Shown in pieces: positions 1-64,000 of a stretch of DNA of 64,000 nt. Position 1 is the first letter of the stretch. Every line of letters starts with the position of its first letter. The position numbers and the translations under genes were made by a program. Source of the DNA: a virus; IMG/VR virus record IMGVR_UViG_3300013131_000041, positions 5,680-69,679 of that record; one strand, 5' to 3'. The notes under the pieces were generated by a model, which did not search any database, was not told the origin of the DNA, and saw only the letters and a list, made by a program, of their open reading frames with translations.

Positions 1-216
1 TTCCTCTTCTTCAGAGATACCTTCTTCATCTAATGATACTTCGTCTACTAATTCTTCAACTTCGTTACCACCAATTGTTTCTTCTAAATCTTCTTCTGCT
101 ACTAAGCTCTCATAGATGTCGCGTGATTTCTCTACAACGATCTGATGGAATAATTCACGAGCTTTGTCGCTTTCATCATTAATGATGAACTCAACTAATT
201 GTTCGTATTTGTTCAT
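1..216 (-). CDS. Acidic head-region protein, possibly scaffold or prohead core; runs off the window edge
   Basis: Not in the ORF track. Hand translation from ATG at 216: MNKYEQLVEFIINDESDKARELFHQIVVEKSRDIYESLVAEEDLEE..., Glu-rich. GGAG RBS at 223-226 and TAAATA at 283-288 on the minus strand. Lies downstream of the portal gene. Function is inferred from synteny. Confidence 0.7.
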   Translation of the reverse strand, partial: MNKYEQLVEFIINDESDKARELFHQIVVEKSRDIYESLVAEEDLEETIGGNEVEELVDEVSLDEEGISEEEE

Positions 217-347
217 TATGAACTCCTTAAAAATCTAATATAAGTTTCGAAACTTACACCGGTAAGGTGTATTATGTTTATATATTTAATAAATTTGTAA
301 AAAAGTGGGGTTATATGTGTGTTTTTTGAGCCAAAAAGGGGAGATAA

Positions 348-572
348 TTACATGCCGCCTTGTTCTTGTGGCGGTGCCTTGTATTGTTGTTGTACAGCAT
401 CAATCTTCTTTTCGTGTTCCAATTTACGAATATCATTCATAATACGTAAGCGATTTAGCTGTTTTAGAGTTAACTTAGTCTTGCGGAGATCGCGGAGTTT
501 GACGACTGTGTTGTCGTCTTTTTCAGTTTCGTATCCTGCAGGAGTAGGTTCAAATATTTCTAATAGGTTCAT
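348..572 (-). CDS. Small hypothetical head-region protein (74 aa)
   Basis: 3' part of track ORF 348..701. The ATG at 572 (MNLLEIFEP...LRKTKLTLKQLNRLR) avoids overlap with the portal gene and sits 5 nt after a TAAATA motif. Confidence 0.7.
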   Translation of the reverse strand: MNLLEIFEPTPAGYETEKDDNTVVKLRDLRKTKLTLKQLNRLRIMNDIRKLEHEKKIDAVQQQYKAPPQEQGGM

Positions 573-591
573 AACGTTATTTACCAAATTC

Positions 592-2322
592 TTATAAACC
601 TGCGCCCGGCGTAGTTGTTGGGGTCGCGCCGCCTGCGCCGCCTGCGCCTGCTTCACCTGGTCCTGCTCCAGGTGTTGTACCCGGCATGCCCGGAGCTTCA
701 CCAGCTGGGGGTGCTTCTGGTGTTAGTGTATCCATATCTTGTTGAATTCCTGCATTAGTTACACCAACTGCACGTAGTCCTGCTTGCGGGATTTCTGTGT
801 CGCCTACTAGGCCATTTTCTTGTGCCCATAACTCGTCGTTACGTTGCATTTCCTCTTCGCTCAGATCTAAATAGCGTTCTAATAAGAATCGTTTGCTTAG
901 ATAGCCATATCCCTCAAGCTGTGCAAATGACGCTATACGTGTTTGGTCAACTTCAGCCTGGCGATATTTTGCAAAATTTTGCGGTTCGTTAAAGCGCAGT
1001 TCAAATAAGGCGTTATCAATGTTAACTCCTCTCCAGCGCATGAACATCTTAAATTCTGTGTCTAACTTCTCACACACCATTGTTTGTAGACGTTTGCAGT
1101 ATTGATTAAAGCGCCATTCTTGGATAAGTGCAGTAGTTGTTTTGCCATCACTATATGAGCGTTCACTTTCATCTGTACCAGTAGGCAGGTATGAGCTAGG
1201 AATACGCAAACCACGGAACATTTTGTTTGTAAAGAACCGTAAGTCAGTAATTTCACCTAGATTACTACCACCCGGAAATGGTTCTACGCTAGAACCACGA
1301 CCATCAGCAGTTACAGGGAAGAAGTAGTCTTCATTTGTTGACAATGGATTATATGTGGCATCCATCATGTTTTGACCGCCACCAGTTTGTGTAGGTATAC
1401 GACGTTGATGAATTTCGTTTTTAACACGTTCTACATAAGCCATAGCCATGTGTGTTGGCATATTGCCCACGTCAATCTTAAATACACGACGTTCTGGCGC
1501 ACGTTGTATGCGATAAATGATAATAGCATCTTCTAATAGTTCTTTTTGTTTAAAGATTTTAAAGATGCTTTCTAATACGCTAGTACCAAATGGCCAATTT
1601 AAGTCTAAGCCTTCTGTTAAACTGATGTGAACTACGTGTTCAGCATCAATAACTGCTTCGTTCTGTGCATGACTAAAGCGACTCCCACCACTGTACGGTG
1701 TTTGTGGTTGCACATAAGCGCCGCTAGGGCCGCCTACTTGCGGGTGATTGATAAATGTGTCACTTGAACTCAATGCGGTAGCTGTTAAGTTTTGGAAGTT
1801 AATATTAAGATCTTTAACCACATACTGCTCAGGTTTCTTGCCTTCTGCTTCGTTTACAATAACTTTAGTAATTTTGAACATTTCTGTCCAGTATAACTTA
1901 AAGTTTTCTGGATCTCGCAGGAATACCTGATCGCCATACTTAATAGTATTGCGGAATAGTTTAAACAAGCGTTTGTTTAGATCGTTTAGTGTTACCCATT
2001 GTTGTAGTTGATCTTTAAGGATTTTAACTTCGTTGTCTGTTGGGTCTTCTTTGAAGAATAAATCAAACCCTGTACCATTTTCAATGTTTGACTGTGTACA
2101 GAATTCAGCGATAATGTCTAGTGCAGCATTAACTTCGCTGTCCATGTCCATTTGTTCATATTGATTATAGCGTTCTGTACGATTAGGGTGCCCAATGTAC
2201 ACTTCTGGTAATTGACTAGCAAAGTTACGATATCCTGTATCGGGTAAGCTATTACCCCCACCATTAATAGGACTCATCATACCACTAGTATTAGCAGTCT
2301 TAAAGTATTTTTTCCACGCCAT
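592..2322 (-). CDS. gp20: Portal protein, T4 gp20-like
   Basis: Contains LLEDAIIIYRIQRAPERRVFKIDVGNMP, EDYFFP and FRGLRIPSSYL, which match conserved T4-type portal segments. 576 aa with a Pro/Gly/Ala-rich C-terminal tail. Confidence 0.93.
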   Translation of the reverse strand: MAWKKYFKTANTSGMMSPINGGGNSLPDTGYRNFASQLPEVYIGHPNRTERYNQYEQMDMDSEVNAALDIIAEFCTQSNIENGTGFDLFFKEDPTDNEVKILKDQLQQWVTLNDLNKRLFKLFRNTIKYGDQVFLRDPENFKLYWTEMFKITKVIVNEAEGKKPEQYVVKDLNINFQNLTATALSSSDTFINHPQVGGPSGAYVQPQTPYSGGSRFSHAQNEAVIDAEHVVHISLTEGLDLNWPFGTSVLESIFKIFKQKELLEDAIIIYRIQRAPERRVFKIDVGNMPTHMAMAYVERVKNEIHQRRIPTQTGGGQNMMDATYNPLSTNEDYFFPVTADGRGSSVEPFPGGSNLGEITDLRFFTNKMFRGLRIPSSYLPTGTDESERSYSDGKTTTALIQEWRFNQYCKRLQTMVCEKLDTEFKMFMRWRGVNIDNALFELRFNEPQNFAKYRQAEVDQTRIASFAQLEGYGYLSKRFLLERYLDLSEEEMQRNDELWAQENGLVGDTEIPQAGLRAVGVTNAGIQQDMDTLTPEAPPAGEAPGMPGTTPGAGPGEAGAGGAGGATPTTTPGAGL

Positions 2323-2387
2323 ATTTGTTTAACCTAGGTTGTATATTTATTATATTTAACTGTTTTATTGGGCTAGTGCAAATTATT

Positions 2388-4706
2388 TTAATTAGTATTA
2401 TGCGCCACTCTGGCAGTATGATTCACATTTTCTTTCATTAAATCTACTAATTCATTAAGTTTTGCATTTGTTTGGCCAACACCGCTACTTTCATCGTCGT
2501 TCATTGCTGCCATTGCATTTCTAATAGGTGCAGCTTCTGGTCTGCTCATAAATTCTGCTTGCAATTGATCAGCATTGAATCCCTCAAACCCTCGCATACG
2601 TTCTCTGAGTACCCCCATACGTCCTGCACTCATGCCTATCTGTGCTTGGAGATCACCTGCACCCATGCGATTGCCTGTCATTTCACGCATAGCATCAATG
2701 GCTCTCACTAAATTTGCTGTTGATGCTGTGCTTAATACACTAGAAGGTCCACTAATCAACTCAGGTCCCGATTCTCCAACCAATGCTGTTTGCCCTGCAC
2801 CCAAGGTGCCACCACCTGCCATAGTTTTTTGGAACAGTCCTAATTTTTTGTAGGTCTCCAATCGTTGATTGTAACTCGCATCAGTTTCGCCCGGTGCGCG
2901 GGCCACAATGTGAGAATACTGGTCAGCATCAAATCCCATATCAGCAGCAGCTGCTTTTTCTTTGCCTTGTTTTTCTCGTGTTGCACGAGTTGCGGCTGCA
3001 TATCCTCGCCCTGGACCTAAACCCATATCGGCTAACATATCCTCAACAACGCCTAGCATCTCTACACTTACTTTTGAAAATTGTTTAATTGCAGGAGTTA
3101 GATTTTCTTGAAGAGATAATTTTAAATCTTGTGCCGCTCTCTCAGCGCCGACCACTGAAGTAGTTAACTCATCATTGGCATTTTTAGCATCTAAGTTTGC
3201 CTCGGCCCCTTGAACCGACGATTTGGTATATTTGTTATTAATATCTATTTGATCAGATAAAGTTTTACCATATTCTTTAAGATCGCCCACTGCATACGTA
3301 GCACGACCTATAGCAGTCATACCTAAAATGCTCTTGTTAATTTCTTCGCCATGTTTGGCGTTTAATTCGGCACCTTTTTTGTATGTTAAAGTATGATTCA
3401 TATACGCATCATACAATTCTCTACCTTTATCCCTTGCGCCTTTTACTTGCGCTTCGTATATTGCACCTTGCTCATTTACTACAGCACCGTTAAAAATTAC
3501 ACGATCTTTAAAATTCTTAACTTCAACTGCGCTCATTGATGCAAGAGCGTCAGTGATTGCACGCTGCTCTTCTACGCTTTTAGTAGCTAATGCTTGTCTA
3601 AAACCTAATTCTTTTGATTCTTCTTCGGCGTGTGCCATTTTCTTTTTAGCATCTTCGCCGGTAATACTTGCAATCAATCTTAGATTTTCTGCATATTGTT
3701 GAGTTGCTCGTTGGACGTTTTGATCAGTAACTGTTTTACCGGTCAACCGCATTTGGCGAGTAACATCAGCCATTAGTTCTACTTGTTCTTCAAATCCGTA
3801 GCCCAATTTAAGTAACTGCTCTTGCGCTCCTGATTTTTTAAGCTCTGCACCAACACGGCCTAACATCTTAACCCCGTCGGTTACACTCAATCCTGCGGCG
3901 GCAATTTTGTCACTACTGCCCTTAACTACATTAGACATCTGTTCAACTGTTAGCCCAGCGTCGCCTGCCGCGGCACGCATACCTGTCATGCCATCTGTAA
4001 ACATCGCCCCAGACGCATTCATTTGATTGAATGCTTTGTATGTTTTTTCTACTTCTTTGGCTAAGATTTCTACGCCAAACTTAGCAAGTTTGGTTGCAGT
4101 TTCAGACGTGGAATCGAGTACAGTGCCTAATACTTTTAGTGCACCTCCTACTACAAACCCCCATCCTTCTGTGGCGATTCCTGCGGCCATAGCTGCGTCG
4201 CCCAACGCATTTAAACTTTTCCCAACACCCGAAGCGGCTGAACCAGCTACTTCAATACCGGCTGTCATCAGATCAGCGGCTAGCTGAGCTCCCGACGCAT
4301 CATTTTGAAGATTTTTAACAAACTGACCAATTCCCCTTACCGCACTACCGGCCATTTCAGTTGTGGCCTTTTTAGTAGATTCTGATAGTGCTTTTGTAGC
4401 TGCTTCTGCGGCTATATCGGCTTTCATCTTCTTTTTAACAGCAATTTCTGCGGAACGTTCTGCCGCAGTTGCTTTATCAGTTGATGAGCTTAATTCGTCA
4501 ATCGAATCATCAAGTTCATCCATGACCTTTTTAAGGCTAGCATAGGTAGTTTGCTGACTCTTAGAGGCTTTAGTCAGCTTGTCTATTTCTTTTTGGAACT
4601 GAGCTGCCGATTTACCACCGTTCTTGTAAATATCGTCGAGGTCGCCAGACATCGCACCCCATCTTTCAAGGAATGCCCTTAAACTTTCTAAATTTTTATC
4701 ATCCAT
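2388..4706 (-). CDS. Tail tape measure protein
   Basis: About 772 aa, Ala/Gly/Lys-rich and helical-looking, with a hydrophobic segment (AAMAAGIATEGWGFVVGGAL) and a late GGTLGAGQTALVGESGPELI motif typical of tape measure C-termini. Start placed at ATG 4706 (GAGG RBS at 4716-4719, downstream of TATAAATA). Confidence 0.7.
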   Translation of the reverse strand: MDDKNLESLRAFLERWGAMSGDLDDIYKNGGKSAAQFQKEIDKLTKASKSQQTTYASLKKVMDELDDSIDELSSSTDKATAAERSAEIAVKKKMKADIAAEAATKALSESTKKATTEMAGSAVRGIGQFVKNLQNDASGAQLAADLMTAGIEVAGSAASGVGKSLNALGDAAMAAGIATEGWGFVVGGALKVLGTVLDSTSETATKLAKFGVEILAKEVEKTYKAFNQMNASGAMFTDGMTGMRAAAGDAGLTVEQMSNVVKGSSDKIAAAGLSVTDGVKMLGRVGAELKKSGAQEQLLKLGYGFEEQVELMADVTRQMRLTGKTVTDQNVQRATQQYAENLRLIASITGEDAKKKMAHAEEESKELGFRQALATKSVEEQRAITDALASMSAVEVKNFKDRVIFNGAVVNEQGAIYEAQVKGARDKGRELYDAYMNHTLTYKKGAELNAKHGEEINKSILGMTAIGRATYAVGDLKEYGKTLSDQIDINNKYTKSSVQGAEANLDAKNANDELTTSVVGAERAAQDLKLSLQENLTPAIKQFSKVSVEMLGVVEDMLADMGLGPGRGYAAATRATREKQGKEKAAAADMGFDADQYSHIVARAPGETDASYNQRLETYKKLGLFQKTMAGGGTLGAGQTALVGESGPELISGPSSVLSTASTANLVRAIDAMREMTGNRMGAGDLQAQIGMSAGRMGVLRERMRGFEGFNADQLQAEFMSRPEAAPIRNAMAAMNDDESSGVGQTNAKLNELVDLMKENVNHTARVAHNTN

Positions 4707-4733
4707 GCTTTTATAGACCTCGGTTTTTAGCAC

Positions 4734-4741
4734 CATAAATA
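4734..4741 (+). promoter_or_regulatory. Late promoter (CATAAATA) for the gp26-like gene
   Basis: 7/8 match to the T4 late consensus TATAAATA, 40 nt upstream of ATG 4782. A gp55-like sigma factor is encoded in the window. Confidence 0.6.
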
Positions 4742-4761
4742 TAAAATATGATACTATCAAT

Positions 4762-4769
4762 TATTTATA
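4762..4769 (-). promoter_or_regulatory. Late promoter (TATAAATA) for the tape measure gene
   Basis: Perfect T4 late consensus on the minus strand (plus strand reads tatttata), upstream of ATG 4706. Confidence 0.7.
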
Positions 4770-4781
4770 GGAAATAAAACC

Positions 4782-5648
4782 ATGGGACAAACTCAAGTTT
4801 TCAAACAAGCTAACCCACTAACCAAACATTTTAGACAGCCAAGCATTTACATAAAACTGCCAAGTAAAGGGCATTTTTGGCCTGAGGGCAGCCTTGAACA
4901 AACAGTAACTAATGAGATTCCTGTGCTATCAATGAGTACAAAAGATGAAATAATCTTACGCACACCTGACGCACTACTAAATGGACAAGGTGTGATTGAT
5001 GTTATACAAAGTTGTTGTCCAAGTATTAAAGATGCTTGGAATATGCCTAGTATCGACGTTGATAGTGTTATTATTGCTATACGTATTGCTAGTTACGGAA
5101 ACTCAATGGATTTTAGCGCAGAATGCCCGCATTGTAAGGATACACACGATTATGCTGTTGACTTAGGTGCTGTACTGAATAGTATCGACTCGCCAAATTA
5201 TAGCAAACCTGTTGTGATAGATAATCTTAAAATCAAACTGCGTCCGCAACCATATTTTAGTTTAAATCAAACAAATATCATCGCTTACGAAGAGCAGCAA
5301 CTGTTACGATCTTTACAACTACTTGAAGATAACAGTGCAGAAACACAGACAAAATTTAATAGTCAACTGAATAAATTAATAGATCTCAACATTATGATCA
5401 CTGCTGACAGTACAGAAAGCATTGAAACCGAAGAAGGGCAGATTGTAACTGATCGAGAATTTATTAAAGAGTTTTACACAAATTGTGATAATAAAACTGT
5501 TAAAGCTGTAAAAACACAACTTGATCTATTTAACTCTCAAGCAAACATCAAACCCTTCAACGTTGTTTGTGAAAATGAAGAATGTAAAAAAGAGTTTGAC
5601 ATTAATATTGTTTTTGATTTTGCAAGTTTTTTCGGCAAAGGCTCTTAA
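4782..5648 (+). CDS. gp26: Baseplate hub assembly protein / tail assembly chaperone, T4 gp26-like
   Basis: IKLPSKG, MSTKDEIIL and IAIRIASYG segments, Zn-finger-like CPHC and CENEEC, and a C-terminal ASFFG. This fits the T4 gp26-like family. Confidence 0.7.
   Translation: MGQTQVFKQANPLTKHFRQPSIYIKLPSKGHFWPEGSLEQTVTNEIPVLSMSTKDEIILRTPDALLNGQGVIDVIQSCCPSIKDAWNMPSIDVDSVIIAIRIASYGNSMDFSAECPHCKDTHDYAVDLGAVLNSIDSPNYSKPVVIDNLKIKLRPQPYFSLNQTNIIAYEEQQLLRSLQLLEDNSAETQTKFNSQLNKLIDLNIMITADSTESIETEEGQIVTDREFIKEFYTNCDNKTVKAVKTQLDLFNSQANIKPFNVVCENEECKKEFDINIVFDFASFFGKGS
5627..5633 (+). promoter_or_regulatory. Putative -1 programmed ribosomal frameshift site (T TTT TTC)
   Basis: Canonical X XXY YYZ heptamer in the correct frame, 4 codons before the stop of 4782..5648. 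The -1 frame stays open for 76 codons to TAA at 5861-5863. Confidence 0.6.
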
Positions 5649-5863
5649 CATTAGATAAAGACGCTGTCGTTGAACTTCTCGAAGGATACGACAAACAGGT
5701 AAGGGCCTTAAAAGATGATGCGTTGCGTATGTGTTGGTATATGCGAGGTGGGCTTAGTTACGACGACGCTATGCTGTTAAGTCAGACTGAAAAAGATATC
5801 ATAAACAAAATAGTTAAAGATAACTTAGAAACTACACAAAAAAGTCATCTCCCATTCTTCTAA
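5633..5863 (+). CDS. gp51-like chaperone segment, probably made as a frameshift extension of the upstream protein
   Basis: Not in the ORF track. Reads RQRLLTLDKDAVVELLEGYDKQVRALKDDALRMCWYMRGGLSYDDAMLLSQTEKDIINKIVKDNLETTQKSHLPFF*. The first ATG is only at 5729 and has no clear RBS. Confidence 0.65.
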   Translation, partial: RQRLLTLDKDAVVELLEGYDKQVRALKDDALRMCWYMRGGLSYDDAMLLSQTEKDIINKIVKDNLETTQKSHLPFF

Positions 5864-5951
5864 TTCTATAGTATTATTAATTCCTAGCCATCGACTCTAA
5901 ATAACTGACCCACTGTAGAAATACAGCGTTGGTTATATAGGAGTCCTATTA

Positions 5952-6185
5952 ATGGAAATCTTAGCAAAAGTGAAAGGATGGGCAAATGCCCTTGCAGACG
6001 CATTAGTTAGTGTACTAGCACTAGCAATCGTTTTAGAAGTATTGTTTAAGGGAGCAGCTGTCCCATTTCTACCAGCAACAGATGTAATTGGTTCAGTTAC
6101 AGCAATCGTTAAAACACTAGGTGGTGAAGGTGTTGTTGGGTTAGTAGCTTTATGGGTACTATATTCAATTTGGAAGAACAAGTAA
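5952..6185 (+). CDS. Small membrane protein (77 aa, two hydrophobic segments), function unknown
   Basis: AGGAG RBS at 5939-5943, TAAATA at 5898-5903, hydrophobic stretches LVSVLALAIVLEVLF and GVVGLVALWVLYSIW, basic C-terminus, followed by its own terminator. Confidence 0.8.
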   Translation: MEILAKVKGWANALADALVSVLALAIVLEVLFKGAAVPFLPATDVIGSVTAIVKTLGGEGVVGLVALWVLYSIWKNK

Positions 6186-6207
6186 TTTAGTTCTTTTTAA
6201 TTCGAAG

Positions 6208-6241
6208 AAAGGATTAAGTGTAACAGCTTAGTCCTTTTTTT
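6208..6241 (+). terminator. Rho-independent terminator
   Basis: Stem AAAGGATTAAG / CTTAGTCCTTT with one G-U pair valid on the plus strand, 8-nt loop, T7 run, just after the stop of 5952..6185. Confidence 0.75.
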
Positions 6242-6277
6242 ATTGATTAGAATTTGCACTTTGTATCAGTTAGTTTA

Positions 6278-6327
6278 AGATGTCTGCGACATCTGCAATT
6301 ATCGCTATCGCTCAATTGCTTTTTTTT
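6278..6327. repeat. Tandem inverted repeats (hairpin pair) at a convergent strand switch
   Basis: Perfect AGATGTC-TGC-GACATCT (6278-6294) immediately followed by GCAATT-N13-AATTGC (6295-6319) and T8. Confidence 0.7.
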
Positions 6328-6379
6328 ATCTTCTACGTTGTTTATATTAGTTTACTATGAAACATACGTTAAGTCTTGT

Positions 6380-6730
6380 GCTATCATCCAGATATCAGTC
6401 ACAATTTACCTATCCGAGGCAAATTGCAACTGCACGCATCATCCGAGTACGGCATCACACTAACTAAAAGAGATTGTTATCATTAACACGGAAGCGGTCA
6501 GCCTGTACTCCCTACTCTAGATTTTTCTGGCGGTAGCTCAAACAGCCGTAGTTAGCCAACTGTTATTTTACTCTCGGGTCGGTTTGTTTCGGAGCCCGAA
6601 TCATTTGGTTTTTACACCTAAGTTGAATGCCAATGCCGTTACGTGTCTAGTCTACTCTAGACGTTCCAAGCGCGGCCATTACGCGAGCGCCATCACCTCG
6701 TAACACAGAACTATGTCTGCAATAGGGCTA
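6380..6730 (-). ncRNA. Putative large structured non-coding RNA; family not identified, boundaries approximate
   Basis: No credible ORF, higher GC than its flanks, and several stems. One 16-bp stem at 6396-6432 has three G-U pairs that are only valid on the minus strand. Confidence 0.55.
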
Positions 6731-6732
6731 AT

Positions 6733-7170
6733 TTACTTCTTTATTACTAAATCTTTTACTGAATTTTTGCCGAGTTTGATTTGAATTATGCCGTTGTAGT
6801 TGTTCTCACGTAGTAACACATCTTCTTTAAATTGATAATATGCTTCTAAATAGTTTGTTTCACCTCTGCTGTTACATAAGTGAACTATTTCGCGAGTAAA
6901 CTTGTCTTTGCCATGAGTGTCGATATCTGCTTGTAGTCGCGGACTAGATCCCCAGTAGGTCTTCCAATCTGTTTCTACCGTTTCACGACGTTTATTTTTC
7001 TTGCCTTTTAGAGGTGGTCTCTTTTTGATTGTAGTGAAATACTTGCGGCCAATGTAGTCATGACCATTTATTGTGTTGGTAATTCTGTAGATAAAGCCAT
7101 AATAAGTGCCGATATCCTCAGACTCAAATGCTACACCGTTATAAGTCCAAGGATGATCGTATGATGCCAT
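6733..7170 (-). CDS. GIY-YIG family nuclease-like protein (145 aa)
   Basis: YGFIYRITNTINGHDYIGRK is a GIY-YIG motif variant, followed by YWGSS, LEA and YN. Start at ATG 7170, 5 nt after TAAATA. Confidence 0.75.
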   Translation of the reverse strand: MASYDHPWTYNGVAFESEDIGTYYGFIYRITNTINGHDYIGRKYFTTIKKRPPLKGKKNKRRETVETDWKTYWGSSPRLQADIDTHGKDKFTREIVHLCNSRGETNYLEAYYQFKEDVLLRENNYNGIIQIKLGKNSVKDLVIKK

Positions 7171-7184
7171 AGTACTATTTATTT

Positions 7185-7880
7185 TTAATCCCAAATTGAT
7201 GACAAATATTCTGTGTACAAATATTTGGCAAATTTACTGTGACTGTCGGTATCTTTCAACTGACCAGTTGGTGTAGTAGTAATATTATTCTGTTTGGCCC
7301 AAGAAGGAATACTTAAATCAAAAATATCCACAATGTTTTTTCTTTTTGCTAATGATTGATAAGATTCGGTCCCTAAAATATAACCTAAATTGCTCATTGA
7401 TTTTACGTTAGTTGCTGCAGAAAAAATAAAATATGGTATTTGTAAATTTTCTAACGTACTAGTAAACATAAAGAGTTTATAGAAAAAGTGTGCAAATTGT
7501 GTGTTTATGTCTTCGTCGACAAGAGATTGTAATCTATACGCTGATAATTCTGATCTTGATAAAAAATCACGAGTTACTAGTTTACAACTACCTGAACTAT
7601 CAAATTTTGACACAATACTTAAATCACTAGTCTCAGGTGCCCATACTTCTTCTCTGGTAATAAAACTTAATCCAATTAATGCAAAAAAATTTTGATTGTA
7701 ACTTTTTAATTTTAAACAATCTTCTATAGTAGTTCTAAAGATTCGATCATTAGATGATCCTGGTATAGCTTTATTAATATAATTAACATTAAAAGTTTTT
7801 GCTAACACTTGACCATAAACAGAAATATTATCAACATCAGCTGAATAACTATCTCCGTTTATGTACAAGGTATTATACAT
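7185..7880 (-). CDS. SGNH/GDSL-like protein
   Basis: N-terminal LYINGDSY, NKAIPGSSNDRI and a C-terminal His. Same family pattern as the paralogs at 52771, 60642, 61278 and 61910. DNA is AT-rich. Confidence 0.6.
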   Translation of the reverse strand: MYNTLYINGDSYSADVDNISVYGQVLAKTFNVNYINKAIPGSSNDRIFRTTIEDCLKLKSYNQNFFALIGLSFITREEVWAPETSDLSIVSKFDSSGSCKLVTRDFLSRSELSAYRLQSLVDEDINTQFAHFFYKLFMFTSTLENLQIPYFIFSAATNVKSMSNLGYILGTESYQSLAKRKNIVDIFDLSIPSWAKQNNITTTPTGQLKDTDSHSKFAKYLYTEYLSSIWD

Positions 7881-7882
7881 TT

Positions 7883-8074
7883 TTATTTTGCTGCCTTGGC
7901 CGCGTTTTTCTTCTCTTGGATTTCAGCACGACGAGCTTTGGTTAGCTTGCCTAGGTCACCCAATGCGCCACGAGCACGTGTACCTGCTGCGCCTACACCT
8001 TTACCTTCAAATTTTTCATTTTCTGCGATATATGCTTCGTATGCTGCTACGATTTGTTCATGTGTTGTTGCCAT
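7883..8074 (-). CDS. Histone H1-like (Hc1 family) small DNA-binding protein
   Basis: ENEKFEGKGVGAAGTRARGALGDLGKLTKARRAEIQ matches the Hc1-like KF..KG..AAG.RAR..L pattern. Strong AAGGAG RBS. Confidence 0.7.
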   Translation of the reverse strand: MATTHEQIVAAYEAYIAENEKFEGKGVGAAGTRARGALGDLGKLTKARRAEIQEKKNAAKAAK

Positions 8075-8085
8075 TTTACTTCTCC

Positions 8086-8256
8086 TTATTTGGTTAACAT
8101 CGCTAGTTTCCTAGCAATTTCGTTTTGAATCTTTGCTTTGTTCTTCTTAGCTGAAGTTTTTTCTAACAAAGTTTCTAATTGTTTAACATTCAATGGCCCT
8201 AGTCTAGGTTTACCTGTTCTAGTCTGCATTGGATTAGCGTGCTTTTTAACTGCCAT
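8086..8256 (-). CDS. Small basic hypothetical protein (56 aa)
   Basis: Below the track cut-off. Reads MAVKKHANPMQTRTGKPRLGPLNVKQLETLLEKTSAKKNKAKIQNEIARKLAMLTK*. AAAGGA RBS; fills the gap between its neighbours. Confidence 0.7.
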   Translation of the reverse strand: MAVKKHANPMQTRTGKPRLGPLNVKQLETLLEKTSAKKNKAKIQNEIARKLAMLTK

Positions 8257-8266
8257 TATAGTTCCT

Positions 8267-9280
8267 TTACCATTCTGTAGCGTACTGCTGATTTACCACT
8301 GATATACTACATTTAGTCTTACATTCTGTCCAGGTAAAATTTTCAAAATCACCTGACCAAAATTCGTCATTTAACACTGTTTCTAGTGTTTTTTCGTTCA
8401 AATTGAACTGTTTTGATCTATCTAGCCATTCGTTGTTATGATTATATCTGTTAGCTACCCAACAACAAGGCATTAATCTTCCTTGACTGTTTATAAACAA
8501 TCCTTTATTACCCAAACTGCACAACGGCAACACATCTTCATAAATCCTAGCGTTGGTATATAACTTCTTATTAGTTTCTAACCCTATTTCACTAGGTCTA
8601 CGATCTGTAAAATATGTATACTCACGTTGGAATCTATAATTACTGCTAATAAGTTCGTCTTTAGGTTGTAACAGATCACCTTCTGGATAGATACTATATA
8701 CTTTATTAAATTTTGTGCTCAATGTCAACTGAAATTGATCAAACCTTAATTGTTTTGCTAATGCCTTCATTTTATCTAAGTGATCTTCGTTAAACTTAAA
8801 TGCAATAGCGTCCCATGTCATGTAGGCCTTGCTGACAAATCTAAACGACTCGATACCTCTAATAATACTAGCCCAATCGCTGTTTACACGATACTGTTCA
8901 TTGCTTGCTTGATCCCACCCATCTAAACTAAAGTGTATATGATCGTTGGCATCTAAACTAACTCCTAGTTGTTGCCACCATTCGGTGTTTTTGTAGCTAC
9001 CATTGGTTACAATAACAAATTTAACTGGTTTGATACTTTTAAAATAACGTATAACAGGGATTAAAGACTTGGCATAAATTGGATCACCGTCATCACCGCA
9101 CAATGTGATCTTTTCTACATTGGCTCGAATAAAGTCTGGTGTAAAGTTGCGTTTGAAGAAGTCTAAGTCTAGTTCTGTATTAACTAAGGTATCAGGAACT
9201 TCTGTGCGAGCACAGCGTGGGCATTTTAATGTACACTTGCTGGATATTTCGATATGCCAATGCCAAGTTGCTAATTTCAA
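8267..9280 (-). CDS. Radical SAM protein with C-terminal SPASM/twitch-like domain
   Basis: CTLKCPRC (CxxxCxxC), CGDDGDP, VTNG, and C-terminal C...PCCW...CKTKC. TTG start overlaps the stop of gp46. Confidence 0.85.
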   Translation of the reverse strand: MKLATWHWHIEISSKCTLKCPRCARTEVPDTLVNTELDLDFFKRNFTPDFIRANVEKITLCGDDGDPIYAKSLIPVIRYFKSIKPVKFVIVTNGSYKNTEWWQQLGVSLDANDHIHFSLDGWDQASNEQYRVNSDWASIIRGIESFRFVSKAYMTWDAIAFKFNEDHLDKMKALAKQLRFDQFQLTLSTKFNKVYSIYPEGDLLQPKDELISSNYRFQREYTYFTDRRPSEIGLETNKKLYTNARIYEDVLPLCSLGNKGLFINSQGRLMPCCWVANRYNHNNEWLDRSKQFNLNEKTLETVLNDEFWSGDFENFTWTECKTKCSISVVNQQYATEW

Positions 9281-11049
9281 GATACTTCTACATCCGTGTT
9301 GTAAGTTGTAAACCCGTTTTCTTTAACCACAGTAAGGATATTATTCACTCGGCCTGCTAGTTCATCTTTATGTGAAACTAGCCATACACTCTTGTTACTA
9401 TCACGTGTCATTTTCTTAAGAATGGCCAAACTATTTTCTACACCGCTACTATCCATGCCACTATCAACTAACTCATCGATGAATAACAAGTTAATAGGCT
9501 GATACAATGATTCCCACACATCACGGAACGCCCATGACAAACTTAAAATTAATCGATTGCGTTCACCACGGCTTAAGTTATCAAAGTCCAACTCTCTGCC
9601 TAGCTCTTGAATTTCTACACTTAAGTCATTTAAGAACTTAACTTGATGCGGTAAGCCAATCTTATCTAGATAATAACTTAGTCGAGCATTCAAGTAACTT
9701 AAGTTTTGATCAATGATACGTTTACGAATGTAACTGTCTTTATTGGTGAGCAATTTGTATAAGAACTCTTGGTGATCGCGAACACGCACCAACTCATTCA
9801 TGTTTGTGTAGTCAATATCAGCCAGAGCAGTTTGCTTCATTTCCTCAATCTGTTCAGTGTACGGGTCTGTTTCGATACGTTTGGATTCTAACTGACTCTG
9901 TAAACTAGCCACAGTTGAACGATGATGAATAGCATCTTCTTCTTTATCGTAAAACACCTTAGGCTGTGCGCCTAACTCGCCTAGTTCCGTAAGCGCATCA
10001 TTGTTTTGTACTAATTGTGTTTGTGTGCTTAGGTATTGTAGTGCGGCTTCTTTAAGTGCAGCTTCTTTGGCTGTAAATACTTCTTCGTGTTTAGCGTCGT
10101 GCATTGTTTGACCGCAGGCATAACACTTGTGCTCTTTTAAATCCGCAATTTCTGTTTCTAACTTAGTAATTAACTTTTCTTCTTTGGCCATATCTTGTTC
10201 ACAACGTAGAACATATTTCTTTACGTCATCTATATCTTTGCGTTTTTGATTGTAGGCGGTAAGAGCTTTGTGTGCGGCAATTTCACTATCGATGTCAATA
10301 TGAGATAACTGTTCAATCGCCGTTTCTAATTTAACAACATCTTCGGCGTGTTTATTCTGCCACAATCCTTGTCTACGTTCCAGACTAACAATCTGTTCTT
10401 TGATACGTTCGTTGGCTTCCTGGATAGCTTTAATTTTGTATTCTTCTGCTTGGATAGCATCTTTACTAGCTTTTTGCTGTTCTTTTAATGCTTCTGCTTT
10501 CTCACTCAAAAGTGTAATACCAAGCAACTGTTCAATGATAGCTCGTTGATCGCCTGATTTTAAACTTAGGAATGGTTCTGTGTAGGTATTAAGTGCTACA
10601 ATGTGCTTGAACATATCGTGCGTCATTCCCAACAAGCGTTCAATTTCGGCTTGTGTTTCACGACTATCACCTTGACTGTTATCGTCTTTAGCTTCTTGCT
10701 CTTGGTCGCCAATGTAAAACTTCATCACATTTGACTTGCGACCACGTTCAATCTTATAGTCAACACCATTAACTTCAAACTCGATGGTAACTAACATGTT
10801 CTTACCATTGGTCTTGTTGATTAAGTTGTCTTTGCGAATGTTGGTTAGAGCATTACCGTATAAGGCATAGCTTAAGGCATTAATGATAGTAGTTTTACCT
10901 GTACCATTACGTGCACCTGAATCATCACCGCCTAGGTCAATGTTCTCACCTAAGACAAGTGTTAAGTCTTTGCGGTCAAAGTTAACTGCCTGGGTAGCAT
11001 TACCCACGCTCATAAAGTTTTTAACTGTTAAATGTTTTATTCTAAACAA
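9277..11049 (-). CDS. gp46: Recombination nuclease ATPase subunit (gp46 / SbcC / Rad50-like)
   Basis: KNFMSVG, Walker A GARNGTGKT, coiled coil with CYAC zinc hook, signature LSRGE, Walker B LLFIDE, and VSH. Confidence 0.93.
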   Translation of the reverse strand: MFRIKHLTVKNFMSVGNATQAVNFDRKDLTLVLGENIDLGGDDSGARNGTGKTTIINALSYALYGNALTNIRKDNLINKTNGKNMLVTIEFEVNGVDYKIERGRKSNVMKFYIGDQEQEAKDDNSQGDSRETQAEIERLLGMTHDMFKHIVALNTYTEPFLSLKSGDQRAIIEQLLGITLLSEKAEALKEQQKASKDAIQAEEYKIKAIQEANERIKEQIVSLERRQGLWQNKHAEDVVKLETAIEQLSHIDIDSEIAAHKALTAYNQKRKDIDDVKKYVLRCEQDMAKEEKLITKLETEIADLKEHKCYACGQTMHDAKHEEVFTAKEAALKEAALQYLSTQTQLVQNNDALTELGELGAQPKVFYDKEEDAIHHRSTVASLQSQLESKRIETDPYTEQIEEMKQTALADIDYTNMNELVRVRDHQEFLYKLLTNKDSYIRKRIIDQNLSYLNARLSYYLDKIGLPHQVKFLNDLSVEIQELGRELDFDNLSRGERNRLILSLSWAFRDVWESLYQPINLLFIDELVDSGMDSSGVENSLAILKKMTRDSNKSVWLVSHKDELAGRVNNILTVVKENGFTTYNTDVEVS

Positions 11050-12066
11050 TTATAAGTGCCTATAGATGTCAAGTAAAAGATTAGGATCGTAGTGATCGCT
11101 GTTGATATTTGTTAGATTGTTTGTAACAATGGTGTCAATACTTTCAAACTGTACATTGCCTAGGGCAATATCCTGACCTAGGTCAATTTGTTTATTAGGG
11201 ATCAATGTAAGCTCGCGTAAGGTATATTGTCTCACAAATGTTTCTTTAATAAACGTAGATTCTTCGTAGGTAATATCGATGTCAATATTAACACGAGTGT
11301 GCATATCTTTTAATAATAGCTGATCTGGAACACGAAGTACATCACTTAGGTTATATATACGGTAGCGTGGTTGATCAGGCCAGGCATAAAACTCTGGACT
11401 CTCTCCCCAAGTAAGTACCATCATGCCACGTTCGTCGTCTGCTGCATCTGCGAAGTTGTGCGGGAAACAGTTACCAATATAGGTAATGTTCTTAGCAGTT
11501 TGTCGTTTATGGAAGTGTCCACTAAACACATGATCAATGTGACCAAAGTTTTCGCTACGCAATTCGCCGTGTTCAGGCATCTGTACCATGGCATTCATAT
11601 AAAAATGCGGCAGTTCAAAGTGCCCAAACATGTACTTGGCGTTTAACTTGCTAATTCGTTTATGATCATCTCCCACCAACCAAGGTGCGATAACAACGTC
11701 ACTATCGATAAACCAATCGTTAACAATTCTAACATTGGGTAAATGTCGTGCCCATTCAACGCTTTGAATATCTCGTTTATCTCGATAATAAAGATCGTGA
11801 TTACCAGGGATAAAATAAACGACATCAAAAGCTTCATTTAATAATTCCAGTGCTCGCAAGCTGTAGTTGAGTGTAACGATATTAATTGCCGCACGGTTAT
11901 TATGCCAATCGCCTAAGAAGAAACAGGTCTCACAACCTTCTTCCTTGGCTTTGACAATAAACCAACGGATAAAGTTTAAACAGTCGTCGTTATGTAGTTG
12001 GCTGTTAGACTTTAATCCAAAATGGATGTCGGTGCAGACTGCCGCTTTTTTAAATAAATTAGCCAT
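11050..12066 (-). CDS. gp47: Recombination nuclease subunit (gp47 / SbcD / Mre11-like)
   Basis: Metallophosphoesterase motifs TDIHFG, LGDW, GNHD, GH and GHFH. Adjacent to gp46. Confidence 0.93.
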   Translation of the reverse strand: MANLFKKAAVCTDIHFGLKSNSQLHNDDCLNFIRWFIVKAKEEGCETCFFLGDWHNNRAAINIVTLNYSLRALELLNEAFDVVYFIPGNHDLYYRDKRDIQSVEWARHLPNVRIVNDWFIDSDVVIAPWLVGDDHKRISKLNAKYMFGHFELPHFYMNAMVQMPEHGELRSENFGHIDHVFSGHFHKRQTAKNITYIGNCFPHNFADAADDERGMMVLTWGESPEFYAWPDQPRYRIYNLSDVLRVPDQLLLKDMHTRVNIDIDITYEESTFIKETFVRQYTLRELTLIPNKQIDLGQDIALGNVQFESIDTIVTNNLTNINSDHYDPNLLLDIYRHL

Positions 12067-12080
12067 AGTTATAGTGTATA

Positions 12081-12103
12081 TGAAACTAGACCCGAAGGTC
12101 TAG
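12081..12103 (-). terminator. C(UUCG)G hairpin; weak terminator or mRNA-stabilising stem
   Basis: Minus strand reads CTAGACC-TTCG-GGTCTAG followed by TTTCA, between gp55 and gp47. Confidence 0.5.
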
Positions 12104-12121
12104 CCTAATGTTGCCAAAAAA

Positions 12122-13006
12122 TTATTCGTCAGGACCCCAACCACCGCCGTTGCCCCACTCGCCTTGTCGTGTGTAACTTGGGTTATAGTTGTTCATTTCT
12201 AAAATATCGTCACGAATATTCTGATTACGTTTTTCAATGTTTAATACACGTGTAAAACTGTTGGTAATTGCTGCTGTGTAATAAGCGAAAGGATTTTGTG
12301 ATTTGCTTTCGTCAAACTGTAGACCAATTTGACTTAACTGTAGTAATGCTTGGCTACGCATTTCATCGTTGTAGGTATAACCACGCCAGTTACTACGAGT
12401 TGCGTACCTTTCGCATAACTTAATAAACATGTGGGCTAACTTATTGGTCATCGTGCCATGATCTTTACTAAACTTGCCTTTTTCTATGCCGCCCTTCCAG
12501 TGACTCATGCCTACTAGGTAAGGAGTATTGGTCTCGTCTACTTTGTAATGCTTAAACGGAGGGAAGTTACATTTAGTGTATTTTGCAGGTGCTTTAATCT
12601 GCATGTCAGGGTCGTCATACTCTGTTTCAAAGTCTTCGTCTTCTTCTAACTCTTCACGGAGTTTAGCATCTGCTTTCTTTTGTTTAGCTTCGTCGATTGG
12701 AATATGTTCCCATGTCATGACACGGAAAACAACGTCTGTACTTGGGGTATCTTTCAGTGGGCCAGTGTATTCGTCTAATTTCTTTTTAATGCCATTAAGG
12801 AGGTCTTGTTCTTGGAGTTCTTTGCCTAAACGCTCTATGCGAGCTTTACGTGCTTCTTCAATGTGTTTTTTAGTGATTTTATCTACGCCGGTTACGATCA
12901 TGTCATAATCTTTGTCCGATGGTGTTGTAAAACTACAAAATGTTGCTTTACTTTTATGGATTTCTTTTAAGATATCCTTATTGTTTAGGTAGTTGACCTT
13001 TCTCAT
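12122..13006 (-). CDS. gp55: Late transcription sigma factor, T4 gp55-like
   Basis: NYLNNKD at the N-terminus and RSNWRGYTYNDEM...FDESKSQNPFAYYT..ITNSF.R...EKR match gp55. T4-like synteny 55-47-46 is preserved, and TAAATA motifs precede structural genes. Confidence 0.85.
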   Translation of the reverse strand: MRKVNYLNNKDILKEIHKSKATFCSFTTPSDKDYDMIVTGVDKITKKHIEEARKARIERLGKELQEQDLLNGIKKKLDEYTGPLKDTPSTDVVFRVMTWEHIPIDEAKQKKADAKLREELEEDEDFETEYDDPDMQIKAPAKYTKCNFPPFKHYKVDETNTPYLVGMSHWKGGIEKGKFSKDHGTMTNKLAHMFIKLCERYATRSNWRGYTYNDEMRSQALLQLSQIGLQFDESKSQNPFAYYTAAITNSFTRVLNIEKRNQNIRDDILEMNNYNPSYTRQGEWGNGGGWGPDE

Positions 13007-13047
13007 AATTAATGAAATTCCTTTTATATACTACTATAATACATTCA

Positions 13048-13054
13048 ATAAATA
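13048..13054 (+). promoter_or_regulatory. Late promoter (ATAAATA) of the baseplate operon
   Basis: In the divergent gap between gp55 and 13079, followed by a GAGG RBS. Confidence 0.65.
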
Positions 13055-13078
13055 CAGTAAAGCAAGAGGTTTTTTACT

Positions 13079-14086
13079 ATGGCACTAAATTTGGGCGGAT
13101 TACTACAACAATCGGGCGGCGGACTTCCTACAAAAGCCCTAGGAGCCGGCGCAAATACTGTATTTGATCTTTTGGATCCTAAGAATGCCCGTAATGCTAT
13201 TTCTGGGCTAATGCCTGGCGGTATGAGTAGTGCTACTAAAGCGGCTCCGAACATAGGTTTCCAAAATATAAGTGGCGAAGGTGGTGCTAGTGCTGCCAAC
13301 GAAGATGATTGGCGTATTCGGGTTAGTTTAAATCCAGGAGCAAAGGTATTCTATCAAGATCCTATGCTACTACCTAACTCTTTATTACATCCGCTAGTTG
13401 CAACTAACGGTGTTGTATTCCCGTTTACACCAACTGTATCAATGACACATTCTGCACAGTATAGCACACAAACACTTACACATAGTAATTATCCCGCACA
13501 GTTTTACAACTATTCAGAAGTGAGTGATATCACAGTATCGGGCGACTTTACAGTCCAAAATGCCAGCGACGGTCAGTATCTAATGGCTGTGATTTATTTT
13601 TTCCGCAGTGCAACTAAAATGTTCTTTGGCCAAGGAGATCATGTGGGTATGCCTCCTCCGGTTGTGTATTTAGACGGGTACGGCAGTCACTACTTACCGC
13701 ACGTTCCGTGTGTATTAACTTCATTTGCTCACACAATGTCTAACGATGTTGACTACATTCAAGTGCCTGTAACACGAAGTGAATTAGATAGTAGTCCAGC
13801 AGAGCCTAACCGCGCAGTTCAATTAACCGAAGAAGAACAAAAATATGTTCCTAGTTTATTGCGGTCAGAAACACAAGCAACTACAGCGAGTACGCAAGCA
13901 ACTATGAAAAATAGTCGCACAAAAGATATTACAACAACTACTCGCTTGCCAACATTCAGTACAGTGAATATTACATTACGTCCGATCTACAGTCGTAAAA
14001 GTTTACACGATAAATTTGATCTTAATAAGTTTGCGCAAGGATACTTACTATCAAATAAAGATACCGGCGCAGGAGGATTTTTATAA
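13079..14086 (+). CDS. Baseplate / tail tube initiator-type protein (gp48/gp54-like)
   Basis: VFPFTPTVS, ITVSGDFT, FFRSATK, PPPVVYL.GYG and PCVLTSF are typical of tube-fold proteins that precede the gp53/LysM gene in contractile tails. Confidence 0.6.
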   Translation: MALNLGGLLQQSGGGLPTKALGAGANTVFDLLDPKNARNAISGLMPGGMSSATKAAPNIGFQNISGEGGASAANEDDWRIRVSLNPGAKVFYQDPMLLPNSLLHPLVATNGVVFPFTPTVSMTHSAQYSTQTLTHSNYPAQFYNYSEVSDITVSGDFTVQNASDGQYLMAVIYFFRSATKMFFGQGDHVGMPPPVVYLDGYGSHYLPHVPCVLTSFAHTMSNDVDYIQVPVTRSELDSSPAEPNRAVQLTEEEQKYVPSLLRSETQATTASTQATMKNSRTKDITTTTRLPTFSTVNITLRPIYSRKSLHDKFDLNKFAQGYLLSNKDTGAGGFL

Positions 14087-14388
14087 TGGCCGTAAACTAC
14101 GCTAAAACTAGCCCATATACCAAGACTAACTTTTATGGTTTCTTTCTTGATGTAGCAACCTTGCCCGACATACCAATCGTAGCATCTGATGTTGCTTACG
14201 AAATAGACACAATCTATAAAAATCGTCCAGATCTTTTAGCCTACGACTTATACGGTGACCAAGGACTATGGTGGGTGTTTGCTATACGTAACCCTAATGT
14301 TATTCAAGACCCTGTGTTTGATTTTGAGCCAGGGGTAACTATCTATATTCCGCAGAAACAAAATCTAATAGCAGCGTTAGGAATCTAA
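14086..14388 (+). CDS. gp53: Baseplate wedge protein, gp53-like (LysM-like)
   Basis: RPDLLAYDLYGDQGLWWVFAIRN...IYIP motif. Confidence 0.8.
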   Translation: MAVNYAKTSPYTKTNFYGFFLDVATLPDIPIVASDVAYEIDTIYKNRPDLLAYDLYGDQGLWWVFAIRNPNVIQDPVFDFEPGVTIYIPQKQNLIAALGI

Positions 14389-14393
14389 CTTAG

Positions 14394-17300
14394 ATGGCCA
14401 CATCATCAATTACAAAGAATGCTCAATATGCTGTTAACTTCTTTAAATCTAAAGGATGGACTGATGCACAAGCCGCAGGCATTGTGGGCAATTTGCAAGC
14501 AGAATCTAGTGTTGACCTTAACCCCCAAGCATACAATGGCGCAGGTGGCGGTCAAGGAGCTGCTGGCATTGCGCAATGGCGCGGCGATCGCCAGGCCACA
14601 TTTGAAAAAAAATACGGAATCCCTGTCAGAAATGCTACGTTAGATCAACAATTAGATTATGTCAATTGGGAATTAAACAATACCGAAAAAGCTGCTGGAG
14701 CCAGACTTAAAGCCGAAAACACCGCGGCGGGTTCTGCAACAGTAATGGACACCTATTATGAAAGATCTGGTGGATCACAGCTACAAAAGCGTATACAATT
14801 TGCACAAACCCTATCGGGTGGGGTTCCTGAAGGAGTAGTTGGATCAGCTCCTCCTGAGGAAAGACCTAAAGAAGATGTTAAAGCATCTCAAATATATCTG
14901 GCTAACGTGCCACCAATTCCTAATAGGTTGCATGAATATTCTACCTACATTTATTCACTTAGTCTACACATCATGACCAATGAGGAATTTAACGATGTTG
15001 TGTTAACACAAAAATATACTCCTAAAAATGTACTAATTGCCAGTGCCGGTCGCCACAGTGATAGTTTCCCAAGAAATAAACATTTTAACGAAGATTTTTA
15101 TTTTAACGATTTTAACTTATCAACTATTATCTCACCGAATGATGAGAGTAGAAATACTAATGCAGTTGATTTAAAATTTACCTTAATCGAGCCCTACGGG
15201 TTTACTTTGGTCGAACGAATATTAGCAGTGACAGAAGAATTGGGGGGCAAAAATTATCTTGAAATGCCTTACTTGGTACAGATAGATTTCTTTGCAGTTG
15301 ACGACGCTGGAAACCTATTGGGATCAATTCAAGAATTGCAAAAACGATTCCCAGTGAAATTTACCAACATGGGGATCAAGGTAACAGAAAAAGGTGCCGA
15401 ATATGCTATCAGCGCAAGGCCATGGGGACATGCCGCATTTGAGACATCAACAGTTACAGTGCCGGCCAACATGGAAGTTGTAGCTAGAACTGTGGGAGAT
15501 TTCTTCCAAAGTGTCGAGGGCACCGCAGATGACACTTATGCTCAGGCATTAGTTTCTAAGGCAGACTTACAGCAAAGGCAACGTACTGATACACAAACAG
15601 CGCAAACATTAAATGCGCCTAGTATGCTGTTTAATTCTTTAAACCAAGGGGCTGCTAAATCATCGATAAACGTTGATTCATTTGGCACTGCAATTAACGC
15701 ATATTACCAGGGTCTTAAAGAAGCCAATAAAATATCAATAGCAGATGTGTATCGATTTGAATTTTTACCCGACCCGGACACGGGAGAGAATGTAATCGGG
15801 TCTGCTACATTTGTAGAGGAAAACAGAAACACGCCAAAAAGCACGCCCATGAAGAAGAATGAAAATAACAAAGATACTGTTAGTATGAAGTTATCTGACG
15901 TAGGCAGCAACCAAAACATCTACGATATTACACGCGGTATTTTTAGTATAAACTACGGGACTACCATTGAAAAACTTCTAGAATATGTTATTCGTAACAG
16001 TAGTTACATTCATGACCAACTAGTTATACCCGACGGCGTTAGTCAAGAAGAATATCAGTCAAGAAAAGAAGAAATGAAAAATAAACCAATGAAATGGTTT
16101 AGAATTATACCTAAAGTTCGATTGCTTGGTTATGATGACAAACGAGGCATTTGGGCTAAAGAAGTAACTTATACAGTTAAGCCTTATAAATTATACAATG
16201 TTAAAAACGATCTTGCGCCACAAGGCATTGTAGTGACGCCTACTAAAAATTATAATTATTTCTTTACTGGAAAAAATGACGACGTTATCGACATAGATAT
16301 CAAGTTTGATGCACTGTATTATATTCAACAAACAGCAAATAGAAGTAGCATGAGTGTCACCGCTCCAACTGGTGATAGCTACACAGAAGAATATAGTGTA
16401 GACAACGCTAGTAATTACAACGGCCCTGGCAACGGCATAGATTTTAATGTGGTGATGCCGTTGGTTATGAAACCAGTTGTACAAAACTCTAAAGGTGCTG
16501 CTACAGGGAATCCAACAACAACTAAAGAAGTTGCTGCAGTTGACGTGGCTGAAAGTTTAATGTCTAGTAGCGAAGCAGATATGATTCGCGTTCGATTAAA
16601 AATATTAGGTGATCCTGATTTTATTAAACAAGACGATGTATTTTATCAAGGCGAAGCACAGTCTACAAATATTTCAACTACGGTTGATCCAAGACTATTA
16701 CCTGGTGGCGGCAGTTTAGTAATGGATGATGGTAGTGTCTATGTACAGGTATTGTTTAAAGTGCCTCGAGATATAGATGATGCAACCGGCTTTATGAAAT
16801 ACGATGCTGGGCAACGCAACAGCGTGTTTAGTGGACTATATCAGGTACTTAAAGTTGATAGTAACTTTAGCCAAGGCAAATTTATACAAGATCTAACATT
16901 AATTCGTATACCAAGACAAGTGGCATTTGACTACGTAGGTAGTAATACAGAAAAAGCAAATGCCAGAGTTGGGACAAATAATGTTCCGGGTACATTGGGC
17001 GTTTCTATAGACGCACCAACTGTTCCTACTATGCTAGTATCAGGAACATCAGCCCCTAATACAGCAGATGCAGCTGATTCAACTGTTGATCAAACCGCAG
17101 GGCAAGATCAAGATGCAGCTCAGACAAACAATGCTGAGTTACCACCACTAACAAACGAACAACAGGATCTTAAGGCAATCAAAGATACAGCGCCAACAGT
17201 TGATATAAGTGCGCAAAATCAACAACCACCAATACCAACCCCGCAAGCGCCAAGCGAAGGTAAACTTGCACTACAACAAGAATTAAAAACACTTCAAACA

Positions 17301-17594
17301 TCAACTGCCCCGTTGAATGCTGAATACCGTAGCGCACAATCAGAAATTAGTAGTTTACAATCTAGTATAGGGCAGAAACAGGCAATCATTGACCGAGCTC
17401 GATCAAAACTAGCAAGCGGAACAATGACGCCTGAATCGGCTAATGCGTTAATATCCGAACAACAGGCAAGTATAAGTTATCAACAGAATTTATTAAACAC
17501 TAAAGTAACAGCTGCAGCAGTAATAAGCACTAAAGTTCAAAATGCAACCGAGCAAGAGCAAGCATTACAGCAAAAAATTAATCAAGCAGTATAG
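14394..17594 (+). CDS. Baseplate hub protein with N-terminal phage tail lysozyme domain
   Basis: N-terminal ~140 aa carries AAGIVGNLQAES, GIAQW.GDR, QLDYV..EL and YER. The body has LKILGDP and GLYQVLKVDSNFSQGKFIQDL, as in gp27/gpD-like hubs. Gln-rich coiled-coil tail. Confidence 0.7.
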   Translation: MATSSITKNAQYAVNFFKSKGWTDAQAAGIVGNLQAESSVDLNPQAYNGAGGGQGAAGIAQWRGDRQATFEKKYGIPVRNATLDQQLDYVNWELNNTEKAAGARLKAENTAAGSATVMDTYYERSGGSQLQKRIQFAQTLSGGVPEGVVGSAPPEERPKEDVKASQIYLANVPPIPNRLHEYSTYIYSLSLHIMTNEEFNDVVLTQKYTPKNVLIASAGRHSDSFPRNKHFNEDFYFNDFNLSTIISPNDESRNTNAVDLKFTLIEPYGFTLVERILAVTEELGGKNYLEMPYLVQIDFFAVDDAGNLLGSIQELQKRFPVKFTNMGIKVTEKGAEYAISARPWGHAAFETSTVTVPANMEVVARTVGDFFQSVEGTADDTYAQALVSKADLQQRQRTDTQTAQTLNAPSMLFNSLNQGAAKSSINVDSFGTAINAYYQGLKEANKISIADVYRFEFLPDPDTGENVIGSATFVEENRNTPKSTPMKKNENNKDTVSMKLSDVGSNQNIYDITRGIFSINYGTTIEKLLEYVIRNSSYIHDQLVIPDGVSQEEYQSRKEEMKNKPMKWFRIIPKVRLLGYDDKRGIWAKEVTYTVKPYKLYNVKNDLAPQGIVVTPTKNYNYFFTGKNDDVIDIDIKFDALYYIQQTANRSSMSVTAPTGDSYTEEYSVDNASNYNGPGNGIDFNVVMPLVMKPVVQNSKGAATGNPTTTKEVAAVDVAESLMSSSEADMIRVRLKILGDPDFIKQDDVFYQGEAQSTNISTTVDPRLLPGGGSLVMDDGSVYVQVLFKVPRDIDDATGFMKYDAGQRNSVFSGLYQVLKVDSNFSQGKFIQDLTLIRIPRQVAFDYVGSNTEKANARVGTNNVPGTLGVSIDAPTVPTMLVSGTSAPNTADAADSTVDQTAGQDQDAAQTNNAELPPLTNEQQDLKAIKDTAPTVDISAQNQQPPIPTPQAPSEGKLALQQELKTLQTSTAPLNAEYRSAQSEISSLQSSIGQKQAIIDRARSKLASGTMTPESANALISEQQASISYQQNLLNTKVTAAAVISTKVQNATEQEQALQQKINQAV

Positions 17595-17603
17595 GAATAA
17601 CAC

Positions 17604-19643
17604 ATGGCAATTGATAGTAGAATAGGTAATAAAGTAATTAAAAATGCTCGCCGCGAAGAAGCGTCTGGTACTCGTGTTGATCCGTATCCGTATATTGGTA
17701 TTGTAAAGAATAATTTAGATCCCACACGCAGCGGACGACTACAAGTGTATATTCCCGACCTAGGCGGTCCTGAAGATGATCCTAAAAATTGGCGCACAGT
17801 AAGTTACGCTAGTCCATTCATGGGGTATACCCCACAGACCTTAAGCTCAACTGAACGCCCTAGTCTAGAAAATAAATTTGGCGCAGTTCATCATACGTAT
17901 GGTATGTGGTTCGTTCCGCCAGATGTGGGGGTACAGGTTATTGTACTTTTTATTGCTGGCGATCCGATGCGCGGCTACTGGGTGGCCTGTGTGAACCCGC
18001 ATCTAAGTCACTATATGGTACCCGGCATCGCAGGTACTAAAAATATAGATAAGACTAGTATCGCAGGTGGGGGCAAAGGGCTAAAAGATACAGACATATT
18101 ACCAGTAGTGGAGTTTAATGAATACACTAAAGACTTTACTAACAACGCCTTCTACAACAATAATAAACCAGTGCATACTTACCAATGGGATATCTATAAA
18201 TCACAAGGATTGGATAAAGATTACATTCGCGGCCCGCTATCTAGTAGTAGTCAACGTGAAAGTCCTAGTTTTGTATTTGGTATTAGCACTCCCGGTCGCC
18301 CAGTAGATGACCCTGCTGACGATAACAACTATCTAGCCAGCCTTAAATCAGGTAAATTAGATCCCAAGTATCAAAATGTAAAAGCACGCAAAGGTGGGCA
18401 TACATTTGTGCTAGATGATGGGGCTACCACAGGCGAAGATCAATTGATTAGACTTCGTACTGCTAAAGGACATCAGATTCTGATGCACGACACAAATGAA
18501 ACATTATATATTGCTCACGGTACTGGTAAGAGTTGGATTGAATTAGCCAAAGACGGCAGTATACTTGTATTTTCTAAAGGTGGCTTTGCCTTGCGCACTG
18601 AAGGTAGTGTTAACTTAAAAGCTGACGGCGACTTTAATCTGGATGTCGGTGGGCAAATTAAAATGCGTTCAGGGTCTGGAATTAGTTTAGAAACAACTAA
18701 AGTAGATGTGCTAGCCGATGGCAAACTGCGTATAACAGCAAAAGCAGGCACAGAAATAAAAACGGCTGCATATAAAATAGACGCAAGTGGAAAAATTAGT
18801 GTTAAGAGTGACGGTACAATAGCACTACAAGCATCTTCTATACTTCAAAATAGTGGCGGAGTTGATTCTCTTCGAGATGTAAAAAAATTACAAACTGCTC
18901 AGTTGCCTGACACATTACCAGTTGGAACAAGTTGGGTTACAAAACCAGGAGTTCAACAAACTATTGTTGGTATTGCTCCAACTCATGAACCATATGCTCG
19001 TGGCACCAAGGGGGTGTTCTATATCCCAGAAAGTCCAGGCATACAACCTAAACCATATAGTGGCGATGTTGACGCTACTAAAAATACCGCCACTACAGGG
19101 GTATCAAATGGGGCTACAGTTAAAGATATTCGCAATCAGCCCGCCGCCAAAGAGGCAGTAGGTACGCTATCACTTGATCAAACCACTGCACTATCTTCAC
19201 AACTTGGTAAAGGGAAAGATTATTCTACTACTGGCGAAGATGGCACACTTGGAAAATATCAATTTGACTATAAGTCCCTGCAAGATGCCGGGTATCTTAA
19301 GAGTACTGTTACTAGTAACGCCGACCTGCAGAATCCTAATAGTTGGCTAGGCACCAATGGCATATCAGATGTTTCAAGTTTCTTAGCAAACGGTGCTGAA
19401 CAAGAAAATGTTTTAAATCTAGTATCTAAATCAAATTACACAGCCTTAGTGGCCAGTGGAGCAATCACCAGTGAGCAAACCCCCGAGGATGTTGCAGGTA
19501 TGATGGCAGTTGCGCAGAAATTAGGTACAGATGCAGCATTAAAATTCCGCCAAGGCAGTGGGCCCGGCGCAGAAATATTCAACCAAGGTAAGTATGCTGT
19601 GAGTGTATTGGCACCACAACTACCCGCCATTAATGCTGGATAA
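17604..19643 (+). CDS. gp5: Baseplate central spike, gp5/VgrG-like, with C-terminal lysozyme-like domain
   Basis: OB-fold motifs GIVKNNLDPTRSGRLQVYIP and GMWFVPPDVG.QV.V.F..GD, beta-helix repeats (RLRTAKGHQILMHD), APTHEPY, and C-terminal LGKYQF. Confidence 0.8.
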   Translation: MAIDSRIGNKVIKNARREEASGTRVDPYPYIGIVKNNLDPTRSGRLQVYIPDLGGPEDDPKNWRTVSYASPFMGYTPQTLSSTERPSLENKFGAVHHTYGMWFVPPDVGVQVIVLFIAGDPMRGYWVACVNPHLSHYMVPGIAGTKNIDKTSIAGGGKGLKDTDILPVVEFNEYTKDFTNNAFYNNNKPVHTYQWDIYKSQGLDKDYIRGPLSSSSQRESPSFVFGISTPGRPVDDPADDNNYLASLKSGKLDPKYQNVKARKGGHTFVLDDGATTGEDQLIRLRTAKGHQILMHDTNETLYIAHGTGKSWIELAKDGSILVFSKGGFALRTEGSVNLKADGDFNLDVGGQIKMRSGSGISLETTKVDVLADGKLRITAKAGTEIKTAAYKIDASGKISVKSDGTIALQASSILQNSGGVDSLRDVKKLQTAQLPDTLPVGTSWVTKPGVQQTIVGIAPTHEPYARGTKGVFYIPESPGIQPKPYSGDVDATKNTATTGVSNGATVKDIRNQPAAKEAVGTLSLDQTTALSSQLGKGKDYSTTGEDGTLGKYQFDYKSLQDAGYLKSTVTSNADLQNPNSWLGTNGISDVSSFLANGAEQENVLNLVSKSNYTALVASGAITSEQTPEDVAGMMAVAQKLGTDAALKFRQGSGPGAEIFNQGKYAVSVLAPQLPAINAG

Positions 19644-19651
19644 ATATTATT

Positions 19652-20026
19652 ATGGCTACATATAAAGGTTTTAGTACATTAGGTTCATCGAGTAACTTTC
19701 GTCTTACTGACTTTGATTTGATTAAGCAGGATATTTTAAATCACTTCAATATTCGCAAAGGCGAGAAACTCATGCGTCCTAACTTTGGTACTATTATCTG
19801 GAACGTCTTATACGAACCTTTCACTGAAGACTTAAAAAGTGTCATCACGCAAGACATCCAGGCTATTGCGGCCTATGATCCTCGCGTGAGTTTTGACAAC
19901 ATCATTATTACAGAATACGACCAAGGTATCCTAATAGAGCTACAGTTGCGCTATGTTTTAACTAATCAGACCAACACTATGCTCTTGCGCTTTAACGGCG
20001 AAAATCAAACTCTAACTACACAGTAA
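19652..20026 (+). CDS. gp25: Baseplate wedge subunit gp25-like
   Basis: IKQDILNHFNIRKGEKLMRPNFGT.I...LYEP and YDPRV are GPW/gp25 family motifs. Confidence 0.9.
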   Translation: MATYKGFSTLGSSSNFRLTDFDLIKQDILNHFNIRKGEKLMRPNFGTIIWNVLYEPFTEDLKSVITQDIQAIAAYDPRVSFDNIIITEYDQGILIELQLRYVLTNQTNTMLLRFNGENQTLTTQ

Positions 20027-20079
20027 TATAAACTACGCTGTTTATTTCTAAGATAAATACATTATATTAGGAATAACGT

Positions 20080-23000
20080 ATGGCAATTACAACGAGACAG
20101 ACTAGTTTATTAGTCGCAGAAGACTGGACAAAACTATATCAAAGTTTCCGCAACGCAGATTTCCAAAGCTATGACTTTGAAACTCTACGTGCTTCGATGA
20201 TCAGTTATCTTCAACTATATTATCCTGAAGATTTTAACGATTATATTGAATCTAGTGAGTTTATCGCACTAATTGATATGATTGCTTTCTTGGGCCAATC
20301 AATTGCGTTCCGCGGCGACTTAAACGCACGTGAAAACTTTATTGATACAGCACAACGCCGTGACAGTATTTTAAAACTGGCACGATTAATTTCATACAAC
20401 CCTAAACGTAATATTGCAAGTCGAGGCTACCTAAAATTTAATAGCGTGTCAACAACTGAAAGTGTGTTCGACAGCAACGGCATTAATCTTGCAGGACTAG
20501 TAGTTAATTGGGCAGATTCTGCTAACAATAATTGGTTAGAACAGTTTACTGTTATTCTGAATGCTGCTTTACAATCAAATCAAGTAATTGGTAAACCGGC
20601 AAACAGTCAGATTATTGCAGGTGTTACCACAGAAGAATATCAAATTAACTATGTTCTTAACACGTTAGCAACATACCCTATTAAAGCCACAGTGGCGGGC
20701 ACTAGTATGAACTTTGAGGTGGTCAGTGCTACTAGTTCAGGCGAAAGTTTTGTTTATGAAGTTGCACCAAATCTGAATGTGCCATTTAACTTCTTGTATA
20801 AAAATGACGGCCTAGGTAATAACAGTAACAACACTGGTTATTTTATGTACTTTGTACAAGGTACACTGCAAAGCGTAGACTTTAATTTCCAAGAAAGTGT
20901 ACCCAATAGAGTTTACAGCGTTAACGCCAATAATATCAACAACAATGATATATGGTTGTATAGTGTTGACAATAACGGTAATCTAGGCAACGAGTGGGTG
21001 CAAGTACCAGCAGTAGCTAACACAAACGTAGTTTACAATAATAGTACAGAGCGTAATATTTTCCAAGTAAATTCACGTGCAGGAGATCAAATTGATCTAG
21101 TGTTTGGTGATGGTGCATTTGCTAACATTCCAGTTGGTCGTTATAGACTTTACTACAGAACATCAAATGGTCTTCAATATAAAATCACCCCTGATGAAAT
21201 GCAGAATGTCATCATTCCTATTAACTATATTAGTCAAACAGGCCGTGTCGAAGTACTAAACATCAGTGCTAGTCTACAATACACAGTTGCTAATTCTAGT
21301 ACACGTGAAAGTCTTGATGATATTAAACAAAAAGCACCACAGCAATTCTACACACAGAATCGTATGGTCACAGGTGAAGATTACAATATCTTGCCTTATA
21401 CACTATTCAGCAACATCATTAAAGCCAAAGCAGTTAACCGTACTAGTTCTGGTGTTAGTCGTTACTTAGACGTTATTGACGTAACAGGTAAGTATTCATC
21501 AACTAACATCTTTGCACAAGATGGTATTTTATTCCGCGACAGTTTTACGGATACATTTAGTTTTGACTACAACACATCAAATGATATCTATCGTGTAATT
21601 TATGATCGTATTCAACCTATAGCACTAGCGACAGAAACTCAACAGATGTTCTACGCAGATTATCCTCTGATTGTTTTAACTAACGTCTACTGGCACACCT
21701 CAACTGTTATTGCTAACGGTTGCACAGGATATTTTGTAGACGTAGATGGTAAGATTTTACAGATAGGCGATGTAGTTGCTAACACCAACAAATACATCCA
21801 ACAAGGTGCGATTGTTCGATTCTCAGCAGGCCCAGGAAACTACTTTGATGCAAATAACTATGTTAAAGCGGGCACACCGAGTAAACCCGGTGACACATAC
21901 TATGTTTATGCGGCAGTTGAATTAGTAGTAGGGGACGGCACAAATGGCGGCCAAGGCAATTTAGCCAGCGGCGCAGGTCCTGTGACACTAAATCAAATTA
22001 TTCCTTTAGCCGCAGACGGCACACAACAATCGGTAATTGGCGATAAAGTTTTTGCAGTATTTAATAATAGTTTTGCTACTTCACTAGTAACCTCTATGGT
22101 GGGATACATTCAAGCGTATGCTAACTTTGGTCTGCGCTACGACACAGCATCAGGCAGTTGGAAAATTATCCTTCCTGCTGATTTAGATACAACCAGTGAC
22201 TTTAACTTAACGTGGACAGGTGACACTAGCGGACAGGCAAAAGATGCAAGTTGGCTAATAGCATTTAACACAGTAGGAAAAACTTATACGGTCAGCTATC
22301 GTGGTCTACGTTATGTATTTGAAAGCGTACTAGAAACAAATTTCTATTACGACGGTACTACTAAAATTTATGACGCCAAGACAGGTATGACAGTTCATGA
22401 CCAAATTAAAGTATTGAAGATAAATTCTAATCCGGACGATAGTTATCCGTTGGCGTTAGACTACACTTGGTACATTAACAAGAACATTGTTGAAGTTGAC
22501 GGTTACGTAAACATTAACAAAATGTTAGTAACATTTAGTGATAGTGATAACGATGGCATTCCGGATAATCCGGAATTGTTTGATTTGATTGTAAATCCGG
22601 GGATTAATACAGAAAACAAGTATGTATACTTCCAAGACACTGTAGGATATGACAACTTTGTAGTAAAAACCCCTGTAGATAATGCCACAGTGGTATCTAC
22701 TTACAGCACCTTGCGTGCTATTGAGCAGGCCAAGACTTTGTATCAAGATAACCAACTGTTTTATATTCCTAACATTGATACTTTCTATCAACTAAGTGTT
22801 AGTGGCGCAGTGTATACCATTTCAGAGGTTACTGGATATTCTTCTAAATTAGGCCGTCAGGATTTGTATTTCCAATATCGTCATAACAGTCCAAACAATA
22901 GAAGAATCGATCCAAGCCCAAATAACATCATTGACTTGTATGTGCTAACACAACAATATCAAATTGATTATCAAGCATGGATACAAGATACTACCGGACA

Positions 23001-23496
23001 ACTTACAGAACCTTCTGCGCCAACCAGCGAAGAACTACAAACAGATTATAGTTCACTAGATAACTACAAGGCTATCAGTGATAGTATCATTTACAATTCT
23101 GCTAAGTTTAAACCTTTGTTTGGAGTTAAAGCAGACCCTACACTACAAGCAACATTTAAAGTAGTTAAGAATCCTAATGTGGTTATTAGTGATAACGAAG
23201 TTAAAACCAGCTTAATTGCTGCTATCAATCAATACTTTGATGTAGCAAACTGGGACTTCGGTGAAACATTTTATTTCAGTGAACTAGCAAGTTATTTACA
23301 TGTTCAATTAACACCAAATGTATCAAGTATTACTATTGTTCCTGCTAACCAAGCAGAAGCATTTGGTAGCTTGTTACAGGTAAATGCAAACATCAATGAA
23401 ATTATTACAAGTGCGGCCACAGTGGACAACGTACAGATTATTTCAGCAATTACAGCAGCACAACTAAACCAAACCGGTACAGTTATAGTAGCTTAA
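20080..23496 (+). CDS. gp6: Baseplate wedge subunit gp6-like
   Basis: DFETLR, ENFIDTAQRRDSILKLARLISYNPKR, FGDG and ESLDDIKQKAP..FYTQNRMVTGEDY. Follows gp25. ATAAATA at 20053-20059. Confidence 0.85.
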   Translation: MAITTRQTSLLVAEDWTKLYQSFRNADFQSYDFETLRASMISYLQLYYPEDFNDYIESSEFIALIDMIAFLGQSIAFRGDLNARENFIDTAQRRDSILKLARLISYNPKRNIASRGYLKFNSVSTTESVFDSNGINLAGLVVNWADSANNNWLEQFTVILNAALQSNQVIGKPANSQIIAGVTTEEYQINYVLNTLATYPIKATVAGTSMNFEVVSATSSGESFVYEVAPNLNVPFNFLYKNDGLGNNSNNTGYFMYFVQGTLQSVDFNFQESVPNRVYSVNANNINNNDIWLYSVDNNGNLGNEWVQVPAVANTNVVYNNSTERNIFQVNSRAGDQIDLVFGDGAFANIPVGRYRLYYRTSNGLQYKITPDEMQNVIIPINYISQTGRVEVLNISASLQYTVANSSTRESLDDIKQKAPQQFYTQNRMVTGEDYNILPYTLFSNIIKAKAVNRTSSGVSRYLDVIDVTGKYSSTNIFAQDGILFRDSFTDTFSFDYNTSNDIYRVIYDRIQPIALATETQQMFYADYPLIVLTNVYWHTSTVIANGCTGYFVDVDGKILQIGDVVANTNKYIQQGAIVRFSAGPGNYFDANNYVKAGTPSKPGDTYYVYAAVELVVGDGTNGGQGNLASGAGPVTLNQIIPLAADGTQQSVIGDKVFAVFNNSFATSLVTSMVGYIQAYANFGLRYDTASGSWKIILPADLDTTSDFNLTWTGDTSGQAKDASWLIAFNTVGKTYTVSYRGLRYVFESVLETNFYYDGTTKIYDAKTGMTVHDQIKVLKINSNPDDSYPLALDYTWYINKNIVEVDGYVNINKMLVTFSDSDNDGIPDNPELFDLIVNPGINTENKYVYFQDTVGYDNFVVKTPVDNATVVSTYSTLRAIEQAKTLYQDNQLFYIPNIDTFYQLSVSGAVYTISEVTGYSSKLGRQDLYFQYRHNSPNNRRIDPSPNNIIDLYVLTQQYQIDYQAWIQDTTGQLTEPSAPTSEELQTDYSSLDNYKAISDSIIYNSAKFKPLFGVKADPTLQATFKVVKNPNVVISDNEVKTSLIAAINQYFDVANWDFGETFYFSELASYLHVQLTPNVSSITIVPANQAEAFGSLLQVNANINEIITSAATVDNVQIISAITAAQLNQTGTVIVA

Positions 23497-23516
23497 CATA
23501 GAAAGACGGAACGAGA

Positions 23517-26500
23517 ATGGCGACAAGAAAAACCTACAAATTTTTACCCTCAGTATTCCAAAGCGATGCTAATAAGAAATTCTTATCAGCCACGGTTGAT
23601 CAGTTAGTAACTGACCCCAACTTAGATACGCTTTATGGGTATGTGGGGCGTAAATTTGCTCCAACATATAAATCTAGTGATAGTTACGTAACTGAAACAG
23701 ATCCTCTGAGACAAAATTATCAGTTAGAGCCGGGCGTGGTCATTCGTGATGAAAATAATAACATCACTTTTGTTGCTGACTATCCTGATCTTCTTGACAA
23801 AATTTCATACTATGGTGGTTTAACCAATAATCATAGTCGACTATTTGAACAAGAGTACTACACGTTTGATCCTAAGATCAGTTACGACAAACTGGTTAAC
23901 TTCTCGCAATACTACTGGCTACCTAACGGTCCTGATGCTGTAGAGGTTAACTCAAGCGGTGTAGATATCACAGCGACCTACACAGTAACTCGTGATGGCG
24001 CTAATGGTCGATATATCTTTAAGAACAATGGAGTTGTTGATAACAGTATTATTTTTGCACACGGTGGTGTATATCAATTTGTAGTTGATCAGCCGGGCTA
24101 TCCTTTTTGGATCCAAACTGAATTAGGGGTTGATGGCGTAGTTAGTGCCACACCTACACTAAGCTCGCGCGACATCTACGGAGTAGATAATAACGGTACT
24201 GACCAAGGTACTATTACATTCCGTGTACCACAAACTTATGCGCAAGATCGTTGGGTAAATATGCCTACAGTATTCAGCGCAGACTATGCAACTCCTATTC
24301 CTTACTACAAACTAGCTAATAGAACACTAAGTCAATTCTTAGCAGAATATCCGCAATACGCAGGTATTACTGGACAACTAAACGGCAAGTATACAATTTT
24401 TACTGAGGTTAGCACATGGACTAGCGTGGGCGAAGATGCTTGGACTAACCCAGCAGTTATTGATAGTGATGGTGATGTGGTTCCTGGATATTCGGCTGGG
24501 GATGTGATTGCAGAGGCTGAACGCTATGATGTGTGGCGAGTGGTATATGTTGATATTGGTCAAAAATTAAAATTAGATGCACCGGTTGCGGCTAACATCA
24601 CAGCAGGCACAAGTTTAACAGTTGGTACTCAACTAACATCATTATTGTATGATGCAGTTGTTGGTCAAGAGTATGTGTATGTTCCAAATACATTTACAGC
24701 AAGTGTAGCTGAGGTTGTTAAGCGTACCGATGTAGTTACTGCTTTATCAGCAACAACATCAGGTACCAATGAAATCACAGTTACATCAACAGCTGGCTTA
24801 GTGCCAGATATGCCTATAGTATTCATTGGTGCGCCAACAGTGGGGGGCATAGTATCAGGTACAACATATTATGTAAAAGATGTTGTTAATCTGACAACTC
24901 TTACTATTAGCGAAACAGTAGGCGGCAGTGAATATGCCTTAACAAATGACACCGGGATCATGGATGTAACAGCATCCTATACAGATATCCCTGCTGGCGC
25001 AGCTATTACTGCTATAGCCAAAGGCGATCCATTATTAAAATTAGTTCATGAACAAACAGTGGCAGTTGACGAAAAAGTCTACATCAGATTCGGAGTCCAA
25101 AACACTAACAAAGAATACTACAAAGACTATGATGGTTTCTTTTACGAGACACCTGTCATCACAGCACAAAGTGATCAGTTGTGGATACAAGATGGTGTTT
25201 CTGCGAGAATTTATTCACCTATCAAGATTATTGATTATGCTGGGTGGAATATCGATGTAGAAAATGATATTATTGGTCAGCTCAACTATACAAGTCCAAA
25301 TAGTGTTGAATTTACGTCAGGCCTTAAAGTACAATTTGGTGATGACGTAATACCTGCAAGTTATCAGAATCGCCAGTTCTATGTAGAACAAGTTGGTGAC
25401 ACTACTGATGGCATCCAATTAGTGCCAGTTGATGAATTAGTTACTCCTGAATCCTACAATGATGAAATAACTACAAATTATCCAGGCGAATTCTTCCCAG
25501 ATTATATCACAGTGAATCGTGCTAATAAGGCACGGAATGCCTGGGCCCGTAATAATCGTTGGTTCCACATAGATGTTATTACTGCCACTGCCGCATATAA
25601 CAGTACAGTACCTACATTTGATAACGGTATTCGTGGACAACGTCCTATCGTGCAGTTTGAAGCAAACTATCAACTATATAACGATGGTCGTGTTGCCAAA
25701 GCACCAATTGACATTTTAGACACTAGCATCACTAGCGCATTTACGCAACTACAAGGTCAAACATACACTAGTATATTTGGCATTGAAATTATTAACAGCA
25801 ACGGTGACATAGTATATCCTAATGGCCTGCGAGTAGTTTTTGCCGCAGATGAAGATCCTTTAGTTAAAAACAAAATTTATGTACTAACAGTAGTACAATA
25901 CGACGTTGATGATTACGGCAATCCTACAGGCACAAAATATATCGAGTTAACCAAAGCAGATGACGGGGATATTATTGCCTACAATACCACAGTGGTTAAA
26001 CTAGGTTCATACAAAGGCAGCCAATGGTGGTTTGATGGTATAAATTGGAATTCAAGCCAGCAGAAAACATACCTGCAACAACCTCCACTGTTTGATGTAT
26101 TAGATGCTACAGGTAAGAGCCTAAGCGCATACACCCGCAGCACATTTACAGGTACACAACTTTTTGGATATGTTCGTGCTACAACAGGGACCACTGATTC
26201 AGTGCTGAGCAGAGGACCAGTCGCTCCGGTGTATGACAGTGACAATAATGCTATTACAAATTTCTATTTGAGTTACAAAAACTTTACAACGCAGGGCGAC
26301 ATTAAATTTGAAAATTTCTTTAATACAGATACTTTCAGTTATGTAGATTCTAGCAGTAGCATTGTTACTAAAAATATTAATTTAGGCTATTTACAAAAAG
26401 TGGTAGATAGCCAAACTCTTATACCTAAGAATACTTGGCTAACTGTGCCAGAACACAGTAAACAATATCAACTATTCAGTTTTGTTTATGCAACTGGTAA

Positions 26501-29500
26501 CAACCCATTTACTATTGATATTACTCCAACAGGTAACGAAAGAACTATCCCGTATGTAAAAGTTTTTCAAAACTTTGCATATTTAAATCCAGCAACTGAT
26601 TGGACTATTAGCGACAAAACAATCACTATTTTAACACCGTTAACGGTTGACGACCAAATTGATATTTTAGTTTATAGCTCTGAGATTAGTGCTAGTGCAT
26701 TTTATCAAGTTCCACAAAACTTAGATTTAAACGCACAAAATATCGACATCGATATGTTGACTTTGGGTCAACTACGCAACCACTTAGTGGTAATTGCTGA
26801 AAACAGTACTATTTTAGAAGGCGAAGTTTTAGCACAAAGTAATCTACGCGACATTGATGTTAAACAACAAGGCGGCACTATTCTTAAACATAGTGCTCCG
26901 ATTCCGTATGCGAGTTTATTCTTGATTGATAAACAAGCAAACATCATTAGCAGTATTAGATTTGCTCAACAAGAGTACAGTAAATTTAAAAACAAATTCT
27001 TAGAACTAGCAGTAAGTTTAGTTGGGGTTGATCCTACAGATCCTGTAGCTAGTGTTGATTTGATTTTAAATAAAATTAATCTAGTTAAAAACAAAAACTT
27101 CCCTTGGTACTATTCAGATATGGTACCATACGGCCCACTTAAAAATATCGTAGGACAAATTGGCGCAATTGACGGGTTTGAAGTATTTGATCCGTTAAAA
27201 TTAAACTACGAAATTACAAATATTTTCAACGATCAACAATTAAGCAATCGAGCAATTTTAGTATACCTAAATAATCAACAATTAGTTAAAGGTGTTGATT
27301 ATTCATTTAGAACAGATACCCCTAGTATTGATTTTACTATTACTCTGACTGTGGGTGATATTATTAAGATTGTTGAATACAGTAATACTGACGGCAACTA
27401 TATTCCTGAAACACCAAGTAAGTTAGGGCTATGGCCTAGTTTCGTTCCTGAGATATTTGTAGATGACACTTATAGAACAGCTACAACTGTTCTACGCGGA
27501 CATGATGGTAGCATTACGCCAACATTTGGTGATTACCGCGACGAGTTCCTATTAGAATTAGAGAAACGTATCTACAACAATATTAAATTACCAGCTAATA
27601 CATCATTTGGTGATATTTTTAGTGTTGTTCCGGGCAAATTCCGTGCAGGCGATTACACTATAAATGAAATCAATCAAATCTTAGGTGATCCATTCATGTC
27701 ATGGATTGGTAATAACAATCTAGACTATACATTAAATGATACATTTGATAGCAACGACCCGTTTACTTGGAACTATAGTAAGAGCTATGACCGTATTGAC
27801 GGCGAAACACTACCAGGTAGCTGGCGTGCATGTTATCAATACTTTTATGATACATATCGCCCACACTTAACTCCGTGGGAAATGTTAGGATTTACCAGTG
27901 AGCCAAGTTGGTGGGAAGGCTACTACGGTGCCGCACCTTATACTGGTGCAAACAAATTTATGTGGGACGATCTAGAAGCGGGTTATATTCGTGCAGGTGA
28001 TCGCCGAGGAGTTGATTTAAACTATGCTCGACCTGGACTGTCAACTATTATTCCTATTGATGAAAACGGTAATTTAATTAGTGTAGCATCTTTATTGTGT
28101 CGAACATTTAACAGTAGAAATTCTGGAAGCGCATGGGCAGTAGGCCAACAGGGTCCTGTAGAATTTGCCTGGCGCATAAGTAGCGAATTCCCGTTCGCTG
28201 TTCAACAAGCATTAGCATTAACTAAACCTGCTAAGTATTTTGGCACCTTAATTGATGTCTACAACTACACCCCATTGAATTCATTGTATTCACAATCTAC
28301 AGATGCTGAAGGTGTTGTATCAGCTAATGAACAGTATTTAATGGCCGACACTAACAAACAAATCACACAAGGAGTGATCGACTATAACGGTAACATAACT
28401 TCCGGAATAATAAATCGCACCGCAGGTTACCTAAACTGGATTGTTGATTACCTGATTAACCAAGGTGTAAATCCGAATACATATCTATTACCGATGTTAA
28501 GAAATTATCAAGTAAACCTAACTTACAAAGTGGGCGGGTATACTGATCAAAAATTCTTACAGGTACTTGCTGAACAAGTTAGCCCAACAAGCACCAACGA
28601 CAGCATTTTAGTACCAAATGAAAATTATAATGTTTATTTAAATGAAAAGCCGGTGCCAGTAGACGATATATCTTACAGTGCAGTTATCATTGAGAAAACA
28701 ACCAATGGCTATAGCGTTCGTGGATATGATTTAACTAAGAGTTATTTTACAATTATTCCAAGTATTGTAAACAACAATGCTTCAAGAATTACTGTATTAA
28801 ATCGTTCAGCAACAATCTACAAAGATTATCAAAACTTGCTGATGAACGTTCCTTATGGTTACGAGTTTACTAGCACACAACAAATCGCAGATTTCTTGAT
28901 TAGCTACGAACGTTACCTAATGGCACAAGGATGGACATTTACAGAAACAGAGCCACAACTAGAACAACTTAAAGATTGGAAACTAAGTGTTCGTGAATTC
29001 TTATACTGGGCGCAACAGGGGTGGACAGCAGGCAGTATCTTAGTAGTAAGCCCTGTGTCATCGACCATAAATGCTGTCACATCGGGTGCGGTAACTGCTG
29101 GGATCGAAGATGCGCAGTATAGTAGCAAAGTTGTTGATCAAAACTTTAACCTAGTTAAAAATAATAACTACTCTGTCTATAGAACTCCTACAGAATTTAG
29201 ACTAAACCTACAAGATCCTGCTAGTGTTATTGGATATGTAGAAGTTGATCTGGTGAGATATGAACACACACTAGTGTTTGATAATACCACAGTGTTTAAC
29301 GACGTTATCTACCAACCGGAAAGCGGTAACCGCCAATTCCGTTTAAAACTAATTGGCCAACGTACTGCTAACTGGGACGGTAGTCTAAGTCCAGAAGGGT
29401 ATGTATATAACAGTGGTGTGGTTGATGTTTGGAATCAAGGACAAGATTACCTTAAAGGTGACTTAGTAACTTATAAAGGACAATATTATACTGCCCTAAT

Positions 29501-32500
29501 AGATACCCCTGCAAATCCATCATTCCAGTTCCAATCTTGGCAAGTATTGTCAGCGTCCGAAATACAAAAAGGTCTATTGCCTAATTTTAGCACAATCGCT
29601 GTGCAAAGTCAAGGATATTATGATAGCTATGCTAAGATACGCGACAAGGAACAACTAGCATATAGCCACGCACTTATAGGTTTTAGAGAGCGTCAATACC
29701 TTACTGATTTGGGCTTAACAGAAACAAGTCAAATTGAATTCTATAAAGGCTATATTGCGCAAAAAGGCAGCAAGAATGCTGTCGATGCGTTTACTAAAGC
29801 AACTATTAACAATTTAACCAGCAACATTGCCTTATACGAAGAATGGGCAGTACGTGTGGGTGAGTATGGCGCATTAACTAGCAACCCGTTTGTTGAGATT
29901 GCGCTTGATGAGAACATATTCGGTGTGAACCCAAGCGTGGCACGCTTTGTGGACCCAGCAGATAACAATATTGCTGATGGTATTAGTGTGTTTAATAGCA
30001 GCCAATTGTATAAATCTTATGGTTCTTACACTGCTAATATCGCATTATACAGAACAGAAAATAGCATTGTAGACAATGATATTCCTACAGCAGGATATGT
30101 GAATATCAATGATGTTGACACGCAGATATTTGATCTAACTAACTACACAGATCTAGATGGTAAAATTGGTAGCATGGGCAGTGGTTACTTAATTTGGGTA
30201 GCCAAAGACTTTACGCAAAATTGGAATGTATATCGTGTAACAGAAACAAACAATCATGTTACCGCAGTATCAAATAGCCTAAACGGTTATATTACATTCA
30301 CCACAGATAATCCACATGGTTTTACCAAGTACAATGTATTTTTAGTTAAAGGATTTGATGCGCAGTTTGATGGGTTCTATCAAGTATTACAAGTCACATC
30401 AGCATCAAATATGCTGGTAAAATATCACGGCCCTGTGACAGATATTGCTAGCCTAACAACTCAATCTGGCAAAGGTATACTGTTCCGTATGGATAGTATG
30501 CGCTTTAGATACATGGAAGACAGTCGTATTTACGGTTTAGATAATCCACCTAACGGTTGGCGTGTAGGCGACAAAATTTGGATCGATAACGACGCACAAA
30601 CATCAGCAGTGCAAGGTCAACCATTTGGTACACAACCTAGCGGTACATGGAAGGTATATGAAAAACAATACCCATGGGTCGTGGGACAAGAGGTACAAAA
30701 AGGCATCAGTGAATATAACGCTGCTGACCAATTTGGTACTAGTTTGCGCATGAGTGCAGATGGTTTAAGTGTAGTTGTCGGAGCTCCGGGTACGAACTCT
30801 AATGTTGGCCAAGTAAGCACATTCCTTAAAGATTTTGAAGGTAATCTAGTAGAAGGATTTACATTAAATCCTGCATCATCGTTGTCATCAAACACTTATG
30901 CGTTTGGTCATACTGTTGATCTAGCAACCGATGAGATTAAGACTCTTAAACTAGCGGTAGGCGCACCTAACAGCTGGTCTGGTAACGGATATGTTTATGT
31001 ATACGATAAAACAATTACTAGCCAAACCTTTGAGCGCAGTCAGGTTATTGTTGGTAATGTAGCTGATCAGTTTGGCTACAGTTTATCATTTAATCAAACA
31101 GGCGAGTGGTTATACATTGGCGCACCTGGCAACAATACTGTATACGCTTATGGATTAAATCGTTTTGTTCCTACACAAAGTCAGGTAACATCTATAAACA
31201 ACAAATACACAATGTATTTGAGCAGTAATATTGGGTCAATTAATGCTGGCGACACTGTTATACAAGCAAACACTGGTGCACGTGCAACAGTGGTGAGTGT
31301 AAACTCTTATACTGAATTAGTCGTTGATACTCTTACTAACTTTGTGTCTGCAATAAATGGGTCAGATGGCAACGTTGCTTTAGGTAACGTAACGATTCTT
31401 GCTAACCTAAGTGTTGTGAGCAGTGGTAACCTTGCTGTAAAAACAGTTTACCCATTTAACTTTGCAAGTAACGCGGTAACAAATACAGTTAATTTAACGT
31501 TCACTCCTGATGCTGGCATCGCTGGAGACGCAAACAGTCTATTAGTAACTACAGCAGATAAATTGTATATTCCTGATGTTGATTATGTATTTGAATACAA
31601 TAACAATAGAATTAGATTTATTAATAACGGCGACACTACAAGTAATGCTAATATTGCGGCAACTACCGTCACTATTACTCAACGTCCGTACTATACGTTA
31701 GTTCAAGAGCTACCAATTCCTACAGGAAATAGCTGGGCACAATATGGTTTTGCACTATCAAGCAGTTATAATGGCGCACAACTAGCAGTTGGTGCACCTG
31801 GAGATACTGTAGCAGACAATGACGGTGTATTACAACCAGGTGCTGGTAGCGTTTATGTGTTTGATCGTGTGATTGAAGCATTTAACACTGTCACTGATGC
31901 GATTGCTGGTACAGGTGGGCGCGATTATCAAACAGAAAATGATATACTTAGCGTATATAAAGTGACAATCAGCGGCATTGAAGTTAACGACTATACTGTA
32001 GTTGGTACAAATATTATTAGATTTATTAACCCACCAGCAATTGGTCAAACGATCTTTGTTGAAGTAAACAAATTTAATCTACTAGAACGCTTAATTGGTG
32101 TAGATAGTTTAACAGGCGGATTATCAGCTATCCAAGCAAATGCTGCATTTGGCACAAGTTTAACAATTTGTTCTAACAACTGTGCGATTTACATTGGTGC
32201 ACCATACTACGATAACGGCACTGAATATAACAGCGGTGCTGTGTGGAAATTCCACAATCGAGGTAGATTGTATGGTACCGACACTGGCTATGTACAAAAT
32301 CCAGAATTTACCCCAATTAATACGATCCGCTTAAACAACTTTGAAGTTCGTATTAATCTTGGTCTCGAAGCTAACTTAACGGTTGCTGCAGGCGATTGGA
32401 TTACACAGCCTAGCACTGGTGCAAATGTCCAAGTATTAGAAAGCACAACAGGTAACTATATTAAAGTTTCTAAATACCAAAACGCTAATGTGTTTGATAT

Positions 32501-35500
32501 TGGTGCTAATGTCGCAGTTAACAGTGCGTGGCCTACAAGTAACGTAGCAGTGCGCTTAACATCACTTGATGAATTTGTAGGAGATATTAACAGTGCTAAC
32601 ATTTTTGGTGTTACTGCTACTAATGTCAACGGCTACTTACGTTTAGATTCAGACGTTACTGTGGCTAAAGATCAATTACGTATTCTATCAGGCACATTGT
32701 ATGATGGTGCTGGCCCATTAGCTGAAGCTGAAATGATCGTGTTTGCATTCATGCAGATTATTGTAAACCCATTTGGTCTACCTGGTGAATACTTTGGCAA
32801 CAAAGTTAAATTAGCAAGCAACGCATACATGTTGATTATTGGCAGTGCTCGTGGCACTACTAAAAACTTTACAACATTTGATGTAAGCACTACAGAAAAT
32901 GGCACAGTAATTGATTACAACACTACTAGATTCCACGATAGTATTCCGGGCAGTGGTAGTGTTTATGTCTACGAATTGTATGATGATCCTCGCGATGCTG
33001 TAGAAAATCCAGGCCGCTATGCTTTTGCTCAACAGTTAGATCCAGGAAGTCTAGTACAAGGCGGCCAATTTGGCTATGCACTAGATATTGAAAATAATTC
33101 TATTACTATTAGTGCTCCCGGTGCAACTGTAGACGGAGCGCCAGACGGTTCAGGCACAGTGTACGTGTTTAATAATCCCACAGGCGGCCGTGGTTGGAAT
33201 CTAATTCGCTACCAAGAAAAGCGTGTTGATTTAGACAGCGTAACACGTGCTTACCTGTATAACAGCCAAACCAATTTAATTGAAAATAATTTACAATTCA
33301 TTGATCCTGCTAAAGGACGTATACTTGGCCAAGCTGAACAAGAAATTAGTTTTAAAACAGAATACGATCCTGCAATTTATAACCGTGGCTTTAACCCTAA
33401 GGCTGACATCAATCAAAATGTTTACTGGGGTGAAAACTACGTGAGTCAAGTATGGTGGAACTTGAGTAAAGTTCGCTATGTTGATTACGAACAAGATACT
33501 TTAGTATACCGCAGTCTACACTGGGGCAACTTGTTTGAAGGTAGCTCAATTGAAGTAAATGAATGGGTTAAAAGTTCAGTCCTACCAAGCCAATATGTAG
33601 AGTTTGGCAGCGACGGCGTGCCGTTATATGCAGACGATAGTGCTTACGTTGAGGAAATATTTGTAGACCCAACAACTAATATTATTACAAATAATTATTA
33701 TTTCTGGGTGACAAATAAAACCACAGTGGATCCAAACAACCCAGCACGTAATATGCCTACTACTGCTATTGCTGATTTTATTAGCAATCCTAAAAACCAA
33801 GGCATACCATACGCAGCTATTATCCGCGGTGACGCTCTGGCATTCTACAATGTTGCAAATTACCTAAGTGCCGACAACGCAATCTTACACTTAGATCATC
33901 AATTGGCTATCAATACAGATATTATTCACAGTGAATACGAACTAGTACAAAAAGGAAATCCTAATAATCCTATTCCAACTAAGTTAGTTAATAAACTTAT
34001 TGACAGCCTAGCAGGCATTGATAGTATAGGATCAACAGTGCCAGATCCGGCGCTTAGCCTGGCTGATCGCTACGGTATTAATGTTCGACCTCGACAAAGT
34101 ATGTTTGTGGATAGACTACAAGCAATTAACGAACTAGTACAATATGCAAACAGCATATTTGTTGATAATCCTATTAGTGAACAGTTTGACCTAACAGGAT
34201 TAAATGCTCAAGAGGCCGAACCCAACTTTAAATTGGGTGAGTATGATCAAGCCGTTACAACTGATGCAGAATTATCATACATTGACACAACATCATTGAC
34301 TCCAGGATACCTAGTGTTAGTAAAAACTGACACAACACAAAATGGTCTATGGGTTTTATACGAACTGTCTGCAGATAAGACCTGGGCAATTTCTCGAGTG
34401 CAGAGTTATAAAACAAGTCTATACTGGAATTATGCCGATTGGTATGCAACTGGTTATACTAGTGCAACTAAACCTGATTTTAGCGTTGAAACTACAGTTG
34501 ATGCACTAAAACTTGCAGGTACTGTGGGCACAGTAATTTACATCCGTAACGCTACAGGTAATAATACTTGGCAGTTAGTTGAAGCAGATGTTGATAATAC
34601 TTTAAAAGTTGTGGGTATTCAAAACGGTACAATTCAGTTAGACACTAGTTTAGGCAACTACGCTAGTAATGAGTTAGGTTTTGGCAATCAAGACTTTGAC
34701 AGTAAACGTTACGACCAAAACCCAAATAACGAAATTCGTGCAGTGGTATCGGCGTTGTATAACGATATCTTTATCAACACACTACAAGGTGAATTTAACA
34801 ACTTGTTCTTTACATTGGTAAATTATTTACTGACTGAACAGACTTATGTTGATTGGCTATTCAAATCAAGTTTCATCAGTATTACTCATAAACTAAGAAC
34901 CTTAAGCCAATTCCCGAGCTATGTAGTAGATAACCAAACTTACTATCAAAATTACATTGAAGAAGTTAAACCGTATCGTACTAAGATACGTGAGTATCTA
35001 TTAGACTACACAGGTGAAGATATATTTGGTGGCGATATTACTGACTTTGATTTGCCAGCATATTATGATACACTTACTAACTATGGTATATTCCGTAGCC
35101 CAAGCGGTGAACAATCTTATGCGGACGAAGATAGTGCCACGTGGCAAACATGGCCATACAATCAATGGTACAATAATCGCACCTTACAGGTATATCAAAT
35201 ACAAATTGAAAATGCAGGTGCTAACTACGTAACACCTCCTACAGTAACTATTACTAGTGCTGATGGATACGGTAGTGGTGCAACTGCTGAAGCAATTATT
35301 GATGGAAACACTGGTGCAATTAGTAATATTGCAGTAACTAATAGCGGCATCGGGTATATCACCACACCAATAGTAACTATCAACGGTAGCTCTACAGAAA
35401 GTGCAACTGCGTACCCAGTGATGTACAATCCTATGGTACGTACCTTTGACAGTAAACTAAAATTCGACCGTGTAAAATATACAAGTAACGTTAAAGTTTG

Positions 35501-37262
35501 GTCAGCAAATACTGTTTACTACAAAACAGAATTTGATGCTAACGGCCAAATTTCAAGCGGCGATATTGTAACATACGCATTCCAAGACGGCAACGTAATG
35601 ATACGCAAAGCCTACTTTATAAATGCAAATATTACAACAAGCACACAGTTTATTCCAAGTGATTACACAGTATGCCCACCAAGCTTCTTTGACAATGCTA
35701 ACGATCGTATTGTGGGGTACTATGAACCTGCAGATACTATGCCAGCTGTAGACACGATTCAAACAGCAATCACAGTAGCAAATGCAGCCACAACTACTGA
35801 TACTATCTATGTGTACAATGCATCAAGCCTTGCTAAAAACATGTACATCAGTGAAAGTAACGTTGCGGCTGGTTATGTTACAGGCATAATTAGTAACGTA
35901 AATATGCAGGTGAACAGCCTAGGATACTTCTTCGGTAATCTATCTAACAATAGATCGTCGATTGAAGGCATCTCAAACATGAGCGGGCTACAAGTAGGAC
36001 AATATGTTACAGGCGCTAACATTGGATTTGAAGCTACTATTGTAAGTATTAATACTACAACTAATAGCGTCAACTTAACAGATACAGTTAGTGGCAACGT
36101 AACATTGGCTAACATTAGTTTCGGCGGTATACCTATTAAAGTTACACAGGTTAAATTAACAACCAACGTAACCCTAGATACCGACACTACAATCTATGCT
36201 CGTTATGATAGCTTAGAGCAACTTGTACCTGGGGTAACGTACCCAACAGCAGTAACGCAAAGTGCGCCATTTAAACTAAATCCGTTATTTGGCCGTAGCT
36301 GGGATATTGCTCCATTTGACCCTGTGCAATACAGCAAAGATGGTATAGCGTTGCTGTCATCAAGCGTATACGATCAAGCAATATACAGCTTGTATGCTAA
36401 CTTAGCATTAGGTACACGTCCAGAGGACATTATTACAGCAGGCGGTCAGTTCATTGACACATATCACAGTTATGCACCAGAAGAGTTAGTTCCTGGTATC
36501 ACGTTTGATACGTTGGATATGCGTGTTTATACTAAGATTGAAAATGGTGCAAATATTGTAGCTTATCGATACTTTGATAACATGATCAATCAGCCCGACC
36601 TATTGAGAATTGACGGTAGTGCTATTACTAAACTTGAAATTCCGTTGGCTATAACTGATAGTAACATCTATGTAACTGACGCAAGTATACTATATACACC
36701 TAATCCAACTTTCCTACGTCCTGGTGTGGTGTTTATCAATGGTGAACGTATTACATACTATAAGAAAACTATCTACACACCAACTGCGTGGTCTGCTAAT
36801 ACAGCCTACGTTGCAGGTTCGGCAATTAGTAATGATGGTACAAACTATATAGTAATCGGCAACGTGGTCGCTAATGCTTGGAGTTATGTAAATTCTGCCA
36901 ACGTGCAAGTTCTTCCTGGACTAAACGTTCTGGGTCAATTGATGCGCGGAACACAAGGTACTGCTGCACCGCTAGTCCAACCTTACTGGTCAGATGTTGT
37001 TGATGCTAGCCAAGCTCAACGTGTTCCTGGCACAACATTTGGTAACCTAATGCTTACTGCTAACGTGTTACTAAACAGCGGGTCGGGCACAGCGATTGAC
37101 GGCAGCGGATTAGACGGGTCAACTACTGCTGGTGCAGTATTCCTTAAATCCGGAGTGTTGGGTTCAAGTGTAATCCCAGGCATTAACAATTCGCTAGTAA
37201 CTGAAGATGCGATAAATACGATAACATCAGAAAATGACGATGACCTTTATACTGAGAATTAA
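23517..37262 (+). CDS. Giant (4581 aa) baseplate/virion structural protein in the gp7 position, with FG-GAP-like propeller and carbohydrate-binding-like modules
   Basis: Single 13.7-kb ORF directly after gp6. Seven FG....GAP-type repeats, W.....Y..GD.V.Y motifs, and YIEEVKPYRTK near the C-terminus. Confidence 0.75.
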   Translation: MATRKTYKFLPSVFQSDANKKFLSATVDQLVTDPNLDTLYGYVGRKFAPTYKSSDSYVTETDPLRQNYQLEPGVVIRDENNNITFVADYPDLLDKISYYGGLTNNHSRLFEQEYYTFDPKISYDKLVNFSQYYWLPNGPDAVEVNSSGVDITATYTVTRDGANGRYIFKNNGVVDNSIIFAHGGVYQFVVDQPGYPFWIQTELGVDGVVSATPTLSSRDIYGVDNNGTDQGTITFRVPQTYAQDRWVNMPTVFSADYATPIPYYKLANRTLSQFLAEYPQYAGITGQLNGKYTIFTEVSTWTSVGEDAWTNPAVIDSDGDVVPGYSAGDVIAEAERYDVWRVVYVDIGQKLKLDAPVAANITAGTSLTVGTQLTSLLYDAVVGQEYVYVPNTFTASVAEVVKRTDVVTALSATTSGTNEITVTSTAGLVPDMPIVFIGAPTVGGIVSGTTYYVKDVVNLTTLTISETVGGSEYALTNDTGIMDVTASYTDIPAGAAITAIAKGDPLLKLVHEQTVAVDEKVYIRFGVQNTNKEYYKDYDGFFYETPVITAQSDQLWIQDGVSARIYSPIKIIDYAGWNIDVENDIIGQLNYTSPNSVEFTSGLKVQFGDDVIPASYQNRQFYVEQVGDTTDGIQLVPVDELVTPESYNDEITTNYPGEFFPDYITVNRANKARNAWARNNRWFHIDVITATAAYNSTVPTFDNGIRGQRPIVQFEANYQLYNDGRVAKAPIDILDTSITSAFTQLQGQTYTSIFGIEIINSNGDIVYPNGLRVVFAADEDPLVKNKIYVLTVVQYDVDDYGNPTGTKYIELTKADDGDIIAYNTTVVKLGSYKGSQWWFDGINWNSSQQKTYLQQPPLFDVLDATGKSLSAYTRSTFTGTQLFGYVRATTGTTDSVLSRGPVAPVYDSDNNAITNFYLSYKNFTTQGDIKFENFFNTDTFSYVDSSSSIVTKNINLGYLQKVVDSQTLIPKNTWLTVPEHSKQYQLFSFVYATGNNPFTIDITPTGNERTIPYVKVFQNFAYLNPATDWTISDKTITILTPLTVDDQIDILVYSSEISASAFYQVPQNLDLNAQNIDIDMLTLGQLRNHLVVIAENSTILEGEVLAQSNLRDIDVKQQGGTILKHSAPIPYASLFLIDKQANIISSIRFAQQEYSKFKNKFLELAVSLVGVDPTDPVASVDLILNKINLVKNKNFPWYYSDMVPYGPLKNIVGQIGAIDGFEVFDPLKLNYEITNIFNDQQLSNRAILVYLNNQQLVKGVDYSFRTDTPSIDFTITLTVGDIIKIVEYSNTDGNYIPETPSKLGLWPSFVPEIFVDDTYRTATTVLRGHDGSITPTFGDYRDEFLLELEKRIYNNIKLPANTSFGDIFSVVPGKFRAGDYTINEINQILGDPFMSWIGNNNLDYTLNDTFDSNDPFTWNYSKSYDRIDGETLPGSWRACYQYFYDTYRPHLTPWEMLGFTSEPSWWEGYYGAAPYTGANKFMWDDLEAGYIRAGDRRGVDLNYARPGLSTIIPIDENGNLISVASLLCRTFNSRNSGSAWAVGQQGPVEFAWRISSEFPFAVQQALALTKPAKYFGTLIDVYNYTPLNSLYSQSTDAEGVVSANEQYLMADTNKQITQGVIDYNGNITSGIINRTAGYLNWIVDYLINQGVNPNTYLLPMLRNYQVNLTYKVGGYTDQKFLQVLAEQVSPTSTNDSILVPNENYNVYLNEKPVPVDDISYSAVIIEKTTNGYSVRGYDLTKSYFTIIPSIVNNNASRITVLNRSATIYKDYQNLLMNVPYGYEFTSTQQIADFLISYERYLMAQGWTFTETEPQLEQLKDWKLSVREFLYWAQQGWTAGSILVVSPVSSTINAVTSGAVTAGIEDAQYSSKVVDQNFNLVKNNNYSVYRTPTEFRLNLQDPASVIGYVEVDLVRYEHTLVFDNTTVFNDVIYQPESGNRQFRLKLIGQRTANWDGSLSPEGYVYNSGVVDVWNQGQDYLKGDLVTYKGQYYTALIDTPANPSFQFQSWQVLSASEIQKGLLPNFSTIAVQSQGYYDSYAKIRDKEQLAYSHALIGFRERQYLTDLGLTETSQIEFYKGYIAQKGSKNAVDAFTKATINNLTSNIALYEEWAVRVGEYGALTSNPFVEIALDENIFGVNPSVARFVDPADNNIADGISVFNSSQLYKSYGSYTANIALYRTENSIVDNDIPTAGYVNINDVDTQIFDLTNYTDLDGKIGSMGSGYLIWVAKDFTQNWNVYRVTETNNHVTAVSNSLNGYITFTTDNPHGFTKYNVFLVKGFDAQFDGFYQVLQVTSASNMLVKYHGPVTDIASLTTQSGKGILFRMDSMRFRYMEDSRIYGLDNPPNGWRVGDKIWIDNDAQTSAVQGQPFGTQPSGTWKVYEKQYPWVVGQEVQKGISEYNAADQFGTSLRMSADGLSVVVGAPGTNSNVGQVSTFLKDFEGNLVEGFTLNPASSLSSNTYAFGHTVDLATDEIKTLKLAVGAPNSWSGNGYVYVYDKTITSQTFERSQVIVGNVADQFGYSLSFNQTGEWLYIGAPGNNTVYAYGLNRFVPTQSQVTSINNKYTMYLSSNIGSINAGDTVIQANTGARATVVSVNSYTELVVDTLTNFVSAINGSDGNVALGNVTILANLSVVSSGNLAVKTVYPFNFASNAVTNTVNLTFTPDAGIAGDANSLLVTTADKLYIPDVDYVFEYNNNRIRFINNGDTTSNANIAATTVTITQRPYYTLVQELPIPTGNSWAQYGFALSSSYNGAQLAVGAPGDTVADNDGVLQPGAGSVYVFDRVIEAFNTVTDAIAGTGGRDYQTENDILSVYKVTISGIEVNDYTVVGTNIIRFINPPAIGQTIFVEVNKFNLLERLIGVDSLTGGLSAIQANAAFGTSLTICSNNCAIYIGAPYYDNGTEYNSGAVWKFHNRGRLYGTDTGYVQNPEFTPINTIRLNNFEVRINLGLEANLTVAAGDWITQPSTGANVQVLESTTGNYIKVSKYQNANVFDIGANVAVNSAWPTSNVAVRLTSLDEFVGDINSANIFGVTATNVNGYLRLDSDVTVAKDQLRILSGTLYDGAGPLAEAEMIVFAFMQIIVNPFGLPGEYFGNKVKLASNAYMLIIGSARGTTKNFTTFDVSTTENGTVIDYNTTRFHDSIPGSGSVYVYELYDDPRDAVENPGRYAFAQQLDPGSLVQGGQFGYALDIENNSITISAPGATVDGAPDGSGTVYVFNNPTGGRGWNLIRYQEKRVDLDSVTRAYLYNSQTNLIENNLQFIDPAKGRILGQAEQEISFKTEYDPAIYNRGFNPKADINQNVYWGENYVSQVWWNLSKVRYVDYEQDTLVYRSLHWGNLFEGSSIEVNEWVKSSVLPSQYVEFGSDGVPLYADDSAYVEEIFVDPTTNIITNNYYFWVTNKTTVDPNNPARNMPTTAIADFISNPKNQGIPYAAIIRGDALAFYNVANYLSADNAILHLDHQLAINTDIIHSEYELVQKGNPNNPIPTKLVNKLIDSLAGIDSIGSTVPDPALSLADRYGINVRPRQSMFVDRLQAINELVQYANSIFVDNPISEQFDLTGLNAQEAEPNFKLGEYDQAVTTDAELSYIDTTSLTPGYLVLVKTDTTQNGLWVLYELSADKTWAISRVQSYKTSLYWNYADWYATGYTSATKPDFSVETTVDALKLAGTVGTVIYIRNATGNNTWQLVEADVDNTLKVVGIQNGTIQLDTSLGNYASNELGFGNQDFDSKRYDQNPNNEIRAVVSALYNDIFINTLQGEFNNLFFTLVNYLLTEQTYVDWLFKSSFISITHKLRTLSQFPSYVVDNQTYYQNYIEEVKPYRTKIREYLLDYTGEDIFGGDITDFDLPAYYDTLTNYGIFRSPSGEQSYADEDSATWQTWPYNQWYNNRTLQVYQIQIENAGANYVTPPTVTITSADGYGSGATAEAIIDGNTGAISNIAVTNSGIGYITTPIVTINGSSTESATAYPVMYNPMVRTFDSKLKFDRVKYTSNVKVWSANTVYYKTEFDANGQISSGDIVTYAFQDGNVMIRKAYFINANITTSTQFIPSDYTVCPPSFFDNANDRIVGYYEPADTMPAVDTIQTAITVANAATTTDTIYVYNASSLAKNMYISESNVAAGYVTGIISNVNMQVNSLGYFFGNLSNNRSSIEGISNMSGLQVGQYVTGANIGFEATIVSINTTTNSVNLTDTVSGNVTLANISFGGIPIKVTQVKLTTNVTLDTDTTIYARYDSLEQLVPGVTYPTAVTQSAPFKLNPLFGRSWDIAPFDPVQYSKDGIALLSSSVYDQAIYSLYANLALGTRPEDIITAGGQFIDTYHSYAPEELVPGITFDTLDMRVYTKIENGANIVAYRYFDNMINQPDLLRIDGSAITKLEIPLAITDSNIYVTDASILYTPNPTFLRPGVVFINGERITYYKKTIYTPTAWSANTAYVAGSAISNDGTNYIVIGNVVANAWSYVNSANVQVLPGLNVLGQLMRGTQGTAAPLVQPYWSDVVDASQAQRVPGTTFGNLMLTANVLLNSGSGTAIDGSGLDGSTTAGAVFLKSGVLGSSVIPGINNSLVTEDAINTITSENDDDLYTEN

Positions 37263-37265
37263 TTT

Positions 37266-38864
37266 ATGTCTATTAAAATAACGCAATTAGGAAATTTAAC
37301 CGGAGTTTACGGTAATACTATTATACCAGTAGTAGCAAATGTCGCAGGCGACTGGACTACTGTAAAAGGTAATTTAACACAGTTTGGTACATATATAAAC
37401 CAAGCAGAAATTCCGTATGGTAATATCATTCCTGTAGCTGATGCTGTTTATAGTTTAGGAACACCGTCATATCGCTTTAAAGATTTATATTTGCTAGGAT
37501 CCACAATTTATTTAGGCAATGCTACTATTTCTATAGCAAATGCAGCTATTACTGCGTCACTGCCAATTACTGCATCGTCAGTTAATGCAAGTAACATAAA
37601 TGTTACTAACGAACTTAATGTTAGCAATCTATCTGTTACCTCAATAACCACAACAGATCTTACTACAACCGGAACAGTTACAGCGTCTGAGATTTCTGCA
37701 ACCGGTAATATAACAGCAGGCACAGTAACCACGTCTAACATTAGTGTAAGTGGTGAGTTAACTGCATCAAACTTAGCGGTATCGGGTAACACAATTAACG
37801 TAGGTAGCGCAGTACTTGATGTATCAACTGGTGCGTTACAAAGTAGTGTGCCAATCGAAGGGAATCTTACTTCAACCGCAAACTTAACTATGCAGGGCAC
37901 ACGTATTGAGTTTGCCCAAGGTGCTTACATTGTTGAAGAAGAAGTTTATGGTAGCCCGGGAGAATTTGCCTTAACATTAACCAGTGCCGAAGATGGTATT
38001 GTTGGTTTAAATGCTATGGATGCTAATGCTAACGTTGTTAGTAGCGTGGTTGTGAGTAACGTAGCTGTACAATTAAATGTAGCAAACATTGATCCGGGTA
38101 CCGGAAATGTTAACGTTTGGTATTTTGACTCGATAGGCGGCGCAATTTTTCCAGACAACACACGACAAGATACTGCATATGATCCATCAGTTGACTATAG
38201 TAATGTTAAAGTTGCATCATATCTATCAAGTCAAAATATTGCAAGTTACAGTAATGTAAACGTTCAATCATTACTTCCATCTTATAGCGGACTTGTTGGA
38301 AATAACATGGAAGTAGGTCTTGCAAATTCTGTGTTTGTATATACACAACTATCAATAGGCGCTATAAGCCCAATTAATTATGCAAATACGGTATTGGCCG
38401 GAACAAATGAGGCCAATGGATATGTGCAATTAAATATCCAAAATATTAATACTGTGGGTAATTTGGTTAGTGCTGATTTTATTGCTACTGCGCCAAATGG
38501 CTCAGATACTACAAACTTCATCGATATGGGTATTAATGGTAACAATTATAGCCAATCGTTTTGGACCATCAGTGGTGCAAATGATGGTTATGTTTTTATC
38601 AATGGTGGACATTTAACATTAGGTACAGATACTCCCAATAAGACAGTTAGTATTCACACTGGTGGGATACTTGCTAATAATATCGTAACTACATTTAGTT
38701 CAAGTAACGTTACAATTAAACCAAACTTAGTGGTAACTAATAGCTATGTGCCATCTCTTGCAAATAGCGCAGGTGTAGCAGGACAAGTTGTGTGGGACAG
38801 TGGCTATGTTTACATTTGTGTGGCAACTAACACGTGGAAACGTGCTAATATCAGCACTTGGTAA
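37266..38864 (+). CDS. Fibre-like virion structural protein, Asn/Ser/Thr-rich
   Basis: IKITQL N-terminus, GNIIP.AD..YSLG.PS.RFKDLYL fibre motif, and C-terminal GVAGQVVWDSGYVYICVATNTWKR. ATAAATA at 37212-37218. Confidence 0.7.
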   Translation: MSIKITQLGNLTGVYGNTIIPVVANVAGDWTTVKGNLTQFGTYINQAEIPYGNIIPVADAVYSLGTPSYRFKDLYLLGSTIYLGNATISIANAAITASLPITASSVNASNINVTNELNVSNLSVTSITTTDLTTTGTVTASEISATGNITAGTVTTSNISVSGELTASNLAVSGNTINVGSAVLDVSTGALQSSVPIEGNLTSTANLTMQGTRIEFAQGAYIVEEEVYGSPGEFALTLTSAEDGIVGLNAMDANANVVSSVVVSNVAVQLNVANIDPGTGNVNVWYFDSIGGAIFPDNTRQDTAYDPSVDYSNVKVASYLSSQNIASYSNVNVQSLLPSYSGLVGNNMEVGLANSVFVYTQLSIGAISPINYANTVLAGTNEANGYVQLNIQNINTVGNLVSADFIATAPNGSDTTNFIDMGINGNNYSQSFWTISGANDGYVFINGGHLTLGTDTPNKTVSIHTGGILANNIVTTFSSSNVTIKPNLVVTNSYVPSLANSAGVAGQVVWDSGYVYICVATNTWKRANISTW

Positions 38865-38899
38865 TAAAAACCATGAATAAAAACGCGATAAATAAGAAT

Positions 38900-39028
38900 A
38901 TGGACGAAAAACAACCTACTCCGCAACCTGAAAAAAATCCGGACGAGAAGAGTGGAATATATGTAGAAGGGCGTATTAAAATATTTGACCCCGAAACAAA
39001 AGAAGTATACGTAAATGGACGAGCATAA
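38900..39028 (+). CDS. Small protein (42 aa) resembling the N-terminus of the next gene product
   Basis: Below the track cut-off. Reads MDEKQPTPQPEKNPDEKSGIYVEGRIKIFDPETKEVYVNGRA*. ATG is 5 nt after TAAATA; the stop abuts ATG 39029. Confidence 0.65.
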   Translation: MDEKQPTPQPEKNPDEKSGIYVEGRIKIFDPETKEVYVNGRA

Positions 39029-39643
39029 ATGAATTCAACGGCGAAATTAGACATTAAAGGTTTTTTAAAGATATTTGACCCTATCAGCATGGAAGTACTT
39101 GTTGAAAAAACAAATGCCATCCATTACGAAAATTTCTCAGCGGCCCTAGCACAAAACGTAGCCAACAAAGGTACTAACTTTATTACAGAAATGCACTTTG
39201 GCAATGGTGGTACTACAGTTGATCCTACAGGCGTTATTACATATTTGCCTACTAATACTAACGTAGCAAACGCAGACTTGTACAATCCTACATATTACAA
39301 GATTGTAGATGACACAAATGCTGCTAATACAGATCCTGTGAATAACAAAATGGTAGTAAGCCATACACCAGGATTAAAATATACAGATATTGTAGTAAGT
39401 TGTTTACTTGACTACGGTGAGCCTAGCGGACAAGCGGTGTTTGATAATAGTCAAACACTCACAGGCGACTTTGTTTTTGACGAATTGGGGTTGTTTGGTT
39501 ATGTAAGTGGTGCGAGCGGTCTGGGAGCAGGCTTGCCGTTGCTAACACATGTAATCTTTAGTCCAGTACAAAAAGCATTAAATCGTTTAATACAAATAGA
39601 ATATACAGTTCGAGTACAAACTCTAACTAATTTGACAGCATAA
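39029..39643 (+). CDS. Baseplate / fibre-attachment structural protein
   Basis: MHFGNGG, FDELGLF, LLTHVIFSPVQK and IEYTVRV resemble tail-collar/fibre N-terminal domains. Sits just before the fibre genes. Confidence 0.6.
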   Translation: MNSTAKLDIKGFLKIFDPISMEVLVEKTNAIHYENFSAALAQNVANKGTNFITEMHFGNGGTTVDPTGVITYLPTNTNVANADLYNPTYYKIVDDTNAANTDPVNNKMVVSHTPGLKYTDIVVSCLLDYGEPSGQAVFDNSQTLTGDFVFDELGLFGYVSGASGLGAGLPLLTHVIFSPVQKALNRLIQIEYTVRVQTLTNLTA

Positions 39644-39656
39644 CTAGGAAGATAAA

Positions 39657-41018
39657 ATGTCATACATTGTAAATTTACCAGACGGTACCTTACTAACAAC
39701 AATTTTAGATGGTACTGTAAATAACACAGCGTCTAGTCTGACGCTAGTGGGTCGCAACTATAGCGGCTACGGTGAAATTATAGCAGAGGATCTAGTAGCA
39801 CTACTAGTAAACTTTTCTAAAAATACTTCACCAGCTAATCCAAATACTGGACAAATTTGGTATGACAGTGGCAACAAGTTAGTTAAGGTTTATACTGGCA
39901 CATCTTGGAAAAATGTTGGGTCAGCAACTTACTCATCAACTGCACCAAGTACTACAGTTGGCGGCGACTTCTGGTGGGACAGTGATGACAAACAACTATA
40001 TTGCTACGATGGTACAAGCCCATATGATATTTCAGGTTGGACTTTAGTAGGCCCTGGATATAGCAGTGCATCTGGCTACGGTAAGAGTGGCGCACTATTT
40101 GAAACTATTTCAGACGGCACAACATGGCACCATGTGGTATCGATGTACATCGACGGCACACGTTATGCAATCGTATCTGAAGAATCATTCACACCTAATG
40201 TAAGTATTACTGGTTTTGGTGAACTACAGATTGGATGGAACATGAGCTCAGACGGAACTAAAGGTTACGTCTGGGGAACTGCAAACAACGCTAGTTACCT
40301 AGGTGGTCAACCAGCGGCTAATTATTTCCGTAACAACATCAATAACAGTGGCACTGGTACACTATCGATTGTAAACAACGGTGGGTTAACTGCTGGTGCA
40401 TACGGACAATTTGTTGCTAATATTACAAGTAATAATGTAAGCCTGCACAACACAGTTACTGGTAGTTTAAATCTAGTAAACAAAGGTAATGTGGCACTAA
40501 CAGTTACGTCATCGGGCCAAATAACAGTAAACACAGACCCAGCAGTGGCATTAGGTGTAGCAACAAAACAATATGTAGATAATAAATTCAACGACACTGT
40601 GTTATACGGTGTACCTGTTGCACCAACCGCGCCATTTGGTACTGCTAATACAATGTTAGCTACAACAGAATTCGTTGTAAACAATTCGGGATTCTACAAA
40701 TACAAGATCTACCAAGGCAATAGTCATATGTGGATCAACGACAGCGGCGCAGGTAGTGCTAACTTAGTATTAGATGGCACAACCGTAATGACTGCCACAG
40801 CAAGTGGAGTAGTATTAAATAATGGTGCTACTGCTACAACACAAGGACAGACCTATAACACTTCGGGCAATAGTTTAGTTGCTACTACGCAGTTTGCTAA
40901 AACAGCAACAACATGGTGGGGCGGCAGTGCTAAGTTTGTAAGTAATATTGCACCTGCGGTAGGTGTAAATGACATTGGAAGCAACGACGGTGACTTCTGG
41001 TTCCAATACGCAGAATAA
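39657..41018 (+). CDS. Tail fibre protein (paralog 1)
   Basis: Shared N-terminal SLTLVGRNYSGYG...P..GQIWYD module; ATKQYVD and PVAPTAP.GT.NT.LATTEFV fibre repeats. Confidence 0.8.
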   Translation: MSYIVNLPDGTLLTTILDGTVNNTASSLTLVGRNYSGYGEIIAEDLVALLVNFSKNTSPANPNTGQIWYDSGNKLVKVYTGTSWKNVGSATYSSTAPSTTVGGDFWWDSDDKQLYCYDGTSPYDISGWTLVGPGYSSASGYGKSGALFETISDGTTWHHVVSMYIDGTRYAIVSEESFTPNVSITGFGELQIGWNMSSDGTKGYVWGTANNASYLGGQPAANYFRNNINNSGTGTLSIVNNGGLTAGAYGQFVANITSNNVSLHNTVTGSLNLVNKGNVALTVTSSGQITVNTDPAVALGVATKQYVDNKFNDTVLYGVPVAPTAPFGTANTMLATTEFVVNNSGFYKYKIYQGNSHMWINDSGAGSANLVLDGTTVMTATASGVVLNNGATATTQGQTYNTSGNSLVATTQFAKTATTWWGGSAKFVSNIAPAVGVNDIGSNDGDFWFQYAE

Positions 41019-41032
41019 TATAAGGTAAAGTA

Positions 41033-42310
41033 ATGCCATATTCAATAACGACTACATCAGGTGCTCCAGTAGCAACCGTACAAGACGCAACGATTAATAC
41101 AACATCGACCGCACTAACTCTAATTGGTAGAGATTATGCAGGATACGGTGCATTTCTTAACGAAAACTTTGTTCACCTATTAGAAAACTTTGCAGCAAAT
41201 GTAGCACCTAGTCAAAAGTTAACAGGCCAAATTTGGTACGATACTAGTGCAAACACATTAAAAGTTTGGAATACGAGTATCAATGCGTGGAAACCAATCA
41301 GTAGTTCGTTGGCACAGGCAAATGAACCAGACGGCGTAGATTCGAGTCAAGGTGATTTGTGGTTTGATACTGTTAATAATCAACTCCATGCTTATAATAA
41401 CGGATGGCAACTAATAGGCCCGCAGATAACAGAAACCGATGGTACTACATCTGGTTCGGTTGTTGAGGTAATACAAGATTCTAGTGATATTAATCACACA
41501 GTAATTAAACTATATGTAAGAAATACAGTAGTTGGTATTATTAGTTCTGATGCGGCATTTACACCTAAGACTTCAATCAATGGGTTCTCTACTATCAAAC
41601 CTGGTTTCAACTTAGCAAGCTCCACAGCAGTCGCTGATGCACAATATAATGGTGAAACTACTAATGCAACGACATTAAACGGTGTTACATCGGCACAATT
41701 TTTACGTAGTGATCAACCGTCTACTACAGCATACGCATTAAGCGTGGGTAATTTAGTTGTTGGCAGTGCATTGGCATTGAACGAAATTACTAGTAACAGT
41801 GAAGTACAAATTCAAAGCCTACTACCTAGTTACGATTTAAACTTATATACTAATTTTTCCGGTACGCCAAGTCGTACTTTGGGTATTAGCGGAGCAACTG
41901 GTGGTGTTACTGTAGACAACGCATTAGCAGTGTTGGGAGCATTTAGTGTAGATGGCACAACTACATTATCTGGAACTATTACTTTAGGTGATGTAACTAC
42001 TTTACAAAATAAAATTATACCTAGCGCAGATGGCTCGATCGATATCGGCGCTACAGCTACAAGATTTGCTAATGTACATGCTACATACTTTAATGGTATT
42101 TTTAACGGTAATGTACTAGCACAACAAATTACAGTAGGTAATGTAAATATTTCTACAACAGCAATTACAGTAAATGGCAACACTATGGCTACTCAGTCAT
42201 ATGTTACATCTTATGTACAAACAGCTGGCCGTAATAGTCAAGGTACCAGAACAATTAGTACCAGTGGCCCTAGTGGCGGCTCAAACGGTGATATCTGGTA
42301 CCAGGTGTAA
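41033..42310 (+). CDS. Tail fibre protein (paralog 2)
   Basis: Same N-terminal module (LTLIGRDYAGYGAFLNENFVHLLENF), QFLRSD repeat, and C-terminal GPSGGSNGDIWYQV. Confidence 0.8.
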   Translation: MPYSITTTSGAPVATVQDATINTTSTALTLIGRDYAGYGAFLNENFVHLLENFAANVAPSQKLTGQIWYDTSANTLKVWNTSINAWKPISSSLAQANEPDGVDSSQGDLWFDTVNNQLHAYNNGWQLIGPQITETDGTTSGSVVEVIQDSSDINHTVIKLYVRNTVVGIISSDAAFTPKTSINGFSTIKPGFNLASSTAVADAQYNGETTNATTLNGVTSAQFLRSDQPSTTAYALSVGNLVVGSALALNEITSNSEVQIQSLLPSYDLNLYTNFSGTPSRTLGISGATGGVTVDNALAVLGAFSVDGTTTLSGTITLGDVTTLQNKIIPSADGSIDIGATATRFANVHATYFNGIFNGNVLAQQITVGNVNISTTAITVNGNTMATQSYVTSYVQTAGRNSQGTRTISTSGPSGGSNGDIWYQV

Positions 42311-42312
42311 CT

Positions 42313-43191
42313 ATGCCTAAATTGTGGGTCAATGATAGCGGTACATGGAAACAAGTACAGCGTGCCTGGGTAAATCAAAGTGGCACATGGAAACCTTTAA
42401 AACAGGGTTTTGTCAACGACAACGGTATTAATCGTCAATTTTATCCCGAAGTAACAGGTAATGTAACATATTCTGTTCCAGGGCTATATACGTACACAGT
42501 TCCTGCAGGCATCACAAGCCTACAAATTACAGTAGCTGGCGCAGGAGGCGGTGGCGGCGGCGGCGACGGTAGTTATTCAGGCCATGTAGGGTATGGCGGT
42601 AACGTTGTTACTTGGACATCAAGAACTATATGGCCGGGAAACACCTTAGTTATTAGTGTAGGTTCTCCCGGACTTGCAGGTAGCACTGGCGGTGGAGCGG
42701 CGGGCGGATTGGGCGGTACAGATGCACGCGGCATATCCTACGGCGGCCGTGGCGGTAATAGTGGCGGATCTGGCTCGAGTGGCTCGGGTGGGGGCGGCGG
42801 CGCCGCAAGTTGGGTAGTAATGAATAGTGGTAATGTTGCCTGTGCCGCAGGCGGCTCAGGTGGAGGTGGTGCCGGTGTTAACTCTGCAGGGTTAGGAATA
42901 CTTAATATTAGTGCTAACCCGTATACTTACGGCTCACAAGGTCAAGATAAGTCGGGAGATGGTGGCGGTGCTGGTGGTGGTGGAGGTGGTTCTCTGCGAG
43001 GTGCTCCAGGCGGCCAAACAGTTGCTGGCGATAATGGCGCATATTCTGGCGGTTACGGATTAAGCTATGTTACACCTGTACCAAGTGAAGGCGGCAATTC
43101 GTCAGGGTATACTAGCAGCATAGCATCAAACGGTGGCTCTGCAGCCGCAGATGGGTCTGCGGGATATGTTACGATTGTGCCTTTAATTTAA
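42313..43191 (+). CDS. Glycine-rich adhesin-like fibre tip protein
   Basis: Trp-repeat N-terminus (WVNDSGTWK / WVNQSGTWK), YTYTVPAGITSLQITVAGAGGGGG and multiple polyglycine tracts. Confidence 0.7.
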   Translation: MPKLWVNDSGTWKQVQRAWVNQSGTWKPLKQGFVNDNGINRQFYPEVTGNVTYSVPGLYTYTVPAGITSLQITVAGAGGGGGGGDGSYSGHVGYGGNVVTWTSRTIWPGNTLVISVGSPGLAGSTGGGAAGGLGGTDARGISYGGRGGNSGGSGSSGSGGGGGAASWVVMNSGNVACAAGGSGGGGAGVNSAGLGILNISANPYTYGSQGQDKSGDGGGAGGGGGGSLRGAPGGQTVAGDNGAYSGGYGLSYVTPVPSEGGNSSGYTSSIASNGGSAAADGSAGYVTIVPLI

Positions 43192-43239
43192 GAGATCGTA
43201 ATCAAGATAAATAAGTATATTATTAAATAGGTTTAAAAT

Positions 43240-44679
43240 ATGTCATATACAGTTACTACAACAGCTGGTGCAACAATAGCAACAGTAGCAGACGGTACAG
43301 TAAATACCACAGCAACTAGTCTTACACTTATTGGTAAGAACTATGCTGGTTACGGTATTTTCTTAAACGAGAATTATGTTCAGTTACTAGAGAATTTTAG
43401 TAACAGTACTGCTCCTACAGCACCTTTAACAGGTCAATTATGGTATGACAGCACAAACGATATTTTAAAAGTCTACAATGCTACAACAAATACATGGAAA
43501 CCTATTTCAAGCTCAATCTCACAATCAACAGCACCTTCAGCAAGTATTAGTGTAACTGGTGATATTTGGTGGGATACAACTAACGCACAATTAAAGGTAT
43601 GGTCAGGAAGTTCTTGGGTAACCATTGGTCCTGCATACACAAGCACATCAGGTACTAGCGGGCCAGTTACTGAAAGTATCAATGACAGTGGTGGCAATCC
43701 TCATGCTGTTACTAAATTCTATGTATCAAATCAGGTTATTGCTATATTAAGTAAAGATGCAACATTTACACCACAGACAAGTATTCCTGGTTTTAGTACA
43801 ATCATTCCAGGGTTGAACCTAATCAGTCAAAGTACTTTAGCTGGAGCACAGTTCACTGGCGCCACAACTGGCGCAAGTACATTAGGTGGTTACACAGCGA
43901 GTCAATTCTTACGTAGCGATATTGCTCAAACAACAAGTTATGCGTTTGGCGCAGCTGGCGGGTTAACTGTGGGCAGTGATTTAACATTTGATACCAGTTC
44001 AGGTACAGCAGTAGTAGCAGAAACAACGTCAAATAAAAATATACGTATTGATATAAACAAAAGTGGTGTTACAACAACAGCTTTGACAATTGCCGCAAGT
44101 ACTAATACAATAACAGTAGCAAATGCTCTAGCAGTTACAGGTAATATTTCTGTAAGCGGTGGATTAACTATTGCATCAGGAAAACATATTACTCCAGCAG
44201 CTAACGCAACTAGCTTCTTAGGATCAGCAACTAGTAGATTTGCCAACGTGTACGCTACATATTTTGTTGGTCAAGCGATTACATCACAATACGCTGACTT
44301 AGCGGAACGTTTTGAAGCCGATACAACTTATGCTCCAGGTACGGTTGTTGAGCTAGGCGGAGTAAAAGAAATTACAGCAGCTGCTGAAGAACTAACAGAA
44401 AAAGTGTTTGGTGTTATTAGTACTGCGGCAGGGTTCTTGATGAACGGTGAAGCAGGCAATAATTTTACACACCCACCAGTAGCAATGAGCGGAAGAGTTC
44501 CTGTTCGTGTAACAGGTTGTGTATCCAAAGGCGATCGTTTAGTAAGCGCAGGCAATGGTATTGCACGTGCAGCGGCACGTAATGAATTAACACCATTTAA
44601 CGTAATTGGCCGCGCACTAGAAGATAAGCACACGAGCGAAGAAGGCACAGTTGAAGCCATTGTAAAACTAAATAGCTAA
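43240..44679 (+). CDS. Tail fibre protein (paralog 3) with C-terminal intramolecular-chaperone / autoprocessing-like domain
   Basis: Same N-terminal module. C-terminus has YADLAERF...GTVV.LGG..EIT...GVIST...VAMSGRVPVRV.G...KGD.LV. ATAAATA at 43207-43213. Confidence 0.8.
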   Translation: MSYTVTTTAGATIATVADGTVNTTATSLTLIGKNYAGYGIFLNENYVQLLENFSNSTAPTAPLTGQLWYDSTNDILKVYNATTNTWKPISSSISQSTAPSASISVTGDIWWDTTNAQLKVWSGSSWVTIGPAYTSTSGTSGPVTESINDSGGNPHAVTKFYVSNQVIAILSKDATFTPQTSIPGFSTIIPGLNLISQSTLAGAQFTGATTGASTLGGYTASQFLRSDIAQTTSYAFGAAGGLTVGSDLTFDTSSGTAVVAETTSNKNIRIDINKSGVTTTALTIAASTNTITVANALAVTGNISVSGGLTIASGKHITPAANATSFLGSATSRFANVYATYFVGQAITSQYADLAERFEADTTYAPGTVVELGGVKEITAAAEELTEKVFGVISTAAGFLMNGEAGNNFTHPPVAMSGRVPVRVTGCVSKGDRLVSAGNGIARAAARNELTPFNVIGRALEDKHTSEEGTVEAIVKLNS

Positions 44680-44695
44680 AAGGGTATAAAAAGAC

Positions 44696-45664
44696 ATGTC
44701 GTACGCACAAGGTGGATTGATACAAGCCAATGACTATAATAATTTAGCCTGGGGTGGCAATACCACTGGTACATATAATAGTTCTGTAACAAATTTGGCA
44801 CAGGTGATGGGTGTAGGGTATGGTTATAGAGGTTATGGCCAAACAATTACTGCTATTAACGTTGTAGACATTGGCAGCACAGTTACAGGTACTCAATGGG
44901 CGGGTCTAATTTATCTAACTAATCGTGCATTAGGTCACCAAAGCGGCGCAGGCGCACAATTAGGCTCAGGCGGTAACATCGGTACTACAGCAGGTAGTAC
45001 AATCACAGCGTATGGTAACGTAGCAACAGCAGTTGGTACCGTTAATACTAATGCAAATACAGCATCTGCACAAGGTAGCACAACTACTGGTAGTGTTTTT
45101 ACAGCTAACCCAAATGGTGGTTCTGGAACAATTTCAGGATCGTGGACTCGTACAGTTACTTTTGCAAGTGCTAATGCTGCTCGCTACTTCTTTAACTCCG
45201 GTGGTCAAATTAATTGGGTTATCACAGGTGCAACTAATAATAACGGCACGCTACGTAGTGCTGATTTAGTAACGCAATGGGCAACATATCAAGCAGGTGG
45301 CAGTGTTAAAAATAGCAGTGCAACCCCTAGAACAGGTAGCGGTGGCACACAAAACACTGCAAACACAGGATTAGGCTACTGGGCTTTAACAACATTGGCA
45401 CAAGAATGTTCAAAAATTACATCAGCAAACTATCGTTATGAATATAACAGTGATTATACCACTGTAAGTTTACGCACAAATGGAGTACAAGGGTCTAACG
45501 GCGATGTAGGATCTATTTTATACATTGACTTTGGTTGGTACATGTTCTCAACTTATGCAGGGTTAAACGATAACGTTGATGTTACGGTGTCACATCGCAT
45601 TGATATAGTGTATCCAGAAAGTACTTACTTGGCAAACACCTGGGGCACAGTAACTATATCATAA
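44696..45664 (+). CDS. Virion structural protein (fibre- or baseplate-associated)
   Basis: Gly/Thr/Asn-rich, with GYGQT and VTFASANAARYFFNSGG. Last gene of the fibre block. Confidence 0.6.
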   Translation: MSYAQGGLIQANDYNNLAWGGNTTGTYNSSVTNLAQVMGVGYGYRGYGQTITAINVVDIGSTVTGTQWAGLIYLTNRALGHQSGAGAQLGSGGNIGTTAGSTITAYGNVATAVGTVNTNANTASAQGSTTTGSVFTANPNGGSGTISGSWTRTVTFASANAARYFFNSGGQINWVITGATNNNGTLRSADLVTQWATYQAGGSVKNSSATPRTGSGGTQNTANTGLGYWALTTLAQECSKITSANYRYEYNSDYTTVSLRTNGVQGSNGDVGSILYIDFGWYMFSTYAGLNDNVDVTVSHRIDIVYPESTYLANTWGTVTIS

Positions 45665-45667
45665 TGG

Positions 45668-45705
45668 TTGCTTTTTTCTACTAGGGTCGCTATACTAGAT
45701 AATTA
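45668..45705 (+). promoter_or_regulatory. Sigma70-type promoter plus late-type TAATTA motif ahead of the modification operon
   Basis: TTGCTT (45668-45673), 17-nt spacer, TATACT (45691-45696). TAATTA (45700-45705) is 5 nt before ATG 45711. Confidence 0.55.
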
Positions 45706-45710
45706 CTAGT

Positions 45711-46025
45711 ATGAGCGACTTAAATCAATTAATCCAAGAAATACGGTTAGCCACTGACTATCAAGTCAATAAACGTATCTTACGAGAAAAAATCCAAACA
45801 GACTTACAAGTAGCACATGCTGGTGGCTTATTTAAAGTTACACCAGAGCTAATAGCGTTTATTAACAGCTGGGATAGCGATGAACTGTTCTTAGAAGATA
45901 CATACCAAAATCCAATCAAAGTTAATCGAAAAGAATTTCTAGAACTGTGTAAACAGCATTATCAAATGGTAATGAATACATGGCATATTCAACATGAAGA
46001 AATCAAACGTGCCCGTAAAGTCTAG
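45711..46025 (+). CDS. Hypothetical protein (104 aa), possibly a fibre assembly chaperone
   Basis: Clean ORF after the promoter. The chaperone guess rests only on position and size. Confidence 0.65.
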   Translation: MSDLNQLIQEIRLATDYQVNKRILREKIQTDLQVAHAGGLFKVTPELIAFINSWDSDELFLEDTYQNPIKVNRKEFLELCKQHYQMVMNTWHIQHEEIKRARKV

Positions 46026-46803
46026 AGGGGTATTAGTATTTGCCTTCAACACAGAAAAGACTGATTATGTTCGTATAGCAGAACAAGCTGCACGACTTGT
46101 TCATCACACATTAAATCTTCCTATCACATTAGTCACTGAACCCGGTGTTATGTCAGAACACTTTGACACTACTATATATGTAGATAACACACTTAAAAAT
46201 TTCAAAGTTGGTGAACAAGGTAGTTGGCGTAACGGTGATAGATTTAGAGCTTATGAACTTAGCCCATACAATGAAACCTTATTAATAGATACAGACTACT
46301 TAATGCTAGATGATAGCCTGCTTAAGTTATTTGAACAGGATTTTGATTATCGTATTATGAGCTGGAACAATAAACCTGCAACTCCTTGGTTACTAAAAAT
46401 GGGAATGTATAGTCACGAGTACTTATGGGCAACTGCTATATTATTCCGCAAAACTCCCAGGGCCAAGATGTTATTTGATCTTGTGGGTAGAGTGCAACGC
46501 AATTATGATTACTATAGAAGACTATATCATATGCGCGAAGGAAACTTCCGCAATGATTATGCTTTTACTATTGCTAATAATATCTTAAATGGTTACGATT
46601 TAAACTTTGATCAAGGCATAGTTACACCTATGCTAACTTTTGCTGATGTTACAACCAGCATCGCACCTAAAGGAAATATGTTAGTGGTCAAAGAGCAAGA
46701 ACGAGCCTATGTAATACCCCGCCAAAATATACACGTTATGGATAAAGGGTATCTGTTAAGTGACAACTTTAATGAATTCGTTAATACCGTATGCGCAGAG
46801 TAG
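45994..46803 (+). CDS. GT-A fold glycosyltransferase-like protein
   Basis: RGVLVFAFN, YELSPYNETLLIDTD (DxD), WATAILFRK and FRNDYAF. Confidence 0.7.
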   Translation: MKKSNVPVKSRGVLVFAFNTEKTDYVRIAEQAARLVHHTLNLPITLVTEPGVMSEHFDTTIYVDNTLKNFKVGEQGSWRNGDRFRAYELSPYNETLLIDTDYLMLDDSLLKLFEQDFDYRIMSWNNKPATPWLLKMGMYSHEYLWATAILFRKTPRAKMLFDLVGRVQRNYDYYRRLYHMREGNFRNDYAFTIANNILNGYDLNFDQGIVTPMLTFADVTTSIAPKGNMLVVKEQERAYVIPRQNIHVMDKGYLLSDNFNEFVNTVCAE

Positions 46804-47657
46804 ATCAATATAAAGCACAGCAGGGATTTTTCACAATAGCACAGAATAGTAGTGATGTAGATTACCTACGCCTGGCATATCTACAAGCATTAAGTATCAA
46901 ATTAACCATGCCTGGTAGTCTATATGCTGTAGCAGTCGACACAAATACCTTAGCGTTGGTCACAGAAGAACATCGCAAGGTGTTTGACTATGTCATTACT
47001 ATAGAAAACGATGAATCAGCCTATGATGACTGGAAACTACGTAACGAATGGCAGGCATTTTTCCTGACCCCATTTAAAGAAACCATTAAATTAGAAAGCG
47101 ACATAGTATTCACTCGTAGTATTGCACATTGGTGGAATACGTTCAGACTTAAGAACATAGTGCTTAGCCAAGGCTGTAGAGATTATTATGGTAATCTAAG
47201 CCGTGACCGAACATATCGACAGTTGTTTGACGATAACCAATTACCAGATGTATATAATGGCTTAATGTATTTCCGTTATAGTCCTGAGGCCGCTGAGTTC
47301 TTTTGGTATGCAAGATTGATATTTCAAAACTGGCCAGACGTCAAAAATACCTTAGTTAAATGCTACGACGACGAACCTACTACTGATGTAGTCTACGCAC
47401 TTGCGGCCAAGATCATAGGTGAAGAAAAGTGTACTATTCCGGGTGTGGATTTTATTAACTTTACTCATATGAAGTCGGCAATTAATAAATTTGCTAGTAC
47501 ACATAACTGGCAGGACTTAGTAGTACACGAAGTTGATGCACCAATGGTTAGAATAAACAACATAAATCAATATCATCCCTTGCACTATCAAAATAAAGAA
47601 TGGGTAACAGATGAATTAATCAAGGAGTATGCTGATGAATTGGCAAGAAGAGTTTGA
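46791..47657 (+). CDS. GT-A fold glycosyltransferase-like protein (paralog with ESD in place of DxD)
   Basis: GFFTIAQN, DYLRLAY, LTPFKETIKLESD, YNGLMYF, FTHMK and HYQNK align in pattern with the preceding gene. Confidence 0.65.
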   Translation: MRRVDQYKAQQGFFTIAQNSSDVDYLRLAYLQALSIKLTMPGSLYAVAVDTNTLALVTEEHRKVFDYVITIENDESAYDDWKLRNEWQAFFLTPFKETIKLESDIVFTRSIAHWWNTFRLKNIVLSQGCRDYYGNLSRDRTYRQLFDDNQLPDVYNGLMYFRYSPEAAEFFWYARLIFQNWPDVKNTLVKCYDDEPTTDVVYALAAKIIGEEKCTIPGVDFINFTHMKSAINKFASTHNWQDLVVHEVDAPMVRINNINQYHPLHYQNKEWVTDELIKEYADELARRV

Positions 47658-47991
47658 GTCAGCCCTTCAAGCATTTGGTACTATAGTAGAAGAACCAATT
47701 GAATACCGACTGCATTACGATTTGGGCGGTAATATTACCATGTGTACTATGCAACAACACCCGACAACAACAGATTACATTGTTGTAGATCGAGAAACCT
47801 ACAGCAATTATACCAAATATTGTGTTGATATTGTTAAAAAACGACTAAAAAAGATTGACATCAACCCCGGAGTGAGTGTACAATTAAAACGTAGCAATCA
47901 AGGTTATGCGGCGGCTAAAGACCACGCGGGCATTCTGTTGGAACCTGGTGAAGAATATTCTAGTGTAGAGTACTATGAAGCAAATTATTGA
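47629..47991 (+). CDS. Hypothetical protein (120 aa)
   Basis: AAGGAG RBS; overlaps both neighbours within the operon. Confidence 0.7.
   Translation: MLMNWQEEFESALQAFGTIVEEPIEYRLHYDLGGNITMCTMQQHPTTTDYIVVDRETYSNYTKYCVDIVKKRLKKIDINPGVSVQLKRSNQGYAAAKDHAGILLEPGEEYSSVEYYEANY
47855..47884 (+). promoter_or_regulatory. Possible internal sigma70-type promoter
   Basis: TTGACA (47855-47860), 18-nt spacer, TACAAT (47879-47884), about 90 nt upstream of ATG 47975. Confidence 0.4.
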
Positions 47992-48868
47992 TATAGCAGA
48001 TTTAGACGTAATATATTTGAGCTATGATGAGCCCAAAAAGGAAGAGTTTTGGATTAAAATTCAGAACATGGTGCCATGGGCTCGTCGTGTAGATGGAGTA
48101 AAAGGAAGTGATGCCGCACACAAAGCAGCCGCAGACGCAAGTGAAACAGATAGGTTTGTACTCATCGACGGCGATAATATCCCGGATAGTGAATTTTTTA
48201 ACCTTCAACTCAATCTCGATGATAGCAACCGTACTAAAGTTTTTCGTTGGCGAGCGAGGAATACGATTAACGGACTCCAATACGGAAACGGGGGACTTAG
48301 CTGTTGGACAAAAGACTTCGTCTACAACATGCGCACTCACGAAGCCTCAGACGGTGACGCAAAAAACGATGTAGAGTTTTGTTTCTACGCAGACTATTGG
48401 CCAATGGCAGACTGTTATAGTACAACATATCCTAACCAAAGCCCATTCCAAGCCTGGCGTGCAGGATTTCGTGAAGGTGTTAAGATGTGTTTAGATCGCG
48501 GAGCGAAGCCCAGTCTAGAAGAATTTGAAAAGCGTGTACATAGTCGCAACTATGACAACCTGTGTATTTGGCAAACAGTTGGAGCAGATGTTGAAAACGG
48601 ATTCTGGGCAATATATGGCGCAAGACTTGGAACATATATGACTATGCTACGTGACTGGGATTATAAATTAGTACAAGACTTTGACCATCTGGCATTTTTA
48701 TGGGAATCATTTAGTAAAGATGACCCAACAGCCTGCACTAATGTAGGCGATACCTTACGCACGCGGTTAGGGTTGCCTATTGTAGATATGGATCCAGATG
48801 AAAGTAAGTTTTTTAAGCACCACTATAAGAGTAATTTCCGCAATAAAGGAATAATGGAACGTGAGTAA
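47975..48868 (+). CDS. Glycosyltransferase-like protein (GT-A/GT2-like)
   Basis: DVIYLSYDEP, RVDGVKGSDAAHKAAA, FVLIDGDN (DxD), YGNGG and AWRAGFREGVK. Confidence 0.65.
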   Translation: MKQIIDIADLDVIYLSYDEPKKEEFWIKIQNMVPWARRVDGVKGSDAAHKAAADASETDRFVLIDGDNIPDSEFFNLQLNLDDSNRTKVFRWRARNTINGLQYGNGGLSCWTKDFVYNMRTHEASDGDAKNDVEFCFYADYWPMADCYSTTYPNQSPFQAWRAGFREGVKMCLDRGAKPSLEEFEKRVHSRNYDNLCIWQTVGADVENGFWAIYGARLGTYMTMLRDWDYKLVQDFDHLAFLWESFSKDDPTACTNVGDTLRTRLGLPIVDMDPDESKFFKHHYKSNFRNKGIMERE

Positions 48869-50267
48869 ATCAAAATTTATGTCAGCTGCAGAAGAAATGC
48901 AGGACAAGTTAGGTCCTAGTCTCTGTTTAGCCAAATGGCAACAGGTAAGCCTACACTTACCAACCGGACTTAATAACAGTTGCTACCATCCGCCATTGCA
49001 TGAAATGGATGCGCAGGTAGTTGAGTTTCACCCCAGTGCTATTCATAATACACAGTATAAGAAAGAGCAACGTAAAAAAATGCTTGAGGGCGAACGTCCT
49101 AAGGAATGTAACTACTGCTGGACTATGGAAGATGCAGGACACCTGAGTGATCGTCACTACCGTAGTGGCGAGCCATGGGCGGCAGAACACTATGATGCTA
49201 TTAAGAATATGCCGTGGGACGCAGATGTTACTCCTAGTTATGTAGAAGTAAACTTTAGTCACGGGTGTAACTTGGCATGTTCATATTGCAGTCCGCAGTT
49301 TAGTACAGAATGGCAGAAAGACATTGACCGCTGGGGTGCTTATCCAACTAAACAACCACATAACGACCCTATGCACTTTAAGGGTCGCAGACAACCTATC
49401 CCTGTACGTGAAAACAATCCCTATGTTGAAGCATTTTGGGCATGGTGGCCAGAGCTATATCCACAACTAAAACACTTCCGTATGACTGGGGGTGAGCCAT
49501 TGATGGATAAGAACACACATCGTGTGTTTGATTATATCCTTGCGGCACCTAAAGCAGACCTGCACGTTGACGTTACAAGTAACTTTAGTGTAGAGCCACA
49601 ACTGTTCAACAAGTACCTAGACAAAGTTAAAGACTTATGTACAGGCACAAAGATTGAACACTTTATGCAATATGTGAGTATAGACACAGGTATCCCGGAA
49701 CATGCAGAATACATTCGTCGCGGATTAAATTATAATCGTCTTAACGAATATGTTAATCGCTTTTTAACAGAAATCCCAGGCCGGAACAGTTTAACGTTTA
49801 TCATTACAATGAATAACCTCAGTATCTTAGGTCTGAAGAGATTATTAGAGCAGATTTTAATCTTGCGCAGACTCCACAGCACTACATATCAACGTGTGTG
49901 GTTTGATACTCCTGTATTGAGAACCCCACATTGGCAAAGTTTGCAAATCTTACCAGAAGCGTATGTAGGTATCCTAGAAGATGCTGTTAAGTGGATGGAG
50001 CAACATAAGATCGAAGAAGGTAGTAATCGCTTTGATGGCTTTAAAGACTATGAAATTCAACGTATGAAGCGCGATATTGACTGGATGAAGAAAGGCAAGA
50101 AACTAAGCGAAAAATATATTAACGATACACGTGCTGACTTTTATCGTTTCTTTAATGAGTACGATAAACGTCGTGGAGCATATGACGAATATGCTAAACC
50201 GTTTGAACTTGTATTCCCGCAAATGAAAGAATTCTGGAACGAATGTAAGTACCATGCCGAAAATTGA
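48861..50267 (+). CDS. Radical SAM protein with N-terminal twitch-like domain
   Basis: N-terminal CLAKW...SCYH...CNYCW; core CNLACSYC; TGGEPL. Confidence 0.88.
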   Translation: MSKSKFMSAAEEMQDKLGPSLCLAKWQQVSLHLPTGLNNSCYHPPLHEMDAQVVEFHPSAIHNTQYKKEQRKKMLEGERPKECNYCWTMEDAGHLSDRHYRSGEPWAAEHYDAIKNMPWDADVTPSYVEVNFSHGCNLACSYCSPQFSTEWQKDIDRWGAYPTKQPHNDPMHFKGRRQPIPVRENNPYVEAFWAWWPELYPQLKHFRMTGGEPLMDKNTHRVFDYILAAPKADLHVDVTSNFSVEPQLFNKYLDKVKDLCTGTKIEHFMQYVSIDTGIPEHAEYIRRGLNYNRLNEYVNRFLTEIPGRNSLTFIITMNNLSILGLKRLLEQILILRRLHSTTYQRVWFDTPVLRTPHWQSLQILPEAYVGILEDAVKWMEQHKIEEGSNRFDGFKDYEIQRMKRDIDWMKKGKKLSEKYINDTRADFYRFFNEYDKRRGAYDEYAKPFELVFPQMKEFWNECKYHAEN

Positions 50268-51426
50268 TTTATACACAGTACGAGATCAGGACAATTTTGT
50301 ATTTGATAATTTTTTAGATAACATTAATTTAATTGAAGTTGCTGATCTTAATCAGTTATGGAACCAGGATCATCACTATGTGGTACTTAATAGAAATAAG
50401 ATCCTCAGCCCCCACAACACAGTGATCAACGGAATTGATAACAACATCAGAGAGTTCTTATCAGCAAACTCCAAGAACAAAGTAATCATAAATGATTATC
50501 ATGAAGTAAGTAAAGGCCATTACGATTTTTTAAAGAAATACGATTTACTTAAATTTGCAGATAATCGTCAATTATTAATTATTGCTACAGATATGCCCAA
50601 TGATGGATTTTGTGGCATAGATATGCACTTACCTATAATTGTATCTCCTCAAAATATTGCAATCTCTCTACAAAATTTTGAAAAAATATACGAGAAAACA
50701 AATAAACCCTATACATTTTCGTGCTACAATGGTAGAGCATCATCGCATCGTGTTGTGTTAATCGAAATGTTAAGCCAATCTGGTGCGCTTGATAATGCGT
50801 TGTGGTCTTTAAACTCTACAAATTTTGATACAGCATACATACGTGAAATGTATGGGATAAGCCCATCGCTAGACCATGTACGCTTACATAGTGTTCCTGA
50901 TGAATATGAACATTATAAAAATATAGTGCAGAACAATATTTGGGGGACTGACATCCATGATATTAAAAAGGTGTGGGGCGCTGACGATCACTTAGTTAAA
51001 CCAATGGTACCAAATTTGTACATTGATACCTATTTCACAGTGATTACAGAAACTAATTATGAAATTGGTGTGCAACCATTGACTGAAAAGATATGGCGAC
51101 CTATTCTAATGGGCCACCCATTTATATCTGTAACTACTCCATACTATTATAAGACACTTAAGAAAAATGGTTTTAAAACATTTGGCTCGTTAATTGACGA
51201 ATCGTTTGATGAAATTGAGAATCCTGCTGATAGACTAAAGAGAACGGCTGAAACTATAATATCATTATCAAGAATGTCATTGGATGGGCTAAACTCATTT
51301 TTAAAGGAAGCGCGAGCAATTTGTGAGCATAATCGAGAAGAGTGCCTGTCGAGGTATGGTCGACAACTATTAACTAATCATACTAACATGCGCAATTTTC
51401 TAATAAAAAATTTCAACTATGCCTAA
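50254..51426 (+). CDS. Glycosyltransferase-like protein (GT-B type, TEK motif)
   Basis: FSCYNGR...HR, YFTVITET, LTEKIWRPI.MGHPF and GFKTF..LIDESFD resemble the nucleotide-sugar-binding half of GT10-like enzymes. Confidence 0.55.
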   Translation: MPKIDLYTVRDQDNFVFDNFLDNINLIEVADLNQLWNQDHHYVVLNRNKILSPHNTVINGIDNNIREFLSANSKNKVIINDYHEVSKGHYDFLKKYDLLKFADNRQLLIIATDMPNDGFCGIDMHLPIIVSPQNIAISLQNFEKIYEKTNKPYTFSCYNGRASSHRVVLIEMLSQSGALDNALWSLNSTNFDTAYIREMYGISPSLDHVRLHSVPDEYEHYKNIVQNNIWGTDIHDIKKVWGADDHLVKPMVPNLYIDTYFTVITETNYEIGVQPLTEKIWRPILMGHPFISVTTPYYYKTLKKNGFKTFGSLIDESFDEIENPADRLKRTAETIISLSRMSLDGLNSFLKEARAICEHNREECLSRYGRQLLTNHTNMRNFLIKNFNYA

Positions 51427-52774
51427 ACAATCCAACGAAACATTAATAGAATATAAAGAGCGTGTCATTGACACTAAGAGTGCTAGCTTCTGTGGAGCCA
51501 AATGGTACAATGCTACTATCTGGTTAGGATCAGGGCAGACTACCAGTTGCCATCACCCCTTGCCGCATGCTATCAATGAACAAACAATTATGTTCAACCC
51601 TAAAGCAATTCACAACACTGAAGAAAAGAAAGACCAGCGTCGTCAAATGCAAGCAGGTGAGCGACCAAGCGGGTGTGAGTACTGCTGGAAGTTAGAAGAT
51701 GCCAAGGCCAGTAGTGATAGAATTTATAAAACAATTATTTACAGTGATGAGGACTTAAATGCAGCATTTAATACACCGCCTGAAGCAGACGTTAATCTAC
51801 AAACTTTGGAGATCGCATTTGACCGAACTTGTCAGTTTGCTTGTAGCTATTGTAACCCTGCTTTTAGCACTGCCTGGGTACGAGATATTAAGCGCAATGG
51901 AGCCTATGAACATCTCGTATCTGACGGACGCAATCACTTTACTCACCCTCATGATAGCAGTCAACTTTTTACACCTGATCAGGTTAACCCTTACGCTGAG
52001 GCGTTCTTTGCGTGGTGGGAATCAGACTTACACAAAACCTTAAAGGAACTGCGTATCACAGGTGGTGAACCTCTGATGAGTCCATACCTGTGGCGATTGA
52101 TTGATTGGTTTAAAGCAAACAAAGGCAAGAGTAAGACACGTCTTGCTATTAACAGTAACTTAGGATTTGAACGTGAAAAACTTGAAAGACTTTTGGATGC
52201 GTGTGAAGGCATCGAACTTGATATCTATACCAGCAATGAATCTTGGGGCCGCCATGCCATGTATATACGCGATGGTTTGGATTGGAGCCAGTGGGTTAAT
52301 AATGTACGTTATTTACTGGATAGTAAGAAACTGCGAGGCCTCCATGTTATGTGCACCATCAATGCCCTTTGTTTATTTTCACTAACAGAATTATTATGGG
52401 AAATTGTTGAGCTTAAAAAGAAATATGGCAAAGATAGTATTAACTTTACTCTAAACATCTTACGATTCCCAAGTTTCCAAAGCCCACTAATCTTGCCCTT
52501 AGAGTTCAGAGAAGAAGCGTGCCGCAAACTAAATCACTTGTTTAACGCCTCACTAAAAATAGGTAATCTGGATTATCTACATGAATTTGAACGTGAACAC
52601 ATTGTTAGATTGATGACTTACTTAAGAGACGTGGATAGTCCGCACAGTGGGGCACTAAGTAAAGAAATCTTACAGCGTGACTTTAAGAACTTCTACCAAC
52701 AATACGACCAGCGCAGAGGAAAAGACTTTAAATATACTTTTCCAGAACTAAAAGAGTGGTACGATAATTTATGA
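51419..52774 (+). CDS. Radical SAM protein with N-terminal twitch-like domain
   Basis: CGAKW...SCHH...CEYCW; CQFACSYC; TGGEPL. Confidence 0.88.
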   Translation: MPKQSNETLIEYKERVIDTKSASFCGAKWYNATIWLGSGQTTSCHHPLPHAINEQTIMFNPKAIHNTEEKKDQRRQMQAGERPSGCEYCWKLEDAKASSDRIYKTIIYSDEDLNAAFNTPPEADVNLQTLEIAFDRTCQFACSYCNPAFSTAWVRDIKRNGAYEHLVSDGRNHFTHPHDSSQLFTPDQVNPYAEAFFAWWESDLHKTLKELRITGGEPLMSPYLWRLIDWFKANKGKSKTRLAINSNLGFEREKLERLLDACEGIELDIYTSNESWGRHAMYIRDGLDWSQWVNNVRYLLDSKKLRGLHVMCTINALCLFSLTELLWEIVELKKKYGKDSINFTLNILRFPSFQSPLILPLEFREEACRKLNHLFNASLKIGNLDYLHEFEREHIVRLMTYLRDVDSPHSGALSKEILQRDFKNFYQQYDQRRGKDFKYTFPELKEWYDNL

Positions 52775-53427
52775 TTCTAGCATTTGGTTGTTCGGTTACA
52801 CACGGAGCAGATTTAGTACATCCGGGTCAGCACAGTGATAATATAGAATTTAGCTATCCTAATCTTATTGCTGATGCCCTTGGCGAGACATGCCTAAATC
52901 TTGCTGAATGTGGGATTAGCAACGAAGGTATATATCACAAAGCATTAGATGTATTAAACAGTAAGGGGCCTGAAGTTACCAGGGTGATCATTGGCTGGAC
53001 CAGTGATGTTAGAGAATATTGGCGAGCCGACGGTAGAGATTGGTATTTTATCCCTAGCTGGTGCGCCACTAACAAGGTTGGTGCAGAATTAAGGTATTTC
53101 AAAGACTATACCGACAGTGATATTGACTCGCATCCTCGACTATGTAGTGATGATGAAGCATATTTAGAACCATTGGCTAACATGTACAATTATCTAATGC
53201 GTTATAAATTTGATCCAGAAGAATACAAGTACAAGAAGTATAATTATATTTCGAGTATTAGAGACTATTGTACATTGTACAACGTCAAGTTGATTGAAAC
53301 TTGTTGTCTGAGTCCAGTATTTGGTATTACAAACCTAGACAACTTTGGCACTTGGCGTCAAGGTCTAGGACACCCAACTCGTCAAGATCACAAACAAATA
53401 GCACAGCAGATATTATTAACTTTATGA
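52771..53427 (+). CDS. SGNH/GDSL-like protein
   Basis: LAFGCSVTHG, NLAECGISN, IIGWT and C-terminal GHPTRQDH. Confidence 0.6.
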   Translation: MILAFGCSVTHGADLVHPGQHSDNIEFSYPNLIADALGETCLNLAECGISNEGIYHKALDVLNSKGPEVTRVIIGWTSDVREYWRADGRDWYFIPSWCATNKVGAELRYFKDYTDSDIDSHPRLCSDDEAYLEPLANMYNYLMRYKFDPEEYKYKKYNYISSIRDYCTLYNVKLIETCCLSPVFGITNLDNFGTWRQGLGHPTRQDHKQIAQQILLTL

Positions 53428-54740
53428 GTGATAAACAACAAGACGAATACTATAAGAATCATCACTATCACACACGTAAGCCTGTGTACATAAGTGAAGA
53501 TAAACTACGTCCTGATCAATTAGATAGATTAGTTAACAGTGACTATTTCTGTATGATTCCCTGGATCCATCTTCATGCCTTTCCCGACGGTCGTGCTTAT
53601 CCTTGTTGTTTGGGCGACGACCGGCATCCTGTGGGTAGCTTTAAACAAGACAGTATGGAGACTGTTTGGAATCAAGAAGCATACCGAACAATGCGTACTA
53701 ACATGTTAACAGAAAAGCCCTGCAAAGAGTGTACTAAATGTTACGAGCAAGAAGCCGCAGGCTTTATGAGTATGCGTAACAGTACAAATAAAAACTTTGG
53801 GCAACACATTAACATTGTTGATCAGACATTGGCTGATGGTACTATGCCAGAGTTTAAATTGCGCTACTATGATATTCGCTTTAGTAACTTGTGTAACTTT
53901 ACCTGCCGTACATGTGGCGGATGGTTCTCTAGTAGCTGGTATACTGAAGAGGAAGAGATTTATGGCAAGCGTAACTATCCCAGAGTTATGTTTGCAGGCC
54001 GAACAGAGTTAGATATGTGGGAACAACTAGAACCACATATTCCTTATCTGGAGCAAGTATACTTTGCTGGCGGCGAACCTATGATGATGGAAGAACACTA
54101 TCGCATATTAAAAGAATTAGTCAAACGTGAAATGTTTGATGTTAAGTTAATTTACAATACAAACTTCAGTCGCTTGAACTTAAAAGACGACAACGTTCTA
54201 GACTATTGGAAACTATTTAAGAATGTAAGTGTTGGTGCTAGCCTAGATGGTATGGGTGCTGTGGGCGAATATATACGCAAAGGCACTAAGTGGGATCAGA
54301 TTGTTCGCAATCGTGAACAAATGTTAGCAGTAACACCCGACACTGACTTTTATGTTAGTTCAACCGTTAGCTTATACAATGCTCTTCATGTACACCACTT
54401 TCATCGTTATTGGTCGGACCAAGGACTAGTGAAACCACAGGATTGGAATATTAATATCTTACAAGGCCCGGACCGCGATAGGATTGACGTATTACCTAAG
54501 GTGTATAAAGAATTAGTAACAGAGCAGGTTACTGAACACATTAAGTGGTTACAGCCACTAGATCACTTACAACGTGCTACCAGTGGATATGAAGGTATGC
54601 TAAATTTTATGAATAGCACTGACAATAGTCACTTATTAAAAGAGTTTTTCCGTGTAAATGATATACACGATAAGTACCGTAATGAATCATTTGAACAAGT
54701 ATTTCCAGAATTAATAGATTTGAGATCCAATGCTACCTGA
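53424..54740 (+). CDS. Radical SAM protein with N-terminal twitch-like domain
   Basis: CMIPW...PCC...CTKCY; CNFTCRTC; AGGEP; YNTN. Start reassigned to ATG 53424 (ATGA overlap with the upstream stop). Confidence 0.88.
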   Translation: MSDKQQDEYYKNHHYHTRKPVYISEDKLRPDQLDRLVNSDYFCMIPWIHLHAFPDGRAYPCCLGDDRHPVGSFKQDSMETVWNQEAYRTMRTNMLTEKPCKECTKCYEQEAAGFMSMRNSTNKNFGQHINIVDQTLADGTMPEFKLRYYDIRFSNLCNFTCRTCGGWFSSSWYTEEEEIYGKRNYPRVMFAGRTELDMWEQLEPHIPYLEQVYFAGGEPMMMEEHYRILKELVKREMFDVKLIYNTNFSRLNLKDDNVLDYWKLFKNVSVGASLDGMGAVGEYIRKGTKWDQIVRNREQMLAVTPDTDFYVSSTVSLYNALHVHHFHRYWSDQGLVKPQDWNINILQGPDRDRIDVLPKVYKELVTEQVTEHIKWLQPLDHLQRATSGYEGMLNFMNSTDNSHLLKEFFRVNDIHDKYRNESFEQVFPELIDLRSNAT

Positions 54741-55929
54741 AAAAATTTGTATGCTACCTTGGATTAGTATAGAAACTAGTCCTATAGGCACAGCTCGTCC
54801 GTGCTGTCTTGCTGTGGACGAAATTACCAAACCCGGCGGATCTAAATATAACCTTAAAGAAAATACCTTAGAAGAAATATATCACAGCGAGTACATGCAA
54901 AATCTTCGCAAAGAATTTCTTGCAGGCAATAAACCAGAAACATGTCGTCGTTGTTGGGACGAGGAAGCTGCAGGTCGAACAAGTAAACGTATTAACAGCA
55001 AAATTAGATTAAAGGAATATTATGACTCAGTTGATTGGAATAATCTTAACCCTGATCAGTTGTGGTTTATTGATCTTAAGCTCGGCAATATTTGTAATCT
55101 TAAATGTCGTATTTGTGGGTCTTGGAGCAGCAGTAAGTGGGTTAACGAAGAAATAGCCTATGTAAAAGGTTTAACTAATCGAAAAGAACATTTAGCCTAC
55201 AAGTTTTTACAAGATGGCGCCTGGCCCAGAGAGACAGAAGTGTTCTGGGATAACTTACGTACTCTATTACCTAATATCAAATACTTTGAGTTTACAGGCG
55301 GTGAGCCCTTCCTTATCCAACAACACTTCGATCTATTAGAGTACGCTGTTGAACACGATTTTGCTAAGAACATTGAAATACATTACAACACTAACGGCAC
55401 TGTTTTTCCTGAGCAACACAATTTATGGAGTCACTTTAAACATGTTGAAGTAGCATTCTCAATTGACAACACAAATGAAAGATTTGAATACGAACGTTAC
55501 GGGGCAAAATGGGACGAAGTACAGGCCAATTTAGCTAAGTTTAATCAACTACGCAGTAGTAAATTTAGTACACAATTATGCTTAACTGTTAATATTCAGA
55601 ATGTTTATTACCTTCCAGAAATCTGCGATTGGATATCTACGCAAACATTCGATCATGTATACTTTAATATGTTACATGATCCTTGGCACATGTGTATTAG
55701 TCGGATGACTTTGGCTGCTCAGGAGTTAGTAATCATGAGCTTGACTAACCATAAGTTTGATTCTAAGTATCGTGCTGAGATTTTGAGAATTATTAAGTTT
55801 ATACAAAATGGTTTGGGCAGTGATGGGTTAGAATTCTTATCTAAGATGAAACAGGCTGACGAATATCGCAATCAAAGTTTTTTAATTACTCATTACGATA
55901 CAGCAAAGGCGATGGGATATGAAAAATAA
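54730..55929 (+). CDS. Radical SAM protein with N-terminal twitch-like domain
   Basis: CMLPW...PCC...CRRCW; CNLKCRIC; TGGEPF; YNTNGT. Confidence 0.88.
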   Translation: MLPEKICMLPWISIETSPIGTARPCCLAVDEITKPGGSKYNLKENTLEEIYHSEYMQNLRKEFLAGNKPETCRRCWDEEAAGRTSKRINSKIRLKEYYDSVDWNNLNPDQLWFIDLKLGNICNLKCRICGSWSSSKWVNEEIAYVKGLTNRKEHLAYKFLQDGAWPRETEVFWDNLRTLLPNIKYFEFTGGEPFLIQQHFDLLEYAVEHDFAKNIEIHYNTNGTVFPEQHNLWSHFKHVEVAFSIDNTNERFEYERYGAKWDEVQANLAKFNQLRSSKFSTQLCLTVNIQNVYYLPEICDWISTQTFDHVYFNMLHDPWHMCISRMTLAAQELVIMSLTNHKFDSKYRAEILRIIKFIQNGLGSDGLEFLSKMKQADEYRNQSFLITHYDTAKAMGYEK

Positions 55930-57145
55930 CATAGATCAAATATATAAAGAGTTTGGAGAAGACATCTGTTTATTTCCGTTTTTGGCTGCATTTTATACAA
56001 CATTTAACATACCGTATGATCCCGCAGGAAACAAGATAGCCCCTTGTAGTTTGTACGCAAATCACAAAACAGTCAATGACGGGATTATTAATTCTATTAA
56101 CACCGATGAATGGAAAGACCTAAGAAAAAATTTCACCAAAGGTTCTTGCCATACGTGGGAACACTGTAAAAAATGTAGTAATGCTGAAAAAGCATTTGGG
56201 CATAGTTCTCGAGTTTTAAACAATAGTTATTTTGCAGACCATTTACAAGTTGACATTGTCGATGAGGTCAAACATATTATAGACAATGATTATACGGTTG
56301 AAAAAATATATTCGTTAGATTTTTTCCCTAGTAATTATTGTAATTATGAGTGTATCATGTGTAATGCTACTTCATCGTCAAGTCGGTATGTTTTTGACCG
56401 TAAGATTTATTTCTTAACTAATGTAAATTTAAATCCCAACGAAAAAATAGAATTTTTAGACGCAGATAGAGATTTTGAGGAAGTGCTCTCAACTGTTGAG
56501 ATTATTAATTTTGCTGGGGGCGAAACCTTAATGCAACAACAAGTTCACAAGGTCATTGATTTGATGATTGAGAAAGATCTAGCAAAGAATGTAACTATAT
56601 CTTTATTAACTAATGCTAGTAAATTCCCTGAAAGATTACTAGTACAATTACAACAATTTAAAAATGTTTTTTATACTATTAGTATCGACGGGATTGGCGA
56701 CGTAATTGAATATCAGCGCAGAGGAAGCAAGTGGTCTGTAGTTGAAGAAACAGCACTTAAAATTAATCAACAGTTTGGTTCTGTGGTAAATTATGTTGCA
56801 ACCGCAGTAAATGTATTTAGATTTGCAGAGTTTATAGAATGGGCAAGCAAGAATAAGATTGATAAAGTGATTCTAAGTATAGTATTTGATAAAGAATATT
56901 TGTCTGTGTCGGTCATACCCAATGAGTTGAAAGATAAAATAATAGCAAACCTCCAGACTGAGAAAACTAAGCACACTCAATATTATGCTGATCTACTAGA
57001 TCAAATGATTTCAGTGCTTAATGCGAATAAACATACGCCTGAATTACTACCAGAGTTCATTGAACGAATTAAAATAGAAGATACAGCAAGTAAAAAACCA
57101 TTAGTAGAAGTGATTCCTGAATGGGCACCTTATCTAAATGCTTAA
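55919..57145 (+). CDS. Radical SAM protein with N-terminal twitch-like domain (divergent, AT-rich)
   Basis: CLFPF...PCS...CKKCS; CNYECIMC; AGGET; LTNAS. Confidence 0.85.
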   Translation: MKNNIDQIYKEFGEDICLFPFLAAFYTTFNIPYDPAGNKIAPCSLYANHKTVNDGIINSINTDEWKDLRKNFTKGSCHTWEHCKKCSNAEKAFGHSSRVLNNSYFADHLQVDIVDEVKHIIDNDYTVEKIYSLDFFPSNYCNYECIMCNATSSSSRYVFDRKIYFLTNVNLNPNEKIEFLDADRDFEEVLSTVEIINFAGGETLMQQQVHKVIDLMIEKDLAKNVTISLLTNASKFPERLLVQLQQFKNVFYTISIDGIGDVIEYQRRGSKWSVVEETALKINQQFGSVVNYVATAVNVFRFAEFIEWASKNKIDKVILSIVFDKEYLSVSVIPNELKDKIIANLQTEKTKHTQYYADLLDQMISVLNANKHTPELLPEFIERIKIEDTASKKPLVEVIPEWAPYLNA

Positions 57146-58190
57146 TCTGGTTAGAATAGGCCCTACAGATTTTAGTAGCGACTACTTAGAGTGGATATTT
57201 GCAAAATACTTTACATTGTCCAATTTTGATCCCAATAAGAGCTACAACCAAGATTATTTGTTTGTGTTTAGTAGACCAAATAACTATGCCGAACATATTC
57301 TTTCTAAATTATTGAAGAATGGCCATAGAGTAATTGTTGCTAACCCATGGGAAGCTCGCCCTTATCTTTTGTCAATCGACTACGCAGAATATCAAGATCA
57401 AATACTAGTTATTTTAGGATGTAAAAATCCGTTTGACTACGGATGGAAAAACGTAGTTAGTGTACCTCGCTGGTTTTGGTTTAATGAACATTTGTGGTAT
57501 ACTTGTGATCACTCGATTAAAGAATCAATAGAAAGATATGTACCTAATAGGAGCAACAGTAAACTATTCTTAATGCCCATGCAACGCAGTAAAAAATTTA
57601 GAGATGCTATAGTTGACCGATTAGAATCTAATTTAGATCAGGCTGTGTGGAGTTATGTAGAACGATGGGGAGGAACAATAAGTTTGCCTCGCTACACAAC
57701 TAGTCCGTTTGAAACTATTCGTCCTGACAGGGTATTTGAACCAGAATGGTATAATCAAACATATTTCAGTGTAGTAGTAGAAACCGCAGTCAATCGATTG
57801 CAAGACATAACAAAAGAAACTTCCGGGCTACGCAGCGAAGATTATCCATGTGATGTGTTTGTAACAGAAAAAACATTTAAACCAATTGCATTTCAACATC
57901 CATTTATGGTAATAGGAATGCCAGGAACGTTGGAGTTTTTACGAAGCAATAGATTTGAAACATACGAAAATATATTTGACGAGTCGTATGACAATATGTT
58001 ATTATTTGAGGATAGACTAGAAAAAGTCTCAATGAATATTAAAAATTTTAGCACTAGTAAGTATTCAGATTCTGTAACAGCACAGAAAATTGAGCATAAC
58101 TATTTTAGATTCAATAACAGGGGTCTGGTACTGGAATATTTTAAACAGGATATTATTGATCCAATATATGAATTTGCCGCAAAAGCCTAG
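57138..58190 (+). CDS. Glycosyltransferase-like protein (GT-B type, TEK motif)
   Basis: YFSVVVET, FVTEKTFKPIAFQHPF and FETY.NIFDESYD. Paralog of 50254..51426. Confidence 0.55.
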   Translation: MLNLVRIGPTDFSSDYLEWIFAKYFTLSNFDPNKSYNQDYLFVFSRPNNYAEHILSKLLKNGHRVIVANPWEARPYLLSIDYAEYQDQILVILGCKNPFDYGWKNVVSVPRWFWFNEHLWYTCDHSIKESIERYVPNRSNSKLFLMPMQRSKKFRDAIVDRLESNLDQAVWSYVERWGGTISLPRYTTSPFETIRPDRVFEPEWYNQTYFSVVVETAVNRLQDITKETSGLRSEDYPCDVFVTEKTFKPIAFQHPFMVIGMPGTLEFLRSNRFETYENIFDESYDNMLLFEDRLEKVSMNIKNFSTSKYSDSVTAQKIEHNYFRFNNRGLVLEYFKQDIIDPIYEFAAKA

Positions 58191-59469
58191 AACACTATGT
58201 TTGGCACCTTGGGTACACACATACCTAAGTCCTCAGACTGAACGCAGAATGTGCTGTGCCAGTCGCGAACCTGCACAGAACTTTAAGCAATACATTGACA
58301 CAGAATCTGGTACTGGCAAGTATATTCCTATCACCTTAGAAGAACATTGGAATAGTGCGCACATGAAGAGTGTGCGCCGCCGTATGATGGCAGGAGAAAT
58401 ATTGCCTGAGTGCGAAGTATGTAATGACAAGTTACTTAACACAGCCGTTTACCGTAGTTATTTTGATAGCCTGTTTGGCCATAAGTACGAGTATGTAATA
58501 GCGAATACTGATAGTGATGGCGCTACTAGTGTTCGTCCAGTAAGCTGGGATTATCGTTTCAGCAATCTATGTAATTTCAAATGTCGCATGTGCGGTGATA
58601 TGCTTTCGAGCGCATGGGAGTCTGAGCAACGTCAACATAATATGATCAATTTTGCGGATCCAAAGAATAATTGGATGATGCCTGAAGTCAAGAAACAAAT
58701 TGAACTATTCCAATCAACACAAATTGAGCAAGAGTTCGCTAGTGCAGTCGAGAACCATCAAGTAGAAGAAGTATATTGGGTAGGCGGAGAGCCCTTAATG
58801 TACGAACAACATTGGCGCTATATGCAGCGCATTGTGGAGTTAAATGATGGCCCTAAACTGTACGCACGCTATAACACAAACCTTAGTCGGGTTGACTATC
58901 GTGGCACTAATTTATATACTGACATTCTTGCTCACTGTCGTGATTGGCAAATCTGTGCAAGCCTTGATGGAACCGGCGCCGTTGGCGAATACATTAGAAC
59001 AGGACTTGACTACAATCAATGGATTGATAACTTCAGTCAGGGACTTAGAATCGCAAGTCACAGACGCCAAATGCGAATTGACTTTACTCTCACGCTCCCA
59101 GGCATGTTTGAAATTGAAAACATTGCCCGCCTTGCTGAGACCCTGGAAGTAGATTTACTGACTAAAGTTGTCTTTAGTTTCTCACCCGACATTATCATGT
59201 CGCCTCTTGCCCTGCCCAAGGAGATATTGCATCCTTGGATAGACGAATATCTAGGTAGCGCCTGGCTTCACAGCTCGTTGAGGGACATGTTAGAGAATCT
59301 AAAGACACGCCCTACATTTGCTGAGCAGTGGCCCAATGAATATCAACAGGGTCTTGCAAAAGGCAAAGCTCGTATGCTACAATTAGAAAGCATACGCGAA
59401 AACAAAATTACATTAGAAGATATTTTTGGACTTAGAAAAGACGTTTATGACTGGTACCGCTCAATCTAA
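58168..59469 (+). CDS. Radical SAM protein with N-terminal twitch-like domain
   Basis: CLAPW...MCC...CEVCN; CNFKCRMC; VGGEPL; YNTN. Start reassigned to ATG 58168. Confidence 0.88.
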   Translation: MNLPQKPRTLCLAPWVHTYLSPQTERRMCCASREPAQNFKQYIDTESGTGKYIPITLEEHWNSAHMKSVRRRMMAGEILPECEVCNDKLLNTAVYRSYFDSLFGHKYEYVIANTDSDGATSVRPVSWDYRFSNLCNFKCRMCGDMLSSAWESEQRQHNMINFADPKNNWMMPEVKKQIELFQSTQIEQEFASAVENHQVEEVYWVGGEPLMYEQHWRYMQRIVELNDGPKLYARYNTNLSRVDYRGTNLYTDILAHCRDWQICASLDGTGAVGEYIRTGLDYNQWIDNFSQGLRIASHRRQMRIDFTLTLPGMFEIENIARLAETLEVDLLTKVVFSFSPDIIMSPLALPKEILHPWIDEYLGSAWLHSSLRDMLENLKTRPTFAEQWPNEYQQGLAKGKARMLQLESIRENKITLEDIFGLRKDVYDWYRSI

Positions 59470-60664
59470 AATTAGAATCGTATTACGAAATCCTTTAGAT
59501 TTTAACGATCAAATTGATTATACAATACAAGCATACGACAGTGAACTATCACAAGATTGGATAGCGGCGCTCAAAGGCTTATTAACAAACAGAAACTTAT
59601 TAGAAAAGAACTTTTGCTTTTTAGGATTCCCCAAAACAGCTCGCACAGTAGAATATCTATGCGAAGAGTTAAATCAAAGTGTAGAAAAAATTAATCAATT
59701 TAACTACTCTGGCATATGGAAAAATAACGGTCTAGACTATTACTTTATTGAAGATTGGTTTCACCCTAATACGGTTAGATTCTCTGATCAGTACCCGATT
59801 AACATTCGCGGTGACAAAGATACTGCCCCTGGCAACATGGATTTAGAAATTGGCTTAGGTACTAAACAGCAGACAATGAACAGACTGCATAATCACTTTG
59901 AAAGATTGCAGGGCACAGTGTGGGATTTAAGTCCATACTATAAATTAGCAGATGACGAAACAAAATATGCAATACGTCAACTAAACAATATTTGTCATGA
60001 ATTAGAAAGTTTGATCCTTAGTCAGAAAAAAGCACAGGTAATGCCCGAGTGGACACGACCTAGTCAGATTACCACATTCTTACATGCGCAACGACATGAG
60101 CTTAAAGATCAACATCGCGATGGTTTCCTAACTAACGGATATGATCGCAAATTTGGACATGTGTACATGCACTGGACCCAAATTGGCAAAACACTATTTG
60201 AAGTATGGCGTGACGAACACGCACCTAAACTAAACGTTGGTAATGATCCGACTGATATCAGCATAGGCAGTGGGGCTACTTGTGAAGCAATTAACAGCCT
60301 TAAATTCTATAGCGGTGAGTTTGATATTGAATGGGGCAATGATGTAGTATACAATGAAAAGTATTGGTGGCATGTAAGTGAAGTTGATAGATTTCACGCA
60401 TGGTTGTCTGACAACGGTGTGGACAGTAATAACAAATATCTGAGTTTAGGATACTTACCTCTGGGTGAAGTTGAGCTACAAAAAAGTTTTGGTACTACGG
60501 ACAGTTTTGCTATTTGGGATATACTAAGTAGCCATTTAGATATTGCTGAAATAGAAGTAGATGGAGTATCCAATACGTTTGATTATTGTTGGAGCGATGA
60601 CAATTATAGACAAATGCAAATTGATATGATGAAGCCAGGATATGATTATAGTAGCAGGGGGTGA
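59447..60664 (+). CDS. Hypothetical protein, His/Glu-rich, possible metalloenzyme
   Basis: About 405-aa ORF inside the operon with LHNHFE, LNNICHELE and YMHW..IGK motifs. Start uncertain (TTG 59426 or ATG 59447). Confidence 0.7.
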   Translation: MTGTAQSKIRIVLRNPLDFNDQIDYTIQAYDSELSQDWIAALKGLLTNRNLLEKNFCFLGFPKTARTVEYLCEELNQSVEKINQFNYSGIWKNNGLDYYFIEDWFHPNTVRFSDQYPINIRGDKDTAPGNMDLEIGLGTKQQTMNRLHNHFERLQGTVWDLSPYYKLADDETKYAIRQLNNICHELESLILSQKKAQVMPEWTRPSQITTFLHAQRHELKDQHRDGFLTNGYDRKFGHVYMHWTQIGKTLFEVWRDEHAPKLNVGNDPTDISIGSGATCEAINSLKFYSGEFDIEWGNDVVYNEKYWWHVSEVDRFHAWLSDNGVDSNNKYLSLGYLPLGEVELQKSFGTTDSFAIWDILSSHLDIAEIEVDGVSNTFDYCWSDDNYRQMQIDMMKPGYDYSSRG

Positions 60665-61232
60665 TAGCATGGTGTGGGGCAGCGAATTAGCTGATAGCCC
60701 CAACGGAGGACCTAACGGGTACAGTCGTAATACATGGCCTGCGCTGTTGGCTACTAACGGTTACATTTGTGCAGCATATCCGGGCTATTCTAATTATGAA
60801 ATCGCTAAAGATCTAAAATTGGTAATTAAAGACCATATAGATATTCCATTTGTTATTGTCTGTTGGACTTGGCCTACTCGAGATAAAACATATACAAGTG
60901 ATCGTGTTATAAGAGAATTCGAGCACCATTGTAAATATCACGGCATACCGTATTTGTTTACCTGTGTTGATAATTGCTTATTTGATGTGGTGGATTATAC
61001 AAAATTGGATATGGCAAATTGGTTCATGTTTCCATCAGCCGAAGAAGATTATAATACACAAACACCAAGAGGCTTTTATCAGTGGGCTGTGGAAAATAAG
61101 TACAGTGTAGGCCCTGAGTTTCATCCCTTAGAGGATGCACACAGAGATGCGGCAGAATTAATAAGGAGTAAATTCGATGAATTGGTTGAAAAGTTTAATC
61201 AACAGAATCAAGCTAGAAATTCGTTATCGTAA
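60642..61232 (+). CDS. SGNH/GDSL-like protein
   Basis: VAGGDSMVWG, AYPGYSN, VCWT and C-terminal HPLEDAH. Confidence 0.6.
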   Translation: MIIVAGGDSMVWGSELADSPNGGPNGYSRNTWPALLATNGYICAAYPGYSNYEIAKDLKLVIKDHIDIPFVIVCWTWPTRDKTYTSDRVIREFEHHCKYHGIPYLFTCVDNCLFDVVDYTKLDMANWFMFPSAEEDYNTQTPRGFYQWAVENKYSVGPEFHPLEDAHRDAAELIRSKFDELVEKFNQQNQARNSLS

Positions 61233-61278
61233 GAAGTTAAAAGAACTTCGCAAAAGAGACCCATTTATCTACAAATAA
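61177..61278 (+). CDS. Small basic peptide (33 aa) ending DPFIYK
   Basis: Below the track cut-off. Reads MNWLKSLINRIKLEIRYRKKLKELRKRDPFIYK*. AAGGAG RBS at 61163-61168; TAATG stop/start overlap with the next gene. Confidence 0.7.
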   Translation: MNWLKSLINRIKLEIRYRKKLKELRKRDPFIYK

Positions 61279-61922
61279 TGCGTTTACTAACGGTCGGCGA
61301 TAGTTTTACCTACGGAGAAGAACTAGCAGATTTAAATTCTGCTTGGCCTTTTCTATTAGGTCAACGATTAGGATACACCGTTACTAACTTGGCTAAACCG
61401 GGTAGTGGTAACACACGCATGGTGCGTCATTGTGTTGAACAAATTGACTATTATGACATAGTTATTATTGCGTGGAGTCATTTTGCACGTATTGAAATGT
61501 CAGATGAAAATGGTTTTTATGATTTGTGGCCAGGGTGTAGTTCACTGCCACATAAACAATATAGTCCGTGGCGCCGAGAAATCATTGATTATGTTAGTAG
61601 ACATCATAATGATGATTACTTATATAGACAATATTTGTTAAACATTATTTTAGTACAACACTTCTTAAAAGCAAATAATAAAACCTACCTAATGCTTGAT
61701 AGTTTTGGTAATCATCAGGCAAACAATCGTACTGCTAGTACTAATCAAGATTTGTTAGATCAAATTGATAAAACGTTTTATATAGGCTGGTCCAACGAAA
61801 GCATGATGGAATGGACATACGGGTGTGATATGGGCCCGGCCGGGCACTTCTTAGACCAAGGCCACAAGATTGTTGCGGATAAGATATACAATCACATGAA
61901 GGACTTAGCGTGGGACGTTTAA
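61278..61922 (+). CDS. SGNH/GDSL-like protein
   Basis: LTVGDSFTYG, NLAKPGSGN, IIAWS and C-terminal GHFLDQGH. Confidence 0.65.
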   Translation: MRLLTVGDSFTYGEELADLNSAWPFLLGQRLGYTVTNLAKPGSGNTRMVRHCVEQIDYYDIVIIAWSHFARIEMSDENGFYDLWPGCSSLPHKQYSPWRREIIDYVSRHHNDDYLYRQYLLNIILVQHFLKANNKTYLMLDSFGNHQANNRTASTNQDLLDQIDKTFYIGWSNESMMEWTYGCDMGPAGHFLDQGHKIVADKIYNHMKDLAWDV

Positions 61923-62674
61923 TTGCTGGTGGTGATAGTTTTATCTACGGTGACGAGCTACAGGATTGCCTGGGGGTTAGAGCCAGTGATAATGTGTACC
62001 CGGCACTAATCGCTAAAGAATTAAACTTGGAGTATGTATGCGCGGCAGGATCGGGCTACGGCAACGACAGCATTCGTCGCACAGTAATTGATGCCTGCGA
62101 ATCAAACGTAGATGTTGAATTAGTGATTGTTCAGTGGAGTTTTGCTTGTAGATATGAATTTTACTTTAGTAAATTTGGGTGGTACAATCTTGGTGCGTGG
62201 AGCATAATTGATGATCCATCTGAGATCAAGAAAACTTTTAAGATAGATAACCCAATAGTGCTACAACACCACATCGACACACTAAACAAGTTTAAAGACC
62301 TAGGCATAACAGACTTTGCTAAAGTTTTCTTTAAAAAGATAGCATCCGACATGTACTACGAACAATACAAGTTTTTGTCAGAAGTAGTAATGTTACAACA
62401 GTATTTAGAAATAAAAAGCATACCATATATGTTTGCATCAGTGAATAAAGACATATTGCGTGACAGTTCTGAATACGCAGATCAAAGTATTAGGTCGTTA
62501 GAAGGATTGATTAATAAAAAGGATTGGATGTGGTTCCCTAATCAACAAGGGTTTTATCAGTGGGCACTTGACAATAATTTTGCATTTGGTACAACACATC
62601 CATTAGAAGAAGCACACATAGAAGCGGCACATTTAGTATATGAACATCTTAGGTATATCAGCAGGATTTCATGA
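61910..62674 (+). CDS. SGNH/GDSL-like protein
   Basis: IAGGDSFIYG, AGSGYGN, IVQWS and C-terminal HPLEEAH. GTG start with AAGGA RBS. Confidence 0.6.
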   Translation: MGRLIAGGDSFIYGDELQDCLGVRASDNVYPALIAKELNLEYVCAAGSGYGNDSIRRTVIDACESNVDVELVIVQWSFACRYEFYFSKFGWYNLGAWSIIDDPSEIKKTFKIDNPIVLQHHIDTLNKFKDLGITDFAKVFFKKIASDMYYEQYKFLSEVVMLQQYLEIKSIPYMFASVNKDILRDSSEYADQSIRSLEGLINKKDWMWFPNQQGFYQWALDNNFAFGTTHPLEEAHIEAAHLVYEHLRYISRIS

Positions 62675-64000
62675 TGCGGCAGTAACCGCACTTCGTGATA
62701 ATAAAATTGTTTTTGCTGGGCATAGTGAACGCTACAGCAAACTTAAGCACGACCCAAATTTAAACAAAGAACTATTACTTGATGCTTACAAGTACGGCGG
62801 CCCATTTGATCTTATAGCCTACTACGAAAGACCTTGGGCAAAGTTCACTAGACAATTATATGCCGGCCAGTACTACGATGCTTTCCATCCTTACAATCTA
62901 AGAAAACAATTAGTTGACTTATGGCCTTGGGGTACGATACCACAAATCAAAACATACAACCATCACCTGAGTCATGCGGCTGCCGGATTCCAAACAAGTC
63001 CGTACACAGATGCCACAGTAGTAGTAATTGATGCTATCGGCGAGTGGGATACTATTAGTATCTGGAGTGCTTGGTATGATGAACGAGGCGGTGGCGCCAA
63101 ATACAAACGGCTATGGGGTCAAAAATATCCACACAGCATTGGCTTAATGTATTCAGCCTTTACTAAAGCCGCTGGATTGAAACCCTTAGATGAAGAATAT
63201 ATCTTAATGGGTATGGCCGGATGGGGCAAGTATGATAGCCTTAAGCAAATGGGATTTAATCATAGCATTGTTAATAGTGACCAAGATATAACATTTAAAC
63301 ATAACTTTCATTTAGGTGTACCTAAGGAAGTAAAGCGTCCAGTAAAAGACGAAGATATGGCCTATGCAGCACAGGAACTAACTGAAGATCTAATTAGTGA
63401 TGTAATGATAAAGGCTACTAAACTAGGAGTTAGTAGTAACTTAGTTTACTCGGGTGGAGTTGCTCTTAACTGTGTAGCAAATAGAATACTAGGAGAATAT
63501 TTTGATAAAATTTGGATTATGCCTAATCCTGGCGATGCTGGCAGTAGCCTTGGCGCAGCTGCAATGGCGTATGGCGGAAGATTGGTTTGGAATACTGCTA
63601 GCCTGGGTCATGATATTACTGGCCCTTACCCTGTTAAAGATATCATTTCCGAGTTGGCTACTAATAAAATTGTTGGGGTAGCCAGCGGTCGTGCAGAGTT
63701 TGGCCCTAGAGCATTGGGTAATCGTAGTTTGTTAGCAGACCCTAGAGGTCCAGAAATTAAGGATAAGGTAAATGAAATCAAACGTAGACAAAAGTTTAGA
63801 CCGTTTGCTCCTGTTATTTTGGAGGAACTTGTCCATGAGTATTTTGACATGCCTGTTAATTGGCAAACTAGCCCTTATATGCAAACTGTCGCCCACTGCA
63901 ATTATCCTAATGAGTTTCCTGCTATTGTGCATGTTGATGGAACTAGCCGTGTACAGACCGTTGGTAAAGATGGCAGCGGAATTAGACAACTCTTAGAGCA
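62640..64000 (+). CDS. Carbamoyltransferase, NodU/CmcH family; runs off the window edge
   Basis: Not in the ORF track because it has no stop in the window. Hand translation: MNILGISAGFHDAAV...SERYSK.KHD...HHLSHAA...IDAIGE...EEYILMGMA...SGGVALNCVAN...PGDAG...GRAEFGPRALGNRSLLADP...KRRQKFRPFAP...HVDGTSRVQTV. Confidence 0.92.
   Translation, partial: MNILGISAGFHDAAVTALRDNKIVFAGHSERYSKLKHDPNLNKELLLDAYKYGGPFDLIAYYERPWAKFTRQLYAGQYYDAFHPYNLRKQLVDLWPWGTIPQIKTYNHHLSHAAAGFQTSPYTDATVVVIDAIGEWDTISIWSAWYDERGGGAKYKRLWGQKYPHSIGLMYSAFTKAAGLKPLDEEYILMGMAGWGKYDSLKQMGFNHSIVNSDQDITFKHNFHLGVPKEVKRPVKDEDMAYAAQELTEDLISDVMIKATKLGVSSNLVYSGGVALNCVANRILGEYFDKIWIMPNPGDAGSSLGAAAMAYGGRLVWNTASLGHDITGPYPVKDIISELATNKIVGVASGRAEFGPRALGNRSLLADPRGPEIKDKVNEIKRRQKFRPFAPVILEELVHEYFDMPVNWQTSPYMQTVAHCNYPNEFPAIVHVDGTSRVQTVGKDGSGIRQLLE

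What the first reader, a model, noticed from the sequence alone, without database searches (positions are those of the whole stretch)
6380..6730. Candidate large structured ncRNA on the minus strand
Seen: this is the only long non-coding stretch in a genome otherwise packed with overlapping genes, and it is GC-richer than its flanks. Minus-strand stems include CAGTTGCAATTTGCCT-CGGAT-AGGTAAATTGTGACTG (6396-6432; 16 bp with three G-U pairs that would be A-C mismatches on the plus strand), GGGAG...CTTCC (6490-6512) with a competing GAGTAC/GTACTC pairing (6505-6510 with 6445-6450), AACAG/CTGTT (6541-6564), TCGGG/CCCGA (6574-6599) and GTCTAG/CTAGAC (6645-6662). Established: phages carry large ornate RNAs of unknown function such as GOLLD and ROOL. 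Inference: a 350-450-nt multi-domain RNA. I cannot assign it to a family by eye, so it may be new.
Basis: partly seen in the sequence, partly recalled or inferred. Interest (0 to 1): 0.8.

Follow-up and report, generated by a model that had tools for sequence, protein, structure and literature searches.

The report
New large structured phage RNA
The gap holds the gene for a roughly 455-base, intricately folded non-coding RNA that matches no catalogued RNA family and is shared by hundreds of uncultured lake phages, so it is a strong candidate for a new class of functional RNA.

Summary
Window 6277-6731 (minus strand) encodes a ~455-nt structured RNA. A profile built from it finds one copy in each of 198 viral-metagenome loci. 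118 of those loci were collected by an RNA motif alone.

On 48 distinct sequences, a curated fold of 103 pairs is 92.6% paired. 54 pairs changed on both sides, and 0 of 500 shuffles reached that; slid controls gave 32-43% paired. Two pseudoknots covary.

It is not coding. There is no Rfam match and no tRNA or tmRNA. It was absent from GenBank phages, from four cultured relatives and from 185,579 species genomes.

The phage is a jumbo phage with T4-type core genes. The RNA ends a leftward gene block, usually just after a SegE-type GIY-YIG nuclease gene.

One feature is unexplained. Two 11-nt single-stranded motifs 55 nt apart keep identical letters at three variable positions, through about 15-22 joint changes per position.

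Function is unknown. My best guess is a stable RNA acting in trans that presents twin pairing sites.

The parts
6277..6731 (-). Whole conserved RNA (~455 nt). RNA position p corresponds to window coordinate 6736-p.
   Evidence: Profile nhmmer aligns positions 2-452 of the profile to 6731-6277 (E 1.4e-112). It finds one hit in each of 198 related loci.
6635..6728 (-). 5' domain. Closing helix P0 (6726-6728 with 6635-6637), hairpin P1 (6705-6720), and long-range P2 (6699-6704 with 6638-6643) enclosing hairpins P3 (6669-6691) and P4 (6645-6662).
   Evidence: P2 has 5 of 6 pairs with double changes, P3 5 of 5, P4 5 of 6. The P0 middle pair is CG 34, UA 13, AU 1. The P0 long-range pair is 100% Watson-Crick in 70 sequences (rank 7). 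A divergent subfamily has a remodelled 5' domain.
6535..6618 (-). Middle hairpins: P6 (6607-6618), P7 (6574-6599) and the long hairpin P8 (6535-6572), whose loop forms pseudoknot PK1.
   Evidence: P6 100% paired with 2 of 3 pairs double-changed; P7 3 of 5; P8 stem 6 of 8 double-changed, 95.5% paired.
6549..6555 (-). PK1, 5' strand (the P8 loop), pairing with 6460-6466.
   Evidence: In the diverse alignment A2, 6 of 7 pairs have double changes and 92.9% of cells are paired. Whole-loop replacements are compensated in the partner strand, as read.
6460..6466 (-). PK1, 3' strand.
   Evidence: rank 36.
6527..6531 (-). PK2, 5' strand, pairing with the P10 loop at 6497-6501.
   Evidence: Two pairs are 100% Watson-Crick, each with two roughly equally common types (CG 72/UA 61; GC 69/AU 62) in 133 sequences (ranks 22 and 27). 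3 of 5 pairs have double changes on A1.
6469..6518 (-). Three-way junction: P9' (6515-6518 with 6469-6472), P10 (6490-6512) and P11 (6475-6488). This is the most conserved stretch of the RNA.
   Evidence: P9' pair: AU 101, UA 29, GC 3, 100% Watson-Crick (rank 13). P10 and P11. Invariant letters.
6435..6451 (-). Hairpin P12 with the 11-nt loop motif m1 (6438-6448, ACUCRGAURAW).
   Evidence: The stem changes with compensation across subfamilies (read). It is poorly aligned in A1 (59.7% paired). The motif is tabulated.
6396..6432 (-).
   Evidence: 13 pairs scored: 5 with double changes, 97.7% paired.
6383..6393 (-). Motif m2 (AUCURGAURAW), unpaired in the model. It is the twin of m1.
   Evidence: Identical to m1 at each of three variable positions in 124 of 126 sequences. 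Mutual information is about 1 bit with m1 and at most 0.57 bit with any other column.
6320..6379 (-). AT-rich linker, variable in sequence and length.
   Evidence: Alignment A1, columns about 415-500. No match longer than 11 nt elsewhere in the window.
6278..6319 (-). 3' module: hairpin P14 (6295-6319) with a mostly GNRA-type end loop, then hairpin P15 (6278-6294).
   Evidence: P14 and P15 each have 3 pairs with double changes. The module is kept in the divergent subfamily (profile matches reach position 440-452). The loop letters were read.
6733..7194 (-). Context: 153-aa SegE-type GIY-YIG protein gene. Its stop codon abuts the RNA.
   Evidence: Pfam PF19835, E 5.7e-38. Among 95 motif-collected loci with enough upstream DNA, it lies directly upstream in 69, further upstream in 16, and is not found in 10.
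5952..6245 (+). Context: convergent 77-aa ORF (5952-6185), followed by a plus-strand hairpin and T-run at about 6210-6241.
   Evidence: ORF. Its homologue lies beside the RNA in relatives. The hairpin and T-run were read by eye, and the consensus scan did not list it.

Best explanation
Window 6277-6731 (minus strand) is the gene of a previously undescribed structured non-coding RNA of about 455 nt. It belongs to a clade of uncultured jumbo phages with T4-type core genes.

Shown: the RNA folds into
- a closed 5' domain (P0-P4);
- a double-pseudoknotted core (P6-P11, PK1, PK2) with about 40 invariant letters;
- a 3' part that displays two matching single-stranded 11-nt motifs on either side of a long hairpin;
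- a variable linker;
- a terminal two-hairpin module.

Inferred:
- It is made as the tail of the leftward transcript that carries the DNA-metabolism genes, because its conservation starts at the stop codon of whatever gene lies upstream.
- It ends at the terminal hairpins.
- It works as a folded, stable RNA acting in trans (a scaffold, decoy or catalyst) rather than as a mere terminator.
- The twin motifs are its working sites. Most likely they are two equal pairing sites for a partner nucleic acid encoded elsewhere in the phage genome, which changes with them.
- The nuclease genes beside it are homing-type genes that ride on a very conserved RNA gene, as SegB does in the T4 tRNA cluster.
For: Existence and fold:
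- One copy in each of 198 loci plus the window. 118 of those loci were collected by an RNA motif, not by the neighbouring protein.
- 103 pairs, 92.6% paired. 54 pairs and 519 cells have double changes, against a shuffled mean of 36 pairs and 152 cells; 0 of 500 shuffles reach the observed values. Slid controls give 32-43% paired and 13-19 pairs.
- The core, on 33 more diverse sequences, gives the same result.
- Long-range pairs P0, P9' and PK2 were found blind by mutual information, each 100% Watson-Crick.

Strand: fold z is -2.76 on the minus strand and -0.42 on the plus strand. There are invariant G-U pairs.

Not coding: no conserved frame. Variability shows no three-base periodicity (0.55/0.66/0.60).

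More conserved than its neighbours: the core motif is near-invariant in loci where the GIY-YIG protein is only 32-41% identical.

Co-transcription: the 90 nt upstream are unrelated when the upstream gene differs, yet conservation starts at the stop codon.

More than a terminator: the twin motifs agree at each of three variable positions in 124 of 126 sequences, through about 19, 22 and 15-16 changes on a tree built without those columns.

Nuclease neighbours: GIY-YIG, a NUMOD3 protein, or a PDDEXK nuclease. As precedent, SegB is often associated with tRNA genes (PMC13096335, abstract and section titles; PMC2330249, start of the abstract in the search listing).
Against: - No transcript evidence. 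The only RNA-library data were contigs, which cannot show strand, ends or level.
- No promoter or classical terminator was identified.
- The proposed partner of the twin motifs was not found. There is no covarying column inside the RNA, no complementary site at a conserved place within 1.5-4 kb, and no enrichment in the 64-kb window. About 80% of the genome is not in hand (completeness 20%).
- The tree rests on about 430 columns and ignores recombination, so the counts of changes are rough.
- The position at the 3' end of an operon also fits a cis role.
Confidence: 0.6

Rival explanations
1. A cis-acting 3'-untranslated element of the leftward operon. On this reading it is a large folded cap that ends transcription, blocks 3'-to-5' exonucleases, or directs processing of the upstream messenger, with no role of its own in trans.
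For: It always sits directly after the stop codon of the last gene of the block, whatever that gene is. It ends in two hairpins. It faces convergent transcription from the plus strand.
Against: About 455 nt with two pseudoknots, about 40 invariant letters and twin motifs kept identical is far more than protection or termination needs. P15 is followed by only two U. The core is better conserved than the genes it would serve.
Confidence: 0.17
2. A ribozyme, or a remnant of a mobile intron-like RNA tied to homing endonuclease genes. On this reading the fold catalyses cleavage, ligation or splicing, and the twin motifs are two equal substrate sites.
For: A pseudoknotted core with invariant unpaired letters. 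Nuclease genes of three families lie immediately upstream. Two identical sites flank a 55-nt unit.
Against: No Rfam ribozyme or intron model matches, even at E up to 10. There are no exons: the upstream ORF ends in a stop and differs between loci, and downstream genes converge. No internal guide covaries with the motifs. The GIY-YIG gene family also occurs in cyanophages and other phages without the RNA.
Confidence: 0.12
3. A DNA-level element such as a replication origin, a recombination site or a homing target. On this reading the two direct repeats around an inverted repeat are the functional part, and their identity is demanded by strand exchange or by one DNA-binding protein.
For: Direct repeats that must be identical to each other but may vary are typical of crossover cores of recombination sites (recalled knowledge, not from any call). 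Nuclease genes lie nearby.
Against: The helices keep G-U pairs that are A-C on the other strand, and compensatory changes run through 20 helices, which DNA function does not require. There are GNRA-type loops on the minus strand only. No recombinase gene is nearby. The repeats are only 55 bp apart.
Confidence: 0.04
4. A decayed or unrecognised protein-coding gene, for example the lost C-terminal DNA-binding part of the Seg-type endonuclease or a small plus-strand ORF.
For: The GIY-YIG protein is short (153 aa, with the domain at residues 16-133). A plus-strand ORF of 56-70 aa recurs in about half of the close relatives.
Against: The 153-aa length is kept at 72-97% identity in 80 loci. The plus-strand ORF has different limits or is missing in the window and in at least 20 of 48 sequences. 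There is no codon periodicity. Substitutions are compensatory in stems.
Confidence: 0.01

Closest known systems
ROOL and GOLLD RNAs (large ornate RNAs, often carried by phages or prophages)
   Same: Several hundred nucleotides, many covarying helices, no coding potential, carried by phages, biochemical function unknown. GOLLD was first seen in lake metagenomes (recalled). ROOL and GOLLD form homo-oligomers (PMC12286853; I saw only the start of the abstract in the search listing).
   Different: No match to either Rfam model at the gathering score or at E up to 10. The architecture differs: double-pseudoknot core and twin motifs. No tRNA genes lie nearby. The host phages are jumbo phages with T4-type core genes. 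Oligomerisation was not tested.
T4 tRNA gene cluster with the free-standing GIY-YIG endonuclease SegB
   Same: A Seg-type GIY-YIG gene sits beside very conserved structured-RNA genes in a T4-type phage. This is the likely reason for the nuclease neighbours here (PMC2330249, start of abstract in the listing; PMC13096335, abstract and section titles).
   Different: The RNA here is not a tRNA. Cleavage of the RNA gene by the neighbouring nuclease is not shown. The GIY-YIG protein here is a bare 153-aa domain. No tandem amplification was seen: one copy per locus.
Group I introns of T4-type phages that carry GIY-YIG endonuclease genes (td intron with I-TevI)
   Same: A pseudoknotted RNA of a few hundred nucleotides next to a GIY-YIG gene in a T4-type phage (recalled).
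   Different: It does not interrupt a gene, has no exons and gets no intron model hit. The endonuclease gene lies outside the RNA, not in one of its loops.
Nuclease-associated guide RNAs (HEARO/omega RNA of IscB and TnpB)
   Same: A structured RNA directly beside a small nuclease gene, with a variable segment inside a conserved scaffold.
   Different: The nuclease family differs and is not obligatory: 10 of 95 loci lack it, and others have a different gene in between. The same protein family occurs without the RNA. The variable linker matches nothing in the window. No Rfam hit.
RNAs or messages whose function needs two identical short sites: repeated-site sponge RNAs such as CsrB, take-off and landing codons of T4 gene 60 bypassing, and repeat-bounded templates of reverse-transcriptase defence RNAs
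   Same: Two short direct repeats that must match each other, here around a hairpin, as in gene 60 (recalled knowledge).
   Different: About half the sequences have AGA where CsrA would need GGA. No ORF enters the first motif: an invariant UAG lies 16 nt upstream in frame (read). No reverse transcriptase gene lies nearby. None of these was tested beyond that.

Membership tests
ROOL (Rfam) | Match to the family covariance model at its gathering score | tested here: not met
   No family reaches its gathering score in the 64-kb window. ROOL is not among the matches at E up to 10 in 6150-6800, nor at E up to 5 in 9 diverse homologous loci.
GOLLD (Rfam) | Match to the family covariance model at its gathering score | tested here: not met
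   Same searches as for ROOL.
Group I intron | Match to an Rfam intron model | tested here: not met
   No such match at E up to 10 or at E up to 5 in 9 homologues.
Group I intron | Interrupts a gene, with exons that join into one frame or one RNA | tested here: not met
   The upstream ORF ends with a stop codon at the RNA's first base. It is a different gene in different loci. Downstream genes are on the other strand.
Group I intron | Guanosine-binding P7 and the P3-P8 core | not tested
   No attempt was made to map these onto the fold.
tRNA / tmRNA | Cloverleaf or tRNA-like domain with a tag reading frame | tested here: not met
   ARAGORN finds none in the window.
Nuclease guide RNA (HEARO / omega RNA type) | Obligate pairing with the nuclease gene | tested here: not met
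   Of 95 motif-collected loci with upstream DNA, 10 have no GIY-YIG hit and 16 have another ORF in between. Homologues of the protein occur without the RNA in Melnitz, P-HM1 and phiM12.
Nuclease guide RNA (HEARO / omega RNA type) | A variable guide that matches a target | tested here: inconclusive
   The linker has no match longer than 11 nt in the 64-kb window. The rest of the genome and the host were not searched.
Intrinsic terminator only | GC-rich hairpin followed by a run of U on the transcribed strand | tested here: inconclusive
   P15 is a 7-bp hairpin followed by UU then A. The consensus scan lists no minus-strand terminator here. On the plus strand P14 is followed by eight T.
Large ornate phage-borne non-coding RNAs (a kind, not a homology family) | More than 400 nt, many helices supported by covariation, no coding potential, carried by phages | tested here: met
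   Phage identity comes from the portal, baseplate, gp46/47 and gp55 homologues.

The most novel reading that the evidence does not exclude
The RNA founds a new functional class, and its twin motifs obey a 'like-with-like' rule not described for natural RNAs. Two forms are possible. Either the two strands contact each other in parallel register through same-base pairs (within one molecule or in an oligomer). Or they act as matched take-off and landing sites for a copying or decoding machine, or as equal sites for a partner that evolves with them. The double-pseudoknot core would then be a catalytic or machine-binding centre. In both forms the motifs would be a built-in, testable handle on an unknown RNA mechanism in jumbo phages.
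Probability: 0.3. Interest if true: 0.92.

Novelty: categorically new. Interest (0 to 1): 0.83.

Why it matters
Large, intricately folded RNAs with deep conservation have nearly always turned out to be ribozymes or cores of ribonucleoprotein machines. Only a handful of such classes still lack a function.

This one has four useful properties:
- It is single-copy and fixed in its phage clade.
- It is absent from cellular genomes and from cultured phages.
- It has a well-determined secondary structure.

The twin motifs show about 50 joint changes in total without any complementary partner in view. That constraint is hard to explain with ordinary base pairing, and it can be tested directly with single and double mutants. 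If the RNA proves to be an anti-defence or takeover factor of jumbo phages, it would add an RNA-based layer to phage-host conflict. It would also explain why homing-type nuclease genes gather beside it.

Two caveats on novelty:
- 'New' rests on Rfam 15 and on five full-text searches.
- A 2023 catalogue of 29-151-nt candidate RNAs from the same viral collection (PMC10690425) may list fragments of it. Its supplementary tables could not be opened.

Tried and rejected
Known families:
- Rfam at gathering score on the whole window: 0 matches.
- Rfam at E up to 10 on 6150-6800: 4 weak chance-level matches (mir-2566, RAGATH-7, sau-5971, DUF805b), all far below their thresholds.
- Rfam at E up to 5 on 9 homologous loci: 2 unrelated matches outside or not shared.
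- ARAGORN: none.

Cultured phages:
- blastn of the window RNA and of two divergent members against 50,697 GenBank phage records: no match.
- Core covariance model R1 against the whole records of Atu_ph07, PA5oct, Melnitz-3 and P-HM1: nothing below E 0.69.
- The same profile finds nothing in the fetched loci of Melnitz-3, P-HM1 and phiM12.

Cellular genomes: the 29-nt core pattern gives 0 stretches.

Helices proposed and dropped:
- P9 (CUAGA with UCUGG of m2) has no double change, and its third pair is broken in the CUUGAG variants. It was replaced by P9'.
- P5 (UGGC with GCCA) clashes with the better-supported PK2.

Twin motifs, ideas tested without result:
- A partner inside the RNA: mutual information at most 0.57 bit.
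- An exact or wobble complement within 1.5-3 kb: only a codon-constrained site in the GIY-YIG motif, in 10 of 134 loci.
- Extra sense copies within 4 kb: only a start-codon coincidence in 7 loci, and a junction copy in 3.
- Enrichment in the window: 7 found against 4.6 expected.
- Tandem expansion: no third unit in any locus.
- Antiparallel m1-m2 pairing, CsrA sites and gene-60-type bypassing were considered by reading the sequences and rejected (reasons are under Closest known systems).

Other checks:
- Linker as a guide: no match.
- Promoter and terminator scans: not above shuffles. TATAAATA occurs once against 9.7 expected.

Sequencing runs:
- The two runs holding half or more of the words are lake-water metagenomes, and one may be the source.
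- The four RNA-labelled runs that were laid are contigs only. One true metatranscriptome has two 151-nt contigs of a relative, lying on 6271-6313 and 6382-6512. This cannot show transcription, strand or ends, and uncovered parts mean nothing.

Literature:
- Five full-text searches gave no description of this RNA.
- PMC10690425: abstract, outline and found passages read; supplements closed.
- 10.64898/2026.09.22.753630: abstract and outline only.
- 10.64898/2026.10.21.760802: a term search found none of 'phage', 'GIY-YIG', 'jumbo', 'freshwater', 'T4-like' or 'large structured'.

Tools not used: protein-structure, complex and atlas tools, the search for homologous proteins, and the metagenome-contig scan.
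Full report
THE REGION. The window comes from a 69,679-base viral record rated 20% complete. It carries T4-type core genes:
- portal, 592-2322 (minus strand);
- baseplate hub, 4782-5648 (plus strand);
- gp46/gp47-like nuclease subunits, 9277-12066 (minus strand);
- gp55-like late sigma factor, 12122-13006 (minus strand).

The nearest cultured phages by portal protein are the jumbo phages Atu_ph07 and PA5oct, at about 49% identity.

The finding lies between two genes:
- a 153-aa SegE-type GIY-YIG protein gene at 6733-7194, minus strand (Pfam PF19835, E 5.7e-38);
- a convergent 77-aa ORF at 5952-6185, plus strand.

The stretch 6186-6732 has no minus-strand ORF of 30 aa or more. It is the largest gap in the list of ORFs of at least 90 aa. 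Its GC content is 0.465-0.49, against 0.32-0.38 beside it. The minus strand folds better than dinucleotide shuffles (z -2.76); the plus strand does not (z -0.42).

RELATIVES. The GIY-YIG protein recovered 80 viral-metagenome loci.
- A single-sequence nhmmer search with the minus-strand gap hit 76 of the 80, always just downstream of that gene.
- The other four are contigs that end inside the RNA, and the profile finds them too.

To remove the bias of collecting by the protein, I scanned the viral collection with a 29-letter pattern from the RNA core. After three profile rounds every one of the 198 loci, and the window, has exactly one hit. The window hit runs from 6731 to 6277.

A divergent subfamily keeps the core and the 3' module but has a remodelled 5' domain.

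The pattern is absent from one genome each of 185,579 bacterial and archaeal species. blastn with three family members finds nothing in 50,697 GenBank phage records. A covariance model of the core finds nothing in the whole genomes of Atu_ph07, PA5oct, Melnitz-3 and P-HM1, and one copy in the window's own record. The two sequencing runs that hold most of the stretch are lake-water metagenomes.

NOT CODING.
- No frame stays open on the RNA strand in 63 distinct sequences.
- A plus-strand frame of 56-70 aa recurs in about half of the close relatives. It has other limits in the window and is missing in many others.
- Column variability in that frame shows no third-position excess: 0.55, 0.66, 0.60.

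THE FOLD. RNAalifold on 48 distinct sequences gave 65 pairs, 32 of them with compensatory changes. I curated the model from the alignment and from a blind mutual-information scan of 133 sequences. That scan exposed three long-range interactions, each 100% Watson-Crick:
- closing helix P0;
- helix P9' (AGAG with CUCU);
- pseudoknot PK2, between GCCAG and the P10 loop.

The final model has 103 pairs in 20 helices. RNA position p corresponds to window coordinate 6736-p.

| Measure (48 sequences) | Observed | Control |
|---|---|---|
| Cells forming a standard pair | 92.6% | shuffled mean 81.8% |
| Pairs with changes on both sides | 54 | shuffled mean 36.0 |
| Cells with changes on both sides | 519 | shuffled mean 151.7 |
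| Shuffles reaching the observed values | 0 of 500 | n/a |
| 3' partners slid by 1-3 columns | n/a | 32-43% paired, 13-19 pairs |

One measure, 'further pair types', was not above the shuffles (110 of 500 reached it).

On 33 more diverse core sequences:
- Overall result: 85.3% paired, 26 of 40 pairs with double changes, and 0 of 500 shuffles as high on all five measures.
- Pseudoknot PK1 alone: 6 of 7 pairs with double changes, 92.9% paired.

In that alignment the P8 loop is replaced wholesale in several lineages, and the partner strand changes to match.

Weak spots remain. P12 is poorly aligned in A1 (59.7% paired), though it is clear by eye across subfamilies. P7 and the outer part of P8 drop to 67-77% paired in one subgroup.

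ANATOMY, 5' TO 3'.
- P0 closes a domain in which P2 encloses hairpins P3 and P4, next to hairpin P1.
- Hairpins P6, P7 and P8 follow.
- The strand GCCAG follows (PK2).
- P9' closes a three-way junction with P10 and P11. The P10 loop returns to GCCAG.
- The strand UAGUUAG pairs with the P8 loop (PK1).
- Hairpin P12 carries the 11-nt loop m1.
- The 16-bp hairpin P13 follows.
- Single-stranded m2 follows.
- An AT-rich linker of variable length and sequence follows.
- Hairpin P14 has a mostly GNRA-type loop.
- Hairpin P15 is last.

THE TWIN MOTIFS. m1 (ACUCRGAURAW, 6438-6448) and m2 (AUCURGAURAW, 6383-6393) lie 55 nt apart. Three positions vary (R5, R9, W11), and all eight combinations occur. The two copies carry the same letters.
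- Mutual information between matching positions is 0.92-1.05 bit. With any other column it is at most 0.57 bit.
- On a tree built without these columns, R5 changes 19 times in each copy with 20 joint-state changes. R9 changes 22, 22 and 23 times. W11 changes 16, 15 and 16 times.
- The copies agree at each position in 124 of 126 sequences.

The counts are rough, because the alignment is short and recombination is ignored. Even so, eight matched combinations alone exclude chance.

This is identity in parallel register, not complementarity. I found no complementary partner in the RNA, in its flanks, or in the window. I leave the cause open between three readings:
- a partner encoded elsewhere in the genome that changes with the motifs;
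- direct like-with-like contact;
- a process that needs matched sites.

CONTEXT. Conservation of the RNA begins at the stop codon of the upstream gene, and the 90 nt before it are unrelated when that gene differs. This argues for co-transcription with the leftward block.

Among 95 motif-collected loci with enough upstream DNA:
- the GIY-YIG gene is directly upstream in 69;
- it lies further upstream in 16, with another ORF in between;
- it is not found in 10 (loci not de-duplicated).

The inserted or replacing genes that I scanned include a radical-SAM protein, NUMOD3-motif proteins and a PDDEXK nuclease. Several others have no Pfam match.

The GIY-YIG family also occurs without the RNA in cyanophages, Melnitz and rhizobiophages. 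I therefore read the nucleases as homing-type genes lodged beside a very conserved RNA gene, as SegB is in the T4 tRNA cluster. The sources are PMC2330249 (listing only) and PMC13096335 (abstract and section titles, one of which says SegB is frequently associated with tRNAs). I do not read them as partners of the RNA. This is inference.

COMPARISON WITH WHAT IS KNOWN. The RNA is of the same kind as ROOL and GOLLD: large, ornate, phage-borne and of unknown function. It is a member of neither. It is also not an intron, tRNA, tmRNA or known guide RNA (see the membership table). Five full-text searches found no description of it. A 2023 catalogue of 29-151-nt candidate RNAs mined from the same viral collection may contain pieces of it; I could read only its main text.

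VERDICT. That this is a real, structured RNA gene on the minus strand I hold at about 0.97. That it acts as a stable trans-acting RNA with the twin motifs as pairing sites I hold at about 0.6 or less. No transcript data of use could be had.

Noticed in passing
window 23517-37262 (+): A single ORF of 4,581 aa, flanked by ORFs of 1,138, 1,066 and 679 aa, in the plus-strand block. It was not annotated here.
   Followed up: no
L037:3463-4176, L066:3549-4247, L127:5981-6502, L138:1433-1954, L159:2663-3166, L018:3451-4617: In relatives, the slot directly upstream of the RNA is a hot spot for extra genes. These include NUMOD3-motif proteins (typical of homing endonucleases), PDDEXK nucleases (PF24608) and a radical-SAM/SPASM protein. 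Five further inserted ORFs of 130-337 aa have no Pfam match.
   Followed up: partly
window, whole: The T4 late-promoter word TATAAATA occurs once, where shuffles give 9.7 (sd 3.1). This suggests that late promoters of this phage differ from those of T4.
   Followed up: no
window 4696-4710 (-): The 790-aa minus-strand ORF is listed from a TTG at 4760. In the window and in six relatives, an ATG followed by GAT GAT or GAT GAA sits about 55 nt further in and may be the true start. By coincidence it repeats the seven-letter core of the twin motif of the same phage.
   Followed up: partly
window 6295-6330 (+) and about 6210-6241 (+): On the plus strand, hairpin P14 is followed by eight T, and a second hairpin with a T-run follows the 77-aa ORF (read). 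The RNA's 3' module may therefore also stop convergent plus-strand transcription. The consensus scan listed neither.
   Followed up: partly
window 8267-9280 (-) and 7185-7880 (-): A radical-SAM/SPASM protein gene and a weak DUF6071-like gene lie between the gp46-like gene and the GIY-YIG gene. The radical-SAM gene is kept in many related loci.
   Followed up: no
RNA positions about 300 and 354 (window about 6436 and 6382): The second base after m1 and the base just after m2 covary as U-G (55 sequences) or C-A (52 sequences), the classic pair of look-alike wobble pairs. This hints at a tertiary contact between the 3' flanks of the two motifs (rank 18).
   Followed up: partly
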